Virus record (IMG/VR): IMGVR_UViG_3300044821_000131 | Coordinates: 140,258-204,257 of that record | Length of the DNA stretch: 64,000 nt | Reading direction: 5' to 3' (one strand) | Part shown: piece by piece, positions 1 through 64,000 of the stretch | Layout of the letters: each line of letters starts with the position of its first letter | How positions within the stretch are numbered: position 1 is the stretch's first letter | Notes under the pieces: generated by a model | Seen by the model: the letters and a program-made list of their open reading frames with translations, nothing else | Databases searched by the model: none | Told to the model about the DNA's origin: nothing | Position numbers and translations under genes: made by a program

Positions 1-11
1 CTAAACTAATT

Positions 12-737
12 ATGCCCGACATTGATTTCTACGGCTACGAGCGCGATTACGCGGGAACTTATTTATACTCCAGCGACGTCGCTGCGATCTATTTCGACAA
101 CAATGGCGCCGGCACTCCGCAGCGAGCGGGTCTCGTTCAGAACGTGTCCGCCAGCTATCAGCACTCGGTGCTGCCCAGGTTCGAAGCCGGCAGCTCCGAG
201 CTGTACTGGGTGACCGGTCAAGCTCAAGGCAGTGTCGGCATGGGCCGCTTGGTCAGTTACGGCGGATTGCTGTCTGGAATTCAAGTCGGTCAGGGTAGTT
301 CCGATCTCCGCAACGGCATCCTTGGTGGCGTGAACATCAAGATCGGCAAACTGGCCGGTCAACTGCGTCAAGTTGCATTGCCGCAGAGTCAGCTGGTTAT
401 GACCGGTTGCGTTTTGGAGAGCTATTCCACATCGTTTACTACAGGCGCCTTGGAGGTGTCCGAAATGACGGCCATTCGAGTGGCCCTGATGAAGAAGGTT
501 GCGGCGGGCGGCAGTTCTGCCTTTGGCGGCGGTTCCGCGCTGAACGGCTCCGGTTTCGTTCCGGCTGGTGGTAACACTGGCGTTGGTGCTGGTGGGGGTC
601 TGGGCAGTGCCTTGGCGGCCGCGGCTGAGAATCAGCTTATTGCACCGGTGGCGCAAGGCGCTTCGATCTTGGCTAATCAGGTGGCGTCCAATGCCACCGG
701 CATTATCTCTTCGGGTCTGGACGCGATTGGGCTGTAA
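12..737 (+). CDS. Putative tail tube-like protein with Gly/Ala-rich C-terminal extension
   Basis: Beta-rich ~165 aa core (VQNVSASYQHSVLPRFEAGSSELYWVTG...LESYSTSFTTG) resembling contractile tail tube proteins; lies upstream of the spike and tape measure genes. Confidence 0.5.
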   Translation: MPDIDFYGYERDYAGTYLYSSDVAAIYFDNNGAGTPQRAGLVQNVSASYQHSVLPRFEAGSSELYWVTGQAQGSVGMGRLVSYGGLLSGIQVGQGSSDLRNGILGGVNIKIGKLAGQLRQVALPQSQLVMTGCVLESYSTSFTTGALEVSEMTAIRVALMKKVAAGGSSAFGGGSALNGSGFVPAGGNTGVGAGGGLGSALAAAAENQLIAPVAQGASILANQVASNATGIISSGLDAIGL

Positions 738-789
738 CTGGTTCGTTTTTAGTATTGACGTGACGGCGATTTGAGGCTTTGCTCTTTGC

Positions 790-2748
790 ATGCCGGTCGC
801 CGTCAAACTCACTCCAGGTCTATACGAAGGTATAGTCAAAGCCTACTACCCGCCCAACAACACGATCAAAGTAAAGCTGAAGGCCGACGGTGCCGTTATA
901 CCATGCATTTGGGCCGTCGGTGTAGTGTCAGCCATGGTAGGTTTCAAGACGTCTTACTACCCGCCGATGAAGACCGAGGTGGTTGTTTTCTGGCCTGGCA
1001 CCAGTCAATTCGGTTGGGTCATCGGATCCAAACCTTCGAACTCCGTTGACGCTAAACGCCAACGCCGCACCATGACCGGAGATGACGCATACAATTACGC
1101 GGCGCAGCAAACTTTTCACGTGCAGAATTCGAACAAGAACGAGGTATTCGTAGGACACAAACCTCCGGTGGATTTGGCCGAAGGTGAGATCAACATGGAG
1201 AATTGGATGGGCGTCGGTCTATCTCTGCTTCGAAATCTTTCCTCCTTACAAGCCGGAGACTTGGCTCGGATCGAATGTCATCTGCTCGACGACATGGTGC
1301 GCATCATCAGTGACACTTTTCGGCATTACACGGCCTTCGGAGATTTCAAGGTGTCGAACGATGGCGGCAAGCTCAATGTGATCTGGAATGGCACCAAGAG
1401 TGATTTCGAGGCCCTGGGCAACCAGCACGCCACGGATCTGAAAGCCAAGATGTCCTCCCCGACCAGCATCACCGAGGATTTGAATAGCATCAATCAGATG
1501 GATGATGGGCGCTGGAGATTCAGTCAGTTTCTCGGATGGTTGGGTAACTTCATAAACGTGTTCGTCACCGATCCAGTGAACAGTCTGGGACAGATCGCCG
1601 AAGGTCAATTTCGAAGCGGCAAGGCCCGTATCCACATAAATGACGACGGTGCTGTGCTGGTACAGTCAGTGACGGATATAGTGTTGGAGAAGGTCGTGCG
1701 GATACCGGTTCCGAATCAGTTGCGAAAAGAAGATGATCCGAAAGGAGATCTGTCAGACGCCGAGTTTCCAAATTCCGAGTATCTGAAAAATTGGACGCCG
1801 AGCAACACTAGCAATGTGTTCGAGATGGCCTATCAACTGCGCGAATACGCACGTTGGTTGAACAACACACACTCATTGTCCCGGTTTTATCAGATGACCC
1901 GGGATTGGGAGGTACCATCCGAAGCGCAGACTCCGACTCCCGATATCAATAGTGACGAGACTGACAAATTGGCGGTGAATGCAAGGGTATCTTCTGGCTG
2001 GCGCATCGCTTATGCCACTATCCGGATATACCGGGACGGTTCGATTCAAACGGTGGATGCTTATGGTAACGCCATAACCACCACGGCAACGGGCATTCAG
2101 ATTTCCACTCCGAAGAGCTTGTTGTTGCAGGCCGGCGCCTCCGTGAATATCGTGGCGGGCACGGATGTCAACATCTTGGCGCATAATAACGTGGGCATCA
2201 CTGCAGTAACTTCAGCCATTCGATTGAAGGCACAATCGGCTTTCATGCTGTGTTGTACCGCTGGAAATTTCGTGTACGAAGCAGCGCTAGATGCTTGGCA
2301 CAACTTCATTGGCGGCCTGTCGGTAAACAACAACGTACAAATCTCGCCTGTGGGCATCGTGAATGTCACCACGGGTCTAAATGTGCCGCTCATAAATACT
2401 GACATAATAAACACACAGAACTCAGTTATCGTAACGGGGTCTCCTGCGACCATCGTGACGATTCCAATTCCGGATATATTTCTCTTCCAGACGGCCTATG
2501 ATTCCGGAAACTTGTATCAGACCTTCACTCAACAGATGCTGGCTGACGGAGACATTCGATCCAGCGGGCAAGTCTGGCATTTCTCCGACAATGCTGTCGC
2601 CGGCAAAGGTTCACCATGGCCTGGTGCTGGTGCACAGGAGTTGACGACGAAAGCCGGCGATAAACTAAACAAGCCGTCGAGCAACAAGAAGTTCACATCG
2701 ACTCCCGCGACGATGACCCAACAAGATCCACAGATGATAACGGATTAA
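790..2748 (+). CDS. Baseplate central spike, gp5/VgrG-like
   Basis: N-terminal OB-fold-like segment (IKVKL...YYPPMKTEVVVFW...GWVIGS) and beta-helix-like repeats (GIQISTPKSLLLQAGASVNIVAGTDVNILAHNNVGITA); tail operon context. Confidence 0.65.
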   Translation: MPVAVKLTPGLYEGIVKAYYPPNNTIKVKLKADGAVIPCIWAVGVVSAMVGFKTSYYPPMKTEVVVFWPGTSQFGWVIGSKPSNSVDAKRQRRTMTGDDAYNYAAQQTFHVQNSNKNEVFVGHKPPVDLAEGEINMENWMGVGLSLLRNLSSLQAGDLARIECHLLDDMVRIISDTFRHYTAFGDFKVSNDGGKLNVIWNGTKSDFEALGNQHATDLKAKMSSPTSITEDLNSINQMDDGRWRFSQFLGWLGNFINVFVTDPVNSLGQIAEGQFRSGKARIHINDDGAVLVQSVTDIVLEKVVRIPVPNQLRKEDDPKGDLSDAEFPNSEYLKNWTPSNTSNVFEMAYQLREYARWLNNTHSLSRFYQMTRDWEVPSEAQTPTPDINSDETDKLAVNARVSSGWRIAYATIRIYRDGSIQTVDAYGNAITTTATGIQISTPKSLLLQAGASVNIVAGTDVNILAHNNVGITAVTSAIRLKAQSAFMLCCTAGNFVYEAALDAWHNFIGGLSVNNNVQISPVGIVNVTTGLNVPLINTDIINTQNSVIVTGSPATIVTIPIPDIFLFQTAYDSGNLYQTFTQQMLADGDIRSSGQVWHFSDNAVAGKGSPWPGAGAQELTTKAGDKLNKPSSNKKFTSTPATMTQQDPQMITD

Positions 2749-2751
2749 TTT

Positions 2752-3474
2752 ATGCTAAACAAACCTACACCACCGACAAATGTACACACAGCGCCCGGAA
2801 GTGCCGGGACTGAAACCCCGACGGTCACGGCGAAGTTCAATCAAGACGATCCCATACTTCGTCAAAAGGTGGAAGCTTTCGTGCAGGATGCCGGAGGTCG
2901 CCCCGCCGATAAAACTCCGGTAGAAGTGAAACCCAATGATGACTTCAATCTACCAAATCCGAATGACACGATGCTCACCGAAGCCTTGATCAACACTGAG
3001 CAGCAGGATGTCACCGACACCGAGAAGGCTGTCTTCGTAAAGGCTCTCCTGAACGATGAACCGGTGCGATTCTCGGTCAGCCTGTATGACGGGAAGTTCG
3101 TGGTAGATCTTCGGTCACGTTCATTGCACGAACAGCGGCGTATATTCGATGTGCTGGAGAAGGATCATAAGGACAAGCTGGTCGATGTCAACGACATGGC
3201 CTACTTCGTTACCCGTCTGCAACAGTACTGTATGGCGATCATGGTGGAACGTGTGAACGGCAAATCGTTCTCGGAGATTTCGATCCCCAGCAGCATGACC
3301 CTCGACGACACCCAAGCTCTACTTCACAAGGCCGTTGCTGCGCACGTCGAGGGTGTGCAGGGTATACGGTGGACGTCGTTAAACAATGCGCTGCGAATCT
3401 TCGAGGCAAAGTGTGCCAAGATGAACACGGAGGCAGCGAATCAGGATTTTTGGAAGCCCCGCGGGTCAGGTTAA
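2752..3474 (+). CDS. Hypothetical protein, possible tail assembly chaperone
   Basis: 240 aa ORF just upstream of the tape measure gene; call rests on position only. Confidence 0.4.
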   Translation: MLNKPTPPTNVHTAPGSAGTETPTVTAKFNQDDPILRQKVEAFVQDAGGRPADKTPVEVKPNDDFNLPNPNDTMLTEALINTEQQDVTDTEKAVFVKALLNDEPVRFSVSLYDGKFVVDLRSRSLHEQRRIFDVLEKDHKDKLVDVNDMAYFVTRLQQYCMAIMVERVNGKSFSEISIPSSMTLDDTQALLHKAVAAHVEGVQGIRWTSLNNALRIFEAKCAKMNTEAANQDFWKPRGSG

Positions 3475-3854
3475 TGATTTTGGCGCATCTGCGTGGGCTC
3501 TTAAAGCCAGGATACAGTCAGGGTGTGGCCTCCGTAATTCGTGAAGAGCTGGTCCTACAGGCGCTCTCACAAGAGACGGAAGCGCATAATCTGCTCAGTC
3601 AGGCTCAGATGACTTCCAGTATGCTGGCGGCCTACGATCCATCACAGCGTCCGAAGATGTTGCGACAGGCTATTGATAATCTACGAATGGGCAGTTCCTT
3701 GCTTAGGATGGAGTCCTATGATAAGATCGTCCGGCAAGTTAAAGCACACAGCGTCGAGGCCAATATAGCCGCGTTTAAGTTGTTGGAACATACGAATGTG
3801 TTCGAACTGTTGAAAAAAACTTTAGATAAGGAAACACAGAATGCCGGCGTTTAA
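3474..3854 (+). CDS. Hypothetical protein, possible second tail chaperone
   Basis: TAATG stop/start overlap at 3472-3476 supports a start at 3474; helical; precedes the tape measure gene. Confidence 0.35.
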   Translation: MILAHLRGLLKPGYSQGVASVIREELVLQALSQETEAHNLLSQAQMTSSMLAAYDPSQRPKMLRQAIDNLRMGSSLLRMESYDKIVRQVKAHSVEANIAAFKLLEHTNVFELLKKTLDKETQNAGV

Positions 3855-6648
3855 TACACCGAACCCATACGGAAGTTATTTCAACTTTAACTCCGCCTAT
3901 GGTGGTGACCCCACGCCCTCACTATGGCGCAATCCCAATTATCCCAACATGGGTGCCCCCGTATCGCAAGGTGTAGCCTCGGCCATGGGAAGCCCTTCCG
4001 GCGGTATAAACCCGACCGAGACAGAGTTCCTCAATACCCGGCGCCGGGACATTGCCTTCCAATCCTTCATTGACCGCGCCATCAAGGAAGACCCCCGTAC
4101 CCGTACAATGGGCAATATGCTGCTGGACAGCATTTACGGTAATGACACCAGAGCGAAGACCTTGGCCATGGCGCGCGTAGGTGGCGCTGATGCCTATCAA
4201 GGCATCATTGGCACCGTGATGAACACGCCGGGTCTGAGCGGTTATTTCGGCGGGTCGGCCCGATCGTTGGCTGTTGGTTCGCTTGCAATTGGCACCAGCG
4301 GTCTGACCATGAATGGTTACGGTGTGTTTGGTGACAAGTCCATGAACCTGCGTTTTGCTGATGAGATGATGCGTCAAGTGAACAGTCGGTTTTACGCGCC
4401 CAATGGCAATCCGATACTCTCGATGACGAATGGTCTCAACCGTGATCAGATGGGTGGTGTAATGGTGCAGGCGGCGTCGCAAGGAGCCTTCACCGGTCTG
4501 GACATGGGTATGTTTCAAAAGTTGGATGCCGCCGGACGCACGTCTAAATTTATTGCCAATGGCAGCACCGTTCAGAAGATCACTGAATTCATGAAGGACA
4601 CGACCAAGGCTCTTGGTAGCCTGATCGACGTCTATGGCAACATCAGTTCGGGCGAGCTCTTACAAAAGGCTCAACAGATCACTGGTCTGGACCTGAGTCG
4701 ATTGGGAAATGCTAAGCTGATGTCGGAACGCCTGCAACGTTTGCGTGATATATCTGGATCCACTGGGATCGACGTGCAGTCGGCTTTCGATTTTTCGGCG
4801 CGGGCTGTGGATTACGGAACGGCTATCGGACTGCGACCGGAAATGGCTGGCTCCATCGGCGGATACGCCACTCGTCAGGGTTGGATGAATTATCGGGCGC
4901 GGCAGCTTAATACCAGTGGGTTCTATACGAACACGGTCAGCCCGATGGAGATGATTCAATCCAGTGTGCGGGATCAGACGGCTATGAGCCAAGATCCTCT
5001 CGGAGCCAGGTTCTACGCTTTGCAGATGGCCATAACGAACAGCGGCATGGACGCGACCAGTGCTGCTAATCTGCGTAATCGTGCTTCAGGCTTCAGTGCG
5101 AATGCGGCCGGAGTAAGTGCTTTCGATCAGATGTTCCAATCAAACTTCGGTATGTCAGCGCCTGGTCTAATTCGCGCTATGGGTGGAACTGCTGGTTTGC
5201 AACAACAATTGAGCCCAAGAGACCAAGAACTGGCAGCTGAAGCTGGGAATCGTAACCTAATGGCCCGACAAGGTCGGCTGATTGGTTACAATTTGTCTCG
5301 TGGGGGCATTATGCCGATGGGCAGCACTCGTGCTCAGATTGCTGCGATGCATGGATTGGTGACCACCTTTGACGACCAAACGATCTCGAAATTACTCGAC
5401 AGTGGTAGTTCTGCTGGCGACATCGCTGGCATCGTAGGTAAGATACTGGGACCGAATGCCTCTGGGGCTCTGAGCGACATCAACACAATTCGCGGTATGG
5501 GTGCTGGTGGGGTATTGGCCTATCACAACACGCGTTCGGCCATTCAGGCGAACGAGCTTACGAAAGGATTTCGATCTCAGGAAAGCTGGATCAAGAATGC
5601 CTACATGAACATGACGCAGATATCCACGGAGGCACGGGGGCAATTGCTTGGGGGTGGGTTCATGGCTGGCATGATGGACAAATATTCCGGCAATGATCCG
5701 ATGGGTCAATTGATGTGGCTGCAGAAGAATCGTCCTGATGTTGTGGCCGGGCTTGGCCGAGGTCAGTCGATCAGCATGGATTTTGCCAGTTTCATGAACG
5801 CAGACGGTTCGCTTAACATGGGAGCCTGGCAAAACGCCGCTAAGCAGTGGAGATCAGGTTTAGAACGCACACCGGAAGGCGCGGCGATTTCTCGTCGGTT
5901 CAAGCTTAACGGAATTGGCGGGCCAAACAATGCCAGTATACTGACCGATTTTTACAACACCGTCCGGGATCCCGGTAAACTGCAAGACTTGATGTCCGGA
6001 TTTAACATGTACGGGCTTGATAGTGGAAAAGGTGTAGCCTTCGCACGCTCTTCGGATTTGGCCCAGAAGGGTTTATATGGAGATACTGCCTCTGACATGT
6101 TGGCAGTGGCCAACGACCTGAGTCGCGCGGGTGGTTCCGAAACAGAGGTGGCTAATTTCAGAATGTACGCTGCGGCATTACAATCCGGAGGATTGATGTT
6201 CAGAGTTGGTAAGAACGGGGTTATGTCACGATCAGCTTTCGGTCGCGCGAGCGCTGACGCTATGGCCACCATGAGCAAGCAGTTCGAGACTTCCGTGATG
6301 AGTCATGTGTTGTCGGGCGGAAGCATTAGCAATACAACGCTGGTACAAATAGCCAAGCACGGTTACGCTGGTCACATGTTATCTGAGTGGCAGGATAAAG
6401 AAGACATGTTGAAATCGTTGATTAATATTGATCCCAAGAAGCATTGGTGGAATTCTGATCCGAGACAGGATCAGATCAACAGTCTGGAGAAGGCGAAGAA
6501 TTTGCTGAAGGCTGCTGGCGTGCAATCAGATTCCAAATTGGACAATGCAACTGGTGGTGGCAGAATTACCGGTAATTTAACAATTGAAGGAAGAAACGAC
6601 TTGGTGATGAAACTAAACGCGATCTTGGACGCGCCAACAACTCAATAA
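3841..6648 (+). CDS. Tape measure protein-like
   Basis: 935 aa, rich in Gly/Ala/Met/Ser and apparently helical; lies between chaperone-like and baseplate genes. Confidence 0.65.
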   Translation: MPAFNTPNPYGSYFNFNSAYGGDPTPSLWRNPNYPNMGAPVSQGVASAMGSPSGGINPTETEFLNTRRRDIAFQSFIDRAIKEDPRTRTMGNMLLDSIYGNDTRAKTLAMARVGGADAYQGIIGTVMNTPGLSGYFGGSARSLAVGSLAIGTSGLTMNGYGVFGDKSMNLRFADEMMRQVNSRFYAPNGNPILSMTNGLNRDQMGGVMVQAASQGAFTGLDMGMFQKLDAAGRTSKFIANGSTVQKITEFMKDTTKALGSLIDVYGNISSGELLQKAQQITGLDLSRLGNAKLMSERLQRLRDISGSTGIDVQSAFDFSARAVDYGTAIGLRPEMAGSIGGYATRQGWMNYRARQLNTSGFYTNTVSPMEMIQSSVRDQTAMSQDPLGARFYALQMAITNSGMDATSAANLRNRASGFSANAAGVSAFDQMFQSNFGMSAPGLIRAMGGTAGLQQQLSPRDQELAAEAGNRNLMARQGRLIGYNLSRGGIMPMGSTRAQIAAMHGLVTTFDDQTISKLLDSGSSAGDIAGIVGKILGPNASGALSDINTIRGMGAGGVLAYHNTRSAIQANELTKGFRSQESWIKNAYMNMTQISTEARGQLLGGGFMAGMMDKYSGNDPMGQLMWLQKNRPDVVAGLGRGQSISMDFASFMNADGSLNMGAWQNAAKQWRSGLERTPEGAAISRRFKLNGIGGPNNASILTDFYNTVRDPGKLQDLMSGFNMYGLDSGKGVAFARSSDLAQKGLYGDTASDMLAVANDLSRAGGSETEVANFRMYAAALQSGGLMFRVGKNGVMSRSAFGRASADAMATMSKQFETSVMSHVLSGGSISNTTLVQIAKHGYAGHMLSEWQDKEDMLKSLINIDPKKHWWNSDPRQDQINSLEKAKNLLKAAGVQSDSKLDNATGGGRITGNLTIEGRNDLVMKLNAILDAPTTQ

Positions 6649-6651
6649 TGT

Positions 6652-8316
6652 ATGTCAAGTGCTTACAGCATGCCGGCGCTCTCAGATCTGACTGGAATGT
6701 CCACTCAGGACAAAGTTGTCTTGGCCAAGCAGATAAAGGCGGCGAACGATGCTGCGCCCCCGTTCAGTTCGCAAGCCGATAAGACTGAAAAAGATTTGGA
6801 TACGGTCTTGGATTCCGATCCGAATGTGGCGAAGCAAGTTTACGCCGACACGGCATCTACTCCTTCAGCATCTTCGAATGCCGTACAAATGGCAGCCACC
6901 AGCCCGACCCCGGCCAATCTGGATTCAAATCCCAATGCTAGGGCTTCTGATGATTTCACTGCAGCATCGGACCCTAACGTCGTGCCCCTGGATTATATCA
7001 CTGGAGACGCCGCGAAACAGGATCAATTAAATGCTATAGTGCAAGCCAATGCTCCGGTAACCGGACAGATTGATGCCACGATACCCGGAAATTTGAGTCC
7101 GCCTCCCGCATCGTCCTCGGCGTTGTTGGGTGTGACTGCACCTAATGCCAACGATGCTGCCGCAGCTGCCGCGGGTTGGGAGATTCAGCCAGCGCCGAAA
7201 GCGCCTCCACCATCGCCTACGACCGGAGTGGCTATCCTTTGTGCCCGGGGAACCACCATGGTCACGGAGCTGAATTCGAATTCGAATACCCACAACACTG
7301 GATATTACGCAATTGAGGAGTGGTCCAGGTATCCGGACACATTGCGCCAACAGAATACCAACTCGAAGCAGGTACAGAACGCCAATCTATCGAAGAGCAT
7401 ATCGACGCAGGTGAAATTGGCGCCGATACTGATCACGGGTTGTACCTTTTCGCACCGTGATGTGATCAGTCAGACGTTGTGTATGAACAACGTAAAGGTA
7501 CTCTATTCGTTCGGCCAGAATTACGGCGACGTAACCATAGCCGGTGAAATACTTCTCGGCAACTTCGGTGATTTACTATTGGCTAACAACACGGTCAAAA
7601 CTTTTGTAGATTTCTTTTGGAAATACCGTGTATCGAACTATTTGGCACCGGTTACAGTGTCCGCGGTGAACGAGAAATTTCTTACATATCTGGTTGGCAT
7701 GGATTTCGGTGACATCATTCCCGACGTTCATATCCTGCCGTTTCTACTACATGGGATTCTTTTGGACGTGTCGAGAAACAAAAAGGCGGTTATTAATCCT
7801 CCCAGTGTGGTGCTGTCGACTGCGGATATATTTAACAGTTCGATCGCTGCGGCACTGTCCAAGACCACGAGTGTGAACACATCGTTGACGGGTGTGGGAA
7901 CTACGACGTCGGCAAGCACATCGGCTGCGAACACAACCAATGCCGCGAATGCTGCTGCAGCACAAATACAGATATTCAATAAGGACAATATACCAAGTAC
8001 GTTGCCAACTAAGGAAGCCGCGGCGCTACCGTCAGCAGAAGCCGCGGCTCCGGATACCGGTGCTTGTACGGACCCTGTGGCAATTTGTGCTAAGAATGCT
8101 GGCAGTCTTACGCCGACACAGAAATCTTTTCATGATGCCTACGTTGCCGACCTTAATAAAGGTCTGAAAGATCCTCTGTCTCAAGATCGAGACTTGGCGG
8201 ACTTGGGCGACGCGGTAACCGACGAGGAATCAACTCGATATAAAGCTGTGCAAAACGAACGCGCGGTGCAGGCATCCACTATCAACACACAGGCGTCCTT
8301 ACAGGCACTACAGTGA
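6652..8316 (+). CDS. Putative tube initiator/baseplate protein with low-complexity arms
   Basis: Central tube-like beta segment (ITGCTFSHRDVISQTLCMNNVKVLYSFGQNYGDVTIAGEIL) flanked by Ala/Pro/Thr/Ser-rich regions. Confidence 0.4.
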   Translation: MSSAYSMPALSDLTGMSTQDKVVLAKQIKAANDAAPPFSSQADKTEKDLDTVLDSDPNVAKQVYADTASTPSASSNAVQMAATSPTPANLDSNPNARASDDFTAASDPNVVPLDYITGDAAKQDQLNAIVQANAPVTGQIDATIPGNLSPPPASSSALLGVTAPNANDAAAAAAGWEIQPAPKAPPPSPTTGVAILCARGTTMVTELNSNSNTHNTGYYAIEEWSRYPDTLRQQNTNSKQVQNANLSKSISTQVKLAPILITGCTFSHRDVISQTLCMNNVKVLYSFGQNYGDVTIAGEILLGNFGDLLLANNTVKTFVDFFWKYRVSNYLAPVTVSAVNEKFLTYLVGMDFGDIIPDVHILPFLLHGILLDVSRNKKAVINPPSVVLSTADIFNSSIAAALSKTTSVNTSLTGVGTTTSASTSAANTTNAANAAAAQIQIFNKDNIPSTLPTKEAAALPSAEAAAPDTGACTDPVAICAKNAGSLTPTQKSFHDAYVADLNKGLKDPLSQDRDLADLGDAVTDEESTRYKAVQNERAVQASTINTQASLQALQ

Positions 8317-8317
8317 T

Positions 8318-9109
8318 ATGATCAACAAATTTTTACATGCGTTGACGAACCGACAGATAATATCTGGCGATCCAATGTTCGCTAGTGATCCTACCTTCGT
8401 GCCGGCGAAGTTGACGTCGAACGACTTGGCCATCAGGTCAGCACTGTGTTTGGACTATACAACGTCTGATTACTATCTCCGGGCCTACGTAGCCTTAATG
8501 GACACTTATCCGGACATTTTGTCCGCATTGAATGACAAGGTTATCAGCTATTCCGTGAAGGATTTCCTGCCACGCGGAGTTCGGATTCAAGGAGCTACAC
8601 TGTTTAGCAATCCGGGCACCTCTGGATTCTTCTCCGATCTGCGTCCATTGTCCATGCCTGTAGGTTTATCCTACACGATCGATCTGCCTTCGGTCAGCAA
8701 CACGATCAATAATTCCATGTGTACGATCAAGCAGGTGGAAACCGGGATTGTGCGCCAAGCTTCCTGTATTCTCTCGACCGATCCCAATGACACACTGTTG
8801 CGCATCGATTGGCCAGACGGCATTCCATTCCAAGGTCCAATGCGCCTCACTCAACCATGGGTCAGCGGCGCGCACATCTATATCCAGACTGAACCCAGTC
8901 GTTTCCCTTATTATGCCGCCGTACAGGGCGTGCGACAACAACCTTATCTGTCACAGCTGTTGTCGAACTATGGCGTGTTAGAGGCTTTCAAGAACACTCA
9001 GGATAGTCGAGACCAGTTGGCTATCGTGCTGTTGGTCGTGGCTTTGAGCAATCCGGCAGTGTACAAACCGATTAATCCCGGATCGTTTACTCCGATTTCG
9101 GCTGGTTGA
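8318..9109 (+). CDS. Hypothetical protein in baseplate module
   Basis: 263 aa ORF tightly coupled to its neighbours. Confidence 0.35.
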   Translation: MINKFLHALTNRQIISGDPMFASDPTFVPAKLTSNDLAIRSALCLDYTTSDYYLRAYVALMDTYPDILSALNDKVISYSVKDFLPRGVRIQGATLFSNPGTSGFFSDLRPLSMPVGLSYTIDLPSVSNTINNSMCTIKQVETGIVRQASCILSTDPNDTLLRIDWPDGIPFQGPMRLTQPWVSGAHIYIQTEPSRFPYYAAVQGVRQQPYLSQLLSNYGVLEAFKNTQDSRDQLAIVLLVVALSNPAVYKPINPGSFTPISAG

Positions 9110-11124
9110 CCACCATGAGCAATCCTGTAAACAAAGTCCGCGCGCCCTCGGTCACGGCAAAGATTGGCGACGTAGTTGTGCCAGTGTTGTCGATCAGCCT
9201 GTATCACACTATCAATTCCCTGCCGTACGTCGAATTTGCTGTAGCATTGGATAACTCTCCGAATGGTAGTGGAATTGCCAGCATCGGTGGTGTCCAGATC
9301 GATATCACAAAGATCCGACAGCTGGGCAAGTTGATACAGGAAAAGATATATAACAACTTTTCGTTGCAGCCTGATGTAGAGATCGTCATCACGGACGATA
9401 CGTCGACCAATATAAATACGAATACGCTTACGTTCGTGGGCTTTCTTTGCAACCCTGAATTTCAGGCCGCTGCAGGTGGTCAATTTCAACTGGTCTTCAC
9501 CGCGCTCCACAGCATGGTTCGCCTGCAAGCCTTCAACGCTCAGATATACTACTGGTCGGCATACTACGCCACCAATCAAGATGCTTTTCAGAATGTGTTC
9601 GAGGCGTATTTCGGAACCAATTATGTCAAGGACGATAGTATTACCAATCGAACTCTGGCAGGTCTGAATGGCTTGATGAAAGATTTCACCTCGATGCGGG
9701 AGGCAGTGAACAGCCCGACTGCCGGCGTAACCTTCCAAGCCGAGAATAATTCTCCGACGTTGTTCGAGCCGGTACAGTGGAATGTCCATGTGTTAAACCA
9801 ACTGGTGCTGCCCGCCGTAAATCAGGTGTTGAGTGAAAGCTCCAAACTGACCGAGATCGAGGGTCTGACTTCAGCCAATACGGCGGCATTGTTCTCAGAC
9901 GCTCCGTTACACCGTACCATATTTGACACATTAACTGGCAGCATGAACATGCTCGATGCGTTGACGAATCTGTGTTCTCCGTTCATGTTCCAGATGAACG
10001 CCACGTGGAGTGATCATCTGTGGCTGGAGCATCTACAGACCATGGAGGTACCACAGAGCATGATTATAGCGCCCACCGAGAGTATATCATTCAATCTGTC
10101 GTCGGCCTTCGAGATACCAATCCTACAGGTTATTGTCCGAGGCCCCGGCAGTAATTTTTACGACGGCATGCCGGTCAGTCAAGGTAGTGATGTGGCACCG
10201 GTCTCTCCCTCATTATTAGTTCCCGAAGTACAGGACTCCGTGGTGTTGTCCGATCAGAGTCTACGTATCCTCGGCCGGTATCCCTCCAGTGTGCCAACGG
10301 TGCCGGCAGGCGTAAATTCCGACGTAGCTGAAGCTGTGTCACAGGCGAGTAACCTGTTGCAGTTGACCATAACGAATTCGACCGGCAATTTTGGCACCCC
10401 TACAACGAATTCCATATTGTCCAACAAGCAGTTGGCCCCGATGCCTGGGCGTTACGTATATATCGATGCACCGTCTTGGATCGCTGCGGATTTCAATCTG
10501 CTGACTCCGGATGTGACCGACGCGCTTACTACGGCGACCGATATGGCATTGGATTTGGTGGCCGGTCTGCCGTCTGATCAGGATCGTTACGCGGCCATGT
10601 CCACCGCGAAGGTGCCGTTCCTGAATTACATGGCTCGTTCCTATTTTAATGATCTGTTCCTGAACCGATCCACCGCGCGTGTAACCGTGCCGTTGGTGTT
10701 AACCCCGCAAGTTGGACGGACATACTTCTTGAAGGCTACCGGTCAGGATGCGTCCCTGTATATCGGGTATTTGCAGTCAGTAAAACATACGATCGTGGTG
10801 GGAGATCAGGCAATTGCCTCGACCGAGCTAGTATTCACTCACGTCCAGTCCCGGGATGCTACGTTGACCCCGGTTGTGCTCGGTAACGCATCCTATGGTG
10901 TCACGGCGCAACAACTGCTGGATTCTATAAACAACTCGGAGTCACGGCTGAATGCCATAGCCGCAAAGGGCACCACCTACAACGTGCTTTCGCCGGATGA
11001 CTTGGCGCAGATACAATTACAAGCCAACCAGGTGGCCCAAGGTGTATTGAACACCATAAAGAAAGTTAAGCAATCACCGACGTTTACCAATGTTGCTTCC
11101 AAAATCCGTAAATTCCTGCCATAA
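9106..11124 (+). CDS. Putative baseplate hub protein (gp27/gpD-like)
   Basis: 672 aa; C-terminal pattern TARVTVPLVLTPQVG...GYLQSVKHTI...STELVFTHV resembles hub proteins; operon position. Confidence 0.45.
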   Translation: MTTMSNPVNKVRAPSVTAKIGDVVVPVLSISLYHTINSLPYVEFAVALDNSPNGSGIASIGGVQIDITKIRQLGKLIQEKIYNNFSLQPDVEIVITDDTSTNINTNTLTFVGFLCNPEFQAAAGGQFQLVFTALHSMVRLQAFNAQIYYWSAYYATNQDAFQNVFEAYFGTNYVKDDSITNRTLAGLNGLMKDFTSMREAVNSPTAGVTFQAENNSPTLFEPVQWNVHVLNQLVLPAVNQVLSESSKLTEIEGLTSANTAALFSDAPLHRTIFDTLTGSMNMLDALTNLCSPFMFQMNATWSDHLWLEHLQTMEVPQSMIIAPTESISFNLSSAFEIPILQVIVRGPGSNFYDGMPVSQGSDVAPVSPSLLVPEVQDSVVLSDQSLRILGRYPSSVPTVPAGVNSDVAEAVSQASNLLQLTITNSTGNFGTPTTNSILSNKQLAPMPGRYVYIDAPSWIAADFNLLTPDVTDALTTATDMALDLVAGLPSDQDRYAAMSTAKVPFLNYMARSYFNDLFLNRSTARVTVPLVLTPQVGRTYFLKATGQDASLYIGYLQSVKHTIVVGDQAIASTELVFTHVQSRDATLTPVVLGNASYGVTAQQLLDSINNSESRLNAIAAKGTTYNVLSPDDLAQIQLQANQVAQGVLNTIKKVKQSPTFTNVASKIRKFLP

Positions 11125-11133
11125 TTCAAGCCG

Positions 11134-11835
11134 ATGACCGCAACTGACACAGACAGCGCCTACGCAGCCTACAGAGCCAACCCGGCGCCGGATACGTTAC
11201 ACGGTGTCGTCAAGACCTTGGCTCCGACGATCAATTATGCCTTGGCCTCGGTGAATGCTGTCGATGATCCTCTAGTGCGCAGCAAGGCTCAGATATACGC
11301 GGCTCAAGCTGTGGCGAAGTATGATCCGGTTTACGGCGCCAATCTGGCTACGCACGTTGGACATCAGCTTCGGCAGTTGACACGTACGGCGCGACAGTCG
11401 CGAGCTCCGGTTAAGATTCCGGAACGCGTACAGTTGGATTCCTTCAAGTTAAGTGAAGCGAAGAAAAGTTTTATGGACGAGTTCGGGCACGAACCAGATA
11501 TTCTGGAACTGGCGGACCACACCGGAATGCCGGTCAAACATATTGAAAAACTCAACCGTTATCAGTTCAGTATTCCGTCGGAAGAAGGCTACGGAGCTGA
11601 TATCGAACACGAAGGTCCAGACTTTGCTAAGGATGCACTCGAATACATTCATCATGACTCTGATCACACCGACCGAAGGATTCTCGAGTTAAAGCTGGGG
11701 TATGGAGGTCACGCTCCGCTAAATCCGCAGGAGGTCGGGGCCAAGTTGAAGCTGACGCCATCACAGCTAAGTCGTCGGTCAATGCGTCTGGCCAAACGTA
11801 TTCATGAGGTCCAGTCAGCGCTGGAGACACAATAA
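11134..11835 (+). CDS. RNA polymerase sigma-70 family factor, probable phage late sigma
   Basis: Region 2 end (ANLATHVGHQLRQL...APVKIP), region 3 (FMDEFGHEPDILELADHTGMPVKHI) and region 4 HTH (DRRILELKLGYGGHAPLNPQEVGAKLKLTPSQLSR). Confidence 0.85.
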   Translation: MTATDTDSAYAAYRANPAPDTLHGVVKTLAPTINYALASVNAVDDPLVRSKAQIYAAQAVAKYDPVYGANLATHVGHQLRQLTRTARQSRAPVKIPERVQLDSFKLSEAKKSFMDEFGHEPDILELADHTGMPVKHIEKLNRYQFSIPSEEGYGADIEHEGPDFAKDALEYIHHDSDHTDRRILELKLGYGGHAPLNPQEVGAKLKLTPSQLSRRSMRLAKRIHEVQSALETQ

Positions 11836-11836
11836 C

Positions 11837-12304
11837 ATGATTCAAACGGCTCAAGTCACGGGCGCCCGGGCGTTGCAGGCTTTGCACACGATCCGACAGT
11901 ATGTGCAGTCACACGACACCAAGTACTGGACGGCGGAAGAGATGGGTAGTCTCGATGCGTCGTCTTTGGGTTCGCTTCTGGATGATATTGATCACCGAGC
12001 GGCACAGGAGCTGTCGTCACAGCTGATGCTCGAATTGTCGGATCTGTTTTGTCTGATTCGAGACCGGGCCTACGCGAACAGATCTCGACGCTGGTTGTAC
12101 ACCAAGGCGTACAAGACGAAGATTCTGTCGGCTTACGAACTATGGGCAGCGTTCGTAAAGGAGAACCGGTCACAAGATCTAAAGAAGAATTTCTTGGATG
12201 TGGACCCGCTAGCTTTGGTGAATATCGACTTTGCTACAGCGTTGACCCTGCCCGAGAATTCAACCAAACTAACGGAAGCGTTGGCCAATTTGAACAAGTC
12301 CTGA
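11837..12304 (+). CDS. Hypothetical protein
   Basis: 155 aa helical ORF starting 1 nt after the sigma stop codon. Confidence 0.45.
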   Translation: MIQTAQVTGARALQALHTIRQYVQSHDTKYWTAEEMGSLDASSLGSLLDDIDHRAAQELSSQLMLELSDLFCLIRDRAYANRSRRWLYTKAYKTKILSAYELWAAFVKENRSQDLKKNFLDVDPLALVNIDFATALTLPENSTKLTEALANLNKS

Positions 12305-12305
12305 T

Positions 12306-12710
12306 ATGCGTGGTGTAAAAATAGATTTTACCGGTGCTGCCCCAGTGTTTGATTTTTCAAACACAGTGCAAGACTTCAACACCACCGTCCAAAACTCCAT
12401 GGTCAACCTGGCCACACAGATTGGCAGCGATACCCTGTACCCGGATAAGGGTACCAATCTGTTAATGGATGCCGTACAAGGATTGATGATAAACCAGCAG
12501 TGGGCTAACAACTCTGCCAACTTCGCGGCCATCAAGACCATTGTGTTCAGTCAGAATAATGATCTACCGGGAGATCCGTTTAGTCTGCAGACACTTTCTC
12601 TGACGGCGGACGTGTTTAACATTTACAATCTTAATTTCTCGGTGACCGCCGTGTGCGTGGATGGAACAGTGGTTGGGGCCACGGCAAACATTCAAACACA
12701 AAGCTCATGA
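12306..12710 (+). CDS. Baseplate wedge protein, gp25-like
   Basis: 134 aa; TQIGSDTLYPDKGTNL resembles the gp25 T..G.R...P.FG motif; directly upstream of the baseplate J-like gene. Confidence 0.55.
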   Translation: MRGVKIDFTGAAPVFDFSNTVQDFNTTVQNSMVNLATQIGSDTLYPDKGTNLLMDAVQGLMINQQWANNSANFAAIKTIVFSQNNDLPGDPFSLQTLSLTADVFNIYNLNFSVTAVCVDGTVVGATANIQTQSS

Positions 12711-14695
12711 GCAATTTACTCAGCGACTATTTTCCGAATCTGGACCAACTATCTTTGACCCAGATCCAAACGATTCGCCAACGCATTGTCGATACCTTGG
12801 CATCCGCGTGGCCCCAGTTGGACACCAGGCCTAACTCGGTCGTCGGCGACCTGCTCGTGACTCCGAAGGCAATAGTCGACGCACAGTCGGAAGCGGCAAT
12901 GGCCATGTTGTTATCCGATCTGGATATGAGCAACGTGGCGAAAGGTATAGTCTATAACTCAGATTTCGTGACGGCATTCTTGGCCAATTTCGGTGTGACT
13001 CCTCTAAATTCGGTTCCGTCATCCGGGGTGATTGCCCTGACCTTCAGCACGAACAAAAATTATGTGCTGGATCCGAACGCGCAGATCACCCTCGGATCAA
13101 ACGTGTTTCAGCTGGATCCAAGCGCTGGAAACCCGGTAGTGATCTATAGCAACGATAGTTCGAATACTCAAAATGGAGCTAATCCTTGGGTGCTCACTCA
13201 AACTGATGTAAATCAGTATGTGGTATATCTGCCGGTGATTGGTCCTTCAGGGGCTTCGGTGGGTAACGGGGACGTGGCCACCTATACTTTGACGCAGCCT
13301 GAACTTATAAGCATCAGCGCCGCGGGCGATTTCGATTCAGGTTCGGTAGCGGAGACATTACCGCAAATGGCTGTCCGTGCACAACAGACATTTGCGGCAG
13401 CCAGTCTAAATAATCGTAGCGGGGCCATTACGTTTCTGAACCAGCGGTGGCCGCAGATGCTCGGCAGCGCAGTTACGCTCACTGGCGATCCGGAGATGCT
13501 GCGCGCGGGCGTCAATCCGTTGGGCATATCGGACGGGGCGATGGACGTGTTCGTCAAGTCGCAATCCCAATATGTGTCCGGATCATCGGTCATACAGTTG
13601 ACCTATGACGCCACCAATGGCGGATGGGTAGGTTCTTTGAATCTGCCAGTTACTGCCGCGTTCTATTCACCGGCTCAAGGCATATTTCAGACCAGCAATT
13701 TTCAAAACTCGAAGAGCCTGAACGTGGTGTATTCCGAATCGAAGCATCCCAGCGTGGACAGTGTTAGCGTGGCCTTTTCCAAATACGAGAAGCTGGGAAT
13801 CTTTATCGTTGACACCAGTCCTCAGAACTTTCAACCGTCATCGGTAAGTGCGATCAATGAAATCGCCGGCACCGGAGTCGAGTTACAGGTAATCGGAGAA
13901 TATGCCAGTTATTACTTTAACGGAGGTACTTCGCGCTCAGTTACACTTCGGCTGGAGTCACAGACGACTTTGAACGGTGCTCCGGCGATAAGCGCGAGTG
14001 TGATCGACAGTCTGACTGGAGATACTGGAACGGTATACTTCGTAGCTAACAGTTCGGTGAATCCAACCGGTGGAACGATTGTTACTGGAACCTACGACTA
14101 CGATCGACTTCTGCGCGGGCTGCAACTGACGGCGGTATCTCCGGCGGAGACCTTCAATATTGGTGATTATTTGGGTTCGACTTTCGTTTTCAGTTATACC
14201 GGACGCAGCGCTAGTTTTAACGTGAACTATCTGTACGATCCGTCATTGATTCAAGTCGACAGTGTGCTACAAGATCCAGACAATCATCCGATCGGAGTTG
14301 ATGTGATTGTGCGGTCTTTCATGCCGTGTTACATTTCGAAGATGGTGGTCAATTATCGCATCGGTTATGGCAACACATTGGATGTAGCCACCGCGCAGGC
14401 AAACATATTTAACTATATCAATTCGATCGTGCCACCGAATCTTTATGAAGAGTCGGTTATAGGCCAGATTATGCTGTCGGCTGGAGCCTTGGGTCTGACC
14501 AGCGTTTCCATCAATGGCATATACTATCCAAGTCTGGCTAGTAATTTCGTGGACAAGTCTGGGAACATAAGTGCTGTAGCGAAATTTCCGACGACCACGT
14601 TGCAGGTTCCTGCCAACGACTTGGGTGTAAGTGCAAACAATGTGACGTATATAATCAATCAAGCTACTATCCAGTTCAATGCCACCGTTGTTTAA
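12707..14695 (+). CDS. Baseplate J / gp6-like wedge protein
   Basis: LDTRPNSVVGDLLVTP, SGVIALTFS, AAGDFDSGSVAET...RAQQTFAAASL, VTLTGDPEMLR, GAMDVFV; ATGA coupling at 12707. Confidence 0.75.
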   Translation: MSNLLSDYFPNLDQLSLTQIQTIRQRIVDTLASAWPQLDTRPNSVVGDLLVTPKAIVDAQSEAAMAMLLSDLDMSNVAKGIVYNSDFVTAFLANFGVTPLNSVPSSGVIALTFSTNKNYVLDPNAQITLGSNVFQLDPSAGNPVVIYSNDSSNTQNGANPWVLTQTDVNQYVVYLPVIGPSGASVGNGDVATYTLTQPELISISAAGDFDSGSVAETLPQMAVRAQQTFAAASLNNRSGAITFLNQRWPQMLGSAVTLTGDPEMLRAGVNPLGISDGAMDVFVKSQSQYVSGSSVIQLTYDATNGGWVGSLNLPVTAAFYSPAQGIFQTSNFQNSKSLNVVYSESKHPSVDSVSVAFSKYEKLGIFIVDTSPQNFQPSSVSAINEIAGTGVELQVIGEYASYYFNGGTSRSVTLRLESQTTLNGAPAISASVIDSLTGDTGTVYFVANSSVNPTGGTIVTGTYDYDRLLRGLQLTAVSPAETFNIGDYLGSTFVFSYTGRSASFNVNYLYDPSLIQVDSVLQDPDNHPIGVDVIVRSFMPCYISKMVVNYRIGYGNTLDVATAQANIFNYINSIVPPNLYEESVIGQIMLSAGALGLTSVSINGIYYPSLASNFVDKSGNISAVAKFPTTTLQVPANDLGVSANNVTYIINQATIQFNATVV

Positions 14696-16406
14696 CATTG
14701 ATGCCAACTTCTATGGAGAGTTGACGCCTTATCTTGGATCATTCTGGACGTCCAAGTTCGGACAGCCTGTCCAGGTCAACATCTTGTTGAATCTGGCGCA
14801 ACTTACTAACCAGAACGGGGCTTTCAGATCTGCCGTGGCGAATTTAAACGGAGATCTTGAAACCGCCAAACTGGAGAAGTTCGCAGTTATACCATTCGAC
14901 CCCGACTCCGTGTCAAAGTCCGGGCAGCTGATCTACGATGACCCGGACTATGCCAAGTTCTACGAAGCAGGCCAGACCGACATCGAGGCTTACAATGACG
15001 ACAGTGTACAGTATTTTGTACTGCCGGTTACCACGCATATACCGAAGGTGTTGCAGACTCCGCAGATTAAATTGTTTCTCGGAATTGATTTTTTTGCGGT
15101 AAAGGAAAGATGGTTGTTTTTCCGTCAGGATCCGCGTCTTTTATTTCCGGAATCGCAGCTTACGGCTCCGTTGGCTGAGCGTGTGAAATTCAAGCCGATT
15201 AATACTTTCCTGCTGCGAGCTGACGTGCGCGAGAATAATCAGTATCTCACCCAGTATTACCGGGGTAAACAAACACCTGGTGCTTTTAAATTGGCACTGG
15301 CCGCCGTAGCTGGTTTAAAGATCATTCATTACGATCAGAAGCTCTTGAGTGTGCGAGACTATCTCGGGACCAAAGTTTACACCTTCGAGCAAGAAACGAT
15401 TCGCGTTGAATACGAGCACACGGAACTAATCGTTGGCCAGGTCTATTCTGCAGACCAGATCATCGGCGATGGTTTGCAGATCTATTACGATCAGGGCACC
15501 GGTGATGCCTGGTGGAAACAGATAGATTGGGGTGCGGGTATTTCGTTGGATCCGATCCTTAGATCGTTCTCGGGACTGCCATTACTAAATCAGGACACAA
15601 TCGCTTACGGTGCAGGTAGCGACCTCGGATCAGTGAATGGTAGCAAGTTGCACGCTCGCATCAAATTGTCCGACGACTTCTACGGAGAAAAGGTATATTG
15701 GGATTGGGTCGCAGCACGTGAAACCAATAGTGGTTATTACGTCAACGGCCTCATTGGGTTGCCGGACGAACCATCAGCGTTTGTACCCCAACAATTTGGA
15801 CGGAATTACCCGTCCCTGCCGTCACTTGCTGTTACCATTGAGGATTGGCTTAACATCACGATCGTTCCGAGCACCGATCTGGACTACGGATTAATCACTG
15901 ACACGATCACAGAATTCGATGATTACGGTCCACTGGTGGCAACCGCTTTGCCCGGTACGAGCACCATACCTATATTCGAGAGCATATCGAACACTTTTGA
16001 ATTGCTGTTGGCGCAATATGCAGAAGCCAATGCCCTGAATCAGCAACTGGGGTGGCCTATCGAAGCACCAGACTTACAATCGTTGCCTGATCGACGGATC
16101 GTGAACGCGTTGGACTTCTTTTTCCAAGCCGTGTTGCAGAAGACCGGCATGGTGATCGTCGTGGATCGGAGTCAGATAAAGAATTTGGCCTTCTTTTACC
16201 GGTTCATGCAGCGGGAGATGCTGGCCGGGGTGGTGCCGGTTATCCTGAGTCACGGTGACGATTTGGAGATTGAATCTATGGCCGTAGGCACTACAATGAT
16301 CGTCGACGACCGCGCTGTAAACATAATGCCATCCACTCCGATTTCGCTGCTGGAGGCCGTGGATTTGACCGCGATTATGACCGATTCGGTTACACTAAAT
16401 GTATGA
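14679..16406 (+). CDS. Baseplate wedge protein (gp7/tail protein I position)
   Basis: 575 aa ORF following the baseplate J-like gene; position plus YYRGKQTPGAFKLALAAVAG segment. Confidence 0.45.
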   Translation: MPPLFNIDANFYGELTPYLGSFWTSKFGQPVQVNILLNLAQLTNQNGAFRSAVANLNGDLETAKLEKFAVIPFDPDSVSKSGQLIYDDPDYAKFYEAGQTDIEAYNDDSVQYFVLPVTTHIPKVLQTPQIKLFLGIDFFAVKERWLFFRQDPRLLFPESQLTAPLAERVKFKPINTFLLRADVRENNQYLTQYYRGKQTPGAFKLALAAVAGLKIIHYDQKLLSVRDYLGTKVYTFEQETIRVEYEHTELIVGQVYSADQIIGDGLQIYYDQGTGDAWWKQIDWGAGISLDPILRSFSGLPLLNQDTIAYGAGSDLGSVNGSKLHARIKLSDDFYGEKVYWDWVAARETNSGYYVNGLIGLPDEPSAFVPQQFGRNYPSLPSLAVTIEDWLNITIVPSTDLDYGLITDTITEFDDYGPLVATALPGTSTIPIFESISNTFELLLAQYAEANALNQQLGWPIEAPDLQSLPDRRIVNALDFFFQAVLQKTGMVIVVDRSQIKNLAFFYRFMQREMLAGVVPVILSHGDDLEIESMAVGTTMIVDDRAVNIMPSTPISLLEAVDLTAIMTDSVTLNV

Positions 16407-16987
16407 ACAACAACTTTAAGTTTTGGAACGAAGTTCGTATCCGCGGGCACAACCGTGACGGAACGCCGCGGGAGCAAATCGTTCATAACACGTTAACCTA
16501 CGCGGCCGCAGATATAATGATCGCGGCGCTGTTGAGGTCTGGACCGTCACAAGTGTCGTATCTGTATGCCCAACATGGTGGCTCAACGAACACGGCGCCG
16601 ATCACACTGCCGAATCCGATGCAGACGGCTACAATAACCAGCTTTACCCGAACCATAGGGGGTTACGACAACGGAGGGCTATGGATACCCATTCTGGCAG
16701 CGCCGGCTGTCGATACGACCGATGCACTTCTGTACGCTGGAAACTTGGCCACCTATTTCTTCCGCATCCCAGGCACATTGGCGTCCAATCAGTTTACAGG
16801 CAACTTCGTGGCCGGTACTAGCCTGATCTATTCGCTGGGCTTGGCCGTAGCGAAGAATGCCAATGACCGTTCAACGGACGTAGTCATTTCCGCGCTCGGC
16901 AACGGCGCGTTCACACCTTTCGTTATCTCGCCCACGGGTCAGGAAGCGATCGACTATCCGCTGCAGATCACGATTCCATCTTCTTAA
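16403..16987 (+). CDS. Baseplate/tail fibre attachment protein
   Basis: HNTLTYAAADIMIAALL N-terminus resembles fibre-collar domains; 194 aa. Confidence 0.4.
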   Translation: MNNNFKFWNEVRIRGHNRDGTPREQIVHNTLTYAAADIMIAALLRSGPSQVSYLYAQHGGSTNTAPITLPNPMQTATITSFTRTIGGYDNGGLWIPILAAPAVDTTDALLYAGNLATYFFRIPGTLASNQFTGNFVAGTSLIYSLGLAVAKNANDRSTDVVISALGNGAFTPFVISPTGQEAIDYPLQITIPSS

Positions 16988-16989
16988 AT

Positions 16990-19900
16990 ATGATACAAGA
17001 TCTTAGCAAAATAAGACATGTACAGCCGAACGATCCAGTCGATGCTGGTGTAACGTCTCAGCCAACCCGGGCGATTGAGTTGCGGCTTCAAGAGTTGGAA
17101 GCGCTTGTTTATGGCACAGGCGCGGCCAATCTCAATAATCAGTTGATCCTGTACAACATGCCGATCAATACCCAATCGCCGAATCAGGTGGGCTTGTACA
17201 ACACCGTGTTCTACAATCCGAACACGAATCAATATGAGCTGGCGATTGCCGACGTGACCTTGGTTGCCGGTACATTCACGAATAACCCTTCAGCATTGGC
17301 CGTTGGTGTGGTCATTGCCATTAATGGAGGCATGGCTAACATTTTGATCGGTGGCGCCAATTCTTGGGGTGTGGGCGGGGCCAGAACCGACATGCTGAAC
17401 GCGCTGATCGTGGAAGGTGCCTCCGGGTATACGCCCGGGGTGGTGTATTATTTGAGTGCTACGGTCCCTGGCAAGGTGACTCAGTATCCTCCGTCGCTGA
17501 AGATTCAAGTACTGGTGGATTCCAATAACAATTTCATCGTCGCGCCTATCTACGCCACGCCTGACGCGATTCAAAACATTTATTCATTGCCGGTAGGTAT
17601 GCGACCGGTCGGTTCTGTGCGTACGATCCCGCCGGATCAAGATCAATCTATCGTCGTAGGATTCGATGCGCTGGAGCAGTACGACTCAGTGAACAATTTA
17701 TGGCGCCTGTCTTCCGAAGGAACTGTGGCCGCAATCTCGAACTTTGGCTATATGGTGGCCGATGCTCGTGTGACCACTGAACCCGCGAATCCAATCTATG
17801 TTCGCATCCAAGTGGACGGATCTGGACATCTCAATATCTTCAGTGCCAACAAATTAGCTGACCTGTATGATGGAGGACCAAACGTATTCAATCAGTTCAA
17901 AGGTGTATCGGCGCTGTTGGCTCTATCGTCAGGAAATCAAGGCACGGTTCGTTATTATACAGTGGTAGACAATACCAATGTCACACTCGGAACCTTGGCT
18001 TTCAAGTTCACCTCGGCCGACATCAGTCTGGTCCGGCACGTGATCTTTAAATTTCCGGATCATTTTCAAGGCTGGAAGATGGTCAATGCTCCGATTCCTC
18101 CTACCGCCGCCGCCGTCATAAACTCTTCCGGCGTGATCACGAACATAAACGTAACCGAAGGAAGTGTCGGATACACCACGCCGCCTACGGTGGTTATTGT
18201 TGATGGTTCTGGTCCTGGGTTTGGCGCTACGGCGACCGCGGTGCTCAACGAGTTTGGAATGATTACCTCGATCACCGTCAACAACGGTGGTTCTGGTTAT
18301 ATCGCGCCGGTTGTGTCTTTCGATTCAAGACTGACAAACGTTCAGGTGTTAAATGGTGGCAGCGGAGCTACTGCGACGGCCACCGTGATTGGTGGCAGCA
18401 TAACCAGTGTTACTGTGACCAATGGGGGATCCGGCTACTATGCCAATCCAACTGTAAGCATTGTCGATCCGTTGGGTGTTGGATTGGGAGCGCAACTCGC
18501 TACTGAAGTTTTGAACGGGGCGGTTATCAGTGTCGCGGTCATCAATGGCGGCTCCGGTTACAATACGTCGCCGCTACCGATCTTGAAGTTGAACAACCCA
18601 TTCAACAGCAACTACGATCCCGGTATAAACTATGCGGCACCGCTGTTGAAGTTGGTGGGACAGACGCCGACCACGAATCCCGTACTGGCGCCAAGTTTTT
18701 CAGCGGCTGGCATCGTGCGGGTCGATGTGTTGAGCTCGGGAATCGGTTATAGTCCGCTCACAACGATTACGATTACTCCGAATTTGAATGGCGCCGTCGT
18801 GCATCCAGTCGTGGATTCGGATGGACGAATCATTCGGGTGGATGTCCTAAATGCTGGATCGAACTTTTCTGCCACACCCACATTGACGATTGTCAATTAT
18901 TCCGGGTTCAATGGTAACGGTGCGAGCCTGCAGGCAGTCTTGGGGTCTTCGTTGCAGAGCGTGGTAATTTCAAACGCTGGCAAAGGTTTGACTGATCCCG
19001 CTGCCGTGTTGCTCGGCACTCCGGTACGCGCTATCGAAATCGAGGCCAGCGGCAGTGGCTACGTGTCGGCGCCGGCCGTTACAATAGATCCGCCGGACAC
19101 CGCTGGCATTCCTGTGGCAAGTGGTGGCGTTCAGGCGACGGCTGTGGCGCTCATGGGTGGAACCATTGCCCGGGTGGAGATCACCAATGCCGGCACCGGC
19201 TATTCTCAAACGTCACCGCCGGCTATAACTCTGACCGGCACTGGTGGTACTGGTGCCGCGTTATCATTGTCGGTTGGTGCAGATGGCACTATCTGGGCAG
19301 TCGAGGTCTTGAATCCTGGTTCAGGCTACACGGCATTGTCAGCTACCATCGCGGCACCGATAAGCGGCACGACGGCCACGGTTAACATCTATTTGGAAGG
19401 TGCTGGATCAGTTATTGGGTTCACCATCACGAATCCAGGAAATGGATACGTTGGGTTGCCCAACGTGGTCATCGCAGCATCGCCGACCCTCGATAATGCT
19501 CTGGCGTCGTCCAAGCTGGTTGGTGGTACGGCACAGTTTCAGGTAACGATGAGTGGCGCGGGTGGAACACGAATTCCGCAGACGTTGACTTTGTCACAGG
19601 GTAACAATTTGCAGATATGGGATTACAACGATGATTTTCCGGATATCGTTCGTCCTCTCAATGCCTGTTGGTACTACAACATGAACGCAGATCCAAATCT
19701 GAAAGCGCTCTACCCGGCCGTACCGATCGACAAAGTTTCGTTCTTGCTGAATGGCGTGGAACAGAACGTGACTACGTTTAATGAATCTACCCAACTGTTG
19801 AGTAATCCGGACGCTGACTTTGCGGTGAGCCGTCGCACATTATTGTGGACCACATTCGACACCGACGGATGCCCTTGGGATGCGTCTGTCCAACAGTATG

Positions 19901-20601
19901 CGAATGACACCGGTGCCTTGGGTCGTGACTGTCAAATACCATTGACCGGCCCGGTTGGTCTGAACATTATTTTCTGGAATCTGTGGGACCAGATGTTCAA
20001 GTACGAGCCGCAGAGGAATCAGGCTTGGATCGATTTGAACAAAGCCAGTCGCTTCTATCAGACTGGGCGTGTCGAGAGCTTGGCGGCCCTGTCACCTCTG
20101 GTCCTGATCGATACGGTGACTGGTAATTTATCCTCCAACGACGGTACGCCGATGACAGGACAGTTACTGATCACACTCGATTCGGCGGCGAACTTAACAG
20201 GCAAACCAAGCGTTCAAATTAATCTAACGAATCCCGGGGAGATTCAACCGATCTACACAAACAATACCGGTCGGCTGGTAGCGATCAGTTCGATTGTCTT
20301 GGTCATTGTTTTTCAGAACAATTCTGCGGGTTCTGGAGTTCCGGATGCTTCGTATTGTGCGAACATCACGATCGGCACCCAAGCCGGCAATTATCGGGAC
20401 ATTGTGGGATCATCGACGGCTGACGTTTATCCTACGCGGCTATTTGCCGTGAACCAGGTCAAGGAGGTATTTCCTGACCCAGATCAGCCGGCGCCGTTGA
20501 TTCAGCCGCATCAGTCGGTATATATTCAGGTTGTTCAGCCTGCTGGATCTCCGATTACGACGCAACTGGCCGTGGCAAGAATCAAAGGTGCGGTACTTTG
20601 A
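16990..20601 (+). CDS. Large virion structural protein with tandem GSGY beta repeats
   Basis: About 11-12 copies of [IV]x[IV]xNxGSGYxxxPx[VI]x[IV] between ~18120 and ~19520. Confidence 0.6.
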   Translation: MIQDLSKIRHVQPNDPVDAGVTSQPTRAIELRLQELEALVYGTGAANLNNQLILYNMPINTQSPNQVGLYNTVFYNPNTNQYELAIADVTLVAGTFTNNPSALAVGVVIAINGGMANILIGGANSWGVGGARTDMLNALIVEGASGYTPGVVYYLSATVPGKVTQYPPSLKIQVLVDSNNNFIVAPIYATPDAIQNIYSLPVGMRPVGSVRTIPPDQDQSIVVGFDALEQYDSVNNLWRLSSEGTVAAISNFGYMVADARVTTEPANPIYVRIQVDGSGHLNIFSANKLADLYDGGPNVFNQFKGVSALLALSSGNQGTVRYYTVVDNTNVTLGTLAFKFTSADISLVRHVIFKFPDHFQGWKMVNAPIPPTAAAVINSSGVITNINVTEGSVGYTTPPTVVIVDGSGPGFGATATAVLNEFGMITSITVNNGGSGYIAPVVSFDSRLTNVQVLNGGSGATATATVIGGSITSVTVTNGGSGYYANPTVSIVDPLGVGLGAQLATEVLNGAVISVAVINGGSGYNTSPLPILKLNNPFNSNYDPGINYAAPLLKLVGQTPTTNPVLAPSFSAAGIVRVDVLSSGIGYSPLTTITITPNLNGAVVHPVVDSDGRIIRVDVLNAGSNFSATPTLTIVNYSGFNGNGASLQAVLGSSLQSVVISNAGKGLTDPAAVLLGTPVRAIEIEASGSGYVSAPAVTIDPPDTAGIPVASGGVQATAVALMGGTIARVEITNAGTGYSQTSPPAITLTGTGGTGAALSLSVGADGTIWAVEVLNPGSGYTALSATIAAPISGTTATVNIYLEGAGSVIGFTITNPGNGYVGLPNVVIAASPTLDNALASSKLVGGTAQFQVTMSGAGGTRIPQTLTLSQGNNLQIWDYNDDFPDIVRPLNACWYYNMNADPNLKALYPAVPIDKVSFLLNGVEQNVTTFNESTQLLSNPDADFAVSRRTLLWTTFDTDGCPWDASVQQYANDTGALGRDCQIPLTGPVGLNIIFWNLWDQMFKYEPQRNQAWIDLNKASRFYQTGRVESLAALSPLVLIDTVTGNLSSNDGTPMTGQLLITLDSAANLTGKPSVQINLTNPGEIQPIYTNNTGRLVAISSIVLVIVFQNNSAGSGVPDASYCANITIGTQAGNYRDIVGSSTADVYPTRLFAVNQVKEVFPDPDQPAPLIQPHQSVYIQVVQPAGSPITTQLAVARIKGAVL

Positions 20602-20603
20602 CC

Positions 20604-21482
20604 ATGCAAGCACAAGTACAATTGACCAGGTTTCAGGCTGATCCGGGCGCGCTGCCAGGTCAACGTCAGGGCTATCCGATCACCATACAGGCGTCGGGTA
20701 CGAATATACCGTCGGAGATTTTTGTGTATCGCGTCGGAAAGCTTGGCGACGCGTTTCCAGGGGATCAGTTCTCTTGTGTTGCCTCTGTGGTTCAACTGGA
20801 TGAGATACCAGCTATCAAGGCTGTGACACTCACCCGGGAAGTTCAGATACCGTTCTATCGTACGTCGCAAATGGAGCTTATCTGTCGCACGGCGGCGGAA
20901 GCCGATCAAGTGTGGAACATTGTGCAAGAGGATGTGGCCGCGCTGGTGGCCAATTATGAATTGGCTTACTGTCTCAAAGGGAACGTGACAGCGACGATTT
21001 CCAACGGTACGATAAGCACCAGCACAAATGATATGACACCGCCCACACGCATTCAACTTGAATACCAACCTGCCGGCACCGCCACCTACGTCAGCAGCGT
21101 GCAAGGTATTACGTCTCCCGATATCTCGTTGCCTGGATGGTTACCCGTGTCTCAGGCTTTCTCGGGCTGGTCCGTGCCTCCCGGAGCTCTTTTCTTTTAC
21201 AACATAGCACAGGACGCAAATCTGCAATCCATATGGCCACTTCCGCAACCATATTCAGGACAGGAGCTTTACCGAAATGGTGTTTTGCTTCCGTATGGCA
21301 TCGTGTACGTTATCGATCAGAACACGATCTGGTGGTTGAATTTCGATCCCACGACCATACCGAATTATGCGCGGATCGCGGGTCAGGTCGCAGACGGAAA
21401 TGCACCTTGGCCGACGGATTATGTCAGTCCGGCGAGTCCGGGTGCTGTGTCATCGCAGATCATTCTGATGGCTTTCGCATGA
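20604..21482 (+). CDS. Hypothetical virion protein
   Basis: ~292 aa ORF in the fibre module, coupled to both neighbours. Confidence 0.4.
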   Translation: MQAQVQLTRFQADPGALPGQRQGYPITIQASGTNIPSEIFVYRVGKLGDAFPGDQFSCVASVVQLDEIPAIKAVTLTREVQIPFYRTSQMELICRTAAEADQVWNIVQEDVAALVANYELAYCLKGNVTATISNGTISTSTNDMTPPTRIQLEYQPAGTATYVSSVQGITSPDISLPGWLPVSQAFSGWSVPPGALFFYNIAQDANLQSIWPLPQPYSGQELYRNGVLLPYGIVYVIDQNTIWWLNFDPTTIPNYARIAGQVADGNAPWPTDYVSPASPGAVSSQIILMAFA

Positions 21483-22129
21483 GATACGCAATTCCAGGTT
21501 TTCAGACGCCGGATCATCCCAAGCATGACACTCGGGTATTCGCGAAGGCTGACGGCACGGTACATTTCATGTTCATGGATGATCGTCCGCTGGATGAAAA
21601 ATTGCCGCCGTTTTTGATTTTCATCAGCATCGAACATGGACGGGAAATTGAATTGCAGGCGTTCACACAATCCACACGTTTCGTATATCAAAGAAAACAC
21701 GAGGACCGAGCCAGCAAGTCTTACTGGTTTAAACTTCGCACTGATGAGTTGATAATTCTTCCGGGTACCTATCAAGTTCGGTTTGTAGTAAAAGGTGACG
21801 AGTGGGTGAAAAAGTCATTGACCGTACGCAATCACCCGGCGTTGCCTCGCAACCCAAAACCCGGAGTAGGTGTCGGCCATCGCATGGTGTTAAGTTTCGG
21901 TGACCCGAAAGTGGTGGTAGTTCAAGGTGACATGCGGCATCAAGCTGACAACCTGCCGAAGCCTAACAATTTTGCCTACAACATGGGTACTACCTATTTC
22001 GGTAGTCCGCCTCCGAATGACTATCAGACGGGCAGTGTGGGTGACGCCTATATTCAGATTATTGGAAATGAGTTTATAGCCGAGTGGATAAAGGTTTCAG
22101 GTTATGACACAAATACAGGCTGGGAGTAA
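21479..22129 (+). CDS. Hypothetical protein, fibre module
   Basis: ATGA coupling at 21479; C-terminal [19 protein letters not shown]...[13 protein letters not shown] resembles fibre shoulder motifs. Confidence 0.45.
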
Positions 22130-25100
22130 TGCCGCACATCTATCCATCTTCAGAATGGTTTGCAGACCAGTTGCAGTTGCAGACAACCGCTTCCGGCGTT
22201 AAACGTGTTTTAGATGTACAGGATGGAGAGCCTGGCCCGACTGGACCAACCGGTCCTACTGGTCCTGCTGGCGGCCCGACAGGTCCAACTGGTGCCGATT
22301 CTACAGTGCCAGGTCCCACGGGACCGACTGGTCCAACTGGATCTACCGGTCCCACTGGACCGACAGGACCTACAGGACCAACTGGTGCAGCATCTACCGT
22401 TGCTGGGCCAACTGGACCTACAGGGGCGCATGGGACAATTAAATTTTATGTTACACTTGACCCGGCGTATACTTCAACCGGTCATGCTGGAACAAGCATA
22501 GATCAATTTTCGTATGAGGATTTTATAGCATCGGCAAACGCTACTGAAAATAATACTTATTTGCTTGCCGGAGAGCGGACCTTAACTGATGCAGATGCTC
22601 AGTTCGTTATTAATCCATTTTCTCATATAATTACTGCACAGTATCCTTCGACTCCGTGGAGATTAAATTTAACGATATCAACATACAATCCCATAACGGA
22701 TAGTCCTCTTGAACAGGGGATTATTTTTGCTCCTACTGTGTTGGTGGGGGTTTTTGCTTTAACTGAAATGTATTTGAGCGCCTTTATTTGTATATTGTGC
22801 GACAACATTGACAAGTCAGTAATAATATCCCCGAACATAAATTTTCAGCCGGGATCACTGTCTTCGTTTTTTCAGTTAGCTGTAACTAATTCAATTATTT
22901 CCAGTTCTACCGGCTCTCCGCCTAATGCCTCTTATGGAGGTATAACGGCTTCAAATAGTATATTTACTGCGGCCTTTGCTGCTATGTCCGGTCTGATTGA
23001 TGGCGGGCAAAATACATTCAGTTGGAATGACTCTTCGGTAACTTATCCCCTTTGGAATGATGGAATTTTAGCTCATTATAATTTATACAGACGCTACGGG
23101 GTTGGGTATGTTGGAAGTTGGGCCTGCATAATAGATTCTGGTGGCGTTGGTCCAACTGGACCTACCGGCCCTACGGGACCGACTGGCGCTTCAGGAGCAG
23201 CTTCAACAGTCGCTGGTCCGACTGGACCTACGGGTCCTACAGGCGCTTCAGGAGCAGCAAGTACGGTTGCTGGCCCTACCGGTCCAACAGGTCCTACAGG
23301 CGCATCTGGAGCGGCTAGTACCGTGGCCGGACCGACTGGTCCCACCGGACCTACAGGAGCAAGTGGTGCTGCCTCTACTGTTGCTGGACCAACCGGCCCT
23401 ACGGGACCAACAGGGGCCAGTGGTGCTACTGGCCCGGGATACAAAGCGACATCGACGTCGTCTCTGGCTGTCGCTACCGGATCTAAGACATTTGTTTCGC
23501 AAACTGGGTTAGCGTATTCGGCTGGAGACCGGATGCGCGCTACAAGTAGTGGTACGCCTGCCAGTTATATGGAGGGATTGATCTCGTCATATATTACCGG
23601 TAGTTTTGTGACGACGGTTGACACGATTGGGGCGACGGGTACGTTTGCAGATTGGAATATAAATTTATCGGGCAATGTAGGATTGACCGGACCAACCGGC
23701 CCAACTGGTCCCACCGGCGTATCCGGCGCAGCGAGTACTGTAGCGGGACCTACGGGTCCGACTGGGCCGACAGGAGCTACAGGAGCAGCCTCGACTGTAG
23801 CAGGCCCTACCGGGCCGACAGGCCCAACAGGTGCGTCAGGAGCAGCGAGTACTGTGGCGGGTCCGACAGGCCCAACTGGGCCCACAGGTGCGTCAGGAGC
23901 AGCCTCGACTGTAGCAGGCCCAACTGGACCTACGGGTCCGACAGGGGCCAGTGGTGTTGCTTCCACAGTGGCTGGCCCTACCGGGCCGACAGGCCCAACA
24001 GGGGCGAGTGGGGCTGCCTCTACGGTCGCGGGTCCGACAGGTCCGACTGGACCGACAGGAGCAAGTGGAGCCGCGTCAACAGTGGCTGGACCAACTGGTC
24101 CTACCGGACCTACCGGTGCGGGTTATAAAGCCACGTCAACATCGTCACTCGCGGTCGCGACCGGATCCAAGACGTTTGCCTCGCAGACTAACCTTGCATA
24201 TTCGGCCGGCGATCGGATGCGTGCTACAAGCAGCGGCACACCCACCAGCTATATGGAAGGGGTGATCTCATCGTATGGTTCGGGAAATTTTGTGACGACG
24301 GTTGACACGATTGGAGCGACCGGTACGTTTGCAGATTGGAATATAAATCTGGCTGGTAACGTCGGTTTTACTGGACCAACAGGCCCAACTGGACCAACAG
24401 GGGCCAGTGGCGCCGCCTCGACTGTAGCAGGTCCGACTGGACCTACGGGTCCGACAGGCGCATCCGGTGCAGCAAGCACTGTAGCAGGCCCTACCGGTCC
24501 GACAGGCCCAACGGGCGCTTCAGGAGCAGCTTCAACAGTCGCTGGTCCGACTGGACCTACGGGTCCTACAGGCGCTTCAGGAGCAGCAAGTACGGTTGCT
24601 GGCCCTACCGGTCCAACAGGTCCTACAGGGGCCAGTGGTGCTGCAAGTACCGTGGCTGGTCCAACTGGACCTACGGGTCCGACCGGGGCTAGCGGAGCAA
24701 CCGGGCCGGGTTATAAAGCCACATCAACTTCGTCGTTAGCAGTCGCAACCGGGTCCAAGACATTTGCTTCGCAGACGAACCTTGCATATTCAGCTGGAGA
24801 TCGGATGCGTGCTACAAGTAGCGGCACACCCGCCAGCTATATGGAAGGGGTGATCTCGTCATACATTACAGGCAGTTTTGTAACGACGGTAGACACGATT
24901 GGGGCTACAGGCACGTTTGCAGATTGGAATATAAATTTAGCGGGCAATGTAGGATTAACCGGACCTACAGGTCCGACTGGACCGACTGGTCCCACCGGCG
25001 TATCCGGCGCAGCGAGTACTGTAGCGGGACCTACGGGTCCGACTGGGCCGACAGGAGCTACAGGAGCAGCCTCGACTGTAGCAGGCCCTACCGGGCCGAC

Positions 25101-25578
25101 AGGCCCAACCGGGGCGAGTGGGGCTGCTTCCACCGTGGCTGGACCAACTGGACCTACAGGTCCGACAGGCGCGTCAGGAGCAGCGAGTACTGTAGCGGGT
25201 CCGACAGGTCCGACAGGCCCAACGGGCGCTTCTGGTGCTGCAAGTACGGTTGCCGGACCAACCGGCCCTACGGGACCAACAGGTGCTTCTGGTGCTGCTT
25301 CAACAGTTGCTGGCCCTACCGGTCCGACAGGCCCAACGGGCGCTTCTGGTGCTGCAAGTACCGTGGCTGGCCCTACCGGGCCGACAGGTGCGTCAGGAGC
25401 AGCGAGTACTGTGGCGGGTCCGACAGGCCCAACTGGGCCGACAGGTGCGTCAGGAGCAGCAAGTACTGTTGCTGGACCAACTGGTCCTACCGGACCTACC
25501 GGTGCAACAGGGCCGACCGGCCCCGGCGGCGGCGCATCTTCAAACTCAATGGCATATCCTTGGTTTTTAGACTTATGA
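22129..25578 (+). CDS. Collagen-like tail fibre 1 (interrupted GPT repeats plus three copies of an 82-aa domain)
   Basis: Repeating [19 protein letters not shown] units; three copies of [19 protein letters not shown]...ADWNINL. Confidence 0.85.
23437..24954 (+). repeat. Three 246-nt direct repeats (23437-23682, 24121-24366, 24709-24954) separated by 57-nt-unit collagen arrays
   Basis: Near-identical DNA and protein copies seen directly. Confidence 0.9.
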
Positions 25579-28500
25579 CAATCATACTCGACACAACCTC
25601 AAAATACATAGACGTGGTAATGACCGCACCGCCGGCCACGACCAACCCGTCGTTCTTCTCCAGCTACGCCGACAACAACGGCACGACTTTTACGGAAGGA
25701 GGCAACGATGGTGTGCTCAATGGAACTACGCTGGTAACACTGGTTGCCGCACCGGCATCGAGCACGCGCCGGACGGTAAAGAAGCTTGGAATTTATAATG
25801 CTGATACCGCGCCCGTCACAATTACAGTTGCAATAAATGACTCAGCCACTCGTCGTATTTTTGCCAAGGTTACGCTGCAACAAAATGAAACGTGGTTGGG
25901 TGATGTGCAGATGGACGCGAATGGAAACGTGAAGGGGATTGGACCTACTGGCCCTACTGGACCAACTGGTCCAACTGGACCAACTGGTCCTACAGGAGGC
26001 ACGGGTGCAGTTTCAACGGTCGCGGGTCCGACTGGTCCTACTGGTCCGACAGGTCCCACTGGTGCTGCTAGTACCGTGGCGGGACCTACTGGTCCAACTG
26101 GACCTACAGGTCCCACTGGTGCTGCTTCTACTGTTGCGGGTCCGACTGGTCCTACTGGTCCGACAGGCCCAACTGGAGCAGCAAGTACCGTAGCAGGTCC
26201 GACTGGTCCAACCGGACCTACTGGTGCAGCTAGTACCGTAGCCGGCCCAACTGGTCCGACGGGAGCCACTGGACCTACCGGGCCGACTGGATCAGCCGCA
26301 GTCGTAACTGTACAGGTCATTGCCACAGCGGGAAGTACGACCACGCTAACATCTGGAAGTCCTTATCAAACAGATTTTACGGGGACGCTTAATCAGACTT
26401 GTGTTTTACCGAATGCTACGACTTTATCAGTGGGGCAGCGTTACCAAGTAAACAACAATTCTACTGGACTGATTACAGTACAGGTAAATGGTGGAACATT
26501 CTTGGCAACCATAGCTACTGGAATGTCATGGCTAGTTACATTGTTGACCAATGGTACTACTGCTGGTACGTGGGATTTTGATTGGATAGGTAACGTCCAA
26601 GGACGCGGGACTCAAAGTATAGCCACTTCCGGTGGGAGCACACAATTGACAGCGACGAGTCATAGACAGCTTATCTTAACGGGTACGGCTACGCATACCA
26701 TAATACTTCCCGATTGTACTACGCTACCTTTCACGGATTGGTCTTTTGAAATAGACAATCAATCTCCGCTAACCATTGCTGTGCAGTATTTTGGAGGGGC
26801 GGCACTAACGCTTATTACGGGCTACGGGCAGTTAATTTTAAGCTGTAACTCTATCGCCACACAAGCAGGCACTTGGCAATATCAGACGGACCAGCAGATT
26901 TCGGCGGATATTCCGCCAACGCCACAGGTTCTCAACGGACTGGATGTTTGGGGGCATAGTTGGCTGGAGAATCCTTTAACGTCACCAACATTTTCAAGCT
27001 TGGGCACGAATAGTAACGAATTGTTTGGGCGCATATTTGCAACATCGTGTGGTATCCCAGCATCAAGATATATTCAGCACGCCCGTACAGGAGCCATGCT
27101 GGTGGGTGGAACTCGGGCCGCGACAACTGGCGGCGGTAATTTTGCAAAGATGTTGAACGAACTTGTACGTTCAAGGCAAACTCCGCCGTACGTTCGATCA
27201 GGAAATGCGCATCTTATTTGTTGGGGCATTAACGACATTGGGAATAACACGGCGGCGAATCAGGCCAATCTCAGAGTTAGCGCGCAGAACATCTTAACGG
27301 TGCTAATTTCCAAGGCACGTTCGGCAGCGATCTATAACGCCAACCCGACGGGAGCAAACCTTGCATTCGGTGCCAACTGGGTGGCCGCAACTGGTGCCAA
27401 CGATTTTACGTCGGGCTTCGCCCGTCAATGCACGGTGGTAGATTCCGCCGGATCGTCTACTATCACGTTTACAATCCCCATCGGCTATCAAGGCGAACCG
27501 ATTTGTTTCTGCTTGGGCACGCTTTCAGGCGGATCAATCGTGGTTACTTGGGGCGGTGGTGCTGGTATTACTGGCACCACAACCTTGAGCGGTATTGGTT
27601 TGGCAGCAAACGGCGTCATTCTCAAGAGGATCACAACTCTGACCAAGGCGAACGCCGGTCAAACCATAACCTGCGCGGTGACGACCATATCCGCTTCGAC
27701 GGCCTATTTTGACGGGGTATGGATTGAGGCGTTCAAGGCTGTGCCTATCTTAGTGTGTAACTGTCCTCGCCTGCCGGAGCATTTAATTACTTGGGCGAGC
27801 GGAGCAGGCGTCACTACGGGTGTCAACACCAGTTTTACCGACGCTAACGTGCAATTCTCAAACACGGGCGGTTGGTATGACGTAGGAGCCACCCTAAACG
27901 AAACCGATGCGCAAGGCGCGTTTACTGGAGCGACAAATACCATCTCATCCGTCACCAATGCAACCACGGTTGTACTGGGTACGAATGCGGCGGCGGCAAA
28001 AACAAATATCCAATACACAATCCAACGTCGAATTCGAGGTTACTCCTCAAGTCTATATTGGACAACGAATACCAATTTCACCAGCGCGACGAATCTTAGC
28101 CATGCGGCGGCGGATACGGACATCACGAATTGGAACTCGATGATAGCAACTGTCGTGGCTCAGTTCGACTCAATGGTTCAAGTTGTTGATCTGGATGCGG
28201 CTATTGGAGCAGACGCCACCGTGCCTTCAAACGTTTACACATGGTTCTCCATGGATGGAGGTCATCTCAACGCACTTGGGCACATGCGCTGCGCTCAAGC
28301 GGTTATGCTGGCTGCGATTAACTTGATTGCGCCAACAACCGATCCGCAACCATTCGCGAACCTTCAAGAGCAGTCTGTTCCGGTTTATGAGCCGGCAGAG
28401 TACCGGCGCGTGATTCGTACGGGCCAGATTTACCTGCCTGATGGAGCAATCCTTGGTCCGGTGGCAAATTTATACACAGCCGTTCTGGGAGATTGTTTTG

Positions 28501-29006
28501 CATTTCCGTTTTTTGTGACGGAAGCCGCAGAGTTTTGGACAACCGTGTTCATGGATCAGTCAAACGCTGGAACCTCGCAAATGCGTGTAGCGGTATATGA
28601 TGATGTGGGCGGTGGAAATGGGCCGCTGGGTTACCCTAGTTGCGTTCTCATCGACACAGGAGTCGTGGCCATGAACGGTTCGGCGTCGGTAACAAATATA
28701 GCCCCGGCTGGAATAGCTCGAACGATCTATCCGGGACTGAACTGGCTGGTAATCAAATGCGACGTGTTGGGTACAGCATCCACGTTTTACACCATGTTCG
28801 GCACTTCTCTACAATTACCGGGATGGAACGGAGCACACTTGGGCACATCCACAAACTTTCTTCAGCCCATAGCCTACAAGGTAACGGGCGTGGCCGCGGG
28901 TGCATTTCCGGGCGTGTTCCCGACTGGCGGATTACTTGTTGGTTGTAACGTGGGCGCAACTGGCCAGTTTGCTCCCGTTGTAGGCGTAACCCGGACTATT
29001 CAATAA
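25575..29006 (+). CDS. Collagen-like tail fibre 2 with SGNH/GDSL esterase domain
   Basis: ATGA coupling at 25575; short GPT collagen; two TLP-type repeats; SGNH blocks [17 protein letters not shown] and [11 protein letters not shown]. Confidence 0.75.
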
Positions 29007-29010
29007 TAAC

Positions 29011-29039
29011 TTGACAGTTCTTACACCATACAATAGAAC
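29011..29039 (+). promoter_or_regulatory. Candidate sigma-70 promoter
   Basis: TTGACA-17 bp-TAGAAC in the 39-nt gap before the FkbM gene. Confidence 0.45.
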
Positions 29040-29045
29040 CAAACC

Positions 29046-29753
29046 ATGTCTACGACCAACGATCTTATTCGCACAAAAATGGGTTTTTATGTCCTGCAAA
29101 ACGATACACATTTATCGCGCTGGATCGAAAATTCAAATCAGTTGGTGATCCCTTACAACGTGGCGGAGATCGCCAGTTACGCGCACGTTATTCCTGAAGG
29201 TGGTGTGGTAATAAACGCTGGTGCCTGTCTGGGAGATCACACCGCGGCCTATGCCCATATCGTGGGCAGCCAAGGGCATGTATACGCTTTTGAGCCTCGT
29301 CCTGATACCTTTGCAGCCCTCGAAAAGAACATGAGCGTGTTCAAAAACGTACACGTGCTCAATTGTGCACTGTCCGATACCAACGGTACTGTAAATCTAG
29401 TGTTGGACCCTAACGTAGGCGCGTCTTACACTACGTCTGCGGAGGGTGACGTGAAAATAGAGCCAGCAAAGCTGGACGACTTGTTCCTGACTACATTTAC
29501 ACGTTGCGATTTTATCCACTTGGATGCCGAAGGCTATGAACCGAGGATACTCTTAGGAGCACAAGAGTTGATCCGGAAATTCCGACCGGCATTGGTCCTT
29601 GAACTGTGCGACCACCATCTCAAACGCGCGGGATCGTCCGAAACAGAGCTTCTAAGCTTACTGAAAAAATGGGGATACATTGTATTCCCGATTCCCGGTC
29701 AGGTGTGTCCTGAGCAACGCGACGTTTTGGCGCTTCCGAGGATGGCCCAATGA
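29046..29753 (+). CDS. FkbM family SAM-dependent methyltransferase
   Basis: VINAGACLGDHT, VYAFEPRP, NCALSD, FIHLDAEGYEPRILLGA, RPALVLEL. Confidence 0.9.
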   Translation: MSTTNDLIRTKMGFYVLQNDTHLSRWIENSNQLVIPYNVAEIASYAHVIPEGGVVINAGACLGDHTAAYAHIVGSQGHVYAFEPRPDTFAALEKNMSVFKNVHVLNCALSDTNGTVNLVLDPNVGASYTTSAEGDVKIEPAKLDDLFLTTFTRCDFIHLDAEGYEPRILLGAQELIRKFRPALVLELCDHHLKRAGSSETELLSLLKKWGYIVFPIPGQVCPEQRDVLALPRMAQ

Positions 29754-30850
29754 GACTGCACCTGCTGGCGCTTCCGAATGTTCAGACGACAAAAGCTTAT
29801 TCGTTGGATGGGTTCTGTGTCGCCACCATACGCTTTGCCAAGATGATGAAAGATATTGGTCACACGGTTATCCTCTACGCTTCGGAAGAAAATGAGGCAC
29901 CGTGTGATGAACTGGTTACTGTGATCACCAAGGCTGAACAGAAGGCGCTGAGTCGTGGAGAGTATCAATACGAGGCCATGAATGAGAACTACCCGCTGTG
30001 GTCCGTGGCAAACCCACGTATCATCGAAGCAATCAGGGAGCGTAAACAGCCGCGAGATTTGCTTCTCACAATCGGCGGTGCCTCCCAAAAGGTCATAGCC
30101 GATGCCCATCCCGACTTGCCCTGTGTTGAATATTCGATCGGATACATTGCAAGTTTCGCGCCTTACCGCATCTACGAGAGCTGCGCCTGGCAACACTGGT
30201 CACACGGACAGCAGCAGAATCAGTTCGGAAGATTCTTCGACGAAGTCATACCCTATTTTTTCGACGAGCAAGAATTTATACCCCGGGTGAACAAGGAGAA
30301 TTTCACACTGTATGTGGGTCGGCTGACTCAAAATAAAGGACTTACCATCGCCTGTCGCGCGGCGAAACTAGCCGGAGTGCCACTGAAGGTTATAGGGCAT
30401 GGAGATCCTGCCTTGGTGACGGATGGCGCCGAATATCTGGGAGTCTTGCCAGACGCGGAACGAAACGATTGGATGTCCCGAGCTTCGTCTGTATTGTGCC
30501 CTACTCTGTATTTAGAACCCTTCGGCGCGGTCGCAGTTGAGGCACAGCTTTCTGGAACTCCGGTAATAAGCACCAACTTTGGTGGCTTCACGGAGACTGT
30601 CGAGCATGGCAAGACCGGATTTCGTTGCGCCTATTTGGGGCAGTTCGCACAGGCTTTAAAAGAGGTGTACAGCTTGGATCCAAACTACATACGACAACGC
30701 GCGGTGGAAAAATATTCCATGCACCGATTGAAGTACTCCTACGAACGTTACTTCGACAAGCTGTCGATGCTCTGGGATAAGGGCTGGGATACCACTTCAG
30801 TCAACGTGTCAGATTTCGCACCGTCGCCGATCGGTAGCGCGCAACCGTAG
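29750..30850 (+). CDS. GT-B glycosyltransferase family 4
   Basis: LYVGRLTQNKG and LCPTLYLEPFGAVAVEAQLSGTPVISTNFGGFTETVEHGKTGF (E-x7-E motif). Confidence 0.92.
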   Translation: MRLHLLALPNVQTTKAYSLDGFCVATIRFAKMMKDIGHTVILYASEENEAPCDELVTVITKAEQKALSRGEYQYEAMNENYPLWSVANPRIIEAIRERKQPRDLLLTIGGASQKVIADAHPDLPCVEYSIGYIASFAPYRIYESCAWQHWSHGQQQNQFGRFFDEVIPYFFDEQEFIPRVNKENFTLYVGRLTQNKGLTIACRAAKLAGVPLKVIGHGDPALVTDGAEYLGVLPDAERNDWMSRASSVLCPTLYLEPFGAVAVEAQLSGTPVISTNFGGFTETVEHGKTGFRCAYLGQFAQALKEVYSLDPNYIRQRAVEKYSMHRLKYSYERYFDKLSMLWDKGWDTTSVNVSDFAPSPIGSAQP

Positions 30851-33288
30851 AACTTTCGTAGCAGTTCGAGCAGGGCCTCTGCATTCATTAGGATCTCCCG
30901 GAACTTGTACATTGAAGCAGAAGCGTGCTTTGTCACCAACTCCTTATGTACGTCTTGGCGCCGATGGCTGGACAGATTGGCGAAACTCAACACCATTGTA
31001 CCAGAGGTTGTATCCAATTTGAAATGCTTGGGCAGGTCCTCTAAGGGTATACCGGTCAGCAGGTCACGAAAAACTGGCATGTCATCATCGAAGACCTCAA
31101 ATTTCTGATATTGAGTAAAGCGCTCGATCAGCCTGCGGCCCTCAAGGATATAGTCCACCATAACCGAAGCCTGGTCATCCATCATAGGACTTACTCCGCC
31201 ACTTCCTTCGCGTACCAGTCGCAGCGTGATCTGGGTGTAGATGTTGTAGGCCACGGTGTAGATTTGATCATACAGTGGCTTGTCGATCTCTACGCTAAAC
31301 GGTAGTCCTAATTTACTGAGTGCCATGATGTAGCCGGACCGACCTTGGCATCCTTCAGGGTCATGGTATAAGCCGAATACGGGATATGCGGCAAACTCGG
31401 ATGGAACGAGACTTGTCTCTCGGCGTTTATTTGAGTTGAGATCGAATGGATGCACCTGGCCGAAAGGGAGAAATAACGCACCCAGCAGTTTAAGGCTGTT
31501 GTCATTGTTCGCCAACGAGAGCACAGGAAAGGTGCGCTTAAGGAAAAGTCGAGCGCACATCGAAGCCATCAGGGCCAGAAACGATTTTATCTGGGGCGTC
31601 ACCAGATCGGTGGAATTGGATTGGGCGAACTTCTGAAATTTATAATGATCCTGCAGGAGGCTGAAAAAAGGATGTCCAACACGCAGAGTTTCATCCAAGC
31701 CGGAGATCGAAACCTTCCATGTGGGCGTGTTAAAAATACTGCGATTCGAAGTCCAGCCGAGATGTTTGAGGCCTAGTGTACTCGCGTAATTTTGACTCTG
31801 AAAGTGAGCACTCAAACTCTGCATGATGTAGGTCCTGGCCGAAGCATCATAGATGATGGGCTGGAATGCACTCTTGCCTTGGGTGTGTACCAACACCGCG
31901 GTTCGGAGCGTAGTTAGAAGATTGGCAGCCTTTTCGGCGGATTTACGATCAAGACAGAAGGGATATTCTGTGCCATCGACCATCATGGTGCCGTAGTGAT
32001 AAAGATCGCCATTTTCTTGGAACCACACGCTGGAGAACAAGCGCAGTGTGAAGTTAGAACCGAGCACAGGCTGCGATGTTTTATTCTTTCGGTACACGTA
32101 CCCGGCGTTGGTCTCTTCCAGTTCGACGTCGGATACGAAAAACGTTTTTGGAGTAATCGTGTGTTTTTTGATTTTCTGTACTATATCGTCGCGCCCAAGA
32201 TCATGCATCCATCCGATGATGCTATCAATAACGACACGGTCGAAACGAAGATCATCCAGCACCCGACCCACCTTCGGTGTGATATCGTTCTCGATTGCGA
32301 CGGACGCTTGGAATTCAGAAACGGCAAATTCCAACCAAGTCTTACGTTTGGGTTTCTCCGATCCTTGTAGGATATCATGTTCGACCGACACGTGATAATC
32401 GACGAAGCCTCCTCTAAAGCGAGCTATCAATGAAAGGTCGTAGTCATTGCCGGCGATGAACGTGCCGGTGCGTAATTGCATTTGATGCACTTTGCTGGAA
32501 ACGTTGAAGTGCGGATGCACTACACCGAAATCGAGGTTGCCATAATAGACACCTTGCGAGAATAACTTGGCCGACTGTAACGCGTTACCGGTCACTCGTA
32601 CATCATCAGTGTCTGGGGCGATTGTGTGTAAGCCAAAGAAAGAATGACGCGCATGGTTTATATCGACTACGACAGGGCCACCGTCGTTCAGCGGATATAT
32701 CACCAACCGGGAGAATGTGTGGTAATTGCTGAAGTAGGGTAAGACGATGTAAGTATCACAGGGCTGAAATTTTTCACTGGCGCTGTAGGGTGTCAGAAGT
32801 CCATTCAGATCAAGACCTTTGGCCACATAAAGAAAACGAGCTACATGGGGAGCTCGAATATTTCGCCGCTCCAACCACATCAAAGCTTCCGGATAAAGTG
32901 GGGCACGATCGCGAAGGTTGAGATTCAGTTCGTAGAGCTTCAAGAACTGTGCTCGTTGAGATTCCAGCTGGCTAACGAAGACCACGCGAGAGGTGTCGGG
33001 TTGAACGTTTGCAGACGGCTCGACCATGTCCCCATAGCGGCTCATAACGTGGTTTACGGCAAGATCATAGCCTCCCATATGAAAAGCCAGAAAATCGAAC
33101 ACATCCCCGGCTACAAACGAACACTTAGGATCTAGGCTGATGAACTCATCGCCTACGAGCCAAATACGAGCATCGGCCAAGTGCGGGTGCTGGATATAGC
33201 TATAACCCGAGGCGTCCTTGATATTTAGGCCGAGATCGCGTACGACCCGGTAAGGTTCGACGGCCTTAAAAATGTCTTGAATACGCAT
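30748..33288 (-). CDS. DnaG-like primase-derived protein with apparently degenerate active site and long C-terminal region
   Basis: Primase-like order of motifs: GDVFDFL, EALMWLERRNI, IVLPYF, FFGLH; the TOPRIM EG..D position reads TGNALQS. Confidence 0.5.
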   Translation of the reverse strand: MRIQDIFKAVEPYRVVRDLGLNIKDASGYSYIQHPHLADARIWLVGDEFISLDPKCSFVAGDVFDFLAFHMGGYDLAVNHVMSRYGDMVEPSANVQPDTSRVVFVSQLESQRAQFLKLYELNLNLRDRAPLYPEALMWLERRNIRAPHVARFLYVAKGLDLNGLLTPYSASEKFQPCDTYIVLPYFSNYHTFSRLVIYPLNDGGPVVVDINHARHSFFGLHTIAPDTDDVRVTGNALQSAKLFSQGVYYGNLDFGVVHPHFNVSSKVHQMQLRTGTFIAGNDYDLSLIARFRGGFVDYHVSVEHDILQGSEKPKRKTWLEFAVSEFQASVAIENDITPKVGRVLDDLRFDRVVIDSIIGWMHDLGRDDIVQKIKKHTITPKTFFVSDVELEETNAGYVYRKNKTSQPVLGSNFTLRLFSSVWFQENGDLYHYGTMMVDGTEYPFCLDRKSAEKAANLLTTLRTAVLVHTQGKSAFQPIIYDASARTYIMQSLSAHFQSQNYASTLGLKHLGWTSNRSIFNTPTWKVSISGLDETLRVGHPFFSLLQDHYKFQKFAQSNSTDLVTPQIKSFLALMASMCARLFLKRTFPVLSLANNDNSLKLLGALFLPFGQVHPFDLNSNKRRETSLVPSEFAAYPVFGLYHDPEGCQGRSGYIMALSKLGLPFSVEIDKPLYDQIYTVAYNIYTQITLRLVREGSGGVSPMMDDQASVMVDYILEGRRLIERFTQYQKFEVFDDDMPVFRDLLTGIPLEDLPKHFKLDTTSGTMVLSFANLSSHRRQDVHKELVTKHASASMYKFREILMNAEALLELLRKFYGCALPIGDGAKSDTLTEVVSQPLSQSIDSLSK

Positions 33289-33310
33289 TGGGGTTTAATA
33301 TGATTGGTAC

Positions 33311-34372
33311 ATGGATTTTGTAAAAGACTGCTCTGGCCGACATTTGCTTCGGATCAACAACTTGGTGACCGTACCGGAATACGTCAAACAAGCCTCGATC
33401 CCAGACGACGGCCTCGGTGATCTGCCCGAACACTTGTTCGCAGATCCTGTCCGTCGTGAGTTTCCCATTGACAGCGCCGGTCATACGTATCTCAGTCAGG
33501 CTTACTGTATGTCTGCCGGAATCGATAGCAAGTCAATTCTAGGAAACATCAAATCGGCCATGTCCCGCTTTCCCGAGGTGCCGGCGGATATCGCAAAACT
33601 GGAGGCGGCCATGGATGCCAGCGTCAAATCCAGTTCTGTTGGTAATCAGCCACAGTTCGCCGTTTACGTCGATTTCGGTGCCGGCAATCCGGACTCTGAA
33701 ATCGAGTACGTGAAGTCCGGCGGCGTGAAAGGTTTCTATCCCATCAATGATGTAGACCAAGTGGTGGATTCTGCCATTCAGATCGGCAACGAGTCGCATC
33801 GCATCCCACTGGAACTCTTTGTTGAAGGTTGTCAGGCGATCTACAAATCGGCCAAAGATATGGGTTGCACCGAGCAACTACCGAAGACCATTGTTCAATA
33901 CGGCGTGGAACGCGTGCCGGATTACGAGTTCGTGAAACAACAGGCTGAGATCCGAGCGCGTGAGACGAATGACCCGATTTACATCGAACTGGCAGCTTCG
34001 GCTGAAGACGACACAGAACACGACTCCAATTTGTGGTCCGAACTCTGGGGCAAGGCCGATGCGAGTCACGGCGTCAAGTATGCTCGGCACACGTTGAACC
34101 CCTATCAGATATTTCATTCCGGCATGCCCAAATCGGCCTTTGAAGCGGCTATCAATAAATGGACACTCTTGCATGGCGCCGCCATTCCGGTTCCTGCGCT
34201 GCAGGCTCTGAAAGAGGACAGCATCAGCCGTGTGATGTCGAAGGAAGCCGCGGACAAGGTGCAGGAGGTCCTGAACAAGTCAGCCTCAGTTACCGGGGCG
34301 GAATTGGCCAACGAGTTGTCAAAGCTCGATAAACCGATCCAGTTGGCACTGTTGAAACTGGTCGCCCAGTAA
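33311..34372 (+). CDS. Hypothetical protein, possibly head-associated
   Basis: 353 aa; LPEHLFADPVRREFPIDSAGHTYLS resembles the LPxSxFAxP..R.YPI motif of some phage head proteins. Confidence 0.35.
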   Translation: MDFVKDCSGRHLLRINNLVTVPEYVKQASIPDDGLGDLPEHLFADPVRREFPIDSAGHTYLSQAYCMSAGIDSKSILGNIKSAMSRFPEVPADIAKLEAAMDASVKSSSVGNQPQFAVYVDFGAGNPDSEIEYVKSGGVKGFYPINDVDQVVDSAIQIGNESHRIPLELFVEGCQAIYKSAKDMGCTEQLPKTIVQYGVERVPDYEFVKQQAEIRARETNDPIYIELAASAEDDTEHDSNLWSELWGKADASHGVKYARHTLNPYQIFHSGMPKSAFEAAINKWTLLHGAAIPVPALQALKEDSISRVMSKEAADKVQEVLNKSASVTGAELANELSKLDKPIQLALLKLVAQ

Positions 34373-34373
34373 A

Positions 34374-34979
34374 ATGGCTGTCAAACCACAGGCGTTGAAT
34401 CCCAAAGGGGTTTTCCTGGCCCTCACCGATCCGAACACCTTCGCAACGGTAATCCATATAGTGCTGATTTCCCGTTACGGCGAAGAGATTTACAACGAGG
34501 ACCCAATAGAACTCTTTCTTCGGCTGGAGGAGGACTTTGGATCGAAACCCTGTGAAGAGGTCGAGAACAAGATAAATGCCATACTGCTTGCCACCAGTAC
34601 GGATCTGTTTTACGAGGACCCGCATGCGTTCACGACCATCTGCCAGACGCTCACAACCGGAGACCCGGGAATTGACATGCTGGACCCGCTTACCTTGCCC
34701 GAGGTGATGTGGGGCGTGTACGAAGTAGAGTTGAACCATGGCTCGGGCAAAATGTCCAAACATGTGGAAAAGGTTATTCAGCAGGTCGTCGAGGAAGAGT
34801 CAAACGAGGTGGATCACGAGGCCATGTTGAACGAGGATCCCTACGACTACTTGATGCACTTTTTGGAGGACCAGCGGGAAGTTCTGCAACGTCAGATGGA
34901 AGCCGTAGGATTGACCGGTACCGACCTGCCGCCAGTACAGACCTTGGCCGACCCCAAGACCCATCCTGCCCTGCAATAG
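34374..34979 (+). CDS. Acidic hypothetical protein
   Basis: 201 aa ORF coupled to the previous gene. Confidence 0.5.
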   Translation: MAVKPQALNPKGVFLALTDPNTFATVIHIVLISRYGEEIYNEDPIELFLRLEEDFGSKPCEEVENKINAILLATSTDLFYEDPHAFTTICQTLTTGDPGIDMLDPLTLPEVMWGVYEVELNHGSGKMSKHVEKVIQQVVEEESNEVDHEAMLNEDPYDYLMHFLEDQREVLQRQMEAVGLTGTDLPPVQTLADPKTHPALQ

Positions 34980-35028
34980 AGCGGTATTCTGTGTTATAAG
35001 TATTTGAACAGGATATGTTTAGATATTG

Positions 35029-35125
35029 ACCTATTTGCCCTATTTTAACCTAGGGCAATTGGGTTAGTTCTTTGAGTGCTGCTGTCGGGTACGACTGACG
35101 GCAGCACTCAAGGAGTTACTTCCTT
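35029..35125 (+). other. Cluster of intergenic inverted repeats/hairpins
   Basis: ttgcccta/tagggcaa; 15-bp stem 35072-35086/35097-35111 with one G-U pair; aagga/tcctt. Confidence 0.6.
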
Positions 35126-35191
35126 GTCAACAAACCAACAAAACAAAAACAACGGCAACCGCGCGGCCGACAACAGTGCGATAGAAAACCT

Positions 35192-35398
35192 ATGGCTAAA
35201 GCTCAACAATCAAAATCGAGTAATCGTGCAACTGGCAAACACATAGTGAAGCAGGCGACTTCACCGCACTGGGTTGAACCCTGCAAATTACCCTCGTTAG
35301 CCGAAGACCTGTCAACACGGGTTTCGCTGTTCGAGTATGTAGTCGCCAACGTTCAAAACAGCTGCACATTAACCGGAATAGCAGGGTACAGCGAATAA
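35192..35398 (+). CDS. Small hypothetical protein
   Basis: 68 aa ORF following an A/C-rich leader. Confidence 0.4.
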   Translation: MAKAQQSKSSNRATGKHIVKQATSPHWVEPCKLPSLAEDLSTRVSLFEYVVANVQNSCTLTGIAGYSE

Positions 35399-35404
35399 AA
35401 TACT

Positions 35405-36010
35405 ATGCGAACAATAACCGCGGTCGTTCCCATTTCCGGAGTTCCCAAGAATGGGGTGTTCTCAGTCGAAGGCGCGGAGAGACTTAAAAATGGTCTCGTG
35501 CATATATTGATTGACGTGGGACCTACTCCGGAAGCTTGGAGAACTTGGAAAGTGAATGCCACAGTGTCAATCGCTTCACGGCTCTTGACACTACGTGCAC
35601 CAGCTACCATCAACGACATACTGTTTGAGATCTGGTCGGACGATTTGGTCAAAGCCGACGTCGGCGTCACTATCGAAGTTGAGGACTCAGTTTTCAACAA
35701 TCTGCAAAAACGGCTGGCCGTTGAAAGCAAAGTGCCAGACTGGGTGATCGGGTACTTGAATGCGTCCTTTCGTTTCAACGAGAATCCTTTAAGGTTCTTA
35801 CGCAAGATATTCGGTGGTGTATGGAAGTTCGAACACGGCAAGGACCAGGGACACTTCTCGTCGGTGTATTGGAATGATGTGAAAATTTGGTCCGGGCTTA
35901 CGAACTCGGCCGTCGTTCCGATAACGACGTCTACGATTGAGTCCGACAAGACCATGCGACGAATCGAATACACCAGCATGGGTCCGACTTTGGTTGATAA
36001 TAACCGCTGA
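35405..36010 (+). CDS. Hypothetical protein
   Basis: 201 aa ORF. Confidence 0.55.
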   Translation: MRTITAVVPISGVPKNGVFSVEGAERLKNGLVHILIDVGPTPEAWRTWKVNATVSIASRLLTLRAPATINDILFEIWSDDLVKADVGVTIEVEDSVFNNLQKRLAVESKVPDWVIGYLNASFRFNENPLRFLRKIFGGVWKFEHGKDQGHFSSVYWNDVKIWSGLTNSAVVPITTSTIESDKTMRRIEYTSMGPTLVDNNR

Positions 36011-36044
36011 CATCGGATCGGACAGTTAAGATCAAACTTACAAC

Positions 36045-36078
36045 CGGCAGGAGGCTTACAACCTCCTGCCGAACTTTT
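36045..36078 (+). terminator. Candidate intrinsic terminator
   Basis: Perfect 10-bp GC-rich stem cggcaggagg/cctcctgccg with a 7-nt loop, followed by aactttt. Confidence 0.6.
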
Positions 36079-36175
36079 AATTAAATGCCGAGCAGACTGG
36101 TTCTGGTTCGGCCGAGCTTCTACGCAAAGAATTTCAAATTTTTTATCTATTGGGTCTTCCAACTGAAAGGGATAC

Positions 36176-36457
36176 ATGAAGTTGACCAGAAAGCAACTCA
36201 ACAAAATTCTAAAGCACACAGACATGTTTACAGTCGATGGCATAATGCACTTGGCTACATACAAGTACATACCGAAGGACAGTTATGACCGGGCACTTGT
36301 AGGATCGCCAATAATGCCAACTCAGCGCTCTCACAACGAGAGCTTTGCTCTACGGTTATTACTTGACGCGTACGTCGTAGCAGAGAACACACTGGACGTG
36401 TGCGGAACTAAAATCAAATTTTTCACATGGCAAGAATTATCATTAGCACCAAGTTAA
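36176..36457 (+). CDS. Hypothetical protein
   Basis: 93 aa ORF. Confidence 0.5.
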   Translation: MKLTRKQLNKILKHTDMFTVDGIMHLATYKYIPKDSYDRALVGSPIMPTQRSHNESFALRLLLDAYVVAENTLDVCGTKIKFFTWQELSLAPS

Positions 36458-36831
36458 AGGCTCGTCGCGCAAGCTTTATGCCGGCAGGAGTGCCGAAGTA
36501 TGTGCGATGTTATGATAATGGAGGTGAGACATGGGATCGGTACACTGTGGTGTATACGGGGAAATACAGAACGACGCTGCCTGCGCCGCTACGAAGAGAC
36601 TACGGCCCAAAGCGTTGGTTCCAATATGTCGGCATGTCGGAGTCCCCCTTTCATCCGCAGGGGTTCGGTCAACACGGGGAAAGCGTCAATCAAATAGACT
36701 TGAACAAATGGGGTTTCGCTCCGGCCATCGGTCGCAAGAACCATCTCGGCACGAGGATACCGTTTAAGAAGTTGCCCGAAGATTGTAGAAAACTCGTAAT
36801 ACAAGATTACCGAGATATTTGGTCGCTATGA
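36427..36831 (+). CDS. Phage hypothetical protein (YDNGG...DRYTV motif)
   Basis: CYDNGGETWDRYTVVY motif recalled from phage accessory genes; start may be 36478. Confidence 0.55.
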   Translation: MARIIISTKLKARRASFMPAGVPKYVRCYDNGGETWDRYTVVYTGKYRTTLPAPLRRDYGPKRWFQYVGMSESPFHPQGFGQHGESVNQIDLNKWGFAPAIGRKNHLGTRIPFKKLPEDCRKLVIQDYRDIWSL

Positions 36832-37436
36832 AAACGTTCGTTAATAAGAAGACTGGAAATCGTTACCCGGAAAGCGGCGTGGTCTCTTGGTTCCATCCAG
36901 CTTGGAGTCAAAAATTGAGGGGGGACTCGGCGCAGGTCTCCAGCAAGGTACGTTGGGAGCATCACATTAAGCCAGGATATCCGGAATGTACGCATGGCTG
37001 GAAGACGCTAAAGAAAAAAGAGTGGTCCGAGGAAGACATTCCGGATTTGGAGGAACCCTTTACAAAAGAACAATGGCTGGCCTATGCTGACAAGTATGGA
37101 GACATGTGCGCGATGCAGTTCTTGAATACTTGCGCTTACATGAAACCACGTGAAGCATTTCGGCTGCGCCATCCACCTAAGAATGAGGAGAAGTGGTACG
37201 ATCCTGACACAACAGCTTGGTTTAAAAGAATATTTAAACGAGAACATAATGATTTTCTGGACGGTTATTTAATGTGGTACGGCAACACGTACAGCCTGGA
37301 CATACTAAAATTTGAAAATCATCTAGCCAGAGAATTTGGCTATCCGATGCACGAAGACGGCAGCATGAAAGACTTTATGATAAAAACATTCGGCGAAGCC
37401 GAGACCGACAAATTTGAACTTCTGTTTCTTACATAA
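36828..37436 (+). CDS. Hypothetical protein
   Basis: ATGA coupling at 36828. Confidence 0.5.
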   Translation: MKTFVNKKTGNRYPESGVVSWFHPAWSQKLRGDSAQVSSKVRWEHHIKPGYPECTHGWKTLKKKEWSEEDIPDLEEPFTKEQWLAYADKYGDMCAMQFLNTCAYMKPREAFRLRHPPKNEEKWYDPDTTAWFKRIFKREHNDFLDGYLMWYGNTYSLDILKFENHLAREFGYPMHEDGSMKDFMIKTFGEAETDKFELLFLT

Positions 37437-37438
37437 CA

Positions 37439-37825
37439 ATGAGCCTTAACACTGATGAGATTGAACCGGCGATTCGAGATATGCACTTTAACGGTCCTAG
37501 TACCATGCCGGGAGGAATTGACCTGCTGTGTCCCAATTGCACATCGGTCAGTTTCGGAGCATTCGAGATATGGTATTCATACAAGACGCCGGTCGCCTTT
37601 AGAATAGGTGAGAATTGGAGAGTGGTGTCACAGAACTACTGGAGTAGTACCACCGGCAGACACTTAACGTTGATTGACGGTGGATCCAAAGAGGCCAAGA
37701 AATCCAGGGTGGATGATGCCACGTTCAACCGGCTGTGGAATGAGCAATTCGGAAAAGTGGTGCCGAAGGGCCAGGTTGTACCAAAGATAGATTCGTTCAT
37801 GAGCCGAAATTTAGGGCTTGATTAA
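37439..37825 (+). CDS. Phage hypothetical protein (YSY.T.VAF...WSSTTGRHL motif)
   Basis: Motif recalled from phage accessory proteins. Confidence 0.55.
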   Translation: MSLNTDEIEPAIRDMHFNGPSTMPGGIDLLCPNCTSVSFGAFEIWYSYKTPVAFRIGENWRVVSQNYWSSTTGRHLTLIDGGSKEAKKSRVDDATFNRLWNEQFGKVVPKGQVVPKIDSFMSRNLGLD

Positions 37826-37854
37826 ATGAGAACCAGTCGGCTAAAGTTCGGCCG

Positions 37855-38088
37855 ATGCAGCCCCGATACCAAGTCAAGTTCATTCAGAACAAAAAGCGCG
37901 AGCGCATCTGTATCATCATTCACCGTAACGGCCACGTGGTGCTGCAATCTGCCAGCGGCTACCGCCGACTCAACAAGGCGGTGCGAAGCGTGAAGCGATT
38001 CCTGAATGCCCTGGCTAAAGGGGACTATGTGTTCGATGTAGAACGAGTTCCGCTGGGAAGACCGGTTGGAACCAAGAAGAAGCGGTAG
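37855..38088 (+). CDS. YegP/DUF1508-like small protein
   Basis: IIHRNGHVVLQSASGYRRLNKAVRSV resembles the NG..I..SEGY pattern. Confidence 0.55.
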   Translation: MQPRYQVKFIQNKKRERICIIIHRNGHVVLQSASGYRRLNKAVRSVKRFLNALAKGDYVFDVERVPLGRPVGTKKKR

Positions 38089-38119
38089 ATCACCTATTTC
38101 CTTTAGCCATCAGCCGCGG

Positions 38120-39955
38120 CTATCCTGAATACGCTCCCGGGAGATTGTAGTTGAAGTTTCCTCGTAACATCGACTCCAGCCGTAGCTTCATGCTGAGATC
38201 ACTGAACATCGGCTCGCCAATCATAATCTTGCCAAGCATGTAAGCGTAGTTGAGGGCCTGCAGCGTGTCGTTCGGACGACTGGCACTAGCGCGATAAATA
38301 AACGTGTTAGTGCCAGCGTTCCCCGCCTTCTCACCCGGCGCGCGATACATGTTGAGACAGTCCGTCAAATACTCCTCAGCGTACTCCCAAGAGAAACAGC
38401 GTATACGCTTCTGGCGTATAGCATCGAAGGTGAAAGACAATGATTCTGTTTTGTTGAGCGACCATTGATTATAGATGTGCGGTCCTTTTGGTTCAGATAT
38501 GAGGGCTGTAGCGGGACCGACGTAGTTAAAGATAAGATGTTTCTCCGGCTGAATAAATTCTCGCAATTTGCTATTGTAGACTGCGCCAACACCGAAATCT
38601 GAGGCCAAGGCAAATCCCATGTGCTGCTTCCATTCCCGTATGATGGTACCAATGATGTCGTCGTAGTTCATACCGGTAAAGCGACTCATATGCAGAATGT
38701 CAAAGAGTCCGTTTGAAGTGATACCAAGTACGACATGTACGGTCGTACTGATCTTAGTGTGAGACATAGGTTGGTAGTCACTGCCACCCCAGTCACAACC
38801 AGACACGATGTATTGATATTTTTTTGCTTGGGCGTTACGCTTGAGCAGCCCAACGTCCTTACCGAGCGTGCAGATGTCTTGTAGTTGTTGCCGAGTTATT
38901 TCACGCTCACCTTCTTCGGTTGGGACACCAAGAATTTCCTGCAGGAACTTTCGATAATCGCCTTTGTTCTTCCGCTCATAGATCTTGGACCAGCGATAAG
39001 GATTCTGGATAACGGACGGTACGATCAACTGAGGAATGTGAAAGCCATACTTCTTGGCTTCAAACGCCTGCATGTTGGAATGAAGAAATCTACCAGCGCG
39101 AACGTTCAGGAGCTTTCCACATTTGGCACAGCAAGGTCCCTCCGGTTGAATCATGTCCATCACGCCATGTTCCGGGAGTGGAATGTTCTCGTGACCGGAC
39201 GGGCAGGTCATGACCCATACGCCACCTGAAGACTCTCCGTACTTCTTCTCAAGAAACGTGTCGGTGGTGAGCGAGGTGCCGGCGTAAAAAGTGATCGGGT
39301 ATTCCGAGGCCGATTGTACCTGCTCGACTTCGATTTCCAGATCGGGATCGAAGTCCTGACTTTCATCGAATAAGATTTCATCGGAACTTTTGCCGCGTAC
39401 ATTAGACGCACTACTGAGCACGTAGGCGAGTTCGATCTTCGATCCGTTCGCAAATTCTTTCAAGTGAAGATTCTGTCGGAGTTTGTAGTCCGGCTTGTAG
39501 TCCAGCTGCGCGCGCACCATTTCTTGTAAACGGTTGGCATAGGTCTCAAGCTGTTGACTGCGAGGACTGATGTACAGACTGGAGAATCCTGGGAACAGGC
39601 GTGTCAATAGGAGTTGACGCGCGGCGAAACTTGTGGATTTACTGATCTGTCGAGACCCCCGCAACACGGTGAACCCGCCGAGATGAATATTAAAGATTTG
39701 AAACGAAAAACCGTAATCACTAAACAGGAGCGGACGGTCTTTCGGGTAGCGCGGCCAGTAAAAACCGGTTAAGAACACCATGTTGAAATTGCAGAATTTC
39801 AAGAAATCCATCAAGGCGTCATTGAACTCCCGGGCGCCGGCAGCACTTATTTTTGATCGTTCGTAGAGGCCGGACAGTTCATTGCTGCGCGTGACGAGCT
39901 GGTGCCGAAACTCACCATCAGTGCGAAGTTTATAATCGAGGTCGAGATAAGGCAT
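38120..39955 (-). CDS. terL: Terminase large subunit (GpA-like)
   Basis: VLRGSRQISKSTS Walker A variant, RGKSSDEILFDESQD Walker B, Cys clusters (CPSGH, CAKC), nuclease motif SGCDWGG. Confidence 0.85.
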   Translation of the reverse strand: MPYLDLDYKLRTDGEFRHQLVTRSNELSGLYERSKISAAGAREFNDALMDFLKFCNFNMVFLTGFYWPRYPKDRPLLFSDYGFSFQIFNIHLGGFTVLRGSRQISKSTSFAARQLLLTRLFPGFSSLYISPRSQQLETYANRLQEMVRAQLDYKPDYKLRQNLHLKEFANGSKIELAYVLSSASNVRGKSSDEILFDESQDFDPDLEIEVEQVQSASEYPITFYAGTSLTTDTFLEKKYGESSGGVWVMTCPSGHENIPLPEHGVMDMIQPEGPCCAKCGKLLNVRAGRFLHSNMQAFEAKKYGFHIPQLIVPSVIQNPYRWSKIYERKNKGDYRKFLQEILGVPTEEGEREITRQQLQDICTLGKDVGLLKRNAQAKKYQYIVSGCDWGGSDYQPMSHTKISTTVHVVLGITSNGLFDILHMSRFTGMNYDDIIGTIIREWKQHMGFALASDFGVGAVYNSKLREFIQPEKHLIFNYVGPATALISEPKGPHIYNQWSLNKTESLSFTFDAIRQKRIRCFSWEYAEEYLTDCLNMYRAPGEKAGNAGTNTFIYRASASRPNDTLQALNYAYMLGKIMIGEPMFSDLSMKLRLESMLRGNFNYNLPGAYSG

Positions 39956-39969
39956 TGCCCAAATTTTTG

Positions 39970-39998
39970 TTGATAAATGCGAACCAGCGTGTTAAACA
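39970..39998 (+). promoter_or_regulatory. Candidate sigma-70 promoter
   Basis: TTGATA-17 bp-TAAACA in the divergent gap. Confidence 0.35.
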
Positions 39999-40004
39999 CA
40001 TCTC

Positions 40005-40538
40005 ATGGCCGATACAGATAATGCGACCCAGTCGCCGACACCGCAAGTCCAAACTGAGACACCGGCACCCGCCTTACCTGAAACGCCAGACCCCGCCGAC
40101 CTCCGTCCGCCACCTAAAATAAACATAAGGCTTAGACGCCAATGCCCAGTGGAACCTCCGACTAATGTCACAAACGTCGTCGACGAGTCTTTGACCTCAG
40201 ACGAACTTCATGCCCGTGTCACCATCGAAATTTGGAGTCGAAACGAGAAGATCTACAGTGCACCACCCAGAAAATTTGATCATCCATACGGGGCGCGCCA
40301 AGACATGAAACAGGTGAGTTACGAAGAATTTCGAGACTGGTTGAAAGGTGTGGTCAAGACAGCGCAGACGATTTACTACGAATGGTGTGGCAAGGCACCG
40401 GTGGTTCCAACACCAGAAGTGAAGCCTCCAGCGGGCGCAGCACCACAAGATCAGTATTCACTGAGCGCTATTACCAAGAACCCACCGAATATGTCTGCCG
40501 CCGTACCGCCTGTTGTACCAGAAGCCTTACCTAAATAG
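40005..40538 (+). CDS. Pro-rich hypothetical protein
   Basis: 177 aa, divergent from terL; Pro/Thr-rich termini. Confidence 0.55.
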   Translation: MADTDNATQSPTPQVQTETPAPALPETPDPADLRPPPKINIRLRRQCPVEPPTNVTNVVDESLTSDELHARVTIEIWSRNEKIYSAPPRKFDHPYGARQDMKQVSYEEFRDWLKGVVKTAQTIYYEWCGKAPVVPTPEVKPPAGAAPQDQYSLSAITKNPPNMSAAVPPVVPEALPK

Positions 40539-40573
40539 TAGTTCCGACAAATAATTAACGAGCAAAATAATCA

Positions 40574-40828
40574 ATGAAAGTTTTCGTGACGAAATATGCC
40601 TTGACCCAAGGCATCACAGAAGCAGAAGTCGATCGATCGCCCTTGCATCCGGACATGGTGTGCTCAAGTGCTACAAAAACATGGGATCGGTCTTATTATC
40701 ACGGCGAGGGTAAAGAATGGCACCAGACGCGCAGTGCCGCGGTCGAACAGGCCGAGAAGCTTCGACTGAATAAAATCCGCTTGCTGAAACAGCGCATCAA
40801 ACAATTGGAGACTATGGAATTCAAATGA
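40574..40828 (+). CDS. Phage hypothetical protein (TKYALT.GI motif)
   Basis: MKVFVTKYALTQGITEAEV motif recalled from phage accessory genes. Confidence 0.55.
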   Translation: MKVFVTKYALTQGITEAEVDRSPLHPDMVCSSATKTWDRSYYHGEGKEWHQTRSAAVEQAEKLRLNKIRLLKQRIKQLETMEFK

Positions 40829-41136
40829 CAGGCAAAAAATCTGACCGCCGGTACAAAACTGATTACCGCTTCGGTCTAATAGGTTCGCAGCTAGGTCTCT
40901 TCTTCACTCTGACACTCGACGGTAAAAAGGATTTTGAGCGTGCCGTCACCACGGCGCGAGAAATGTTGAGCCAGTATAACGTTGGCAGTCTAAATCTGAG
41001 CGACACGTCTATTGGTGTCGGCTCTGGATTCCAACAGGTGGAACTTCACATCCACGAGAAAAATGTGAATCATGAACACATAATCGATTCGAAAACTTAT
41101 GTCGATAAAAGCACCGAACCTCCTGCTGTTCACTGA
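40825..41136 (+). CDS. Hypothetical protein
   Basis: Coupled ORF. Confidence 0.5.
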   Translation: MTGKKSDRRYKTDYRFGLIGSQLGLFFTLTLDGKKDFERAVTTAREMLSQYNVGSLNLSDTSIGVGSGFQQVELHIHEKNVNHEHIIDSKTYVDKSTEPPAVH

Positions 41137-41647
41137 CGGCTCAGGACACGCCGACGGCTTTGGTGGTTACGCCGCCTACGTAAAGACTGCCGACGACCTG
41201 GTGAAGCATTTCTGCATGGGTTCATGTTCGGACACGAGCGTCGACAGAATGGAGTTCACGGCCTTGATCGAGGGTCTTAGGATGGCCATGGAGATGTGGA
41301 TGCGATTCCCCGAAGCTTGGGAGAATGCCATGTCTGATAATCCTGTGCTGCGAAAACCAAGAGTGCTATGGCACAGTGATCGAGAATCACTAGTGCTATC
41401 TGTGAAGAATGTGTATGCGCGCGACAATTGTCCTGATCTATGGGCAGCGTTTGCGCATTTCGAGTCTGTGATGGAGATCGAGGCCAGGCATGTGACGGAG
41501 CCATTTACGGACACGGTGTCCGAGTTTGTCGAGGTCGACCTGCAATCAAGTACTGGACGTGATATGATGAAGAACTACTATCGTCAGACGCCGTTGAGGT
41601 GTGACGAGGAGCTACTCAAAAAACGAATTAAGAAAACAAAAACATGA
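41099..41647 (+). CDS. Ribonuclease HI-like protein
   Basis: LFTDGS (D10), DRMEFTALIEGL (E48), WHSDRESLV (D70). Confidence 0.8.
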   Translation: MSIKAPNLLLFTDGSGHADGFGGYAAYVKTADDLVKHFCMGSCSDTSVDRMEFTALIEGLRMAMEMWMRFPEAWENAMSDNPVLRKPRVLWHSDRESLVLSVKNVYARDNCPDLWAAFAHFESVMEIEARHVTEPFTDTVSEFVEVDLQSSTGRDMMKNYYRQTPLRCDEELLKKRIKKTKT

Positions 41648-41940
41648 GAAGAATCGAGTGGAAACTGGTACAGCACCGCCGACCACACCTTGGGTTTGGA
41701 GTCCATGTTACGCTACCTAATGGCGGTCAAAGTGACGAAATCGCATTCGTTTGTTGCCCAGGAAACGAAGAAGCCACGGTGGCGTATGCCAAACTGATCG
41801 TCGCGGCGCCGGAGCTGTTGGCGGCGTGCAAGGCGTTGCTGGACTGTCCGGCGATGAACTTGGACAACGTGGAGCCGGCAGACTGTGCGGCGTTTAATTG
41901 CGCCCAGGCAGTCGTTGCCAAAGTGGAAGGAAAAGTATGA
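41644..41940 (+). CDS. Phage hypothetical protein (AAPELL motif)
   Basis: AKLIVAAPELLAACKALL. Confidence 0.6.
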   Translation: MRRIEWKLVQHRRPHLGFGVHVTLPNGGQSDEIAFVCCPGNEEATVAYAKLIVAAPELLAACKALLDCPAMNLDNVEPADCAAFNCAQAVVAKVEGKV

Positions 41941-42254
41941 GCGCAAAACACACACCGGGCGATTGGTTGGTGGCCTATAACCGCAACACTGGCCGCGCAA
42001 AATTAGAAGTTTTGGGGCGCAATGGCCAGATCTGCGTTGCTGCTGAATTGGGCGATGGACCTGAAGCTGAAGCGAACGCCAAGCTGATCGCCGCCGCGCC
42101 TAAGTTGCTGAAAGCGCTTAATGCTATTATTAAAACTTGCAATGCCGGAGTTATCATCCGGTACGAAACCGAAAAACCACAATGGTCCGCGTTGGATCAC
42201 ATAGAGTCGGTTGCTCGCGGCGCCATTGCCAAAGCTGTAGGTGAAAAACCATGA
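41937..42254 (+). CDS. Phage hypothetical protein (HTPG.W / ANAKLIAAAP motif)
   Basis: KHTPGDW...EANAKLIAAAPKLLKAL; ATGA coupling. Confidence 0.6.
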   Translation: MSAKHTPGDWLVAYNRNTGRAKLEVLGRNGQICVAAELGDGPEAEANAKLIAAAPKLLKALNAIIKTCNAGVIIRYETEKPQWSALDHIESVARGAIAKAVGEKP

Positions 42255-42484
42255 GTCCAAAAGACATCAAGGTTGGAAAAACCTATTACAATCGCGGACA
42301 GGGCAAAACCACACGCACCGTCTTGGAAATAGCAGACAAACACCGGCCAGAATATTGGTACGGAGAAAGGGCTCCTACCGACCCGGGAGTGTTGTATAAG
42401 CAAGGATCTCGTGAGCGAACCTTGTACCTATCCAGCTTTGCTAAATGGGCCGGAGGAGTATCATCGGAGGTAGTGACGTCATGA
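42251..42484 (+). CDS. Hypothetical protein
   Basis: Coupled small ORF. Confidence 0.5.
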   Translation: MSPKDIKVGKTYYNRGQGKTTRTVLEIADKHRPEYWYGERAPTDPGVLYKQGSRERTLYLSSFAKWAGGVSSEVVTS

Positions 42485-42735
42485 GACCTAACTGTAGTTG
42501 CCCGGTAACCCATGACGGAGTGAACCCGGATTCAAGATACACGATTAGCCCAGAGTCTTGTGGGTTTGTTGTGCGATTCAATGGGAGGCAGATAGGCGAG
42601 TCCAAGTTTTATGCTTCGGCCGCCATACTGGCGATCGGTCACAATTCGGCCCGCAAAGGAAATAACATAATCGTTGAAAAATCTCGACAAGCACAACTCA
42701 CTCAACAGATGGGTTGTGGAAAGGAGACTATATGA
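42481..42735 (+). CDS. Hypothetical protein
   Basis: ATGA coupling at 42481. Confidence 0.45.
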   Translation: MRPNCSCPVTHDGVNPDSRYTISPESCGFVVRFNGRQIGESKFYASAAILAIGHNSARKGNNIIVEKSRQAQLTQQMGCGKETI

Positions 42736-42980
42736 CTGAATTAACCACCCGCATCGGTGAATTACTGCCCAATCTGGACGCGATGGATATTGATGACATG
42801 CCAGTGATGCGGCAGGAGTTGATCGTGTTGTCGGTCGGCATCCGCGCTCTGGCCAGCTATGCCGAGGCGAAGCAAGAAGCGATGGTTTATCGGCTGGCTG
42901 GCAACATCGACTTGGCCCAGCGTATCGAAACCCACTGCGAATCACTCTATCACAAACTGCCCGATTGGGCGAAATGGTAA
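42732..42980 (+). CDS. Hypothetical protein
   Basis: AAGGAG Shine-Dalgarno before the ATG at 42732. Confidence 0.55.
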   Translation: MTELTTRIGELLPNLDAMDIDDMPVMRQELIVLSVGIRALASYAEAKQEAMVYRLAGNIDLAQRIETHCESLYHKLPDWAKW

Positions 42981-42989
42981 GCACAAGAT

Positions 42990-43280
42990 ATGAAACAAAT
43001 AGAGGCTACACCAGACCGTCCGTTTTTCAGTGTAGGATACCAGTACGCTCGTAATCCAAGCACGGTTTATTCTTTCAACAGTTACTTTGAAGTTACCGGG
43101 GATAAGCGTCGAGCCACGATGTCTGGAACCGACGATGCAGCCTTGGCCAAGCGGTGCGCTGATTATTGCGTAACGCAACCCGGTGTGAAATTCGCTTGGG
43201 TACATAAAACAGAGGATTGCTACAACCACAAAGAAGTCTACAAGACTGAGCGACAGAATGAGTTCAACGCAACAACCTGA
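42990..43280 (+). CDS. Hypothetical protein
   Basis: 96 aa ORF. Confidence 0.5.
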   Translation: MKQIEATPDRPFFSVGYQYARNPSTVYSFNSYFEVTGDKRRATMSGTDDAALAKRCADYCVTQPGVKFAWVHKTEDCYNHKEVYKTERQNEFNATT

Positions 43281-43710
43281 ATGGAAATTAGTGGCGCAGC
43301 TCGGCGATGTTAATCCAATCGAGCACGGTGGTTACTTCGTGTTCGAAGATCTGACCGGCGTCTATGCACCAGAAGGTGAAACGGTGCGACGCACATTTGA
43401 AGACAAATTTGAGATACATAGGTTCATACTAGAGCCCTGTACCTATATTAACGGAGTGCTGTCTGATAATAAATATCATCCGGAGACCCCGGTTTGGTTC
43501 GCTGACTCAATAGGCGCTGTTTCAAGTTGGGCCGGCGTGGTACCGGTTGAATTTATAGCCGCGCTAACCGGAGACAACATAGTGGATAAAGCCAGGGCTT
43601 GGTATGATGTTGGGTCGTACTTTGGTTTTTTCGAATTGGACTCATATCCCCTCATCATGAGCCGGGAGGAAGTGGAGGCTCGTTACGCGAAGGCAAAATA
43701 TAATCTCTAG
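43258..43710 (+). CDS. Phage hypothetical protein (LGDVNPIEHGG motif)
   Basis: 150 aa acidic ORF. Confidence 0.55.
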   Translation: MSSTQQPEWKLVAQLGDVNPIEHGGYFVFEDLTGVYAPEGETVRRTFEDKFEIHRFILEPCTYINGVLSDNKYHPETPVWFADSIGAVSSWAGVVPVEFIAALTGDNIVDKARAWYDVGSYFGFFELDSYPLIMSREEVEARYAKAKYNL

Positions 43711-43804
43711 TCCGAACGGTCAGATTCTCACAGATTGGCAGCGGCTGGAATATTTACATTGGCGAACGCAAATTGATTATTGCAACAATCAACATAAATC
43801 TGAC

Positions 43805-44026
43805 ATGAAGCTAAATGCTAAAGTTGTAGCGACGTCCATTCTTTCTCAGCGATGGACAAAATCAACGGAAGCCAAACCCACGAAAGACAAGGCTTTTACC
43901 GTAGCGATCTTCGGCACGGGTATAGGTATTCGTCCGTGTAACGCGATCGGACGTACTGGTACAGAAGCGCATCAGGTGGCTCAACATATTATTGATCTGC
44001 ACAATGACAATTTAACGCATGAATGA
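43805..44026 (+). CDS. Hypothetical protein
   Basis: 73 aa ORF. Confidence 0.45.
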   Translation: MKLNAKVVATSILSQRWTKSTEAKPTKDKAFTVAIFGTGIGIRPCNAIGRTGTEAHQVAQHIIDLHNDNLTHE

Positions 44027-44330
44027 CAAAGACTTGGCCGAAGTTTTAAGACTGAAAGCGGTAGTTGAATTTGAAACCCCGATCGACGGACCTTGGAACG
44101 GCGGACGTAAATCCGTGTTCGAATTCAAACCGAAAGTTGATCCCACCAAAGGCAAACCAGCCATCCGTTGGGGAAGTTTCGGGGCGAATTATTGGTTCTC
44201 GCTTAATCAAGGTAAAAACCTAAAATCCCATTTGACCGGGGTTCGCCGAAAACTTCGAGGCGCTCCGAAACGAAGAATTGAATTTCAGACAATGACACCA
44301 GATGAAATCTATGCCGTCCGATACTGCTAA
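44019..44330 (+). CDS. Basic hypothetical protein
   Basis: 103 aa coupled ORF. Confidence 0.5.
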   Translation: MNDKDLAEVLRLKAVVEFETPIDGPWNGGRKSVFEFKPKVDPTKGKPAIRWGSFGANYWFSLNQGKNLKSHLTGVRRKLRGAPKRRIEFQTMTPDEIYAVRYC

Positions 44331-44511
44331 ACAAAACGACACAGCCAAGGCCAGGATATTCTGGCCCGATGGCAGGATTGAACACTTCGACGATCAGCAA
44401 ATGGCTTATCGTCTTTACATCGGCCTTCCACCTAAATTTCGTTGCGCCTTTCGAGGCAAGCACGACGCGCGTCCGGTGCACCCGGGTGACATGGTGGCTG
44501 GAGTTCCGTGA
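44311..44511 (+). CDS. Hypothetical protein
   Basis: Small ORF in the accessory array. Confidence 0.45.
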   Translation: MPSDTAKQNDTAKARIFWPDGRIEHFDDQQMAYRLYIGLPPKFRCAFRGKHDARPVHPGDMVAGVP

Positions 44512-44523
44512 AACTTTACAAAT

Positions 44524-44808
44524 ATGACTAGACAAGAATCGACGGCCGTCCAGACACTAAGTTTACCGGAATCTTGGCCTAATATATTCGCAGATGGTCG
44601 TGAAGTAAGGAAGTTTTCGAAACCGTGCTGGTACATATTAGCCGGCGAGTTTGGAGCTTTCGTGGCCAAATCCAAGTGCGGAAAATTTGAAGCCATTGCC
44701 GAACCAAGAGATTCAGGATGGCAATTCTGGCTAGTGCGTACCATCGATGGCGAGACCATACAGGAACTATTTTTGTCATCGACCATACCATATAAGCAAC
44801 GACTTTGA
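44524..44808 (+). CDS. Hypothetical protein
   Basis: 94 aa ORF. Confidence 0.45.
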   Translation: MTRQESTAVQTLSLPESWPNIFADGREVRKFSKPCWYILAGEFGAFVAKSKCGKFEAIAEPRDSGWQFWLVRTIDGETIQELFLSSTIPYKQRL

Positions 44809-44823
44809 AGCAAAGACCTAAAA

Positions 44824-45105
44824 ATGAATATGGAACAAAAACACTTTGAAAAACCTAGTCAGCTAACGGAACTCGTCCTACGCCTTGAGCGTATCGCCAA
44901 GAAAAATCGCGATGAGTTCTGTTATAATATTGAAGTCGAGCCGAAATTAAGCGGTCGCCTTCAGTATCGTTTTGTATGTAACGAGAAGGCCGAAGATCAT
45001 GGCTTCGTGGGTGGAGAAGGCGACACCTTGGAAGCCGCGGTAGAGGCGGCGACGGCAGAGATCGAAGAAGCTTGTGAAATTTGGGGCTATAAGCCAGTAC
45101 AATAA
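44824..45105 (+). CDS. Hypothetical protein
   Basis: 93 aa ORF. Confidence 0.5.
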   Translation: MNMEQKHFEKPSQLTELVLRLERIAKKNRDEFCYNIEVEPKLSGRLQYRFVCNEKAEDHGFVGGEGDTLEAAVEAATAEIEEACEIWGYKPVQ

Positions 45106-45108
45106 TGT

Positions 45109-47142
45109 ATGAACATTGCCACACTTTATTCCGCTATGGTCGACCGAATTAACCTGCTCGACCACGCTTACTGGGTGCAGAACGAACCTTTAGTCAGCGA
45201 CCAGCAGTATGACCGAGAAATGCAGTCACTTATAGCGTTCGAAAAGGATCACCCCGATCTCGTATCTGTCAGAAGCCCGACCCAAAGAATTGGTGGCGGA
45301 CTAGCATCTGGTTTCGTGTCCCGACCCCACGTGTTGCCTTGCCTGTCGCTGGATAACGTATTCAAGCCGTCCGATCTGGAACAAAAGATATTGGGCTGGC
45401 ACACAGAATTGGGAATACGCGAAGATATTAAGATGCAGTGCATTGTCGAGCCGAAGATCGACGGCCTGTCTCTGGATCTCAAATATAAGCACGGGGATCT
45501 GGTGCAAGCATTAACCCGAGGCAATGGCACCGAAGGTGATGACGTCACTACGAATGCCAAGACCATCCACAGTATACCGTTTTATGTGCCAGGATTCGGT
45601 AAGGACTCGGACATCCATGTTCGTGGAGAGGTGTTCCTGACTTTCGAGGATTTCAAATTGATTAACGAGCGCCAAGAAACTTTGGGACGCGAGAAGTTCG
45701 CGAATCCAAGAAACGCCGCGTCAGGTTCGATGAAACTACTGGATTCGTTCGAAGTAGCTCAGCGGCGGCTCAGCTTTATGCCGTATCACGTGTTGAACGG
45801 GTGCCATACATTAGTGCCCGTATATCAGGATGAGCTGCATGGATGGTTCAAAGACATGGGATTCAAGGCAGTGCCTTGGTTCAAGGTCGGAGACAACGTT
45901 GAAGATGTAGTGGACTGGGTAATGAAGTTTGAAGCACTACGGCCTACGATGACCTTCCCGGTTGACGGGGCAGTCATCAAACTGAACTATCGTCCTTGTT
46001 GGGACCAATTAACCAATTCGACCCGTGCTGTGCGATGGGGCTATGCCTACAAGTATGCACCTTCGGAAGTTGAAACCGTGTTGAATTCCATAACCGTTCA
46101 GGTAGGACGTACCGGGGCGTTGGCGCCAGTGGCTGAATTGGAACCTGTGGAGATCGATGGCAGCGTCATTGGTCGGGCGTCGTTACATAACTTCGATGAG
46201 ATCGACAGGCTGGACGTTCGTGTGGGCGATACAGTTGTTATAGCGAAACAGGGGGAGATTATTCCTAATGTTGTTCGGGTGGTAAAAGCGAAGCGTAACA
46301 AAAACTGTACAGTTTTTGTTCCACCAGAAGCCTGTCCAATTTGTCAGTCCCCAGTTGAGAAAAAGACACTCAGTGACGGCAAGACACAAAGCGTGGCTAT
46401 TTATTGCAACAATAAACAATGTCCGGCGATTCGCATCGGATCAATTATACACTGGGCGGCCAAGGCTCAGATGGACATTGAGGGCTTAGGAGAATCGTCC
46501 GCAGAGAGCCTCTTCAATCTGTTGCACGTCGACAGCATTGACAAGCTATATGAGCTGACCGTCAAGAGTCTTCGTGGAGTATCTGGCAATGTCTTCGGCG
46601 CCAAGGAGGCTGAGAACCTCTACAACGCGATCCAGGCCAGCAAGGACCGAGGCATGGAAGCAGTACTGGCGGGATTGGGAATCGATCACATTGGTAACAC
46701 GTTGGCCCGAAAGCTTGCTCTTCGCTACGAGGACCTGTGGGCCTTTTTGAATACCGATACTCCGGAATTGCAGAAGCAGGTAGGACCTGTAGTTTTGAAA
46801 TCGCTTGAAGACAATGACGAGTGGATACGCATTATGGTAATGAAACTTGAGAAACACGGTGTCAATTTAAAATCGAAAACGTTTAACCCTGCGGCGGCTT
46901 CTGGAGCGTTGGCCGGAAAATCGATATGCTTTACCGGAACATTAAGCATGGATCGCGATGAGGCGGCACGACTGGCAGAAGCGAAAGGAGCCAAGGTGGT
47001 CAACAGTATAAGCAAGAAACTGTCTTATTTGGTAGTGGGTGACAGCGCTGGCTCCAAGTTGGACAAGGCCAAGGCTTTGGGAACGGTACAGATCATTGGA
47101 GAAGAAGACTTCTTGAAACTAATAGGCAAAACGGATGAGTAA
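45109..47142 (+). CDS. ligA: NAD-dependent DNA ligase
   Basis: EPKIDGLSL adenylation motif, FANPRNAASGS, VDGAVIK, QVGRTGALAPVA, CPIC/CNNKQC zinc finger, HhH repeats, C-terminal BRCT (CFTGTL...AKVVNSISKKLSYLVVG). Confidence 0.97.
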   Translation: MNIATLYSAMVDRINLLDHAYWVQNEPLVSDQQYDREMQSLIAFEKDHPDLVSVRSPTQRIGGGLASGFVSRPHVLPCLSLDNVFKPSDLEQKILGWHTELGIREDIKMQCIVEPKIDGLSLDLKYKHGDLVQALTRGNGTEGDDVTTNAKTIHSIPFYVPGFGKDSDIHVRGEVFLTFEDFKLINERQETLGREKFANPRNAASGSMKLLDSFEVAQRRLSFMPYHVLNGCHTLVPVYQDELHGWFKDMGFKAVPWFKVGDNVEDVVDWVMKFEALRPTMTFPVDGAVIKLNYRPCWDQLTNSTRAVRWGYAYKYAPSEVETVLNSITVQVGRTGALAPVAELEPVEIDGSVIGRASLHNFDEIDRLDVRVGDTVVIAKQGEIIPNVVRVVKAKRNKNCTVFVPPEACPICQSPVEKKTLSDGKTQSVAIYCNNKQCPAIRIGSIIHWAAKAQMDIEGLGESSAESLFNLLHVDSIDKLYELTVKSLRGVSGNVFGAKEAENLYNAIQASKDRGMEAVLAGLGIDHIGNTLARKLALRYEDLWAFLNTDTPELQKQVGPVVLKSLEDNDEWIRIMVMKLEKHGVNLKSKTFNPAAASGALAGKSICFTGTLSMDRDEAARLAEAKGAKVVNSISKKLSYLVVGDSAGSKLDKAKALGTVQIIGEEDFLKLIGKTDE

Positions 47143-47626
47143 GAAACCAACCATTACTTCGGTGATAGATCCATTGTGTGAATGCGACAATTGTGGGCAT
47201 CGCTGTGGTTGTAGCAAGCTGGCTCAAATTCACAATCTGTTGGATCGACTCGACGTGGGTGGGGAGATGCCGGCAGGTGATTGTCCCAAGTGCGGATGTT
47301 TCAGTTATTTGGTCAAGCCAGAGGTTGTTGTTAGCTTCACACGTCAAGCTGGAGAAGATATTAAAAAACTTGATGGCTGCGTTACCCACTATACCAAAGA
47401 TCTTCGTGGTCTCTTGGAAGAACAGCTGGTAAAGGAGATCAATAAAAATCCTATCTTGGCACGAATGAACAAGATGCCGAGATGCTCCAGCGCAATCGAT
47501 AGATTTGGTACCTACAAAACGACGGTGGTGTTCGAAACGGACTTAGATTGGATCACCATGCAGCAAGTGCTGCAGTGGACTTATGACACATTTGGCATGA
47601 CCGGGTCGTTTGAAAAATATGAGTGA
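47135..47626 (+). CDS. Hypothetical protein with Cys clusters
   Basis: CECDNCGHRC and CPKC. Confidence 0.5.
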   Translation: MSKKPTITSVIDPLCECDNCGHRCGCSKLAQIHNLLDRLDVGGEMPAGDCPKCGCFSYLVKPEVVVSFTRQAGEDIKKLDGCVTHYTKDLRGLLEEQLVKEINKNPILARMNKMPRCSSAIDRFGTYKTTVVFETDLDWITMQQVLQWTYDTFGMTGSFEKYE

Positions 47627-48794
47627 CAGACCTCACATTGAACCCAATATGAAGATTAAACTAGGATGGGTGTCCGATAGTCATCTGGGCTATTCGCAGT
47701 ACGGGTCGTCGAAACGTAGACGTGACTTCGCGTTGGGGCTGAAGAATGCAGTCGACGACATGTTGAATAATAAGGTCAATGCTATTATTCACACAGGCGA
47801 CATGTTCAACTCGAATCGGCCTTCCGCGGAAGATGTGCGGGACCTTCAACATATCCACAATCTGCTGATCGCTAAAGGAACATTCCTCTACACGATTGAC
47901 GGCAATCACGATCACACCAATCCGCCTTGGCCCGAAGTACTGATTCCCAACTCCCGGGGAGGAATCGTACTGATCAGCACCTACCCAAAGGTCGTGATCG
48001 GCGATCTAGTGCTACGCGGCTATTCTTCCATGAGCAAAGAGGCGCTGCTCAGTCGGTTCCAGGAGGATGACATGTCGGGTATCGACGTGTTACTATTGCA
48101 TCAACCGATAAAGGAATTCTGTGGGTTTCCGAGTCCAAATGCGCTCGCTATCGACGATGTCCCAGACATATTTGAGTTAACTGCAGTAGGTGATATTCAC
48201 GTGATGGATATTCGTCAACGGCCGAGCGGAGGTTGGATTGGCTATCCTGGGTCCACCGAGATGTGTAGTTCGTCTGAGTGTCCAGACAAGTATTGGATCG
48301 AGCTTAACTTCGGCGACCGTAAATTGGTGTCTTACGATCCTCACAAAATTCGTACACGACCTGTATTACACTGGTTAGTAAACACGGAGGCAGAGTTGAC
48401 GGCGAAACTGGATGAGTTTGATCGATTGGAAACGGAACTCAAGAAGACCGACCCGCGCGAACCCATGCTGTACGTGAAGTTCCCGACCAGCCTGTCCGAC
48501 GTGATCGCCCGCGTACGTCAGAAATTGGATCCAGACAAATACATCGTTGTTCTGCAACCTATATATCTGAACCCGGAATCAGCTACAGGTGTGATAAATC
48601 CGCTGGCGGTGCAGGCAGAAGACAAGGATATCAGTGTGCAGGACCTCTTGAACGCGAAGGTACCGACGGAAGATGGGCTGTATCAGATAGCGTCTCAGAT
48701 GTTGAATCCGGATATTGATGCGGGTAAGGCGTTGAAAGAGTTCGTAGAGGCACGCCTGGCCGCGATTGAGGCCAATGCAACCGAAAGTTCTTGA
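47619..48794 (+). CDS. Mre11/SbcD-like nuclease
   Basis: SDSHLG, HTGDMF, DGNHD, LLLHQ, GDIH and YPGS metallophosphoesterase motifs. Confidence 0.92.
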   Translation: MSDRPHIEPNMKIKLGWVSDSHLGYSQYGSSKRRRDFALGLKNAVDDMLNNKVNAIIHTGDMFNSNRPSAEDVRDLQHIHNLLIAKGTFLYTIDGNHDHTNPPWPEVLIPNSRGGIVLISTYPKVVIGDLVLRGYSSMSKEALLSRFQEDDMSGIDVLLLHQPIKEFCGFPSPNALAIDDVPDIFELTAVGDIHVMDIRQRPSGGWIGYPGSTEMCSSSECPDKYWIELNFGDRKLVSYDPHKIRTRPVLHWLVNTEAELTAKLDEFDRLETELKKTDPREPMLYVKFPTSLSDVIARVRQKLDPDKYIVVLQPIYLNPESATGVINPLAVQAEDKDISVQDLLNAKVPTEDGLYQIASQMLNPDIDAGKALKEFVEARLAAIEANATESS

Positions 48795-49071
48795 ACACGT
48801 AGGATTCCTAAACGTATTCCTTACCGACCCAGAAATCATCGTTGAGTTGGTTGATGATGAAGACCACGACTTGGGAATGTTCGGATGCTGTTGTTGTTCG
48901 GAAAAGGAACTCATGGAGTTTGTGCTTTTCCGGGCAGCTATACAGTGCGGTTGTGGTCGTTTCGATTCTCAATTGGAGCAGGTGACTGCGGTTGTTAGAG
49001 GACTGGGTCAGGAGTGGATATTAAATTACAAGCATGAAAAACTTAAATACGAAATAGAGCGACATGTCTAA
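48775..49071 (+). CDS. Hypothetical protein
   Basis: ~98 aa ORF overlapping both neighbours. Confidence 0.4.
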   Translation: MQPKVLEHVGFLNVFLTDPEIIVELVDDEDHDLGMFGCCCCSEKELMEFVLFRAAIQCGCGRFDSQLEQVTAVVRGLGQEWILNYKHEKLKYEIERHV

Positions 49072-49648
49072 AAACAAACCAATGACTAATTACGACGAAT
49101 ATAGACTGAATGACGACAAGCATTGGGAGTGGCACACGACATTTATTGGCCGTCTGATGCAGCACAATTATCGTGTCTATCACATTCTGGACGGCGTATT
49201 CAAAATCGCACCGAATTTAGGTGCCATTGTTGAGATCGGTACTGGTTGTGGGGCGCTTACCACGTATCTAGGACTGTGGGGCTTACATCTAAACATCCCT
49301 GTGCTGACGGTCGATAATGTGAGATCTACAGATACGGATGCATTCCTGCAACGCCTCGGTGTGACTGTACTGGATGGCGATGTATTTTCCACAGAGGTCT
49401 ACCGAAAGATAAAAGAATTCGTTGGCCAGCGTCCCGTATTTTTATTGTGTGATGGTGGGGCTAAACAACGAGAGTTTGACACTTGGGCACGACTACTTGT
49501 ATCTGGATCATTCATAGCGGCGCACGATCTAGGTCACGAGTTTTCGGTTGAGAATATATCGGAATGGACTCGAACCCTAGTTACTCCCGTTATGGAAGAA
49601 AGGTGGAACGAGATGAATGCTCAAATTGCAATATTTAAAGTTAATTAA
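49064..49648 (+). CDS. Class I SAM methyltransferase, CmcI-like
   Basis: IVEIGTGCGALTTYL, VLTVD, LLCDGG and IAAHD motifs. Confidence 0.7.
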   Translation: MSKNKPMTNYDEYRLNDDKHWEWHTTFIGRLMQHNYRVYHILDGVFKIAPNLGAIVEIGTGCGALTTYLGLWGLHLNIPVLTVDNVRSTDTDAFLQRLGVTVLDGDVFSTEVYRKIKEFVGQRPVFLLCDGGAKQREFDTWARLLVSGSFIAAHDLGHEFSVENISEWTRTLVTPVMEERWNEMNAQIAIFKVN

Positions 49649-49653
49649 ACCGC

Positions 49654-52248
49654 ATGATAATCGAAAAACTAATTGGTGACAACTGGGGTAAACACCGGCA
49701 CTTCGAATTTGAGAGCAACGGAAGCATCGTCGGTGTCGTCGGACCAAACGGGTCTGGCAAATCAACCGTACTGGACCTGGTCGAATTCCTGATAACCGGG
49801 CAGACCCGTGATAATCTGGATTCGTATGTCCGCAATCAGCAAGGCAACGGCGGCGGCTCCATGACCTTCGTGAAGAACGGTCAACGGGGAACCATCATGC
49901 GCCAGATCGGCTCCACCAAGAAGCGCGAACTCGTTTGGGGCGATCAGACGTTGAAGTCAGTCAAAGACGTGGACAAGCTGATGTCGGAAATATTCGGTGC
50001 TGATAAAAAGGCCTTGGCTAACTCGGTGTTCGTAAATCAAGGCACACTGCAAGATATCCTTTTTAAGGACGGCGTGGATAGAAGTCGAGCGTTCCTGCAG
50101 TTGGTCAATTTATCCTTCTGCGAGGCCCGGTCGCACATGGTGAATAGCCAGATCCAAATGATTTCTGGCACTGTGGTGGATCTAACCCCAGCACGGGATG
50201 AGGCGTCTGCTGCTCGTATGGACGCCTTGGGAACCATGAATCGCAAAAACATGGAGCTGTTGGCCTGCCCGAATCATGAGGCCGAGTTGACATACCTGCA
50301 CAATCTGTCCAAGGCCAACACGGAGCTCAATCTGCTGCAGCAACAGATCGGTGAGGCCCTTGTACAGAAGCAGAGCAAGCAAGCCGAGTTGGAGGTCAAA
50401 CTGGCAGGGGCCACGTTGGACCAACGTATTGCGGAGCTGGAGGAGACGCGACAGAATTTAGAGTCGGATAGGACCAAGTCCGACGATTATGGAAAAATCT
50501 TGGCTGAGTTAACGCATTACACCAGAGTGAGAACTGAGATTGATTGCATCACCCGACGCCAGATACAGGTAATGTCTGACTTGAGTTATGTTAATGCGGA
50601 TAGCTATACGGTGCAGCAGATCGAAGGTTTCATCAAAGACCTGAATGATGACATCAAGCTGCACGACAATCGGAAATCCATAACGGAAACGATCGCAGGC
50701 ATCGAATCCAACTTGACGCACTTGCACAATCAGTTGGGAATATTTCCGGTGCCTCCGGCGAGTCAAGATCAGCTGAATAAAGTGCAGCACGATTTGCAGT
50801 TGAAACGATCGTCGGTATCACAACTGTCACAGTACACAAGACTACAGGCCAAGATCAAAGGTCGGGTGAGTGCGAAGTCCGAATGTACCGGTGATTGTCC
50901 GGAATGTGGTCTCACCCTGATGGATATAAATCAATTAAACGATGAGTATCTTCAAGGTAAGACGGCAGAGATCGAGCTTTTGACTTCCGAGATAAAGGTT
51001 CTTGAGAAGCAACAGTCGGACTGGCTATCCGCATTGGCAGAATATAACCGAAAGAAAAATAATCTTGAAGGAAGCATCGAAAGTCAGAAACAGGCGAAGT
51101 TGAGAGAGCAGCAACGTCTGGCTGACATCAAGACAAAGTTTGACTACGAGGTGGCGAAAGAAGACGTACGAGCTTGGTCTGACATCCGGGAAAAGACAAA
51201 GGAACTTTTAACTGAGCAGAGCAATCTGGATACCCAGAAAGCGACGGCTATAAAATTACTGGACACGTTCCCATTGGGAGCGTCTAACTGGGAACGACGT
51301 TACGAATTTTCCGCCGCGGGACACAGTGATCTGTCCAGCCGCACCACCCACTGGTCCAATCTGTACAATCAGCGCAATCAGCAGTTGAGTCTGTCCAACA
51401 ACTTGGCCAGCCAAATCGAAACCATAACCCATAGTCTGGCCCAGATGCAAACGCGAGTCACCGAGGCGTCGGCGATCTTTAACGCCCCGGCGCCTGGTGT
51501 ACTGTCAGAGAAGTTGCAAGATACTAGTGTGTCCATGACCCAGGTGGAATCTGAACTGTCAGCCGCGGAGCACCACCGTATAAGTCTAAAGGGAGAAGTG
51601 AAAACAGCCGTAGAGGCATATCAGGCGGCCAATGTTCGCTTTCAAGACTTGGAACAACGAATTGCCCAGAACCGAGCAAAGCTAGACCTGTTAAATGATC
51701 TGCGGCGGTTAAAAGACCTGCTGGGTAACGACGGCATACCCATGATGTTTGTGCGGCACAAGTTTGAGAAGTTGGCGCAGCATACACAGGATGGGTTGCA
51801 GCAGATGAATGCGAACTTCTATATATTCATTGACAAGGATAAGGATTTGGAGTTCCTATTCCATCGTCTGGATGAGCCGACGAAGTTCGACCTGCCGATG
51901 TGCAAGTTGTCAGGCGGTCAACGCGTTCGCCTGTGCTTGGCATTTCTGATGGCTTTGCAGAAGACGCTGATCAAAGACATAGGTCTTCTGGTGTTGGATG
52001 AGCCGCTAGGCGGATTGGACATAAATGGTGTGGAACAAGTTATTGAATTTCTGAGTTTGATGAAACAGGAATTGAAGAATGCCGAACATCAAATCTGGAT
52101 CGTGGACCACAATTTCGCGATCGAGCAAGCATTGGAAAAAGAATTGAAATTAGGACAAGAACAAAATAATCATGAACAAGAAAACGCAGATCCAGCAGAA
52201 CAAGAAGTTGTCGCCGAAAGAATTGATCACGTTCATACGGAAGCCTGA
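49654..52248 (+). CDS. Rad50/SbcC-like SMC ATPase
   Basis: GPNGSGKST Walker A, VNQG Q-loop, coiled coils with central CPEC zinc hook, LSGGQ signature, LVLDEP Walker B, IVDH. Confidence 0.93.
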   Translation: MIIEKLIGDNWGKHRHFEFESNGSIVGVVGPNGSGKSTVLDLVEFLITGQTRDNLDSYVRNQQGNGGGSMTFVKNGQRGTIMRQIGSTKKRELVWGDQTLKSVKDVDKLMSEIFGADKKALANSVFVNQGTLQDILFKDGVDRSRAFLQLVNLSFCEARSHMVNSQIQMISGTVVDLTPARDEASAARMDALGTMNRKNMELLACPNHEAELTYLHNLSKANTELNLLQQQIGEALVQKQSKQAELEVKLAGATLDQRIAELEETRQNLESDRTKSDDYGKILAELTHYTRVRTEIDCITRRQIQVMSDLSYVNADSYTVQQIEGFIKDLNDDIKLHDNRKSITETIAGIESNLTHLHNQLGIFPVPPASQDQLNKVQHDLQLKRSSVSQLSQYTRLQAKIKGRVSAKSECTGDCPECGLTLMDINQLNDEYLQGKTAEIELLTSEIKVLEKQQSDWLSALAEYNRKKNNLEGSIESQKQAKLREQQRLADIKTKFDYEVAKEDVRAWSDIREKTKELLTEQSNLDTQKATAIKLLDTFPLGASNWERRYEFSAAGHSDLSSRTTHWSNLYNQRNQQLSLSNNLASQIETITHSLAQMQTRVTEASAIFNAPAPGVLSEKLQDTSVSMTQVESELSAAEHHRISLKGEVKTAVEAYQAANVRFQDLEQRIAQNRAKLDLLNDLRRLKDLLGNDGIPMMFVRHKFEKLAQHTQDGLQQMNANFYIFIDKDKDLEFLFHRLDEPTKFDLPMCKLSGGQRVRLCLAFLMALQKTLIKDIGLLVLDEPLGGLDINGVEQVIEFLSLMKQELKNAEHQIWIVDHNFAIEQALEKELKLGQEQNNHEQENADPAEQEVVAERIDHVHTEA

Positions 52249-52402
52249 AGTCGTTTGGTATGGACCGCACGCTTGTGAACGATGTGCTTGTAACGTCGTA
52301 AAATCATCGATTGAGTCCGGTGGTATAACGTTGGACTTCGAGTTTGATTCGCACTATCCGAATCATAAGTGGACTCAACATCAATGTGGTCAGCCGAAAT
52401 AA
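52172..52402 (+). CDS. Small Cys/His-containing hypothetical protein
   Basis: HACERC...HKWTQHQC; overlaps the Rad50 3' end by 77 nt. Confidence 0.45.
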   Translation: MNKKTQIQQNKKLSPKELITFIRKPEVVWYGPHACERCACNVVKSSIESGGITLDFEFDSHYPNHKWTQHQCGQPK

Positions 52403-52405
52403 CTT

Positions 52406-52903
52406 GTGTTAATTCTAGCGCGCCTGCGTCTAAACACGCCGATGCTTGGTGATATGACGCCAGGCCGAGACGGCATAAGACGCTTTCGAAAAGAGAGTTC
52501 TATGGTTCTCGTGAACGAGCAAGCGTGGCGCGGTCAGTTTGAACAGGCGGCGCGTGACGCTCGTATGCTGGTTAACATTAATGCAATCCTGCCACCGAGA
52601 ACCATACTGCCGGCCAGCTATCACATTTACACACGGCATTACTCACAGGTAAAAACGGATTACTTCGAATCGTTCCGAAAGGGTACCATACTGACCATGA
52701 TCTTCAGGATTGAGGAAACCATGGCCAAAGCACCGACCTTAGACCAGTTCACCACACTGTTATCGCTGGTAGGTACTTGGTTAGGGCTATCGCCTTGGGG
52801 TAGTAAATTTAATTTCGGACGATTCGAAGTATTGGACACACACGTGGTTGAGGAGAAAAATAATGAACAAAGCACCATTCAAACTGATTGTCAGTCGGAC
52901 TGA
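52406..52903 (+). CDS. Stand-alone RAMP superfamily (Cas7/Csm3/Csf2-like) protein
   Basis: RLRLNTPMLG (motif I), VLVNEQAWRGQFEQAA (SxxKG-like helix), FESFRKGTILTMIFRI, Gly loop LVGTWLGLSPWGSKFNFGRFEV; GTG start. Confidence 0.65.
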   Translation: MLILARLRLNTPMLGDMTPGRDGIRRFRKESSMVLVNEQAWRGQFEQAARDARMLVNINAILPPRTILPASYHIYTRHYSQVKTDYFESFRKGTILTMIFRIEETMAKAPTLDQFTTLLSLVGTWLGLSPWGSKFNFGRFEVLDTHVVEEKNNEQSTIQTDCQSD

Positions 52904-53144
52904 AGACAACGCACGACTGCATCTACTGATTCTTACCGATACTGAAGTCTTGCTAAACTTGGCCAACGCCGCGCAAGCACAAGACCTTGCTGGACACGTC
53001 ATCGATCTTGGAAAAGATTCGGACACAGGAATAGAGTCGATCTTACTGGAGGTTAAGTCTTCGGGAACACCCAACGGTAAGACAGCCTATTTCCGCGAGG
53101 TAGCACAACACGCAGATCGTATTGTGCATGTAGACACGCTATGA
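52863..53144 (+). CDS. Hypothetical protein
   Basis: 93 aa ORF between the RAMP and helicase genes. Confidence 0.45.
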   Translation: MNKAPFKLIVSRTEDNARLHLLILTDTEVLLNLANAAQAQDLAGHVIDLGKDSDTGIESILLEVKSSGTPNGKTAYFREVAQHADRIVHVDTL

Positions 53145-54598
53145 TCCGAATTACTTGGTACTCCGGAGAACTTGTAGTCTCAGACTCAGACCGCGCACCT
53201 GACGACGCCTGTCCCATTGAGTCGAAGTTGTATTACACGCACAAGAGCTTGGTACAGAATGAAGAGAAGCCTTGGATCCGAGATGTGACCAAAGAGAAGG
53301 TGAGCTTGGTACGGCCGCTCATGGGACAGCCGTGTCGAACGTTTGTATGTTATCAAGGACTTCTGGATCGGGTGCTCGACGCCTGCAAGAAAAAGAGACT
53401 GGCCTACGAGTTGATCGACGCGCGGGATCCGATGCCGGCGCCGCAGGTCAAGAACATGAAGGGATTCAGGAACGGGCAGTTCACCGCGGTGATTAATTTT
53501 CTGTCACCGAACCGCTCTGGAATATTAAAATGTCCTACCCGCTGGGGAAAAACGGTTGCACTTGTTAACGTAATCCGAGCCTATCCAAATACCCCGACAA
53601 TATTGGCGGCGCCTGGTGTTGACCTGATGCGGCAGCTGGTCGACGAATTGAAGGCCGCGTTGCCCGGGAGAACCATCACGGGACTGTTCACTGGATCGAA
53701 AGACAAGAATCAGTCGCAGGACATAACCGTGTGCAGTCTGGACTCGTTGGAAAAAATAAACCCAGATCACGTGCGGCTGCTGCTGATAGACGAACCACAC
53801 GCGATCGCAACGCCCTCCCGAATGTTAAATGTGGCCAAATTTAAGCACGCGCGCATCTACGGGTTCGGTGCAACAGTTGAAGGTAGATTCGATGGTGCCG
53901 ATATAATAACGGAAGGTTTGGTTGGTCCGGTCTTGTACGAGAGAACATTTCAACAGGCTGTGGCCGATGGAGCTATCTGTCCACTTGTAGTATACATGTT
54001 GAAACTGGAGTTCCCGACGTTCGAGTGTCAGAGCCGTGATCATGCCTATCGCTACCTTGTGTACAAGAATAAAGATCTGTGTGCCATCGTTCAAGAGATA
54101 GTGGCTTCCAAGATACCTGAGGATTGGCAGACTCTAATATTTGCCGATCAACAGAAGCAGGTGGATCTGATCAATCAGTTCGTCGAGTCTGGCGTCGGAG
54201 CGGTGGCGTCGCGGATGAATACGAAGGAGCGACGGGAAATGTTTGCGGCGATGAAAGCTGGAACGATCAAGCGCTGTGTGTCCACTAGCATCTACGCACA
54301 AGGTGTAACATTTCCGGACCTGCGGGTGATCATCAATACGTCGGGCGGTGGAGGCTCTATTACGGGTACGCAGAAGCCTGGACGTCTGGCGCAGATACGG
54401 CCAGGTAAGAAAGCCGGATATCTGGTGGATTTCCTGCTGGAACCGAAGGACTGGCATTTACGCGAGAATCAGAATTACGGACCTTTGGACAAGTGGTCAT
54501 CGGTGGTGTTCGATTGTCGTAATCGAATGAAAGTATATCAAGAAAACGGCTACGATGTACGCATTGTACGTTCGGTAGATGAAATCAATTTTGAATAA
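53141..54598 (+). CDS. Superfamily 2 helicase (UvsW/RadD-like)
   Basis: CPTRWGKT Walker A, LLIDEPH Walker B, GATVEG motif III, TSIYAQGVTFPDL motif V, QKPGRL motif VI. Confidence 0.9.
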   Translation: MIRITWYSGELVVSDSDRAPDDACPIESKLYYTHKSLVQNEEKPWIRDVTKEKVSLVRPLMGQPCRTFVCYQGLLDRVLDACKKKRLAYELIDARDPMPAPQVKNMKGFRNGQFTAVINFLSPNRSGILKCPTRWGKTVALVNVIRAYPNTPTILAAPGVDLMRQLVDELKAALPGRTITGLFTGSKDKNQSQDITVCSLDSLEKINPDHVRLLLIDEPHAIATPSRMLNVAKFKHARIYGFGATVEGRFDGADIITEGLVGPVLYERTFQQAVADGAICPLVVYMLKLEFPTFECQSRDHAYRYLVYKNKDLCAIVQEIVASKIPEDWQTLIFADQQKQVDLINQFVESGVGAVASRMNTKERREMFAAMKAGTIKRCVSTSIYAQGVTFPDLRVIINTSGGGGSITGTQKPGRLAQIRPGKKAGYLVDFLLEPKDWHLRENQNYGPLDKWSSVVFDCRNRMKVYQENGYDVRIVRSVDEINFE

Positions 54599-54600
54599 TT

Positions 54601-55077
54601 ATGGGCGATAGATTTTCGACGACTTTGGAAATAGGTGGTAAGTTGGAACGGTCGAAGTTGCATGAGTTGGTAGAAGCACTACGGTCCGATACTTACGGCC
54701 TTGACTGGGGTGATCCGGGCGCTGAGACCGAGTTCAGGGAATACATAGAACACGCATCTGAGAATACAGGCATTTTAAGTTTTCACTGCAGTGAATTGTC
54801 TCTTAGCAGTACGGCTACAACTGATTTTTGTGAAGAGAACAGACTGTCATATGTTACTTACCAAGAAGGAAAGCACGAATATGATGGCGATATAAGTTGG
54901 TGGCGTCCGGGAATGAAAATACCAAGAATTCACATGGCAGATCATGCAGGATCGAGGCCGGTTTTGGGTTTAAGTGAGCTGAAAAACTATAAGACCCGAG
55001 GTCTGACCTTGGCTGGTGTTATTAAAAACCTGCGGGCTGTTCCGCCCAAATTGCCGGTGTTTAAATTAATCCAATGA
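54601..55077 (+). CDS. Hypothetical protein
   Basis: 158 aa ORF. Confidence 0.55.
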   Translation: MGDRFSTTLEIGGKLERSKLHELVEALRSDTYGLDWGDPGAETEFREYIEHASENTGILSFHCSELSLSSTATTDFCEENRLSYVTYQEGKHEYDGDISWWRPGMKIPRIHMADHAGSRPVLGLSELKNYKTRGLTLAGVIKNLRAVPPKLPVFKLIQ

Positions 55078-55436
55078 CCACATTGTCTATAAAGGAACTT
55101 AGGCCCGACAGCATTCCGGAAGGAATGAAAGCGGTGGCCGATATCGCTACGCGGCACCTGACTGAAACTGACGGTAATCTCTTACGATGGAGTAAAACTA
55201 GCGCAAGAATTATAGGCTATGTGGGACCTACAGAATACGGATGGATGCTGGAGACAGCGCAGTACGATGAGGCTATGATGGACGCAGACTTGGGTCTCGC
55301 GGAAGACATCAAACGCAGCGGCATGTCAAAAACGTTTGTGGCCATAATGTCGGCTTTGTACAGACAGAACATCTACTATGTGTGCTTCGATACCGACGGG
55401 TACGAACTCGCCGAGTTTCCTATATTCGACTGGTAA
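55074..55436 (+). CDS. DUF5983-like hypothetical protein
   Basis: IATRHLT...TEYGW...VCFDTDG...FPIFDW pattern. Confidence 0.5.
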   Translation: MTTLSIKELRPDSIPEGMKAVADIATRHLTETDGNLLRWSKTSARIIGYVGPTEYGWMLETAQYDEAMMDADLGLAEDIKRSGMSKTFVAIMSALYRQNIYYVCFDTDGYELAEFPIFDW

Positions 55437-55438
55437 TT

Positions 55439-55603
55439 ATGACTACTGAGCAACTTGTAATGGATGCCAAATGTAGTTTGGGAAAAGCCTTGGACCTGAT
55501 ACTGGACGCAAAGTTTAACTTGGTAAAAGCGAATCATATGGCCAGCATCGATGCAGAAAAAGTGAGGGCCAAGCTGCTGTTGCTAATAAAAAAATTGAAA
55601 TGA
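55439..55603 (+). CDS. Small helical hypothetical protein
   Basis: 54 aa coupled ORF. Confidence 0.4.
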   Translation: MTTEQLVMDAKCSLGKALDLILDAKFNLVKANHMASIDAEKVRAKLLLLIKKLK

Positions 55604-55815
55604 GCGCTAAGGACACCGACTTTGAAATCATAAGTACATCAAAGCGAAAGCACATCGACGGATCCACATCCGGAGGTATCCAGGTAAAAGTTGATGGAAG
55701 AAAGTACAATGTGAAGTTTTCCAAGGATAGCAAAGGACACTCGGAACAGTGGGGTGCTCCAATGGAAGTGCTTATTAAGACTTACAAAACTTTCGAGCGT
55801 CTAATGGAACCATAA
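55600..55815 (+). CDS. Hypothetical protein
   Basis: 71 aa coupled ORF. Confidence 0.45.
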   Translation: MSAKDTDFEIISTSKRKHIDGSTSGGIQVKVDGRKYNVKFSKDSKGHSEQWGAPMEVLIKTYKTFERLMEP

Positions 55816-55816
55816 T

Positions 55817-56353
55817 ATGGAATTTATTAAACTTGAAGCAAATCCAAGCGATGCGCCGGGCTGCGTTAAACTCGTGGCAGAGGACGGACGATCGCGCTTG
55901 ATTCAAACGGATTGGGACTGGCCGGGAATAGCGAGAGCCTTCGGTTGGAGCACGGAACACTGTTTTCGTAAATCTACGCTATTCTTTGATCCTGAAGTTA
56001 GTACCAGTTGTTCCGGATATGATCTTACGGACGGGACAATCGATTGTCCAACCTGCAAAAAATCCGCATCGTCGTTTATCGAAGAAGCTCGGCAGTATAT
56101 TGACGACCATGATGGTGACGAGATCGAAGATCCGGGATATTTAGATGGAGTGGATGAGGTAGAACCCGAACTGACAGTTCGGGACATTACGGATGATGAG
56201 TTCGACGACATCCTCCACGACCTGGTAGCTAAGATGTCGGCCTCGACGATTCTGAGCTACGGCGACGTCTATGTGATCTTGAGGGAGGAGCTCAACAACG
56301 AGGTGCTGGAGGTTTGGGAAAGGCGGCAAAAAGATGGACCAAGAAAAGTTTGA
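55817..56353 (+). CDS. Acidic hypothetical protein
   Basis: 178 aa with CPTC. Confidence 0.55.
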   Translation: MEFIKLEANPSDAPGCVKLVAEDGRSRLIQTDWDWPGIARAFGWSTEHCFRKSTLFFDPEVSTSCSGYDLTDGTIDCPTCKKSASSFIEEARQYIDDHDGDEIEDPGYLDGVDEVEPELTVRDITDDEFDDILHDLVAKMSASTILSYGDVYVILREELNNEVLEVWERRQKDGPRKV

Positions 56354-56531
56354 TCCGGTCTGCCTTATTCACGGTAAGCGCGCGTCCGAACACTATTGCC
56401 TCTACTGTTGCCTGTGCTTCAAACCATTGACGATCGAGGAGTGCCATGTGCTGCCGGATGGTAAGAAAGAGGACGTATGCAATGAATGCGCCGCCGAAGA
56501 GGCGCGCATCTGGAAACAACTCAAAACCTAA
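56334..56531 (+). CDS. Small zinc-finger protein
   Basis: CLIH, CLYCCLC and CNEC. Confidence 0.55.
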   Translation: MDQEKFDPVCLIHGKRASEHYCLYCCLCFKPLTIEECHVLPDGKKEDVCNECAAEEARIWKQLKT

Positions 56532-56534
56532 CAC

Positions 56535-56747
56535 ATGAAACAATACTTGGTAAGATTACCAATAACTGGAGTGGTGGAAGTATATGTCGAAGCCGAGAGC
56601 GAAGACGATGCCATAGATAACGCGTTGGAAACAGATATCACGATAGACGATATTGTCGAGTGGGACATCTGTCGGCAAATAGTACAGGGCAATGTTTTCC
56701 ACGGAAGGATGAATGCTGCTGAAGTGGTGAACGGCGAAGAGGACTAA
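56535..56747 (+). CDS. Small acidic protein (VEAESE..A motif)
   Basis: VEVYVEAESEDDAIDNA. Confidence 0.55.
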   Translation: MKQYLVRLPITGVVEVYVEAESEDDAIDNALETDITIDDIVEWDICRQIVQGNVFHGRMNAAEVVNGEED

Positions 56748-56752
56748 AGTTC

Positions 56753-57328
56753 ATGGACCCAGATATTCAGAACATCGCGTCCGAGATAAAAAAATACTTC
56801 TACGACTTCAAACGGCAACAAATAGGAAAAGCCTATTCCCCGTCCGAACGTATGCGTCGACCAGCCATCTGGGCCGCCGCAGCAGAGCTCTGCGTAGAGT
56901 TGAAGGCCGATCCGTTTGCCTTCGTCAAAGCCGCCTTCATGTTTAATAACGTTCCCGGTGGTCCGTACCCGACACAGATCACCGGGCGTGCTGCCGATAA
57001 ATGGTATCGTCAGTACGTGCAGCTGAACGACGCAAAAGGTCTGACGCTGCTGGAGGTAACGGAGAAGGAGGTCAAGAACGTCATGTCGCACGCGTTGCAG
57101 GTCGTCGCCAGTCAAAGTCGGCGTTCATGGAAAGATTTGTTGATGGACGCCTATGAAGTACGGCAGGATATTGTGCCGGCCTACGCCAGAATTTTCATGT
57201 TTCCGACTGATAAGGATATTTTAAACCAGTGGGGCAAATTGGCCACTGAAGAGTTAAACAGCAATCCCAAGCTGATCGAATGCGTTCAGCGTCTGGGATA
57301 CAATACGGATTTTACTAATGGCTACTGA
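56753..57328 (+). CDS. Hypothetical protein
   Basis: 191 aa ORF. Confidence 0.55.
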   Translation: MDPDIQNIASEIKKYFYDFKRQQIGKAYSPSERMRRPAIWAAAAELCVELKADPFAFVKAAFMFNNVPGGPYPTQITGRAADKWYRQYVQLNDAKGLTLLEVTEKEVKNVMSHALQVVASQSRRSWKDLLMDAYEVRQDIVPAYARIFMFPTDKDILNQWGKLATEELNSNPKLIECVQRLGYNTDFTNGY

Positions 57329-57695
57329 AGAGTGTAATGTCCAACTGGACAAGCAGTATATCAATACCGCCGCAGTGCGCAGAAAATTGTTGTTGTTATC
57401 GAAAGAGAAACGTGCCGGCAAATTCAAGCGGGTAAGCGAACAGACGCTGCAGAACGTCAACACGGAAGTTCGTTTAATCGTCGAGCGGATACTTAGAGAA
57501 TACAAACCCGAACACTACAAGACCCAATTGATCAACCGATCAGTAATCAAGGCTTTGTTGGAGGAACGCGCCACGGACAATAGCGTTCCGAAGTTCAAGG
57601 TCACACCGGGAATGTTGGTTAACATTGACAAGCAGCTTCACACATATCTCGACGGTGTAGTTCATCGTCAACCCAGTGTTGGAAAAACGTTATGA
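57318..57695 (+). CDS. Tandem (doublet) histone-fold-like protein
   Basis: Two ~56-aa internal repeats: INTAAVRRKL..RVS..long helix..PEHYKT and INRSVIKAL..KVT..long helix..PSVGKT; basic composition. Confidence 0.6.
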   Translation: MATEECNVQLDKQYINTAAVRRKLLLLSKEKRAGKFKRVSEQTLQNVNTEVRLIVERILREYKPEHYKTQLINRSVIKALLEERATDNSVPKFKVTPGMLVNIDKQLHTYLDGVVHRQPSVGKTL

Positions 57696-58042
57696 GCGAA
57701 AACAAACCGTTGGTTTATCTGGCTGTACCTTATTCCCATCCCGATCCGAGTGTCAGGCAATGGCGTTTCGAACGTGTAAATTTGGCGGCGGCGAAATTGA
57801 TGCGCCAAGGCCTGAATATATTTTCACCCATCAGCCATACACATCCGATATCTGAGGCTGGGGATCTGCCGAAAGGTTGGGAATTCTGGGAGGCGTTTGA
57901 TCGGGCATATCTTACCTGTTGCAACAAATTGATCGTGCTCAAACTGGCCGGATGGCAAGAGAGCGTCGGAGTGACCAGCGAAATCGACATTGCCCGGGAG
58001 CTTGGCATCCCGGTGGAGTTTATCGAAGATGAACAAGGATGA
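57692..58042 (+). CDS. DUF1937 / nucleoside 2-deoxyribosyltransferase-like protein
   Basis: VYLAVPYSHPD, FSPISHTHPI, W..SVGVTSEIDIARELGIPV. Confidence 0.8.
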   Translation: MSENKPLVYLAVPYSHPDPSVRQWRFERVNLAAAKLMRQGLNIFSPISHTHPISEAGDLPKGWEFWEAFDRAYLTCCNKLIVLKLAGWQESVGVTSEIDIARELGIPVEFIEDEQG

Positions 58043-58223
58043 ATTACTTCTGGTGACCGATCTTTATTGGGAAGCCCGAGATGCTTACGTGCCCCAAAGC
58101 GGTGATCATAAACACTTAAAGGAAGCGCTACTAGGTGTGTTGGATTTGATCTACCGCGAGGGCGCTATGGACGCGAACACTAGAGATAAAGAGTATAAAT
58201 CATTAAACGAATATTATGACTGA
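58029..58223 (+). CDS. Hypothetical protein
   Basis: Small coupled ORF. Confidence 0.4.
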   Translation: MNKDELLLVTDLYWEARDAYVPQSGDHKHLKEALLGVLDLIYREGAMDANTRDKEYKSLNEYYD

Positions 58224-58662
58224 TGCAAAATTAAAAGAGCGAACGCCCTTGTCTTGGAAAGCCGTTCGTAGAGGTGATATTTATTGTGCGCCTGCCTGCG
58301 GTCGCGGATGCACTTGGAAGGAATACACCAGAGCCACAATCGAAGCCAAGGCCATAATTACCGCGATGAAGACTAAGGGGTGGCGTGCCGAAGTTACTGA
58401 GAACCTCGGATGGTATTGGTGCTTAACTAACGACTTTTGTGGCATATCGCTTCATGTACACGAACACTACGGGGTGCCTAAATATTGGTGTCTGATGGCG
58501 GGTGGAGACGTGACAAATGCCACAAGCGGCAGTTATGATTTCCATTCAGACAAAAGCTTTCGGGATCCGAATCGAGCTGTGGCGCATCAGATCAAAATAG
58601 CCACAAGGTTTTTCGAATCGCACGATCGAGCGCGTAAAAACATGTTGTCGATCTTGCCATGA
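58216..58662 (+). CDS. Hypothetical protein
   Basis: YCAPACGRGC; 148 aa. Confidence 0.55.
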   Translation: MTDAKLKERTPLSWKAVRRGDIYCAPACGRGCTWKEYTRATIEAKAIITAMKTKGWRAEVTENLGWYWCLTNDFCGISLHVHEHYGVPKYWCLMAGGDVTNATSGSYDFHSDKSFRDPNRAVAHQIKIATRFFESHDRARKNMLSILP

Positions 58663-59393
58663 GCCGGCTGAGCGTCTTGGTGGCCTGTGAAGAGAGCGGA
58701 ACGGTGCGGGACGCATTTATCGCCCGCGGCCACAATGCTTGGTCCTGTGACTTAAAGCCGTCACTGACGCCAGGACCACATCTGAAAAGTGACGTGGTGC
58801 GCTGGCTAACAGGACAGCCTAGACTTGTTTCAACACTGAAGCCAGTGCCATGGGACCTGCTTATCTGCCACCCTCCGTGCACGTATCTGTGCGGATCGGG
58901 CATGCATTGGACCACCCGCGGTCTGAGAGATCCAAAATTGACGTCCGACGCTATCGAGTTTGCTGAGACTTTGTGGAATTGCGGCATCGAAAAAATATGT
59001 CTGGAGAATCCGGTAGGCGTCCTCAGCACCCGGAGCAATCTGGGTAAGCCGTCCCAGATCATTCAACCTTACGAGTTCGGCGAAGATGCCAGCAAAAAGA
59101 CATGCCTGTGGCTGAAGAATCTTCCGATCTTGGAGTCAACCGAATATTTTGAGCCGAGGATGGTCTGCAAAGCTTGCGGTGGTCATAATGGCTATGCTGC
59201 GGCCTCCCGAGACGGATGTAGACATTGCGGAGCAGAAGCTGCGTTTTTAAGACCCAGGTGGTCCAATCAGACTGACAGCGGACAGAATAAACTTGGACCT
59301 TCGGCCAATCGAGCGGCAGCTCGAGCGCAGACCTATCGGGGAATAGCAAGAGCTATGGCGGAGCAGTGGTCGGAAGATTTAAAGAAAGTGTAG
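58659..59393 (+). CDS. Phage DNA cytosine-5 methyltransferase-like protein
   Basis: VLVACEESGTVRDAF, SCDL, DLLICHPPCTYL (catalytic PC), LENPVG, KKTCLWL. Confidence 0.75.
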   Translation: MSRLSVLVACEESGTVRDAFIARGHNAWSCDLKPSLTPGPHLKSDVVRWLTGQPRLVSTLKPVPWDLLICHPPCTYLCGSGMHWTTRGLRDPKLTSDAIEFAETLWNCGIEKICLENPVGVLSTRSNLGKPSQIIQPYEFGEDASKKTCLWLKNLPILESTEYFEPRMVCKACGGHNGYAAASRDGCRHCGAEAAFLRPRWSNQTDSGQNKLGPSANRAAARAQTYRGIARAMAEQWSEDLKKV

Positions 59394-59403
59394 AATAAAA
59401 TAA

Positions 59404-59432
59404 TTGACACAAAACAGCATCAGGATTAGTGT
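59404..59432 (+). promoter_or_regulatory. Sigma-70-type promoter for the helicase gene
   Basis: TTGACA-17 bp-TAGTGT with an A/T-rich upstream tract. Confidence 0.65.
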
Positions 59433-59440
59433 CAAAACTG

Positions 59441-59571
59441 TCCGGCGAAAATGTGGAGTAAACAGAAGCAGATCCAATCACGATTTTGGTCATCGTGCGA
59501 CGCTGCCTTGCCTCTGTCTTGCCACCTTTCGCCGGGGGATGATCTAGGATCCGCAGCCAACACGATGACCA
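59441..59571 (+). ncRNA. Candidate structured 5' leader with alternative folds
   Basis: Stem 59442-59450/59527-59535; apical hairpin 59479-59497; perfect 11-nt alternative partner at 59561-59571. Confidence 0.45.
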
Positions 59572-59583
59572 TTTTATTTTTGT

Positions 59584-61104
59584 ATGGGTAGTATTACACA
59601 AGACTTTAGACGGGCACCGTTGCCTCCAGATGCGTCCGAAGTACGAAAAGACCACACCGGTATAGAGCGGGAAATCTTCTTCGGCGCCGTAGCCTCCTAC
59701 AATTTTTACAAACTTGTCCGCAATAACGTTTGCCCATACGACGCAGAAAAAAGGACATGCCGACCCGATTTTAGCATCGAGCGCTATAACATCGCGTGGG
59801 CCTTCATTGTCGCGTACTGGCAACGTTTTGAGAATATAACACTTCAGCGCGATCTAAGCATTCCCACCGAGACGCTGTGTGCCTTCGTTATTGATTGTGC
59901 CAACCGTTCCGGCTTGGTCGTGGACGTAGCCAAACAGATCACCGACGAAATCGTCGAAGAAGTCGGCTACACGGCAAATCTTACCTACGAGTCCCTGAAA
60001 GCTCTGGCCGAGAGCTCCGCGTTCAACGAGTGGCTGGAGTCCAGGCTATTGTCGCAGGTTACGGGCACCATTGCGGCGCAGAAGAACTTGGGCTATCTGA
60101 CCATGGACACGTTGGAGGAAGCCGTGGCGAAGGCCCGGAGGGCCATTACACCGGTAAAGAATGACTATTTCGTCAACGGAGCCAACTTCCTCTTCGGTAA
60201 ACGGAAAATACGTCCCAGCGTTCCCATAACGGCATTCCCAAATCTGTCCCGCGCGCTGGGCGGCGGCCTGTTCTGGGGAGAAGCCACAATGGTAGCCGGA
60301 ATCAATGCCGGAGGAAAAACGATAGTTACCATGCAGCTTGCTCGAGACTTTGCCTATCAAAGTATTAATACTGTGGTATTTACTACAGAGCGTAAACCGG
60401 AGGAATTGTTTGTTCGTTCTGTGAGTGAGTTATTGAATGTGGATATAGGCCGTCTCATGACGGTTCCGGCAACGGTGAATCAGGAAGTGGAGATAAATTA
60501 CATTCCAGATTGGGTGTGGTCCCACCCGGGAGATGCTGCGCGCTTGGAGCGAATGTACGATGTCTACAGTCAGCATTTACTGTTCATTGATTGGAGTAAG
60601 GGTCAAGGCGCTACCATAAGCGAGAGTTTTGAACAGGTTATGCAGCAGATAGAACAAACCGGATGGATGCCACAAATAGTGATATTCGACTGGATAGGTG
60701 GAGGATTAGACGTTATCGAGAATAAGGACTGGCTTCGGATGTATTACCAGTCGGCCGCAGACTGCCTGATCAATCATAGCAAACGCACGAACCGACATGT
60801 GATCATGACGGCACAATTGAACAAGGAGAAGGTCAAGCCTAGTACTAACTTTGTGGATATGAGCATGTTATCGGAATGTTTGACGATGACTAACAACTTG
60901 ACCAATTTTATTGGTATTACGGCTAAGCGGGATCAGAATCTGAAACCGGGGGCTGCGACGGTGCAGAAGTTTCAGAATCTGTGTGCGGCCAAAGCGACGC
61001 ACGGGCCAGGTGGCATCATACCGGTGGAGGCACAGTTCAATGTACAAAGGTTTATGGAACGTAACGATGCGGCTGAGAAGATGTTGAAGACTGGGGGTGG
61101 TTAA
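59584..61104 (+). CDS. DnaB-like replicative helicase
   Basis: GEATMVAGINAGGKT Walker A, VVFTTE, VIFDWIG Walker B, MTAQLNK. Confidence 0.88.
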   Translation: MGSITQDFRRAPLPPDASEVRKDHTGIEREIFFGAVASYNFYKLVRNNVCPYDAEKRTCRPDFSIERYNIAWAFIVAYWQRFENITLQRDLSIPTETLCAFVIDCANRSGLVVDVAKQITDEIVEEVGYTANLTYESLKALAESSAFNEWLESRLLSQVTGTIAAQKNLGYLTMDTLEEAVAKARRAITPVKNDYFVNGANFLFGKRKIRPSVPITAFPNLSRALGGGLFWGEATMVAGINAGGKTIVTMQLARDFAYQSINTVVFTTERKPEELFVRSVSELLNVDIGRLMTVPATVNQEVEINYIPDWVWSHPGDAARLERMYDVYSQHLLFIDWSKGQGATISESFEQVMQQIEQTGWMPQIVIFDWIGGGLDVIENKDWLRMYYQSAADCLINHSKRTNRHVIMTAQLNKEKVKPSTNFVDMSMLSECLTMTNNLTNFIGITAKRDQNLKPGAATVQKFQNLCAAKATHGPGGIIPVEAQFNVQRFMERNDAAEKMLKTGGG

Positions 61105-61109
61105 AGAGG

Positions 61110-61141
61110 ACAGGCGCCACGGTGGGGGACCGGGCGCCTGT
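61110..61141 (+). terminator. GC-rich hairpin after the helicase gene, lacking a U-tract
   Basis: acaggcgcc-a-cggt/accg-ggcgcctgt stem with a 5-nt G loop. Confidence 0.4.
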
Positions 61142-61333
61142 GTCGAACGTTAGTTTGAGGACCAAAGGCGCGTCAAAATATTCGGTTATGTCAGACCGAA
61201 CTGGCGAGCACCAACAGTGTCAACGAGTCGCAAACCGGATTCGTGAACAAAATGATGACTAGCGCCATTCTGTCGCGTCAGTGTGAATATGTCGCTAGTG
61301 CGACAATTTGTCAACAGGAATTTAATACGAACG

Positions 61334-61380
61334 ATTTTTCGAAAAATAATTTGACAATGAAAATGAAGATGTCATAGTGA
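61334..61380 (+). promoter_or_regulatory. Perfect 14-bp palindrome plus sigma-70-type promoter
   Basis: atttttcgaaaaat (61334-61347) just upstream of TTGACA (61351), then TG-n-CATAGT / TAGTGA as -10. Confidence 0.6.
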
Positions 61381-61384
61381 TCTC

Positions 61385-61477
61385 GCTTTAGTAAAGTGAC
61401 AACATGAATTTTGTGCCGCCCTGTTGCGTGTAACACTTCTATGTTGTTGCGTTACTAAAGCCCGCAACAGGCGGCGC
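61385..61477 (+). ncRNA. Candidate structured 5' leader with alternative or pseudoknot pairing
   Basis: ~21-bp stem 61385-61405/61441-61461; loop segment 61413-61428 complementary to 61463-61477. Confidence 0.5.
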
Positions 61478-61519
61478 CCTTCTTCAATAAGGTCCACGCC
61501 GTCTTAATTTAATACAATT

Positions 61520-63025
61520 ATGATCGCCGCAATTCAAGACTTCGAGTCGACGCCCGCAACATGTCGCCAGCCAGACAAGGCTCTGCAACTGCCCCAATAT
61601 ATCATGCACGCGACCTTGCAGAGATGCTGTGACCTCCAAGGCCAAGCCACGACACAGGCATTGCACATCAGCTGCCATATCCAAGCATTCAGTAACATTG
61701 CCATACACGAGGTGGCGAAGTATGCCTGGGACCGGCGGCGCGCGGTGCGGGGGCATGGCCAACAGATGAAGCCGCGTCCGGATCGTAAGTACAGATTCAA
61801 ATTGTCCGGGGACGAAATGGCGGTCTATCGCTTCCTGATCAACGTCCATAAGCCGGACAGCCGGAACCACCTCAAGTTTCACAAGCGCTTCAATGTGTAT
61901 GGAAGTTTGGACATGACGTCGGAAGAAATTGCCCGGTATATAAAACTGGAAGTGTATTCTGTTCGCCGGGCCTTGGTGAAACTGGACGCCCTTTGGCTGC
62001 TGGATCGTGTCTTAATTGCGCTAAAGGCGGAGGATGGCCACTATGTGGGCAGCAAGACATTGCTGCATCTGAGGCTGGATCGCCACCTGCAAATGTTTCA
62101 TGAAATTAAGAAGAACCGGGGGGTAGTTACCCCCGAAGAGGATGAGCAAAATCAGGCAGCAAATATGCCGGTTTTTGATGCATCTGGAGATGATAATAAT
62201 GTCAGTTGTAATAATGATATTATGGACCCCTCCTCTTCTCGTTTGGATTCAATCGTCAAGAGTTCTGGGTCCGAAGAGGAAAAAGACAGCGCGGCGCCGC
62301 TGTGCGGCGACCCAAATCTTTTTCCAGAGGGAGTTTTGAAAATAGGGGATGCGACGTTCCAGAAGTTTACAAAGGCCATTGATGACGCATTTCCCGGGCA
62401 ACTCGAAACCCCGGAACAATTGAATCGACTTCGTTACTTGATCCTTCGGACTTCACCTAAAGACCGCATGCAATACGAGGATCTCTGTGCAGTGTTGGAA
62501 TACAACATGGCCAGTTCGGTGAAGAATCTTTTGGATTACTGGTGGGTCATTCTGCACGATCTTCGGGTTGAACAGCTTTCCGCCAAGGACGGTTACGACG
62601 CGGATCGTTATCTTAAAAATTGGAGCGCTGAGGCGTCGGAAGTTAATTTCATCGAGTCGATGAAGGACGCGGTGCAGTTTATCGCCTATCGTAGAATCTT
62701 GGAACCCGGATTAAAAACATACGACGCCGTTTTGGACAGTTACGGAAATCCATTTGGTGCCTTGGCCGCTTGTCTCGAATTGGGTTTGCACAAGAAAATC
62801 GATTACGCTTTTACTGACGAACGGCGTTTTAACCTGCTTATGGACTGGATCAAGGATCCCAGTCATGACTTCGAGTCGCTCATGTTTCGTCAGCATTATC
62901 CTTGGATAATGGAGCGTTTGGGTTTGCCGGAGGCGGATTGGAACACCAAGAAACGGCGGGTACGCAAGGCTTATGAACGGATGCTGAATCTTCGGGCACA
63001 TGCGTCGATATGGCCAAAAAATTAA
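61520..63025 (+). CDS. Putative replication initiator with winged HTH
   Basis: MTSEEIARYIKLEVYSVRRALVKLDALWLL HTH followed by an acidic linker; adjacent to the DnaB-like gene. Confidence 0.5.
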   Translation: MIAAIQDFESTPATCRQPDKALQLPQYIMHATLQRCCDLQGQATTQALHISCHIQAFSNIAIHEVAKYAWDRRRAVRGHGQQMKPRPDRKYRFKLSGDEMAVYRFLINVHKPDSRNHLKFHKRFNVYGSLDMTSEEIARYIKLEVYSVRRALVKLDALWLLDRVLIALKAEDGHYVGSKTLLHLRLDRHLQMFHEIKKNRGVVTPEEDEQNQAANMPVFDASGDDNNVSCNNDIMDPSSSRLDSIVKSSGSEEEKDSAAPLCGDPNLFPEGVLKIGDATFQKFTKAIDDAFPGQLETPEQLNRLRYLILRTSPKDRMQYEDLCAVLEYNMASSVKNLLDYWWVILHDLRVEQLSAKDGYDADRYLKNWSAEASEVNFIESMKDAVQFIAYRRILEPGLKTYDAVLDSYGNPFGALAACLELGLHKKIDYAFTDERRFNLLMDWIKDPSHDFESLMFRQHYPWIMERLGLPEADWNTKKRRVRKAYERMLNLRAHASIWPKN

Positions 63026-63342
63026 CAAGCAAATTACGTTTTCGCACGCGCAAGCATTTGGAGGAGGATTTGAACCACGGTATTTTCTTTCTCGGCCGAT
63101 CGAATGTAGAGTTCGAGTACACGGACGATTGGAGTGTAGTTTGGATATTGAGTCTGGGCGTGGTTAAGGAGTTTCGTCGGCAAGGTTTTGCCACGCAGCT
63201 TTTAACCGAAATATTTAAACGGATGCCAGAGAACGGCTACTTTAATCCCGGGTGGTTCGCTTGCAGTCGTCCGCTGAAATGTGGCTTGGTGCGTGTAATA
63301 ACGCGCCTGAGCCATAAATATAAAGTTAAAATCCATTGGTAA
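63010..63342 (+). CDS. GNAT acetyltransferase-like protein
   Basis: ILSLGVVKEFRRQGFATQLL acetyl-CoA binding motif A. Confidence 0.7.
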   Translation: MAKKLTSKLRFRTRKHLEEDLNHGIFFLGRSNVEFEYTDDWSVVWILSLGVVKEFRRQGFATQLLTEIFKRMPENGYFNPGWFACSRPLKCGLVRVITRLSHKYKVKIHW

Positions 63343-63357
63343 TTAAAAACTGAATTT

Positions 63358-63645
63358 ATGTCAAAAACTGAACGTTTTATTAAAAAATTTCCAAAGTCAG
63401 AAGAGAACGATAATTGCCTTGCTGATTACGCCTGTCCCAAGTGCGGTTCACGTGGTGATTTCGAGGTGGAGGTTTACATTGTCGTTACCATGAGTGATAT
63501 GGGTACTGAATCTGATGGCGGCGATTCTGAGTTTACTGGTCGATACATGAAATGTTGCGCGTGTGCCCATGAAGGCAAGTCGAAGGATTTTTGGCATTTT
63601 GGGCTGGATGACGGTCTAGCGTATAAACGGCAGAATGAAGATTAG
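63358..63645 (+). CDS. Small zinc-ribbon protein
   Basis: CPKCGS and CCAC. Confidence 0.55.
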   Translation: MSKTERFIKKFPKSEENDNCLADYACPKCGSRGDFEVEVYIVVTMSDMGTESDGGDSEFTGRYMKCCACAHEGKSKDFWHFGLDDGLAYKRQNED

Positions 63646-63649
63646 ATTT

Positions 63650-64000
63650 ATGAACCTATATCTAAAAGATTCAGACGGTAATTGGAAATTACACAGCTAC
63701 GAAACGTTATCCGATTTGGCCGGGGAGTTTGCCAAACGTAACATAAAAATCGGCAATCGCGTGGCGATCGGCAGTGACGTGACGATCGGCAATTTCGTGA
63801 AGATCGGCGATTACGTGACGATCGGCAATCGCGTGACGATCGGCAATTTCGTGAAGATCGGCGATTACGTGACGATCGGCGATTACGTGACGATCGGCAA
63901 TCGCGTGGCGATCGGCAATCGCGTGACGATCGGCAATGGCGTGACGATCGACAATTACGTGACGATCGGCGATGACGTGACGATCGGCAATCGCGTGACG
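63650..64000 (+). CDS. Left-handed beta-helix hexapeptide-repeat protein (truncated by window end)
   Basis: Not in the ORF track; reads MNLYLKDS... then IGNRVA IGSDVT IGNFVK IGDYVT... to the window end. Confidence 0.85.
   Translation, partial: MNLYLKDSDGNWKLHSYETLSDLAGEFAKRNIKIGNRVAIGSDVTIGNFVKIGDYVTIGNRVTIGNFVKIGDYVTIGDYVTIGNRVAIGNRVTIGNGVTIDNYVTIGDDVTIGNRVT
63749..64000 (+). repeat. 18-nt tandem repeat, 14 units in the window
   Basis: atcggc(a/g)at...gtg(acg/aag/gcg) units encoding hexapeptides. Confidence 0.9.

What the first reader, a model, noticed from the sequence alone, without database searches (positions are those of the whole stretch)
47619..54598. RAMP gene embedded in an Mre11-Rad50-SF2 helicase operon
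Seen: Mre11, Rad50, a small Cys/His protein, the RAMP, a 93-aa ORF and a DEPH-box helicase are co-directional with overlapping or near-abutting ends. Established: T4 gp46/47 and UvsW work in recombination-dependent replication together with UvsX/UvsY. No RecA/UvsX-like gene is recognised in this window. Inference: the RAMP may act as a guide-loaded or ssDNA-coating targeting module for end resection and strand invasion. The RAMP-helicase pairing is reminiscent of type IV Csf2-DinG.
Basis: inference. Interest (0 to 1): 0.6.

Follow-up and report, generated by a model that had tools for sequence, protein, structure and literature searches.

The report
Guide-less RAMP in phage recombination module
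A small protein with the fold of the CRISPR backbone proteins (a RAMP, most like the recently described phage Vipr proteins) sits, with no guide-RNA array nearby, between Rad50 and an XPB-like helicase in the DNA replication/recombination genes of a lineage of uncultured large phages, which suggests that this RNA-guided-immunity fold also works in ordinary phage DNA metabolism.

Summary
Mre11 (47619-48794), Rad50 (49654-52248), a 76-aa Cys/His protein, a 165-aa protein "X" (52406-52903), a 93-aa protein and a DEPH-box SF2 helicase (53141-54598) are co-directional and abutting.

X matches no Pfam, PHROG, PADLOC or NCBIfam model. Its AlphaFold model (pLDDT 88) matches CRISPR RAMPs almost exclusively (Z up to 11.6; best non-RAMP Z 6.1). 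A family profile aligns with phage Vipr proteins (hhalign 94.6%, E 7e-8) through a shared G-loop motif.

X belongs to an unannotated family: 196 clusters at 50% identity, all from metagenomes or MAGs. In 46 distinct contigs read as DNA, X always lies between Rad50 and the helicase on the same strand. All 34 loci with a helicase at least 38% identical carry X.

It is not a canonical VIPR or a type IV CRISPR system. There is no 5-nt-periodic vrRNA array or CRISPR array in the window or in 809 kb of related loci, although a SUSP1 control was recovered. Three of the four GGY-reading residues differ, and the helicase is XPB-like, not DinG.

Most likely X binds single-stranded nucleic acid and works with the helicase and Mre11-Rad50. 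That function is inferred, not shown.

The parts
45109..47142 (+). NAD-dependent DNA ligase (LigA). This is the upstream end of the conserved module.
   Evidence: Pfam DNA_ligase_aden E 5e-65, OB, BRCT, HhH. phrog_3869 E 6e-156. Found in the same position in L008 and the P0008 contig.
47135..47626 (+). 163-aa Cys-rich ORF of unknown function
   Evidence: No hit in Pfam, PHROGs, PADLOC or NCBIfam.
47619..48794 (+). Mre11/SbcD-type nuclease (the ORF opens at TTG 47610; ATG at 47619)
   Evidence: Metallophos E 2e-7. NCBIfam Mre11_Sulfo E 1e-22. Syntenic in related loci.
48766..49071 (+).
   Evidence: 47% identical to the L008 99-aa ORF in the same position, E 1e-27.
49064..49648 (+).
   Evidence: Pfam Methyltransf_24, CmcI and FtsJ hits at E 2e-3 to 6e-3, all below the curated cut-offs.
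49654..52248 (+). Rad50/SbcC ATPase
   Evidence: SMC_N E 1e-12, AAA_23, SbcC_Walker_B. NCBIfam Rad50 E 4e-29. phrog_77 E 3e-33.
52172..52402 (+). 76-aa Cys/His (probably zinc-binding) protein that overlaps the Rad50 3' end
   Evidence: 54% identical over 78 aa in the nearest relative L078, E 5e-25, with the Cys/His pattern kept. No family hit. Not conserved across the wider family.
52406..52903 (+). X: a minimal single-RRM RAMP protein with a Vipr-like G-loop. Core is residues 1-150, followed by a disordered acidic tail at 151-165.
   Evidence: AF2 pLDDT 87.9. Foldseek PDB: 112 matches at E <= 0.001, and the 50 listed are all CRISPR-Cas effector structures. VIA wide: Z 11.6/11.5/10.4 to Cmr-beta, Csm and Csm3; best non-RAMP Z 6.1. 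hhalign to the Vipr family: 94.6%, E 7e-8. 196 family clusters.
52863..53144 (+). 93-aa protein between X and the helicase. It overlaps the X tail by 41 nt and its stop overlaps the helicase ATG.
   Evidence: Conserved in L078 (43%, E 3e-17), in L008 (30%, E 7e-13) and weakly in L007. Absent where X abuts the helicase (for example L012).
53141..54598 (+). XPB-like SF2 helicase/translocase with a DEPH Walker B motif
   Evidence: ResIII E 4e-12, Helicase_C E 1e-10. phmmer to archaeal XPB (2fwr, 6p66) E 7e-15. NCBIfam XPB E 9e-13. AF2 pLDDT 84.6. Foldseek top 24 are XPB/TFIIH-XPB; T4 UvsW is rank 25.
59584..61104 (+). DnaB-family replicative helicase, marking the downstream side of the conserved module
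   Evidence: DnaB_C E 2.5e-6. Found in the same relative position in most related loci.

Best explanation
SHOWN:
- 52406-52903 encodes a minimal, single-RRM RAMP-fold protein (X).
- Its closest sequence-level kin are the phage Vipr proteins of VIPR systems. They share a G-loop signature, G-[LV]-[SG]-x-W-x(2)-[KR]-F-(x2)-G-R-F.
- X belongs to an unannotated family found only in uncultured large phages, on contigs up to 214 kb.
- In that lineage it is a vertically inherited fixture of the replication/recombination block: TerL(-) ... (LigA) - Mre11 - Rad50 - X - XPB-like helicase - DnaB - primase - PolA.
- It has no CRISPR array and no pentanucleotide-repeat vrRNA array nearby. It is about 30 residues shorter than Vipr where Vipr carries its alpha-helical bundle. 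It differs at three of the four residues with which Vipr reads the GGY motif.

INFERRED:
- X uses the basic RRM face and G-loop, as Cas7 and Vipr do, to bind a single nucleic-acid strand (RNA or ssDNA). Binding would have little or no repeat-specific reading, and X possibly multimerises along the strand.
- It acts as an accessory of the adjacent XPB-like translocase and the Mre11-Rad50 nuclease. For example, it could hold or mark a displaced strand, R-loop or resected end while the helicase opens or remodels DNA during recombination-dependent or R-loop-primed replication.
- On this reading it is a housekeeping phage DNA-metabolism factor, not an RNA-programmed interference system.
For: Fold:
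- AF2 pLDDT 87.9, topology beta1-alpha1-beta-hairpin-beta-alpha2-Gloop-beta4.
- The 50 listed Foldseek PDB hits are all CRISPR-Cas effector structures, E down to 2e-6.
- VIA wide scan: Z 11.6 (6s6b_I), 11.5 (9g9a_G), 10.4 (Csm3 6ae2_B), 9.4 (Csf2 7jhy_e). The first non-RAMP hit has Z 6.1.
- The BFVD top hit is a viral 'RAMP superfamily protein'.

Link to Vipr:
- The top PDB sequence hit of the family profile is SUSP1 Vipr.
- hhalign to the Vipr family: 94.6%, E 7e-8 local. The global alignment is colinear over 140 columns, 90%, E 2e-7.

Nucleic-acid-binding character:
- Family-wide conserved R25, R26, R29, R77, K134, R139 and an aromatic residue at 131, aligned to Vipr W178, which stacks on a guide base (bioRxiv 10.64898/2026.04.26.720927).
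- The core has a mean net charge of +3.9. Tails of 10 aa or more occur in 78 of 191 members and are net acidic in 70% of those.

Core-module status:
- Always between Rad50 and the helicase, same strand, in 49 loci from 46 distinct contigs. The two DNA-less contigs show the same order.
- The X-to-helicase frame gap is <=60 nt in 34 of 49 loci.
- X is present in 34 of 34 loci with a helicase >=38% identical and in 3 of 27 with a helicase <=28% identical.
- X identity (26-55%) tracks helicase identity (24-60%) across loci.

No guide array:
-. YNNGG x4 was seen once, against 2.55 +/- 1.4 in shuffles, over 809 kb. The SUSP1 control recovered 4 arrays.
- No CRISPR-like repeats and no Rfam hit.
- No frame-free gaps next to X.
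Against: - No binding or activity data exist. The function is inferred from fold, conservation and neighbourhood only.
- Conserved order within one phage lineage can reflect shared ancestry rather than a functional partnership. Variable small ORFs, and in one relative a TnpB element, sit between X and the helicase in about 30% of loci.
- Related modules work without X. In L052 Rad50 is followed directly by the helicase, and L054 has a 537-aa non-RAMP protein in that place.
- A guide RNA that is not periodic, or is encoded in the 140 kb of the contig outside the window, cannot be excluded.
- E88 is 99% conserved, which could mean catalysis rather than mere binding.
- The co-fold of X with the helicase gave no verdict.
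Confidence: 0.5

Rival explanations
1. X is the effector of a bona fide VIPR-like RNA-guided system. Its guide RNA would be encoded elsewhere in the 204-kb genome, or would lack the pentanucleotide periodicity. The XPB-like helicase would be its accessory (Vap), used against competing mobile elements.
For: - Profile-level homology to Vipr, and the G-loop aromatic residue that stacks on a guide base is kept.
- The VIPR preprint states that types III-V carry predicted nuclease or helicase accessory genes, and that some systems encode a single vrRNA or non-canonical repeats.
- Only 64 of 204 kb of this genome were visible.
Against: - All seven described VIPR types have pentanucleotide-motif vrRNAs next to vipr, flanked by long intergenic regions. 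Here, 52 X-containing loci (809 kb) have none, and the genes abut.
- Vipr H17, D177 and R179 are replaced by D/S/E, P and G. X is about 30 residues shorter in the alpha-bundle region, and a 13-residue stretch of the Vipr thumb that includes R136/R138 is missing.
- X sits in a core, colinear replication block and diverges in step with its neighbours. That is unlike an accessory conflict locus.
Confidence: 0.2
2. X is a RAMP-type endoribonuclease (Cas6/Cas5d/Csm3-like chemistry). It would process phage transcripts or RNA primers, or remove RNA from R-loops, in concert with the helicase.
For: - Many RAMPs are metal-independent RNases (established knowledge).
- E88 is 99% conserved, and R77, W41 and aromatic residues at positions 75 and 79 are highly conserved, on and near the hairpin at 73-90.
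- The best structural matches include the RNA-cleaving Csm3/Cmr4 subunits.
Against: - The position equivalent to the Csm3/Cmr4 catalytic Asp loop after beta1 is not conserved. Residue 16 is D in only 33% of members and D22 is often deleted.
- There is no conserved His, as Cas6 has.
- There is no second RRM domain.
- Nothing identifies a substrate.
Confidence: 0.15
3. X is a viral Cas7 mimic acting as an anti-CRISPR. It would poison host class 1 effector assembly or soak up crRNA.
For: - Phages do carry cas-derived genes that antagonise CRISPR immunity (bioRxiv 10.1101/2023.06.24.545427, listed).
- X resembles a trimmed Csm3/Cas7.
Against: - There is no detectable sequence similarity to any CRISPR Cas7 family. 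None of 118 members hit a Pfam RAMP model at E <= 0.01.
- Anti-CRISPRs are typically patchy accessory genes in variable regions. X is fixed in a core replication block over divergence down to about 25% identity.
Confidence: 0.07

Closest known systems
Vipr protein of VIPR systems, for example Escherichia phage SUSP1 (bioRxiv 10.64898/2026.04.26.720920 and .720927; PDB 36pp)
   Same: - Phage-encoded, small, single-RRM RAMP without the second RRM of CRISPR RAMPs.
- Shared G-loop signature and a colinear profile alignment.
- The aromatic G-loop residue (W131 against W178) is conserved.
- Encoded next to a DNA-acting accessory gene.
   Different: - No vrRNA array and no long flanking intergenic regions.
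- About 30 residues shorter where Vipr has its alpha-helical bundle, and part of the thumb is missing.
- The GGY-reading residues H17, D177 and R179 are not conserved.
- It sits in a core replication/recombination block rather than a two-gene conflict locus.
- The family was seen only in metagenomic and MAG sources, with no named NCBI or UniRef protein. It was therefore probably not among the NR-derived Vipr set, though this could not be checked.
Type IV CRISPR-Cas (Csf2/Cas7 filament with DinG in IV-A; array-less IV-B, PMC7937560)
   Same: - A RAMP backbone protein encoded beside an SF2 helicase.
- Fold match to Csf2: Z 9.4 (7jhy_e), Z 9.4 and 8.9 (8rc3, 8rc2).
- Type IV-B, like X, lacks an array. 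Its abstract starts to describe assembly around something other than what was expected, but the listing was cut.
   Different: - No Csf1, Csf3, Cas6 or Cas11 genes and no array.
- The helicase is XPB-like, not DinG/XPD-like.
- X is half the size of Csf2.
- The context is a phage replication module, not a plasmid interference module.
Type III Cas7 subunits (Csm3, Cmr4) and type VII Cas7
   Same: Best structural matches. Nearly the whole of X superposes on the RRM/G-loop core (139-149 residues, rmsd 3.1-3.8 A, Z 10-11.6).
   Different: - 7-16% identity.
- No Pfam RAMP hit.
- The catalytic Asp loop is not conserved.
- No Cas10 or Cas11 partners and no crRNA source.
T4 gp46/gp47 with UvsW, and archaeal Mre11-Rad50-HerA-NurA or XPB-Bax1 pairings (established knowledge)
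   Same: - An Mre11-Rad50 nuclease is encoded with an SF2 helicase in a phage replication/recombination block.
- The helicase matches XPB best, and UvsW at Foldseek E 4e-16.
- As in the XPB-Bax1 pairing, a helicase has a small dedicated partner encoded alongside.
   Different: None of these systems contains a RAMP-fold protein. Bax1 and NurA are nucleases of other folds. No UvsX or UvsY was seen among the window ORFs tested.

Membership tests
RAMP superfamily (fold level) | Ferredoxin-like/RRM core beta1-alpha1-beta2-beta3-alpha2-beta4 | tested here: met
   AF2 model pLDDT 87.9 with that element order. The 50 listed Foldseek hits and the top 42 VIA hits are CRISPR RAMPs; Z up to 11.6 against 6.1 for the best non-RAMP.
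RAMP superfamily (fold level) | Glycine-rich loop between alpha2 and beta4 | tested here: met
   G123, G127, S129, G132, G136, G138, R139 and F140 are 78-100% conserved in 118 members. They lie between helix 112-126 and strand 140-148.
RAMP superfamily (fold level) | Thumb hairpin that inserts into the bound strand | tested here: inconclusive
   A hairpin at 73-90 with conserved R77, F87 and E88 lies at the expected place. However, the global hhalign leaves a 13-residue gap in X opposite the Vipr thumb strand. Coordinates could not be inspected.
VIPR system | Vipr-family protein (sequence-profile homology) | tested here: met
   hhalign of A2 against a 60-sequence Vipr alignment: 94.6%, E 7e-8 over 52 columns. 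The global alignment is colinear, 90%, E 2e-7. The significant signal is confined to beta3-alpha2-Gloop-beta4.
VIPR system | Adjacent vrRNA(s) of 9-16 pentanucleotide (YNNGG or related) repeats | tested here: not met
   No 5-nt periodic array of any mono-, di- or trinucleotide above shuffles in the 64-kb window or the related loci. YNNGG x4 was seen once, against 2.55 +/- 1.4 expected, in 809 kb. The SUSP1 control gave 4 arrays.
VIPR system | vipr flanked by long intergenic regions | tested here: not met
   X starts 3 nt after the preceding stop and overlaps the next ORF. No frame-free gaps of 80 nt or more lie next to X in the related loci, whereas SUSP1 shows 243- and 528-nt gaps.
VIPR system | Residues reading the GGY motif (SUSP1 H17, R138, D177, W178, R179) and the alpha-helical bundle | tested here: not met
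   The aligned positions in X are D/S/E16, a gap, P130 (69%), W/F/Y131 and G132 (98%), so only the aromatic residue is kept. There is only one helix between beta1 and beta2, and X is about 30 residues shorter than Vipr in that region.
VIPR system | Accessory vap gene acting on DNA | tested here: inconclusive
   An XPB-like helicase follows X in every locus, and the preprint mentions helicase Vaps. The helicase equally belongs to the replication block, and the Vap families could not be compared.
Type IV CRISPR-Cas (Csf2-DinG) | CRISPR array and Csf1/Csf3/Cas6 partners | tested here: not met
   No CRISPR-like direct repeats; the only repeats are coding ones. The neighbouring proteins searched gave no cas family in Pfam, PADLOC or NCBIfam.
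Type IV CRISPR-Cas (Csf2-DinG) | DinG (XPD-like) helicase | tested here: not met
   The best sequence and fold matches are XPB (E 7e-15; Foldseek top 24), then UvsW, RadD and FANCM. No DinG or XPD is among the 50 listed matches.
T4-type recombination-dependent replication set | gp46/gp47 (Rad50/Mre11) plus an SF2 branch-migration helicase | tested here: met
   Mre11, Rad50 and an XPB/UvsW-like helicase, with LigA and DnaB in the same block.
T4-type recombination-dependent replication set | UvsX/RecA recombinase and UvsY mediator | tested here: inconclusive
   No RecA-like Pfam or PHROG hit in the window ORFs scanned. Not every ORF was scanned, and 140 kb of the contig lie outside the window.

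The most novel reading that the evidence does not exclude
X represents a second non-CRISPR RAMP lineage, distinct from VIPR, that works without a dedicated repeat-coded guide as a core factor of phage DNA replication/recombination. For example, it could be a strand- or R-loop-holding subunit that recruits or directs an XPB-like translocase and Mre11-Rad50. It would then be either a relic of the pre-guide function from which Vipr and the CRISPR backbone proteins arose, or an exaptation of a Vipr into housekeeping DNA metabolism.
Probability: 0.3. Interest if true: 0.85.

Novelty: new variant of a known kind. Interest (0 to 1): 0.7.

Why it matters
Until 2026, RAMP proteins were known only as CRISPR-Cas subunits. 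The VIPR preprints then showed a phage-borne, single-RRM RAMP using repeat-coded guides.

This locus adds a sizeable and wholly unannotated family (196 clusters at 50% identity). It shares the Vipr G-loop but lacks the guide array and most of the guide-reading residues that could be aligned. It is fixed in a replication/recombination gene block beside Mre11-Rad50 and an XPB-like helicase.

If X binds nucleic acid and works with these enzymes, two things would follow:
- The RAMP fold has a role in ordinary DNA metabolism.
- There would be a concrete, testable candidate for what RAMPs did before (or apart from) RNA-guided interference.

It would also define a new accessory factor for phage Mre11-Rad50/helicase machinery in a lineage with no cultured representative.

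Tried and rejected
- **Family libraries.** Pfam, PHROGs, PADLOC and NCBIfam gave nothing for X, the 76-aa ORF or the 93/98-aa ORF. None of 118 family members hit a Pfam RAMP model.
- **GenBank phages.** tblastn of X, two divergent members and the helicase, plus blastn of the 8-kb region, found no match.
- **GTDB species-representative genomes.** No relative was found with the two peptide patterns used.
- **Sequence search of the PDB.** X alone and the 12-sequence profile found nothing significant. Only the 118-sequence profile put SUSP1 Vipr on top, at E 0.17.
- **Co-folding X with the helicase (complex prediction).** No verdict, so it counts neither for nor against binding.
- **Guide-RNA searches.** Exact and tolerant 5-nt and 6-nt periodic scans for mono-, di- and trinucleotides, the preprint's YNNGG x4 criterion, TRF, a direct-repeat search, Rfam and tRNA scans found nothing beyond chance or coding repeats. 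An 'AA' periodicity in L012 between X and the helicase turned out to lie inside the helicase N-terminus.
- **Split helical-domain idea.** I tested whether the 93-aa ORF is a split-off equivalent of the C-terminal extensions of long family members, or of the Vipr helical bundle. No significant similarity was found.
- **Small ORF between Rad50 and X.** I tested whether it is one conserved family across the lineage. There were no BLAST links beyond the nearest relative.
- **Promoter/terminator scan.** Counts were at the chance level.
- **VIPR type check.** I could not establish whether any of the seven published VIPR types corresponds to this family. The tables are not held, and the supplement legends give no helicase-type details.

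Full report
**1. What is in the sequence**

The window is the last 64 kb of a 204,257-bp IMG/VR viral contig, IMGVR_UViG_3300044821_000131. X lies at contig positions 192,663-193,157.

From 45.1 to 54.6 kb a run of + strand ORFs abut or overlap:
- NAD-dependent ligase, 45109-47142
- a 163-aa Cys-rich ORF
- Mre11, 47610/47619-48794
- a 101-aa ORF, 48766-49071
- a 194-aa weakly methyltransferase-like ORF, 49064-49648
- Rad50, 49654-52248
- a 76-aa Cys/His ORF, 52172-52402
- X, 52406-52903
- a 93-aa ORF, 52863-53144
- a 485-aa SF2 helicase with LLLIDEPHA, 53141-54598

Domain searches confirm the ligase, Mre11, Rad50 and the helicase.

The two small ORFs flanking X are real genes. In the nearest relative (L078) the 76-aa protein is 54% identical and the 93-aa protein 43% identical. 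The latter starts at the same MNKAP, which fixes its start at 52863. It is also related to small ORFs in L008 and L007.

No + strand terminator-like site lies between 44000 and 59226. Further downstream come DUF5983, DUF1937 and DnaB genes. Upstream lie the large terminase on the minus strand, an RNase H-like gene and the tail-fibre genes.

**2. Is X a RAMP?**

X has no hit in Pfam, PHROGs, PADLOC or NCBIfam.

With a 12-sequence alignment, AlphaFold2 gives a confident model (mean pLDDT 87.9, pTM 0.79). The element order is beta1(2-9) - alpha1(38-51) - strands 73-78/84-90/95-102 - alpha2(112-126) - loop - beta4(140-148), followed by a disordered tail from residue 151.

Structure searches:
- Foldseek against the PDB returns 112 matches at E <= 0.001. 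The 50 listed are all CRISPR-Cas effector structures: type VII Cas7, Cas7-11/gRAMP, Csm, Cmr and type IV complexes.
- An independent all-against-all structural scan of 48,161 chains gives Z 11.6 (Cmr-beta 6s6b_I), 11.5 (Csm 9g9a_G), 10.4 (Csm3 6ae2_B), 10.3 (gRAMP) and 9.4 (Csf2 7jhy_e). It covers 139-149 of about 150 core residues at rmsd 3.1-3.8 A.
- The first 42 rows of that scan are all CRISPR RAMPs. The best non-RAMP (an RNase P protein) scores Z 6.1.
- Among predicted viral structures the best hit is annotated as a RAMP superfamily protein.

The loop between alpha2 and beta4 carries the family's most conserved residues: G123, G127, S129, G132, G136, G138, R139 and F140. This is the glycine-rich loop in the position that defines RAMPs.

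**3. The family and its nearest kin**

A full HMMER scan of 1.84 billion representative proteins finds 196 clusters at E <= 1e-3 and 73 at E <= 1e-10, all 110-249 aa. Every member with source information comes from a metagenome or a MAG, and none carries a name. No GenBank phage has X or a close copy of the helicase.

A 118-sequence profile searched against all PDB sequences puts one chain on top: 'SUSP1 Vipr protein' (36pp_D, E 0.17), aligned over the G-loop.

[quoted passage not shown] In those systems:
- Vipr is a phage-encoded, single-RRM RAMP proposed to predate the CRISPR RAMPs.
- It polymerises on vrRNAs made of 9-16 YNNGG repeats plus a 3' tail.
- It silences matching DNA of competing elements, together with an accessory Vap protein.
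- Seven types are described, all with pentanucleotide-motif vrRNAs, and some have nuclease or helicase Vaps.

I fetched the SUSP1 locus (L003), collected 529 Vipr relatives and aligned 60 of them.

Profile-profile comparison of the X family with the Vipr family gives 94.6% probability, E 7e-8, over 52 columns (beta3-alpha2-G-loop-beta4). A forced global alignment is colinear over 140 columns (90%, E 2e-7). Beta1 (I-x-L-T-S-P-x-L-G against I-T-G-T-x-P-L-L-M-H) and alpha1 are in register.

The shared G-loop signature is G-L-S-P-W-G-S-K-F-G-Y-G-R-F in X, against G-L-G-D-W-R-P-R-F-G-R-F in Vipr. X is thus a remote relative of Vipr. It is closer to Vipr at the sequence level than to any CRISPR RAMP model, since none of 118 members hit a Pfam RAMP family.

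**4. Why it is not a canonical VIPR, or a type IV CRISPR system**

*(a) No guide array.* I scanned both strands for 5-nt (and 6-nt) periodic recurrence of any fixed mono-, di- or trinucleotide, and for the preprint's own criterion (YNNGG x >=4).
- The SUSP1 control recovers its four known vrRNAs (10 of 10 GG units).
- The 64-kb window and the related loci never exceed shuffled sequence.
- Over 52 X-containing loci (809 kb), YNNGG x4 occurs once, against 2.55 +/- 1.4 in shuffles.
- TRF and the direct-repeat search find only coding repeats: collagen-like tail-fibre repeats at 22-26 kb and hexapeptide repeats at 63.7 kb. Rfam and tRNA scans are empty.

*(b) No room for an array.* X begins 3 nt after the preceding stop and overlaps the next gene. 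Related loci have no frame-free gaps next to X, whereas the SUSP1 vrRNA regions stand out as 243- and 528-nt gaps.

*(c) The guide-reading apparatus differs.* In SUSP1 Vipr, H17 and D177 hydrogen-bond G1, R138 (thumb) and W178 hold G2, and R179 holds Y3. An alpha-helical bundle holds the skipped target base. In X the aligned positions are:
- D/S/E16 for H17
- P130 (69%) for D177
- W/F/Y131 for W178
- G132 (98%) for R179

A 13-residue stretch of the Vipr thumb is absent. X is about 30 residues shorter between beta1 and alpha1, and the model shows no helical bundle there.

*(d) For type IV CRISPR.* There is no array and no Csf1, Csf3, Cas6 or Cas11. The helicase is not DinG. Its best sequence matches are archaeal XPB (E 7e-15; NCBIfam XPB E 9e-13). 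Its model (pLDDT 84.6) matches XPB/TFIIH-XPB in the top 24 Foldseek rows, with T4 UvsW at rank 25 and RadD and FANCM after it.

**5. Context across relatives**

*Loci anchored on X.* Eleven contigs were looked up by exact protein, two of them listed without DNA. Four further IMG/VR contigs were fetched. All show TerL(-) ... Mre11 - Rad50 - X - helicase - ... - DnaB, often followed by primase and a family A polymerase.

*Loci anchored on the helicase.* I fetched 62 IMG/VR loci and searched their ORFs with HMMs.
- All 34 loci whose helicase is >=38% identical to the window's carry X just upstream.
- Among 27 loci with helicases <=28% identical, only 3 carry X.
- In L052 Rad50 is followed directly by the helicase. 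In L054-56 and L064 a 537-aa unrelated protein fills the slot.

*Over 49 X loci (46 distinct contigs).*
- X is always between Rad50 and the helicase, on the same strand.
- The X-to-helicase reading-frame gap is <=60 nt in 34 loci. The Rad50-to-X gap is <=60 nt in 25 of 46.
- The remainder have one to five small, poorly conserved ORFs inserted. One has a phosphoesterase (L078), one has a TnpB element (the P0008 contig), and two have an intein in the helicase (L007, L010).
- X identity to the window protein (26-55%) tracks that of the helicase (24-60%) and Rad50 (26-41%).

X therefore behaves as a vertically inherited core gene of this module in one deep lineage of uncultured large phages. It does not behave like a mobile accessory gene. 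The caveat is that conserved order within a lineage is weaker evidence of partnership than repeated independent association.

**6. Mechanism**

*Shown:* the RAMP fold, kinship with Vipr, the fixed position in a replication/recombination block, and the absence of a local guide array.

*Inferred from the families:* in Cas7 and Vipr, RRM helix 1 and the G-loop bind the backbone of a single strand, and protomers polymerise along it (established for class 1 effectors).

X keeps the features needed for this:
- basic residues R25, R26, R29, R77, K134 and R139
- the stacking aromatic residue at 131
- a net-positive core (+3.9 on average)

About 40% of members add a disordered tail, which is net acidic in 70% of those with a tail of 10 aa or more. 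This weakly recalls the partner-recruiting tails of phage SSBs.

X has lost, or never had, the parts that read a GGY repeat and hold a skipped base.

My best reading (confidence about 0.5) is a guide-array-less, single-strand (RNA or ssDNA) binding subunit. It would work with the XPB-like translocase and Mre11-Rad50, for instance by holding a displaced strand, R-loop or resected end during recombination-dependent or R-loop-primed replication.

Rivals:
- a true VIPR with a distal or aperiodic guide (0.2)
- a RAMP endoribonuclease, suggested by the 99%-conserved E88 (0.15)
- a Cas7-mimic anti-CRISPR (0.07)

Co-folding X with the helicase returned no verdict and is not used as evidence.

**7. Novelty and verdict**

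Guide loading is unsupported, and the type IV analogy is superseded by the Vipr relationship.

Relative to what is known, including the 2026 VIPR preprints, this is a new variant of a known kind. It is a distinct, unannotated, Vipr-related RAMP family with a different context and without the defining guide array.

I could not check whether the family overlaps one of the seven published VIPR types, because their tables are not held. The absence of named NCBI or UniRef members, and of any vrRNA, argues against overlap.

Interest is high for CRISPR-origin and phage-replication specialists, because the claim can be tested directly by purification, bound-nucleic-acid sequencing and helicase assays.

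Noticed in passing
window 63651-64000 (runs off the end of the window, which is also the end of the contig): An ORF begins at ATG 63651 and enters an 18-nt tandem repeat (14 copies, 85% matches). The repeat encodes hexapeptide repeats (IGN-x-V-x type, left-handed beta-helix-like). It is a coding repeat, not an RNA array.
   Followed up: partly
window 22129-29006: Two very large tail-fibre ORFs (1149 and 1360 aa) overlap by about 650 nt. They carry collagen-like G-X-Y repeats, seen as 9/57/114-nt tandem arrays (31 copies of a 114-nt unit). This is the only other repeat family in the window.
   Followed up: partly
whole window: The window is the terminal 64 kb of IMG/VR contig IMGVR_UViG_3300044821_000131 (204,257 bp). 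It has no tRNA and no Rfam hit, and the 47-55 kb region has no DNA match to any GenBank phage. This is a lineage with no cultured representative.
   Followed up: yes
related contig carrying P0008 (no DNA held); L007 2265-4754; L010 4065-6536; L009 4184-7594: Selfish elements have invaded the same module in relatives. A TnpB (Cas12f-like TNB) gene on the opposite strand sits between X and the helicase, and an IS605 OrfB lies further downstream. Two helicases carry homing-endonuclease/intein (Hom_end_hint) insertions. L009 has an intein-containing 1136-aa protein upstream of X.
   Followed up: no
L078 2929-3495: In the nearest relative (X 72% identical), a 188-aa calcineurin-like phosphoesterase gene is inserted between X and the 99-aa ORF. 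The window has no such gene.
   Followed up: no
L003 (Escherichia phage SUSP1) 983-2083 and 2533-3120: In SUSP1 the vipr gene and its upstream vrRNA lie directly downstream of a DNA ligase gene. In the window the X module also begins with a ligase. This may be coincidence.
   Followed up: no
window 29046-30850; 38120-39955 (-); 41099-41647; 55074-55436; 57692-58042: Other annotations obtained on the way: an FkbM-type methyltransferase and a GT4 glycosyltransferase after the tail fibres; the large terminase on the minus strand; a weak RNase H-like ORF; DUF5983; and a DUF1937/DUF4406 protein.
   Followed up: partly
family members P0087, P0105, P0107, P0113, P0119, P0131, P0151: A subset of X-family proteins carries a conserved C-terminal extension of about 45 residues (L-P-x-x-F ... 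F-L-G-H-x-L-x-x-L-S-x-x-E-L-L-A) that is absent from the window protein. Its role is unknown.
   Followed up: partly

What the first reader, a model, noticed from the sequence alone, without database searches (positions are those of the whole stretch)
52406..52903. Orphan minimal RAMP (Cas7-like) protein in a phage, with no CRISPR array or other cas genes nearby
Seen: the 165-aa protein carries the RAMP motifs in the canonical order. These are strand+TPxxG (RLRLNTPMLG), an SxxKG-like helix (NEQAWRGQFEQAA), FE...GT+strand (FESFRKGTILTMIF) and the terminal Gly loop (GTWLGLSPWGSKFNFGRFEV). No cas1, cas3, cas8 or cas10 gene and no repeat-spacer array is visible in 64 kb. Established: RAMPs are RRM-fold RNA-binding subunits that polymerise on guide RNAs in class 1 CRISPR complexes. 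Inference: this could be a non-CRISPR RNA-guided or nucleic-acid-binding filament protein, possibly akin to the phage stand-alone RAMP systems (VIPR-type, from memory) that use short tandem-repeat guides. It could also be a CRISPR-interference decoy.
Basis: partly seen in the sequence, partly recalled or inferred. Interest (0 to 1): 0.85.

Follow-up and report, generated by a model that had tools for sequence, protein, structure and literature searches.

The report
Solo RAMP in phage replication operon
A small phage protein has the fold of the CRISPR subunits that coat guide RNA and is distantly related to the viral Vipr proteins, yet it has no guide-RNA array near it and is always found beside an XPB-like helicase in the phage's DNA replication and repair operon, so it is probably doing a different job from CRISPR or VIPR.

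Summary
The ORF at 52406..52903 (+, GTG start, 165 aa) is real. It belongs to a family of at least 341 clusters, all metagenomic or viral. A profile comparison links the family to the SUSP1 Vipr clade (hhalign 91.8%, E 7e-7; shuffled controls at most 1.3%). It is not a canonical VIPR system. No period-5 (GGY/NN or other) array, CRISPR array or cas gene occurs in the 64 kb window, in about 70 related loci, or in about 86% of a 69.7 kb relative genome. Three of the four residues with which Vipr reads GG are replaced, and the Vipr helical bundle is absent. It is not an orphan either. The gene sits in a tight operon: SbcD, SbcC, RAMP, XPB-like SF2 helicase, an unknown protein, DnaB-like helicase, primase, PolA. 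All 42 helicase-anchored viral loci that have upstream DNA carry it, and it co-diverges with the helicase (r = 0.80). Best reading: a single-stranded nucleic-acid-binding partner of the helicase in phage replication and recombination. Its function is untested. I rate it a new variant of a known kind.

The parts
52406..52903 (+). RAMP-like (Vipr-related) protein of 165 aa; the core is residues 1-147 and the C-terminal tail is poorly conserved
   Evidence: ORF. Family alignments. AF2 pLDDT 94.8. Foldseek hits are RAMPs. hhalign to the Vipr clade.
53141..54598 (+). XPB/Rad25-like SF2 helicase (ResIII + Helicase_C); the invariable downstream partner of the RAMP-like gene
   Evidence: Pfam and PHROG hits. 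Best PDB matches are archaeal XPB, E 7e-15. 42 of 42 helicase-anchored loci with upstream DNA carry the RAMP-like ORF. Co-divergence r = 0.80.
49654..52248 (+). SbcC/Rad50-like SMC ATPase; the usual upstream neighbour
   Evidence: Pfam SMC_N and AAA_23, PHROG_77 SbcC-like. Lies directly upstream in most loci.
47610..48794 (+). SbcD/Mre11-like metallophosphoesterase
   Evidence: Pfam Metallophos. Conserved cluster C3.
45109..47142 (+). NAD-dependent DNA ligase
   Evidence: Pfam DNA_ligase_aden, OB and BRCT. The same gene occurs in L023/L024 and L010.
52172..52402 (+). 76-aa CxxC small protein between SbcC and the RAMP gene; a lineage-specific insertion
   Evidence: 56% identical ORF at the same place in L007. 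Absent from most other loci.
52863..53144 (+). 93-aa protein (ATG start with a GAGGAG ribosome-binding site) that overlaps the RAMP gene's 3' tail; a lineage-specific insertion
   Evidence: Sequence. 43% identical ORF in L007. Absent from most other loci.
56753..57328 (+). Conserved unknown protein of about 190-230 aa (cluster C4); in relatives it lies between the SF2 helicase and the DnaB-like helicase
   Evidence: Cluster C4 in 10 loci. No Pfam hit.
59584..61104 (+). DnaB-like replicative helicase
   Evidence: Pfam DnaB_C. Same position in relatives.

Best explanation
The gene encodes a genuine minimal RAMP: one RRM core, a short beta-hairpin where Cas7 and Vipr carry the thumb, and a C-terminal glycine loop. 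It is a distant homolog of the viral Vipr proteins. It is not the effector of a guide-array system. It is a fixed component of the phage's DNA replication/recombination operon (SbcD, SbcC, RAMP, XPB-like helicase, unknown protein, DnaB-like helicase, primase, PolA).

The mechanism is inferred, not shown. I propose that it binds single-stranded nucleic acid (ssDNA, an RNA primer or transcript, or the displaced strand of an R-loop or bubble) through the canonical RAMP surface of helix 1, hairpin and Gly loop, possibly as an oligomer. I propose that it works as the partner of the XPB-like translocase, for example by holding the strand that the helicase opens during end processing, fork restart or initiation. 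Recognition would be non-programmable or would depend on a fixed motif.

Shown here: the fold, the homology, the conserved surface elements, the obligate linkage to the helicase, and the absence of arrays. Inferred: nucleic-acid binding, oligomerisation, physical partnership with the helicase, and the process served.
For: Fold and homology:
- AF2 pLDDT 94.8.
- 94 PDB hits at E<=1e-3, and the top 50 are all CRISPR RAMPs.
- A bona fide Vipr model run as a control gives the same hit list with weaker scores.
- hhalign to the Vipr clade gives 91.8% and E 7e-7; controls give at most 1.3%.

Conserved residues:
- They concentrate on helix 1, the hairpin and the Gly loop. These are the elements that contact RNA in Vipr and in CRISPR RAMPs (paper 10.64898/2026.04.26.720927).

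Genomic context:
- Genes abut by 3-15 bp in most loci.
- The module contains SbcD, SbcC, ligase, DnaB-like helicase, Toprim primase, UDG/exo-PolA and a RecA-like protein.
- Distant family members (about 25% identity) still sit directly upstream of the SF2 helicase, even where SbcC has been displaced by inserted genes.
- 42 of 44 helicase-anchored viral loci carry the gene, and the two exceptions have no upstream DNA.
- Pairwise identities of RAMP and helicase correlate, r = 0.80, Mantel 0/999.
- Its divergence from the window copy is like that of SbcD, SbcC and the helicase.

No guide array:
- Searches found none. The positive control was recovered.
Against: - No experiment, and no oligomer or complex prediction, was possible here. 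Nucleic-acid binding is inferred from fold and conservation only.
- An invariant Glu (E88) on the hairpin is unusual for a purely binding surface and could point to catalysis.
- 140 kb of this phage's own contig was not available to scan for a distant guide locus.
- The VIPR paper states that some VIPR types carry helicase accessory genes. I could not see its type list, so this family might already be filed there.
- Co-divergence could reflect shared genome history rather than physical partnership.
- One locus (L010) has the gene next to a ligase and an AAA ATPase, without the SbcC or SF2 neighbours.
Confidence: 0.5

Rival explanations
1. It is the effector of a divergent VIPR-type (or other RNA-guided) system, and the helicase is its accessory (vap-like) gene. 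The guide RNA would be encoded elsewhere in the genome, or would lack a detectable period-5 signature.
For: - Profile homology to Vipr.
- W131 aligns with Vipr W178, which stacks on G2.
- The VIPR paper reports types whose accessory genes are helicases or nucleases, and some loci with degenerate repeats such as NNNNG.
- Non-canonical fixed trinucleotides have been reported (10.64898/2026.10.21.760802).
- 140 kb of this contig was not examined.
Against: - No period-5 array of any composition in the 64 kb window, in about 70 related loci (more than 0.9 Mb in total), or in about 86% of a 69.7 kb relative. Periods 4-8 were also negative.
- There are no intergenic flanks; the genes abut.
- H17, R138, D177 and R179 of Vipr align with non-equivalent residues here; R138 aligns with an invariant Glu.
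- The helical bundle that holds the skipped target base is absent.
- The gene is universal and co-diverges within a core replication operon. An inter-phage weapon would be expected to be variably present.
Confidence: 0.2
2. It is a catalytic RAMP, a metal-dependent or Cas6/Csm3-like ribonuclease. It would cut RNA in RNA-DNA hybrids, for example to remove primers or process R-loops, alongside the helicase.
For: - Nearly invariant acidic E88 (134/137), with R77 and S129.
- Several RAMPs (Cas6, Csm3, Cmr4) are ribonucleases (established knowledge).
- No RNase H or 5' flap nuclease was recognised in the module in the loci annotated here. This is weak evidence, because many of the ORFs have no assigned function.
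Against: - The Csm3/Cmr4 catalytic Asp lies in the loop after strand 1. Position 16 here is not conserved across the family.
- E88 may be structural.
Confidence: 0.12
3. It is a protein-only adaptor or regulatory subunit of the helicase or of SbcCD. It would have kept the RAMP fold but would no longer bind nucleic acid.
For: - Obligate linkage with the helicase.
- The protein is very small and lacks the Vipr helical bundle.
Against: The strongest conservation lies exactly on the Gly loop, helix 1 and the hairpin, which are the nucleic-acid-binding elements of RAMPs. An adaptor would be expected to conserve a protein interface instead.
Confidence: 0.1
4. It is an anti-CRISPR decoy, a Cas7 mimic that poisons assembly of host class 1 effector complexes.
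For: It has a RAMP fold and is carried by a phage.
Against: - It is no closer to any one Cas7 type than Vipr is.
- The family is conserved in a fixed operon position across phages that share only about 25% identity, whereas decoys are usually host-specific and sporadic.
- It sits in the replication module, not in an anti-defence island.
Confidence: 0.03

Closest known systems
Vipr, the RAMP of VIPR systems (Escherichia phage SUSP1; bioRxiv 10.64898/2026.04.26.720920 and 10.64898/2026.04.26.720927; PDB 36pp)
   Same: - Viral, stand-alone, single-RRM RAMP of under 200 aa.
- Same order of elements: b1, insertion, a1, hairpin, b, a2, Gly loop, b4.
- Profile-profile homology over the whole length.
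- The Gly-loop Trp is kept, W131 aligning with W178.
- It is the only RAMP found by sequence profile in the PDB, though the hit is not significant on its own (E 0.39).
   Different: - No vrRNA or period-5 array, and no long intergenic flanks.
- The positions aligned with H17, R138, D177 and R179 are different residues here.
- The two-helix bundle (Vipr residues 27-56) is replaced by a short beta insertion carrying a conserved R-R-F.
- The hairpin is shorter.
- It is embedded in a core replication/recombination operon and is universal within its phage lineage, rather than sitting in a two-gene accessory locus.
CRISPR Cas7-family subunits (type VII Cas7, Csm3, Cmr4, the Cas7 domains of gRAMP, Csf2)
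   Same: Best structural matches, with Foldseek E 1e-6 to 1e-4 and TM 0.5-0.62. RRM core plus Gly loop.
   Different: - 9-15% sequence identity.
- No Pfam RAMP hit for any of 137 family members.
- No CRISPR array and no other cas genes.
- Smaller, about 147 aa of core.
RAMP-plus-helicase pairings in CRISPR (type I Cas7-Cas3, type IV Csf2-DinG) and VIPR types with helicase accessory genes
   Same: A RAMP gene is invariably linked to an SF2 helicase gene. This suggests the RAMP marks or holds a strand on which the helicase acts.
   Different: - The helicase here is XPB/Rad25-like, with no HD nuclease domain and not DinG-like.
- No guide RNA is evident.
- The setting is a replisome and SbcCD operon.
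Archaeal XPB-Bax1 helicase-nuclease pair
   Same: An XPB-family translocase is encoded next to a dedicated small partner and close to nucleases (for the XPB relationship; the Bax1 pairing is established knowledge).
   Different: The partner here has a RAMP fold, not a Bax1 nuclease fold. The nuclease nearby is SbcCD.

Membership tests
RAMP superfamily | RRM (ferredoxin-like) core, b1-a1-b2-b3-a2-b4 | tested here: met
   AF2 model with pLDDT 94.8 has this order of elements. The Foldseek PDB top 50 hits are all RAMPs, best E 1.2e-6. BFVD top hit is a viral RAMP, E 3e-8.
RAMP superfamily | Glycine-rich loop between helix 2 and the last strand | tested here: met
   G123, G127, G132 and G138 are invariant or nearly so, within the motif GxxxGLSPWGSKFGYGRF at residues 123-140. 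The motif lies between a2 (112-126) and b4 (140-147).
RAMP superfamily | Thumb: a beta-hairpin that inserts into the bound nucleic acid | tested here: inconclusive
   The hairpin at 73-90 aligns with the Vipr thumb (122-141) in hhalign but is shorter.
RAMP superfamily | Binds RNA | not testable with these tools
   Needs EMSA, RIP-seq or a structure.
Pfam RAMP (PF03787) and other Cas Pfam/NCBIfam/PADLOC models | Sequence match to a curated model | tested here: not met
   No hit for the protein in Pfam, PHROGs, NCBIfam or PADLOC. None of the 137 family members hits a RAMP Pfam at E<=1. Only one marginal PHROG hit.
VIPR system | Vipr-homologous protein | tested here: met
   hhalign of A2 against the SUSP1 clade A3 gives 91.8%, E 7.3e-7, 152 columns. 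Reversed and shuffled controls give at most 1.3%.
VIPR system | vrRNA: 9-16 tandem pentanucleotide units (YNNGG or another fixed-trinucleotide/NN unit) in the intergenic DNA flanking vipr | tested here: not met
   Regex and information-content period-5 scans gave these results:
- Window maximum 3.59 bits, against 3.3-3.6 for shuffles and 5.9 for SUSP1 vrRNAs.
- 24 RAMP-anchored loci were negative.
- 49 more loci, 509 kb in total, were negative.
- About 86% of a 69.7 kb relative was negative.
- Single-fixed-base runs occur at chance level.
The genes abut, so there is no flanking intergenic DNA.
VIPR system | Residues that read GGY (SUSP1 H17, R138, D177, W178, R179) | tested here: not met
   In the hhalign alignment (residue list):
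- R138 aligns with E88 (Glu in 134/137).
- D177 aligns with P130.
- R179 aligns with G132.
- H17 aligns with a variable position.
- Only W178 is kept, as W131 (Trp or Phe in 132/137).
The mapping depends on the alignment.
VIPR system | Alpha-helical bundle that holds the skipped target base (K33) | tested here: not met
   The Vipr control model has helices 27-36 and 43-56. The window protein has only short strands at 13-35.
VIPR system | Minimal accessory locus (vipr + vap) | tested here: inconclusive
   An SF2 helicase always follows the gene, and the paper lists helicase vaps. However, the pair lies inside a conserved replisome and SbcCD operon. The paper's list of types was not available.
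Class 1 CRISPR-Cas | CRISPR array and further cas genes (cas1/2, cas5, cas6, cas8/10, cas3) | tested here: not met
   No array. No Cas Pfam family among 55 window ORFs. The helicase is XPB-like and has no HD domain.

The most novel reading that the evidence does not exclude
RAMPs have a third, guide-independent role. In a broad lineage of uncultured phages (contigs of 21-212 kb), a minimal Vipr-like RAMP is a constitutive replication/recombination factor that acts with an XPB-like helicase. It might, for example, coat an RNA or DNA strand to stabilise or resolve R-loops or bubbles at origins, stalled forks or SbcCD-processed ends. If so, generic strand-coating in viral DNA metabolism could be the ancestral RAMP activity from which programmable VIPR and CRISPR effectors evolved.
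Probability: 0.3. Interest if true: 0.85.

Novelty: new variant of a known kind. Interest (0 to 1): 0.62.

Why it matters
RAMPs have been known only as guide-RNA-binding subunits of CRISPR effectors and, since 2026, of viral VIPR systems. This family has at least 341 clusters at 50% identity and appears in no curated family library I could search. It was also absent from the GenBank phages and the GTDB genomes I could search. It shows the same fold and a Vipr kinship, yet it has no array and is hard-wired to an XPB-like helicase in a replication/repair operon.

If it binds nucleic acid without a programmable guide, two things follow. It would widen what RAMPs do, and it would bear directly on the proposed virus-first origin of CRISPR effectors. 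If it does use a hidden guide, it would be a VIPR type with a new RNA architecture and a helicase effector. Both outcomes can be tested with simple biochemistry in E. coli.

Tried and rejected
**Annotation by curated libraries**
- Pfam, PHROGs, NCBIfam and PADLOC gave nothing for the protein or for 137 relatives.

**Relatives in cultured phages, plasmids and genomes**
- megablast and tblastn of three family members and of the helicase against GenBank phages and PLSDB gave no match.
- GTDB genomes gave none.
- All database members come from JGI, ENA or Logan metagenomes.

**vrRNA search**
- Regex scans used YNNGG, NNNGG, YNNNG and NNNNG. An information scan that ignores base composition used periods 4-8. 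All were negative or at chance level.
- A 13-unit NNNNT run in L033/L034 lies inside a small minus-strand ORF and was rejected.

**The 18-bp tandem array at the window end**
- I considered it as a possible guide array. It was rejected because it encodes hexapeptide (beta-helix) repeats of an ORF that starts at 63651.

**RAMP-helicase fusion**
- The long 'helicases' in L020 and L025 suggested a fusion. They are intein-containing helicases, and the RAMP ORF is separate.

**P0095**
- This 4488-aa protein with 12 matched stretches is a low-complexity repeat protein. It gives no domain hit to the family HMM and is spurious.

**Steps that failed or were limited**
- Walking along a contig with exact-pattern scans extended the sequence by only about 1 kb. 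I used the look-up of encoding contigs instead.
- The supplementary tables of the VIPR paper, which hold the type lists, are not available.
I re-ran it with the 99%-identical P0161.

Full report
**1. Observation**

The ORF at 52406..52903 (+) is a 165-aa reading frame with a GTG start, 4 nt after the stop of a 76-aa ORF. A database gene call began at Met13. The first 12 residues are conserved in homologs that start at the same column, so the GTG start is preferred.

A word-indexed search found 12 relatives. A full HMMER scan with their profile found 341 representative clusters at E<=1e-3, of which 216 were at E<=1e-10. Nearly all are 140-200 aa long.

- L14-G15.
- R25-R26-F27.
- W41 and A48.
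- R77.
- F87-E88 (Glu in 134/137).
- G93.
- The loop G123...G127-x-S129-P-W131-G132-x-K-F-G-Y-G138-R139-F140, in which G123 and G138 are 137/137.

**2. Fold**

AlphaFold2 on that alignment gave pLDDT 94.8 and pTM 0.85. The elements run b1 (2-9), a short beta insertion, a1 (38-51), hairpin (73-78 and 84-90), b (95-102), a2 (112-126), Gly loop, b4 (140-147). The C-terminal tail after residue 150 has low confidence.

Foldseek against the PDB returned 94 hits at E<=1e-3. The top 50 are all CRISPR RAMP chains: type VII Cas7, Csm3, Cmr4, the Cas7 domains of gRAMP/Cas7-11, and type IV Csf2. The best has E 1.2e-6 and TM 0.61.

Against predicted viral structures, the best hit is annotated 'Cas system-associated RAMP superfamily protein' from an uncultured siphovirus, E 3e-8.

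As a yardstick I modelled a protein 99% identical to SUSP1 Vipr (pLDDT 95.3) and ran the same search. It hits the same Csm3 and type VII Cas7 set, with weaker scores (best E 6e-5; 37 hits at E<=1e-3). The window protein is therefore at least as RAMP-like as a proven Vipr.

**3. Relation to VIPR**

VIPR is real. Two 2026 preprints describe Vipr as a roughly 20 kDa single-RRM RAMP. It polymerises on vrRNAs made of 9-16 YNNGG units that are encoded in the intergenic flanks of vipr, usually with one accessory gene.

A profile of the window family against all PDB sequences gave SUSP1 Vipr (36pp) as the only RAMP hit. It aligned over the Gly loop, but at a non-significant E of 0.39.

Profile-profile comparison with a 40-sequence alignment of the SUSP1 Vipr clade gave 91.8% probability and E 7.3e-7 over 152 columns, from b1 to b4. 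The same comparison with the window family's columns reversed or shuffled gave scores of at most 18.7 against the real 49.6, and probabilities of at most 1.3%. I accept distant homology.

The functional details do not carry over. Vipr reads the two guanines with H17, D177 and W178 plus the thumb residue R138, and R179 helps hold the Y. In the alignment, only W178 is kept, as W131. R138 aligns with the nearly invariant E88, D177 with P130, and R179 with G132. This mapping depends on the alignment.

The two-helix bundle of Vipr (residues 27-56), which holds the skipped target base, is absent here.

**4. No guide array**

Regex scans (YNNGG x4 or more, NNNGG, YNNNG, NNNNG) and a period-5 information scan that ignores base composition recover all four SUSP1 vrRNAs at 5.2-5.9 bits. 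The results elsewhere were as follows.
- The 64 kb window peaks at 3.59 bits, the level of shuffled sequence (3.3-3.6).
- Nothing was found in 24 loci retrieved through the RAMP.
- Nothing was found in 49 further loci totalling 509 kb.
- Nothing was found in about 86% of a 69.7 kb contig and 88% of a 42 kb contig carrying a family member.
- Periods 4, 6, 7 and 8 were also negative apart from coding periodicity.
- Runs with a single fixed base occurred at chance level.

Non-canonical VIPR repeats reported elsewhere (GAC/NN, CAC/NN and others, about 10 units) would have scored about 6 bits and been detected.

The other searches of the window were also negative:
- Rfam, tRNA, TRF and direct-repeat searches found no RNA gene and no CRISPR array.
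- 55 window ORFs hit no Cas Pfam family.

**5. Context**

The window is the last 64 kb of a 204,257-bp IMG/VR viral contig. It contains collagen-like tail fibres and virion proteins.

The gene lies within this run of genes:
- NAD-dependent ligase (45109..47142).
- SbcD-like phosphoesterase (47610..48794).
- Methyltransferase-like protein.
- SbcC-like ATPase (49654..52248).
- 76-aa protein.
- RAMP.
- 93-aa protein.
- SF2 helicase (53141..54598).
- Further on, a DnaB-like helicase (59584..61104).

Clustering the neighbours across 24 loci shows a conserved order: C5, SbcD, (ligase), SbcC, RAMP, SF2 helicase, C4, DnaB-like helicase, an HTH protein, Toprim primase, UDG/exonuclease-PolA. In one relative a RecA-like protein follows further downstream.

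In most loci the SbcC stop, the RAMP gene and the helicase start are only 3-15 bp apart. The two small ORFs flanking the RAMP gene in the window are shared only with the closest relative, L007.

Distant family members (about 25% identity) still sit immediately upstream of the SF2 helicase, even where four other genes separate them from SbcC. The helicase is closest to archaeal XPB/Rad25 (E 7e-15).

I then retrieved 44 viral loci through the helicase alone. 42 of them carry a RAMP-family ORF upstream on the same strand (E 1e-8 to 1e-62). The other two begin at the helicase and have no upstream DNA.

Pairwise identities of RAMP and helicase across 37 distinct loci correlate with r = 0.80, and no Mantel permutation out of 999 reached that value. 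Median identity is 26% for the RAMP and 42% for the helicase. Divergence from the window copy is similar for the RAMP, SbcD, SbcC and the helicase.

The gene is therefore a vertically inherited, universal member of a replication/recombination operon. Its tightest link is to the XPB-like helicase. It is not a sporadic accessory locus.

**6. Mechanism**

Shown here:
- A RAMP fold with conserved helix 1, hairpin and Gly loop.
- Homology to Vipr.
- Obligate genetic coupling to an XPB-like helicase, and usually to SbcCD.
- No array.

Inferred: the protein binds single-stranded nucleic acid on the canonical RAMP surface, possibly as an oligomer, and acts with the helicase during replication, restart or end processing, without a programmable guide (confidence about 0.5).

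Rivals:
- A VIPR-type effector with an unrecognised or distant guide (0.2).
- A catalytic RAMP using E88 (0.12).
- A protein-only adaptor (0.1).
- An anti-CRISPR decoy (0.03).

**7. Novelty**

The fold class and the idea of viral solo RAMPs are known. The new elements are the absence of an array, the loss of the GG-reading residues and the helical bundle, and the fixed place in a replisome and SbcCD operon beside an XPB-like helicase.

The family has no curated model in the libraries I could search. It is absent from the GenBank phages I could query and from one genome per GTDB species.

I could not check whether the VIPR authors' seven types already include it, because the supplement is not held. 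I rate it a new variant of a known kind, with interest 0.62.

Noticed in passing
window 63651-64000 (runs off the window and contig end): An ORF made of hexapeptide (left-handed beta-helix type, IGNxVxIG...) repeats. It explains the 18-bp DNA tandem repeat of 14 or more copies at 63695-64000. The array is coding, not an RNA array.
   Followed up: yes
window 22129-29006: Two very long collagen-like tail-fibre ORFs with nested 9, 57 and 114-bp repeats. The two ORF predictions overlap by about 650 nt, probably because the repeats extend the ORF artificially.
   Followed up: partly
L020 8455-10794; L025 135-2699; also L027-L035: The XPB-like helicase of some relatives carries an intein just after the Walker A GKC/GKT. 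Other replication genes of the 69.7 kb relative also carry inteins or homing-endonuclease domains.
   Followed up: partly
window 55074-55436: A DUF5983-domain protein (Pfam E 4e-16) sits two genes downstream of the helicase. Homologous ORFs (cluster C10) occur at a similar place in L007 and L012.
   Followed up: no
L001 (SUSP1) 483-3595 compared with window 45109-52903: The SUSP1 VIPR locus lies directly downstream of the phage DNA ligase gene, and the window's RAMP gene is also a few genes from a DNA ligase. This may be coincidence, or a hint that Vipr-like genes were originally part of replication modules.
   Followed up: no
L035 12094-13213: A 1.1 kb stretch with no called gene in the 69.7 kb relative. 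It could be an origin or a regulatory or ncRNA region. It shows no period-5 signal.
   Followed up: partly
window 52172-52402 and 52863-53144: Two small genes flank the RAMP gene: one of 76 aa with CxxC, and one of 93 aa. They are conserved in the closest relative L007 (56% and 43% identity) but absent from most other loci. Their function is unknown.
   Followed up: partly
L010 6991-10705: The one locus where the RAMP-family gene is not flanked by SbcC and the SF2 helicase. Its neighbours are a NAD ligase, a 316-aa unknown protein, a 228-aa unknown protein and a 522-aa AAA ATPase.
   Followed up: no

What the first reader, a model, noticed from the sequence alone, without database searches (positions are those of the whole stretch)
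57318..57695. Phage-encoded histone doublet (two histone folds in one chain)
Seen: an internal duplication with a 55-57 aa offset. I15NTAAVRRKL aligns with I72NRSVIKAL, R38VS with K94VT, and P64xxxKT with P119xxxKT, with a ~22-aa helix between the RVS-like and KT loops. Established: prokaryotic histones (HMf, Bdellovibrio Bd0055-type) have alpha1 - RVS-like L1 - long alpha2 - xKT L2, and fused doublets exist (HMk, giant-virus histones). Inference: this is a single-chain pseudo-dimeric histone lacking alpha3 that could coat or compact phage DNA, shield it from host nucleases, or silence host DNA.
Basis: partly seen in the sequence, partly recalled or inferred. Interest (0 to 1): 0.75.

Follow-up and report, generated by a model that had tools for sequence, protein, structure and literature searches.

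The report
Fused minimal histone-fold protein in phage
A 125-residue basic protein in the replication gene block of a large uncultured phage is a tandem fusion of two copies of a ~57-residue unit that most resembles the smallest prokaryotic histones. The unit belongs to a widespread phage family absent from Pfam, NCBIfam and PHROGs.

Summary
ORF 57318-57695 (+) encodes 125 aa made of two homologous ~57-aa units. A profile of 14 doublets aligns half 1 to half 2 at E 2e-10. A profile of free-standing ~60-aa singlets hits the ORF twice, at E 1e-12 and 5e-11.

The histone reading is supported in silico but not proven:
- Each half of an AlphaFold model (pLDDT 84) has histone-fold chains as its best matches among 48,161 PDB chains: TAF4, HTkC, HLp, HBb.
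- The singlet profile's only PDB sequence hit is HTkC, an alpha3-truncated histone (E 0.001).
- The ESM Atlas model of this exact protein superposes over both halves on archaeal double-histone clusters (TM 0.61).
- Covariation in 211 singlets points to an antiparallel alpha2-alpha2' dimer with L1 next to L2'.

It fails formal membership tests. There is no alpha3, no RxTxxxxD motif and no Pfam hit. The AlphaFold model gave no doublet-wide match.

The genes sit beside helicases, PolB, clamp-like and ligase-like genes, not virion genes. The most likely function is a replication-associated, non-specific dsDNA-binding protein. I rate it a new variant of a known kind. DNA binding is untested.

The parts
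57318..57695 (+). Whole ORF, 125 aa plus stop. Basic protein (net charge +9, pI 9.85). It is a two-unit fusion of the 'KFTRVS...HPSVGKTL' family.
   Evidence: Relatives of 35-46% identity over the full length appear. The start overlaps the stop of the upstream gene by 11 nt, and its stop overlaps the next start (ATGA), which suggests translational coupling.
57351..57524 (+). Unit 1 (residues 12-69): alpha1 17-31, loop L1 32-40 (K-F-K-R-V-S), alpha2 41-60, and a short turn or helix 64-68 followed by K68-T69. The family's L1 motif is kept. The C-terminal HPSVGKTL motif has degenerated to P-E-H-Y-K-T.
57525..57692 (+). Unit 2 (residues 70-125): alpha1' 74-87, degenerate L1' (K-F-K-V-T), alpha2' 97-117, and an intact C-terminal motif Q-P-S-V-G-K-T-L that ends the protein. 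There is no alpha3.
57420..57437 (+). L1 of unit 1 (K35-F-K-R-V-S40). It is predicted to lie next to L2 of unit 2 and to form the one conserved L1-L2 site.
   Evidence: F36 and V39 are invariant and R38 nearly invariant in doublets. L1-L2 couplings 30-55, 27-60 and 34-60 are seen in singlets.
57672..57692 (+). L2 of unit 2 (P119-S-V-G-K-T-L125). This is the family signature and the counterpart of the histone L2 'R-K-T-I', with K-T kept.
   Evidence: G122 and T124 are invariant in all alignments.
56753..57328 (+). Upstream 191-aa gene of unknown function. It is a conserved neighbour of the doublet in this phage lineage.
   Evidence: It is 59% identical to the 189-aa gene directly upstream of doublet P0004 in L001. 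A 191-aa gene lies two genes upstream of the doublet in L026, with a 175-aa gene between them. The neighbour census groups these 189- to 191-aa genes at -1 or -2 in 2 family groups. No Pfam or PHROG hit.
53141..54598 (+). Superfamily-2 helicase (ResIII/Helicase_C). Part of the gene block that is syntenic with the doublet loci L001 and L026.
55074..55436 (+). DUF5983 protein. Part of the same syntenic block.
57692..58042 (+). Downstream gene, DUF1937 / nucleoside 2-deoxyribosyltransferase-like. Its start overlaps the doublet's stop codon.
58659..59393 (+). DNA methyltransferase (phrog_757).
59584..61104 (+). DnaB-like replicative helicase. In the related locus L026 its homologue starts 3 nt after the doublet.

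Best explanation
The gene encodes a single-chain pseudo-dimer of a minimal, alpha3-less histone-fold unit (alpha1 - L1 'KF(T/K)RVS' - alpha2 - L2 'PSVGKTL').

The free-standing ~60-aa unit is an obligate antiparallel homodimer. In that dimer the long alpha2 helices cross around position 43, and L1 of one chain packs against L2 of the other, as in the histone handshake. Tandem duplication fused the two chains.

After fusion, the loop pair next to the linker (L2 of unit 1 and L1 of unit 2) decayed. The distal pair (L1 of unit 1 and L2 of unit 2) and the basic alpha1 helices stayed conserved.

The protein is strongly basic and is co-transcribed with helicase and DNA-modification genes. It most likely binds double-stranded DNA without sequence specificity, through the alpha1-alpha1 surface and the one intact L1-L2 site. 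It would act during genome replication or early infection by bending, coating or organising DNA for the replication machinery.

What is shown by computation: the duplication, the existence of the family, the fold resemblance, the covariation and the gene neighbourhood. What is inferred: the handshake geometry in the doublet. What is inferred and untested: DNA binding and the replication role.
For: Duplication
- establish the two units.

Family
- Only 6 relatives are found by exhaustive phmmer.
- A profile of seven relatives, mostly doublets, finds 93 proteins. A singlet profile finds 827 at E<=1. Most are 57-71 aa, and none carries a Pfam domain or a name.
- The ESM Atlas has viral (Uroviricota) clusters of 707, 73 and 65 members.

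Fold of each half
- The AlphaFold model has pLDDT 83.8.
- Foldseek's top 50 PDB hits are almost all histone-fold chains.
- A search of 48,161 PDB chains made without Foldseek gives TAF4 (Z 5.8, rmsd 1.7 A over 49 residues), HTkC (Z 5.2), HLp (Z 4.8, 21% identity) and HBb (Z 4.6). 16 of the top 18 rows are histone-fold entries.

Sequence link
- The singlet profile searched against all PDB sequences has one hit below E 0.9: HTkC (9f2c), E 0.0011, aligned over L1 and alpha2.
- The only Pfam family hit by more than one member is the CENP-T histone fold (3 of 45 members).

Whole-chain geometry
- The ESM Atlas model of this exact sequence matches a 150-aa archaeal PF00808 cluster (TM 0.61, 103 residues, positions 12-125).
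- It also matches a 118-aa PF00808/DUF1931 cluster (TM 0.61/0.64, 96 residues). Most unrelated rows score 0.33-0.41; one unnamed archaeal cluster reaches TM 0.57 by query.

Covariation (211 singlets, Neff 79)
- The top non-artefact pairs are 15-34 (the alpha1-alpha2 hairpin) and 37-49. Both 37 and 49 lie inside alpha2, 12 residues apart.
- All 18 sequences with K/R at position 49 lack K/R at 37, although 80% of the family has it. This arose in at least 6 independent changes, and 5 of the 18 sequences are full charge swaps.
- Pairs 30-55 and 37-49 lie on the anti-diagonal i+j ~86; 34-60 (sum 94) also links the L1 end to the C-terminal tail.

Recurrent fusion
- The two doublet clades probably fused independently. 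The halves of clade 2 resemble each other more than they resemble either half of clade 1.
- Both clades lost the same loop pair.

Charge
- Net charge is +9 and pI 9.85. The mean pI of singlets is 10.9.

Context
- The window gene lies between helicases, beside a DNA methyltransferase, and upstream of a DnaB-like helicase.
- Relatives lie directly after PolB, between a ligase-like and a beta-clamp-like gene, directly before DnaB, or directly after ThyX.
Against: - There is no hit to any histone model in Pfam at its threshold, and nothing in NCBIfam or PHROGs.
- All structural scores are weak in absolute terms: Foldseek E > 2 and Z <= 5.8. Each PDB match covers only one half.
- The AlphaFold model gave no doublet-wide match to HMk, DUF1931, SOS or Marseillevirus doublets in PDB, AFDB, BFVD or the Atlas. 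Its pTM is only 0.54, and it shows no L1-L2 beta-bridge.
- The ESM Atlas model that does match doublets is of moderate confidence (pTM 0.48, pLDDT 0.70).
- The histone signature RxTxxxxD is absent. The family has G-K-T-L and then the end of the chain.
- In the window's own clade the positions equivalent to 37 and 49 are uncharged (N/V, N/I). The salt-bridge evidence therefore comes from relatives.
- Covariation rests on Neff ~79, and the F27/F34-L60 swap is confined to one clade.
- DNA binding has no direct evidence.
Confidence: 0.6

Rival explanations
1. The fold is histone-like, but its main job is protein-protein assembly. It would be a small accessory subunit of the phage replisome, bound to the polymerase, helicase or clamp. 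This resembles how the histone-fold pair Dpb3-Dpb4 serves DNA polymerase epsilon, or how TAFs and CENP-S/X use the fold. Any DNA contact would be secondary.
For: Family genes sit immediately next to PolB (5 of 39 sequence groups), a beta-clamp-like gene (6 groups), an ATP-ligase-like gene (6 groups) or DnaB (the doublet clade). Starts and stops often overlap. The best single structural match is TAF4, a non-chromatin histone fold that also lacks alpha3 in the crystal. One of the two L1-L2 DNA sites has decayed in the doublets.
Against: The proteins are very basic (pI ~10-11). They keep K/R at the positions where histones touch DNA: the V-K-K in alpha1, the R of R-V-S and the K-T of L2. The neighbouring gene differs between lineages (PolB, clamp, DnaB, ThyX, AAA_5/VWA, integrase), which argues against one fixed protein partner.
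Confidence: 0.2
2. It is not a histone relative at all. It would be a repeated basic helical hairpin that resembles half a histone fold by convergence. Its role would be something else, such as a small transcription regulator, an anti-defence protein or an RNA-binding protein.
For: All fold scores lie in the range where common helical arrangements occur by chance (tool notes). There is no Pfam membership. The AlphaFold whole-chain model did not match double histone folds. alpha3 and RxTxxxxD are missing.
Against: The best sequence hit in the PDB (HTkC) is also among the best hits of two independent structure searches. Every Pfam-bearing neighbour found by language-model features belongs to the histone-fold clan. 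The ESM Atlas model matches doublets over 96-103 residues. The i+j ~86 covariation fits a handshake and not a monomeric hairpin.
Confidence: 0.13
3. It is a virion-packaged genome-condensing histone. It would be loaded into the capsid with the DNA, as Marseillevirus doublets are.
For: The phage is large (204-kb contig). Viral histone doublets that compact DNA in capsids exist (PMC13088155).
Against: The gene lies in the helicase, methylase and DnaB block. In the window the terminase is at 38120-39955, and the tail and baseplate-like genes are at 16990-25578. Relatives are never next to structural genes in the loci examined.
Confidence: 0.05

Closest known systems
alpha3-truncated prokaryotic histones: face-to-face histone HTkC (PDB 9F2C), and bacterial histones HBb/Bd0055 (8FVX, 8CMP, 9EZZ) and HLp (9QT0)
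   Same: About 60 aa, basic, with an alpha1-L1-alpha2-L2 layout. R-V-S sits in L1 and K-T in L2, with lysines on alpha1. They superpose at rmsd 2.2-2.6 A over 48-51 residues. HTkC is the only PDB sequence hit of the singlet profile (E 0.0011).
   Different: There is no alpha3, not even the 3-4 residues that define this group. There is no RxTxxxxD: the R is replaced by G and the chain ends 1-2 residues after T. alpha1 is longer (14-15 residues) and alpha2 shorter (20-21). The family has its own invariant H-P-S-V-G-K-T-L tail. It is not detected by PF00808 and is found so far only in viral or mobile-element contexts.
Double histone folds: HMk of Methanopyrus, Aq_328/DUF1931, the Sos1 N-terminus, Marseillevirus and nudivirus doublets (reviewed in PMC13088155)
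   Same: Two homologous histone-like units lie in one chain. The ESM Atlas model matches archaeal PF00808/DUF1931 doublet clusters at TM 0.61-0.64 over both units.
   Different: It is much smaller (125 aa) and lacks both alpha3 helices. The linker is the decayed L2 of unit 1, and one L1-L2 site has degenerated. It is encoded by a tailed phage, whereas the 2026 review lists viral doublets only in a nudivirus and Nucleocytoviricota. The AlphaFold model did not match solved doublets.
Phage histone-fold proteins already reported: 'phage histones' (Schwab 2024, PMC11390915) and VTTHFP/VHHHFP/BBVHFP clusters (Liu 2025, PMC13681535)
   Same: They are small alpha3-type histone-fold proteins encoded by Caudoviricetes. 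VHHHFPs are described as an alpha3 fold followed by a 7-residue flexible tail, which is reminiscent of the singlets here.
   Different: The Schwab 'phage histones' and the VTTHFPs carry a long C-terminal tetramerisation helix, which is absent here. The spacing of their conserved residues (K19, G26, R39, K58) does not fit this family. The family motifs are absent from the Schwab supplements. Liu's sequences could not be checked. Neither paper, in the sections read here, describes a fused doublet of a prokaryote-type unit.
Functional analogues: phi29 p6, SPO1 TF1 (HU family), and Dpb3-Dpb4 of DNA polymerase epsilon (from general knowledge, not tested here)
   Same: They are small basic dsDNA-binding proteins encoded with, or acting with, the replication machinery.
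   Different: phi29 p6 and TF1 have unrelated folds. Dpb3/4 are full three-helix histone folds that form a heterodimer.

Membership tests
Histone-fold superfamily | alpha1 - L1 - long alpha2 - L2 - alpha3 (three helices) | tested here: not met
   alpha1-L1-alpha2-L2 is present twice. alpha3 is absent in unit 2, where the chain ends at L125, and is reduced to a 5-residue turn (64-68) in unit 1.
Histone-fold superfamily | Antiparallel 'handshake' pairing of two units: the alpha2 helices cross, and L1 of one unit lies next to L2 of the other | tested here: inconclusive
   For: covariation 37-49 and 30-55 on the anti-diagonal i+j ~86, plus the 34-60 L1-tail coupling. For: the ESM Atlas model matches double histone folds at TM 0.61 over both units. 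For: the same loop pair was lost in two doublet clades. Against: the AlphaFold model has pTM 0.54 and no doublet-wide match. Model coordinates could not be inspected.
Histone-fold superfamily | Recognition by curated sequence models (PF00808, PF00125 and relatives) | tested here: not met
   There is no Pfam hit for the doublet. Among 45 singlets there are only sub-threshold CENP-T_C hits (3 members, best E 0.0024). The profile hits HTkC in the PDB at E 0.0011.
alpha3-truncated histones (Schwab et al. 2024) | alpha3 shortened to 3-4 residues and alpha2 4-5 residues shorter than in nucleosomal histones | tested here: inconclusive
   alpha2 is 20-21 residues, which is shorter still. alpha3 is missing altogether in unit 2 and in the singlets, which end 1-2 residues after K-T.
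alpha3-truncated histones (face-to-face and bacterial dimer types) | RxTxxxxD (RKTxxxxD) motif that structures L2 | tested here: not met
   The family consensus is H-P-S-V-G-K-T-L followed by the end of the chain. Only K-T is kept; there is no R and no D. The definition comes from PMC11390915.
alpha3-truncated histones | Conserved basic residues on alpha1 for DNA contact | tested here: met
   V-K-K (V11, K12, K13 of the singlet consensus) is nearly invariant. The window protein has R21-R22-K23 in unit 1 and K78 in unit 2.
Double histone fold | Two homologous histone-fold units in one polypeptide | tested here: met
   hhalign E 2.3e-10 between the halves, and two HMMER domains. This holds on the condition that the unit is accepted as a histone fold.
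Double histone fold | The two units pair with each other within the chain | tested here: inconclusive
   The ESM Atlas model supports it. The AlphaFold model does not show it. The 8-13-residue linker is long enough by simple geometry, which is an inference.
'Phage histones' / VTTHFP | alpha3 histone fold plus a long C-terminal tetramerisation helix | tested here: not met
   There is no sequence after the L2 motif in the doublet or in typical singlets.
VHHHFP (Liu et al. 2025) | alpha3 fold with a 7-residue flexible C-terminal loop; conserved K8, K9, K47, R48 | not testable with these tools
   The description is compatible with the singlets. No sequences or supplements are held for that paper.
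Any histone | Binds and organises DNA | not testable with these tools
   The evidence is indirect only: pI ~10-11 and the replication gene context.

The most novel reading that the evidence does not exclude
The family is a previously unrecognised, widespread class of minimal two-helix histones. Phages and other mobile elements would deploy it as a dedicated DNA-handling accessory of their replication machinery, next to PolB, a clamp, a ligase or DnaB. It has been fused into single-chain doublets at least twice. If so, it would be the smallest natural histone fold. It would also be a prokaryotic-virus counterpart of histone-fold polymerase subunits such as Dpb3/4, and a natural experiment on how obligate histone dimers become doublets.
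Probability: 0.25. Interest if true: 0.75.

Novelty: new variant of a known kind. Interest (0 to 1): 0.6.

Why it matters
Histones in bacteria and their viruses have been recognised only since about 2023. Phage histone-fold proteins were first catalogued in 2024-2025, and none has a known function.

This family has hundreds to thousands of members in viral metagenomes, yet Pfam, NCBIfam and PHROGs do not detect it, and it is absent from about 50,700 deposited phage genomes. It therefore shows how much small DNA-architectural biology is still hidden.

If the handshake and DNA binding are confirmed, three things follow:
- It would define the lower size limit of the histone fold, with no alpha3.
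- It would add tailed phages to the short list of lineages with double histone folds.
- Its constant placement beside polymerases, clamps, ligases and helicases offers a concrete, testable role for phage histones in replication rather than in packaging.

The singlet and doublet pairs, and the asymmetric decay of one DNA-binding site, also make a tractable system for studying dimer-to-doublet evolution and for protein design.

Tried and rejected
- Direct sequence annotation led nowhere. Pfam, PHROGs and NCBIfam gave nothing significant for the doublet or the singlets. phmmer against PDB sequences gave nothing, and neither did the doublet profile.
- tblastn against 50,697 deposited phage genomes found nothing with the doublet or with two singlets. 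The word-indexed protein search with the single sequence found only itself.
- The single-sequence AlphaFold model was too poor to use (pLDDT 53).
- Foldseek against AFDB clusters, Swiss-Prot models, BFVD and the Atlas with the AlphaFold model gave no significant or doublet-wide match. The two AFDB hits with probability 0.99 are 63-68-aa proteins that look like family singlets. One is auto-named 'Integrase', which I regard as a naming artefact.
- Walker-A NTPase reading of 'G-K-T': rejected. The upstream glycine of GxxxxGK[ST] is missing, and the motif is the last 4-5 residues of a 60-aa protein.
- Up-down four-helix bundle: judged unlikely. A compact bundle should give many matches of Z above 6 over both halves, and none was found among 48,161 chains. 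It would also place L1 of unit 1 and L2 of unit 2 at opposite ends, contrary to their joint conservation.
- Covariation run with doublet halves mixed in gave block artefacts from the missing motifs, so I redid it on singlets only. Couplings that involve position 22 lie in an indel-prone loop and were disregarded.
- An attempt to fetch HTkC relatives for a profile-profile comparison failed because the only tool-given fragment was too short.
- The promoter and terminator scan around the gene was at chance level.
Full report
**1. The observation**

ORF 57318-57695 on the + strand encodes 125 residues.

On this sequence alone the internal repeat is weakly significant. Residues 1-69 against 70-125 score 35, compared with 22 +/- 4 for shuffles, p ~0.01.

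Relatives settle the question:
- An exhaustive phmmer scan of 1.84 billion representative proteins found six relatives.
- A profile of those relatives found 93 proteins, and a singlet profile found 827 at E<=1.
- About twenty are 108-128-aa two-unit proteins (14 of them full doublets). The rest are mostly free-standing proteins of 57-71 aa.
- The singlet consensus is roughly L-I-N-R-S-A-V-K-K-x-A-L-x-L-S-x-x-x-R-A-G-K-F-T-R-V-S-x-x-F-L-x-R-x-x-A-x-x-x-x-x-I-R-x-E-V-x-R-H-P-S-V-G-K-T-L.
- The half-1 and half-2 profiles of 14 doublets align at E 2.3e-10.
- The singlet profile aligns end to end with each half at about 1e-23. It also hits the window ORF as two domains.

The duplication is real, and the unit exists on its own.

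**2. Anatomy**

AlphaFold2 with the 14-doublet alignment gives pLDDT 83.8 and pTM 0.54. It places helices at 17-31, 41-60, 64-68, 74-87 and 97-117. That is alpha1-L1-alpha2 twice, and the chain ends right after the second L2 motif.

The two units are not equivalent. Unit 1 keeps the family's L1 motif (K-F-K-R-V-S) but has lost the C-terminal H-P-S-V-G-K-T-L, which is now P-E-H-Y-K-T and serves as the linker. Unit 2 keeps P-S-V-G-K-T-L but has a degenerate L1.

A second doublet clade (P0005-P0015) shows the same asymmetry. The halves of that clade resemble each other (mean score 64) more than they resemble either half of the window's clade (56 and 26). The two clades therefore probably fused independently.

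Other members carry a partial duplication, alpha1-L1-alpha2-insert-L1'-alpha2'-L2.

The protein is basic, with net charge +9 and pI 9.85. Singlets average pI 10.9.

**3. Is the unit a histone fold?**

No curated model recognises it. Four independent lines nevertheless point the same way.

(a) *Structure of each half.* Foldseek against the PDB gives no significant E-value, but almost all of the top 50 hits are histone-fold chains. The best TM-scores by target are for HTkC (0.68) and HBb (0.60-0.62). A search of 48,161 PDB chains that does not depend on Foldseek ranks these first:
- TAF4: Z 5.8, rmsd 1.7 A over 49 residues
- HTkC: Z 5.2
- TAF4 in TFIID: Z 4.9
- HLp: Z 4.8, 21% identity
- a yeast TFIID chain
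- HBb: Z 4.6

16 of the top 18 rows are histone-fold entries. The Z values are low, and the tool warns that such values can be chance. The enrichment is what counts.

(b) *Sequence.* The singlet profile searched against 177,635 PDB sequences has one hit below E 0.9. It is HTkC, at E 0.0011, aligned from the R-V-S of L1 through alpha2. HTkC is a face-to-face, alpha3-truncated histone that wraps DNA around a tetramer (bioRxiv 10.64898/2025.12.06.692711). The lone sequence hit is also a top structural hit, and that coincidence is unlikely by chance.

(c) *Language-model and ESM Atlas evidence.* The Atlas holds this exact protein. Its own model (pTM 0.48, pLDDT 0.70) superposes over both units on two archaeal clusters:
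- a 150-aa PF00808 cluster: TM 0.61, 103 residues aligned, positions 12-125
- a 118-aa PF00808/DUF1931 cluster: TM 0.61/0.64, 96 residues aligned

Most unrelated rows score 0.33-0.41; one unnamed archaeal cluster reaches TM 0.57 by query. Every Pfam-bearing neighbour found by features belongs to the histone-fold clan. A singlet representative matches a 62-aa PF00808 cluster at TM 0.65.

(d) *Covariation.* In 211 distinct singlets (Neff 79) the strongest couplings outside an indel-prone loop are 15-34 and 37-49.
- Pair 15-34 (z 6.5) is alpha1 packing on the start of alpha2.
- Positions 37 and 49 (z 4.7) both lie inside alpha2, 12 residues apart, and cannot touch within one helix.
- The usual pair is R/K at 37 with E at 49.
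- All 18 sequences with K/R at 49 lack K/R at 37, although 80% of the family has it. This arose in at least six independent changes, and 5 of the 18 sequences are full charge swaps.
- Weaker couplings 30-55 (the V of R-V-S with the S of P-S-V) and 34-60 behave the same way. A clade-specific size swap changes F27/F34/L60 to I-or-M/A/F.
- Pairs 30-55 and 37-49 fall on the anti-diagonal i+j ~86, and 34-60 again links the L1 end to the C-terminal tail.

This is the pattern expected if two chains pair antiparallel, with a two-fold axis through the middle of alpha2 (position ~43) and with L1 next to L2'. That is the histone handshake.

The same logic explains the doublets. The loop pair next to the linker decays together, and the distal pair is kept together, in two independent fusions.

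**4. What argues against**

- alpha3 is absent.
- The RxTxxxxD motif is reduced to K-T. That motif defines nucleosomal, face-to-face and bacterial-dimer histones (PMC11390915).
- The AlphaFold model gave no match spanning both halves to HMk, DUF1931, Sos1 or Marseillevirus doublets in any library, and it shows no L1-L2 bridge. The two predictors therefore disagree on how the halves pack. I could not inspect coordinates or PAE.
- The window's own clade has uncharged residues at the 37/49-equivalent positions.

I treat 'histone-fold-derived antiparallel pseudo-dimer' as likely (about 0.7) but unproven. I do not file the protein as a member of any named histone family.

**5. Context and likely function**

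The window is from a tailed phage on a 204-kb contig. It carries these genes:
- tail-fibre and baseplate-like genes at 16990-25578
- a terminase at 38120-39955
- an NAD ligase
- SbcCD
- two helicases
- a DNA methyltransferase

The target gene overlaps its upstream neighbour by 11 nt, and its stop overlaps the next start. No promoter or terminator signal above chance lies nearby.

The block helicase - DUF5983 - 191-aa protein - doublet is syntenic in two other contigs. In one of them a DnaB-like helicase starts 3 nt after the doublet.

The second doublet clade follows ThyX and lies near an ATP ligase.

Singlets lie directly after family-B DNA polymerases in two lineages. They also lie between a WGR/ATP-ligase-like gene and a beta-clamp-like gene.

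I made a census of 110 loci falling into 39 sequence groups:
- the ligase-like gene is at -1 in six groups
- the clamp-like gene is at +1 in six groups
- PolB is within three genes in five groups

Other contexts include AAA_5/VWA pairs, an integrase and DUF932. Structural genes were never adjacent.

The best-supported function is therefore a non-specific dsDNA-binding architectural protein that works with replication or early DNA transactions. A protein-protein role within the replisome is the main rival. A capsid-packaging role is unlikely.

**6. Comparison and novelty**

The nearest solved relatives are the alpha3-truncated histones HTkC, HBb and HLp. The nearest architecture is the double histone fold.

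Phage histone-fold singlets have been reported (PMC11390915; PMC13681535). Those described in detail differ from this family: they carry a C-terminal tetramerisation helix, and their conserved residues are spaced differently. The VHHHFP cluster could overlap with the singlets here, but I could not check that.

A 2026 review of double histone folds lists viral examples only in a nudivirus and Nucleocytoviricota, and it never mentions bacteriophages.

The family is absent from Pfam, NCBIfam, PHROGs and 50,697 deposited phage genomes. I rate it a new variant of a known kind.

**7. Verdict**

The structural claim is likely, and the functional claims are untested and probably need to shift towards replication.
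- Interest is 0.6.

Noticed in passing
L005 6916-9721; L006 6916-9721; L007 2-2444; also L047 and L055: A conserved three-gene set: a WGR plus ATP-dependent-ligase-like gene, then the ~57-aa singlet (with overlapping start), then a 466-572-aa beta-clamp-like gene. It occurs in 6 of 39 sequence groups. PD-(D/E)XK nuclease, RadC and DUF932 genes lie nearby, on contigs up to 0.6-1.46 Mb that look like bacterial chromosomes carrying a mobile element.
   Followed up: partly
L001 4193-5380 (- strand): In the phage contig syntenic with the window, an IS605 OrfB/TnpB gene (HTH_OrfB_IS605, OrfB_IS605, Cas12f1-like_TNB) is inserted just upstream of the 189-aa gene and doublet pair. It is absent at the same place in the window.
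   Followed up: no
L020 2673-4879 (same contig as L106): In a 197-kb viral contig, an adenylosuccinate-synthetase-like gene and an ATP-grasp gene lie directly upstream of a singlet. Phage homologues of this enzyme can be PurZ, which makes 2-aminoadenine DNA. This was not examined.
   Followed up: no
window 57692-58042 and 58659-59393: Directly downstream of the doublet are a DUF1937 / nucleoside 2-deoxyribosyltransferase-like gene and a DNA methyltransferase (phrog_757). The doublet may therefore act on modified phage DNA.
   Followed up: partly
proteins P0030, P0047, P0055, P0075, P0029, P0042, P0032, P0036: A third architecture in the family: alpha1-L1-alpha2, then a 20-40-residue insert, then a second L1-like turn, alpha2 and the P-S-V-G-K-T-L tail, with no second alpha1. 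Some members have long N-terminal extensions. Where position 49 of the second unit is K/R, position 37 of the first unit is not basic, in line with the covariation rule.
   Followed up: partly
window 29046-30850: An FkbM-type methyltransferase and a GT4 glycosyltransferase sit side by side in the phage, between the tail genes and an 846-aa gene of unknown function on the minus strand.
   Followed up: no
window 22129-25578 and 24924-29006: A 1149-aa tail-fibre protein with collagen-like repeats is followed by a 1360-aa ORF. The mechanically called TTG start of that ORF overlaps the fibre gene by about 650 nt in another frame, so the true start is probably later.
   Followed up: no
L001 9721-11694: A 657-aa protein with a Hom_end_hint (intein / homing-endonuclease) domain lies a few genes downstream of the doublet in the related phage.
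   Followed up: no
window 57318-57692 (models m96810e0bf556 and the ESM Atlas record): AlphaFold2 with a 14-sequence alignment and the ESM Atlas model appear to pack the two halves differently. Only the Atlas model matches double histone folds over the whole chain.
   Followed up: partly
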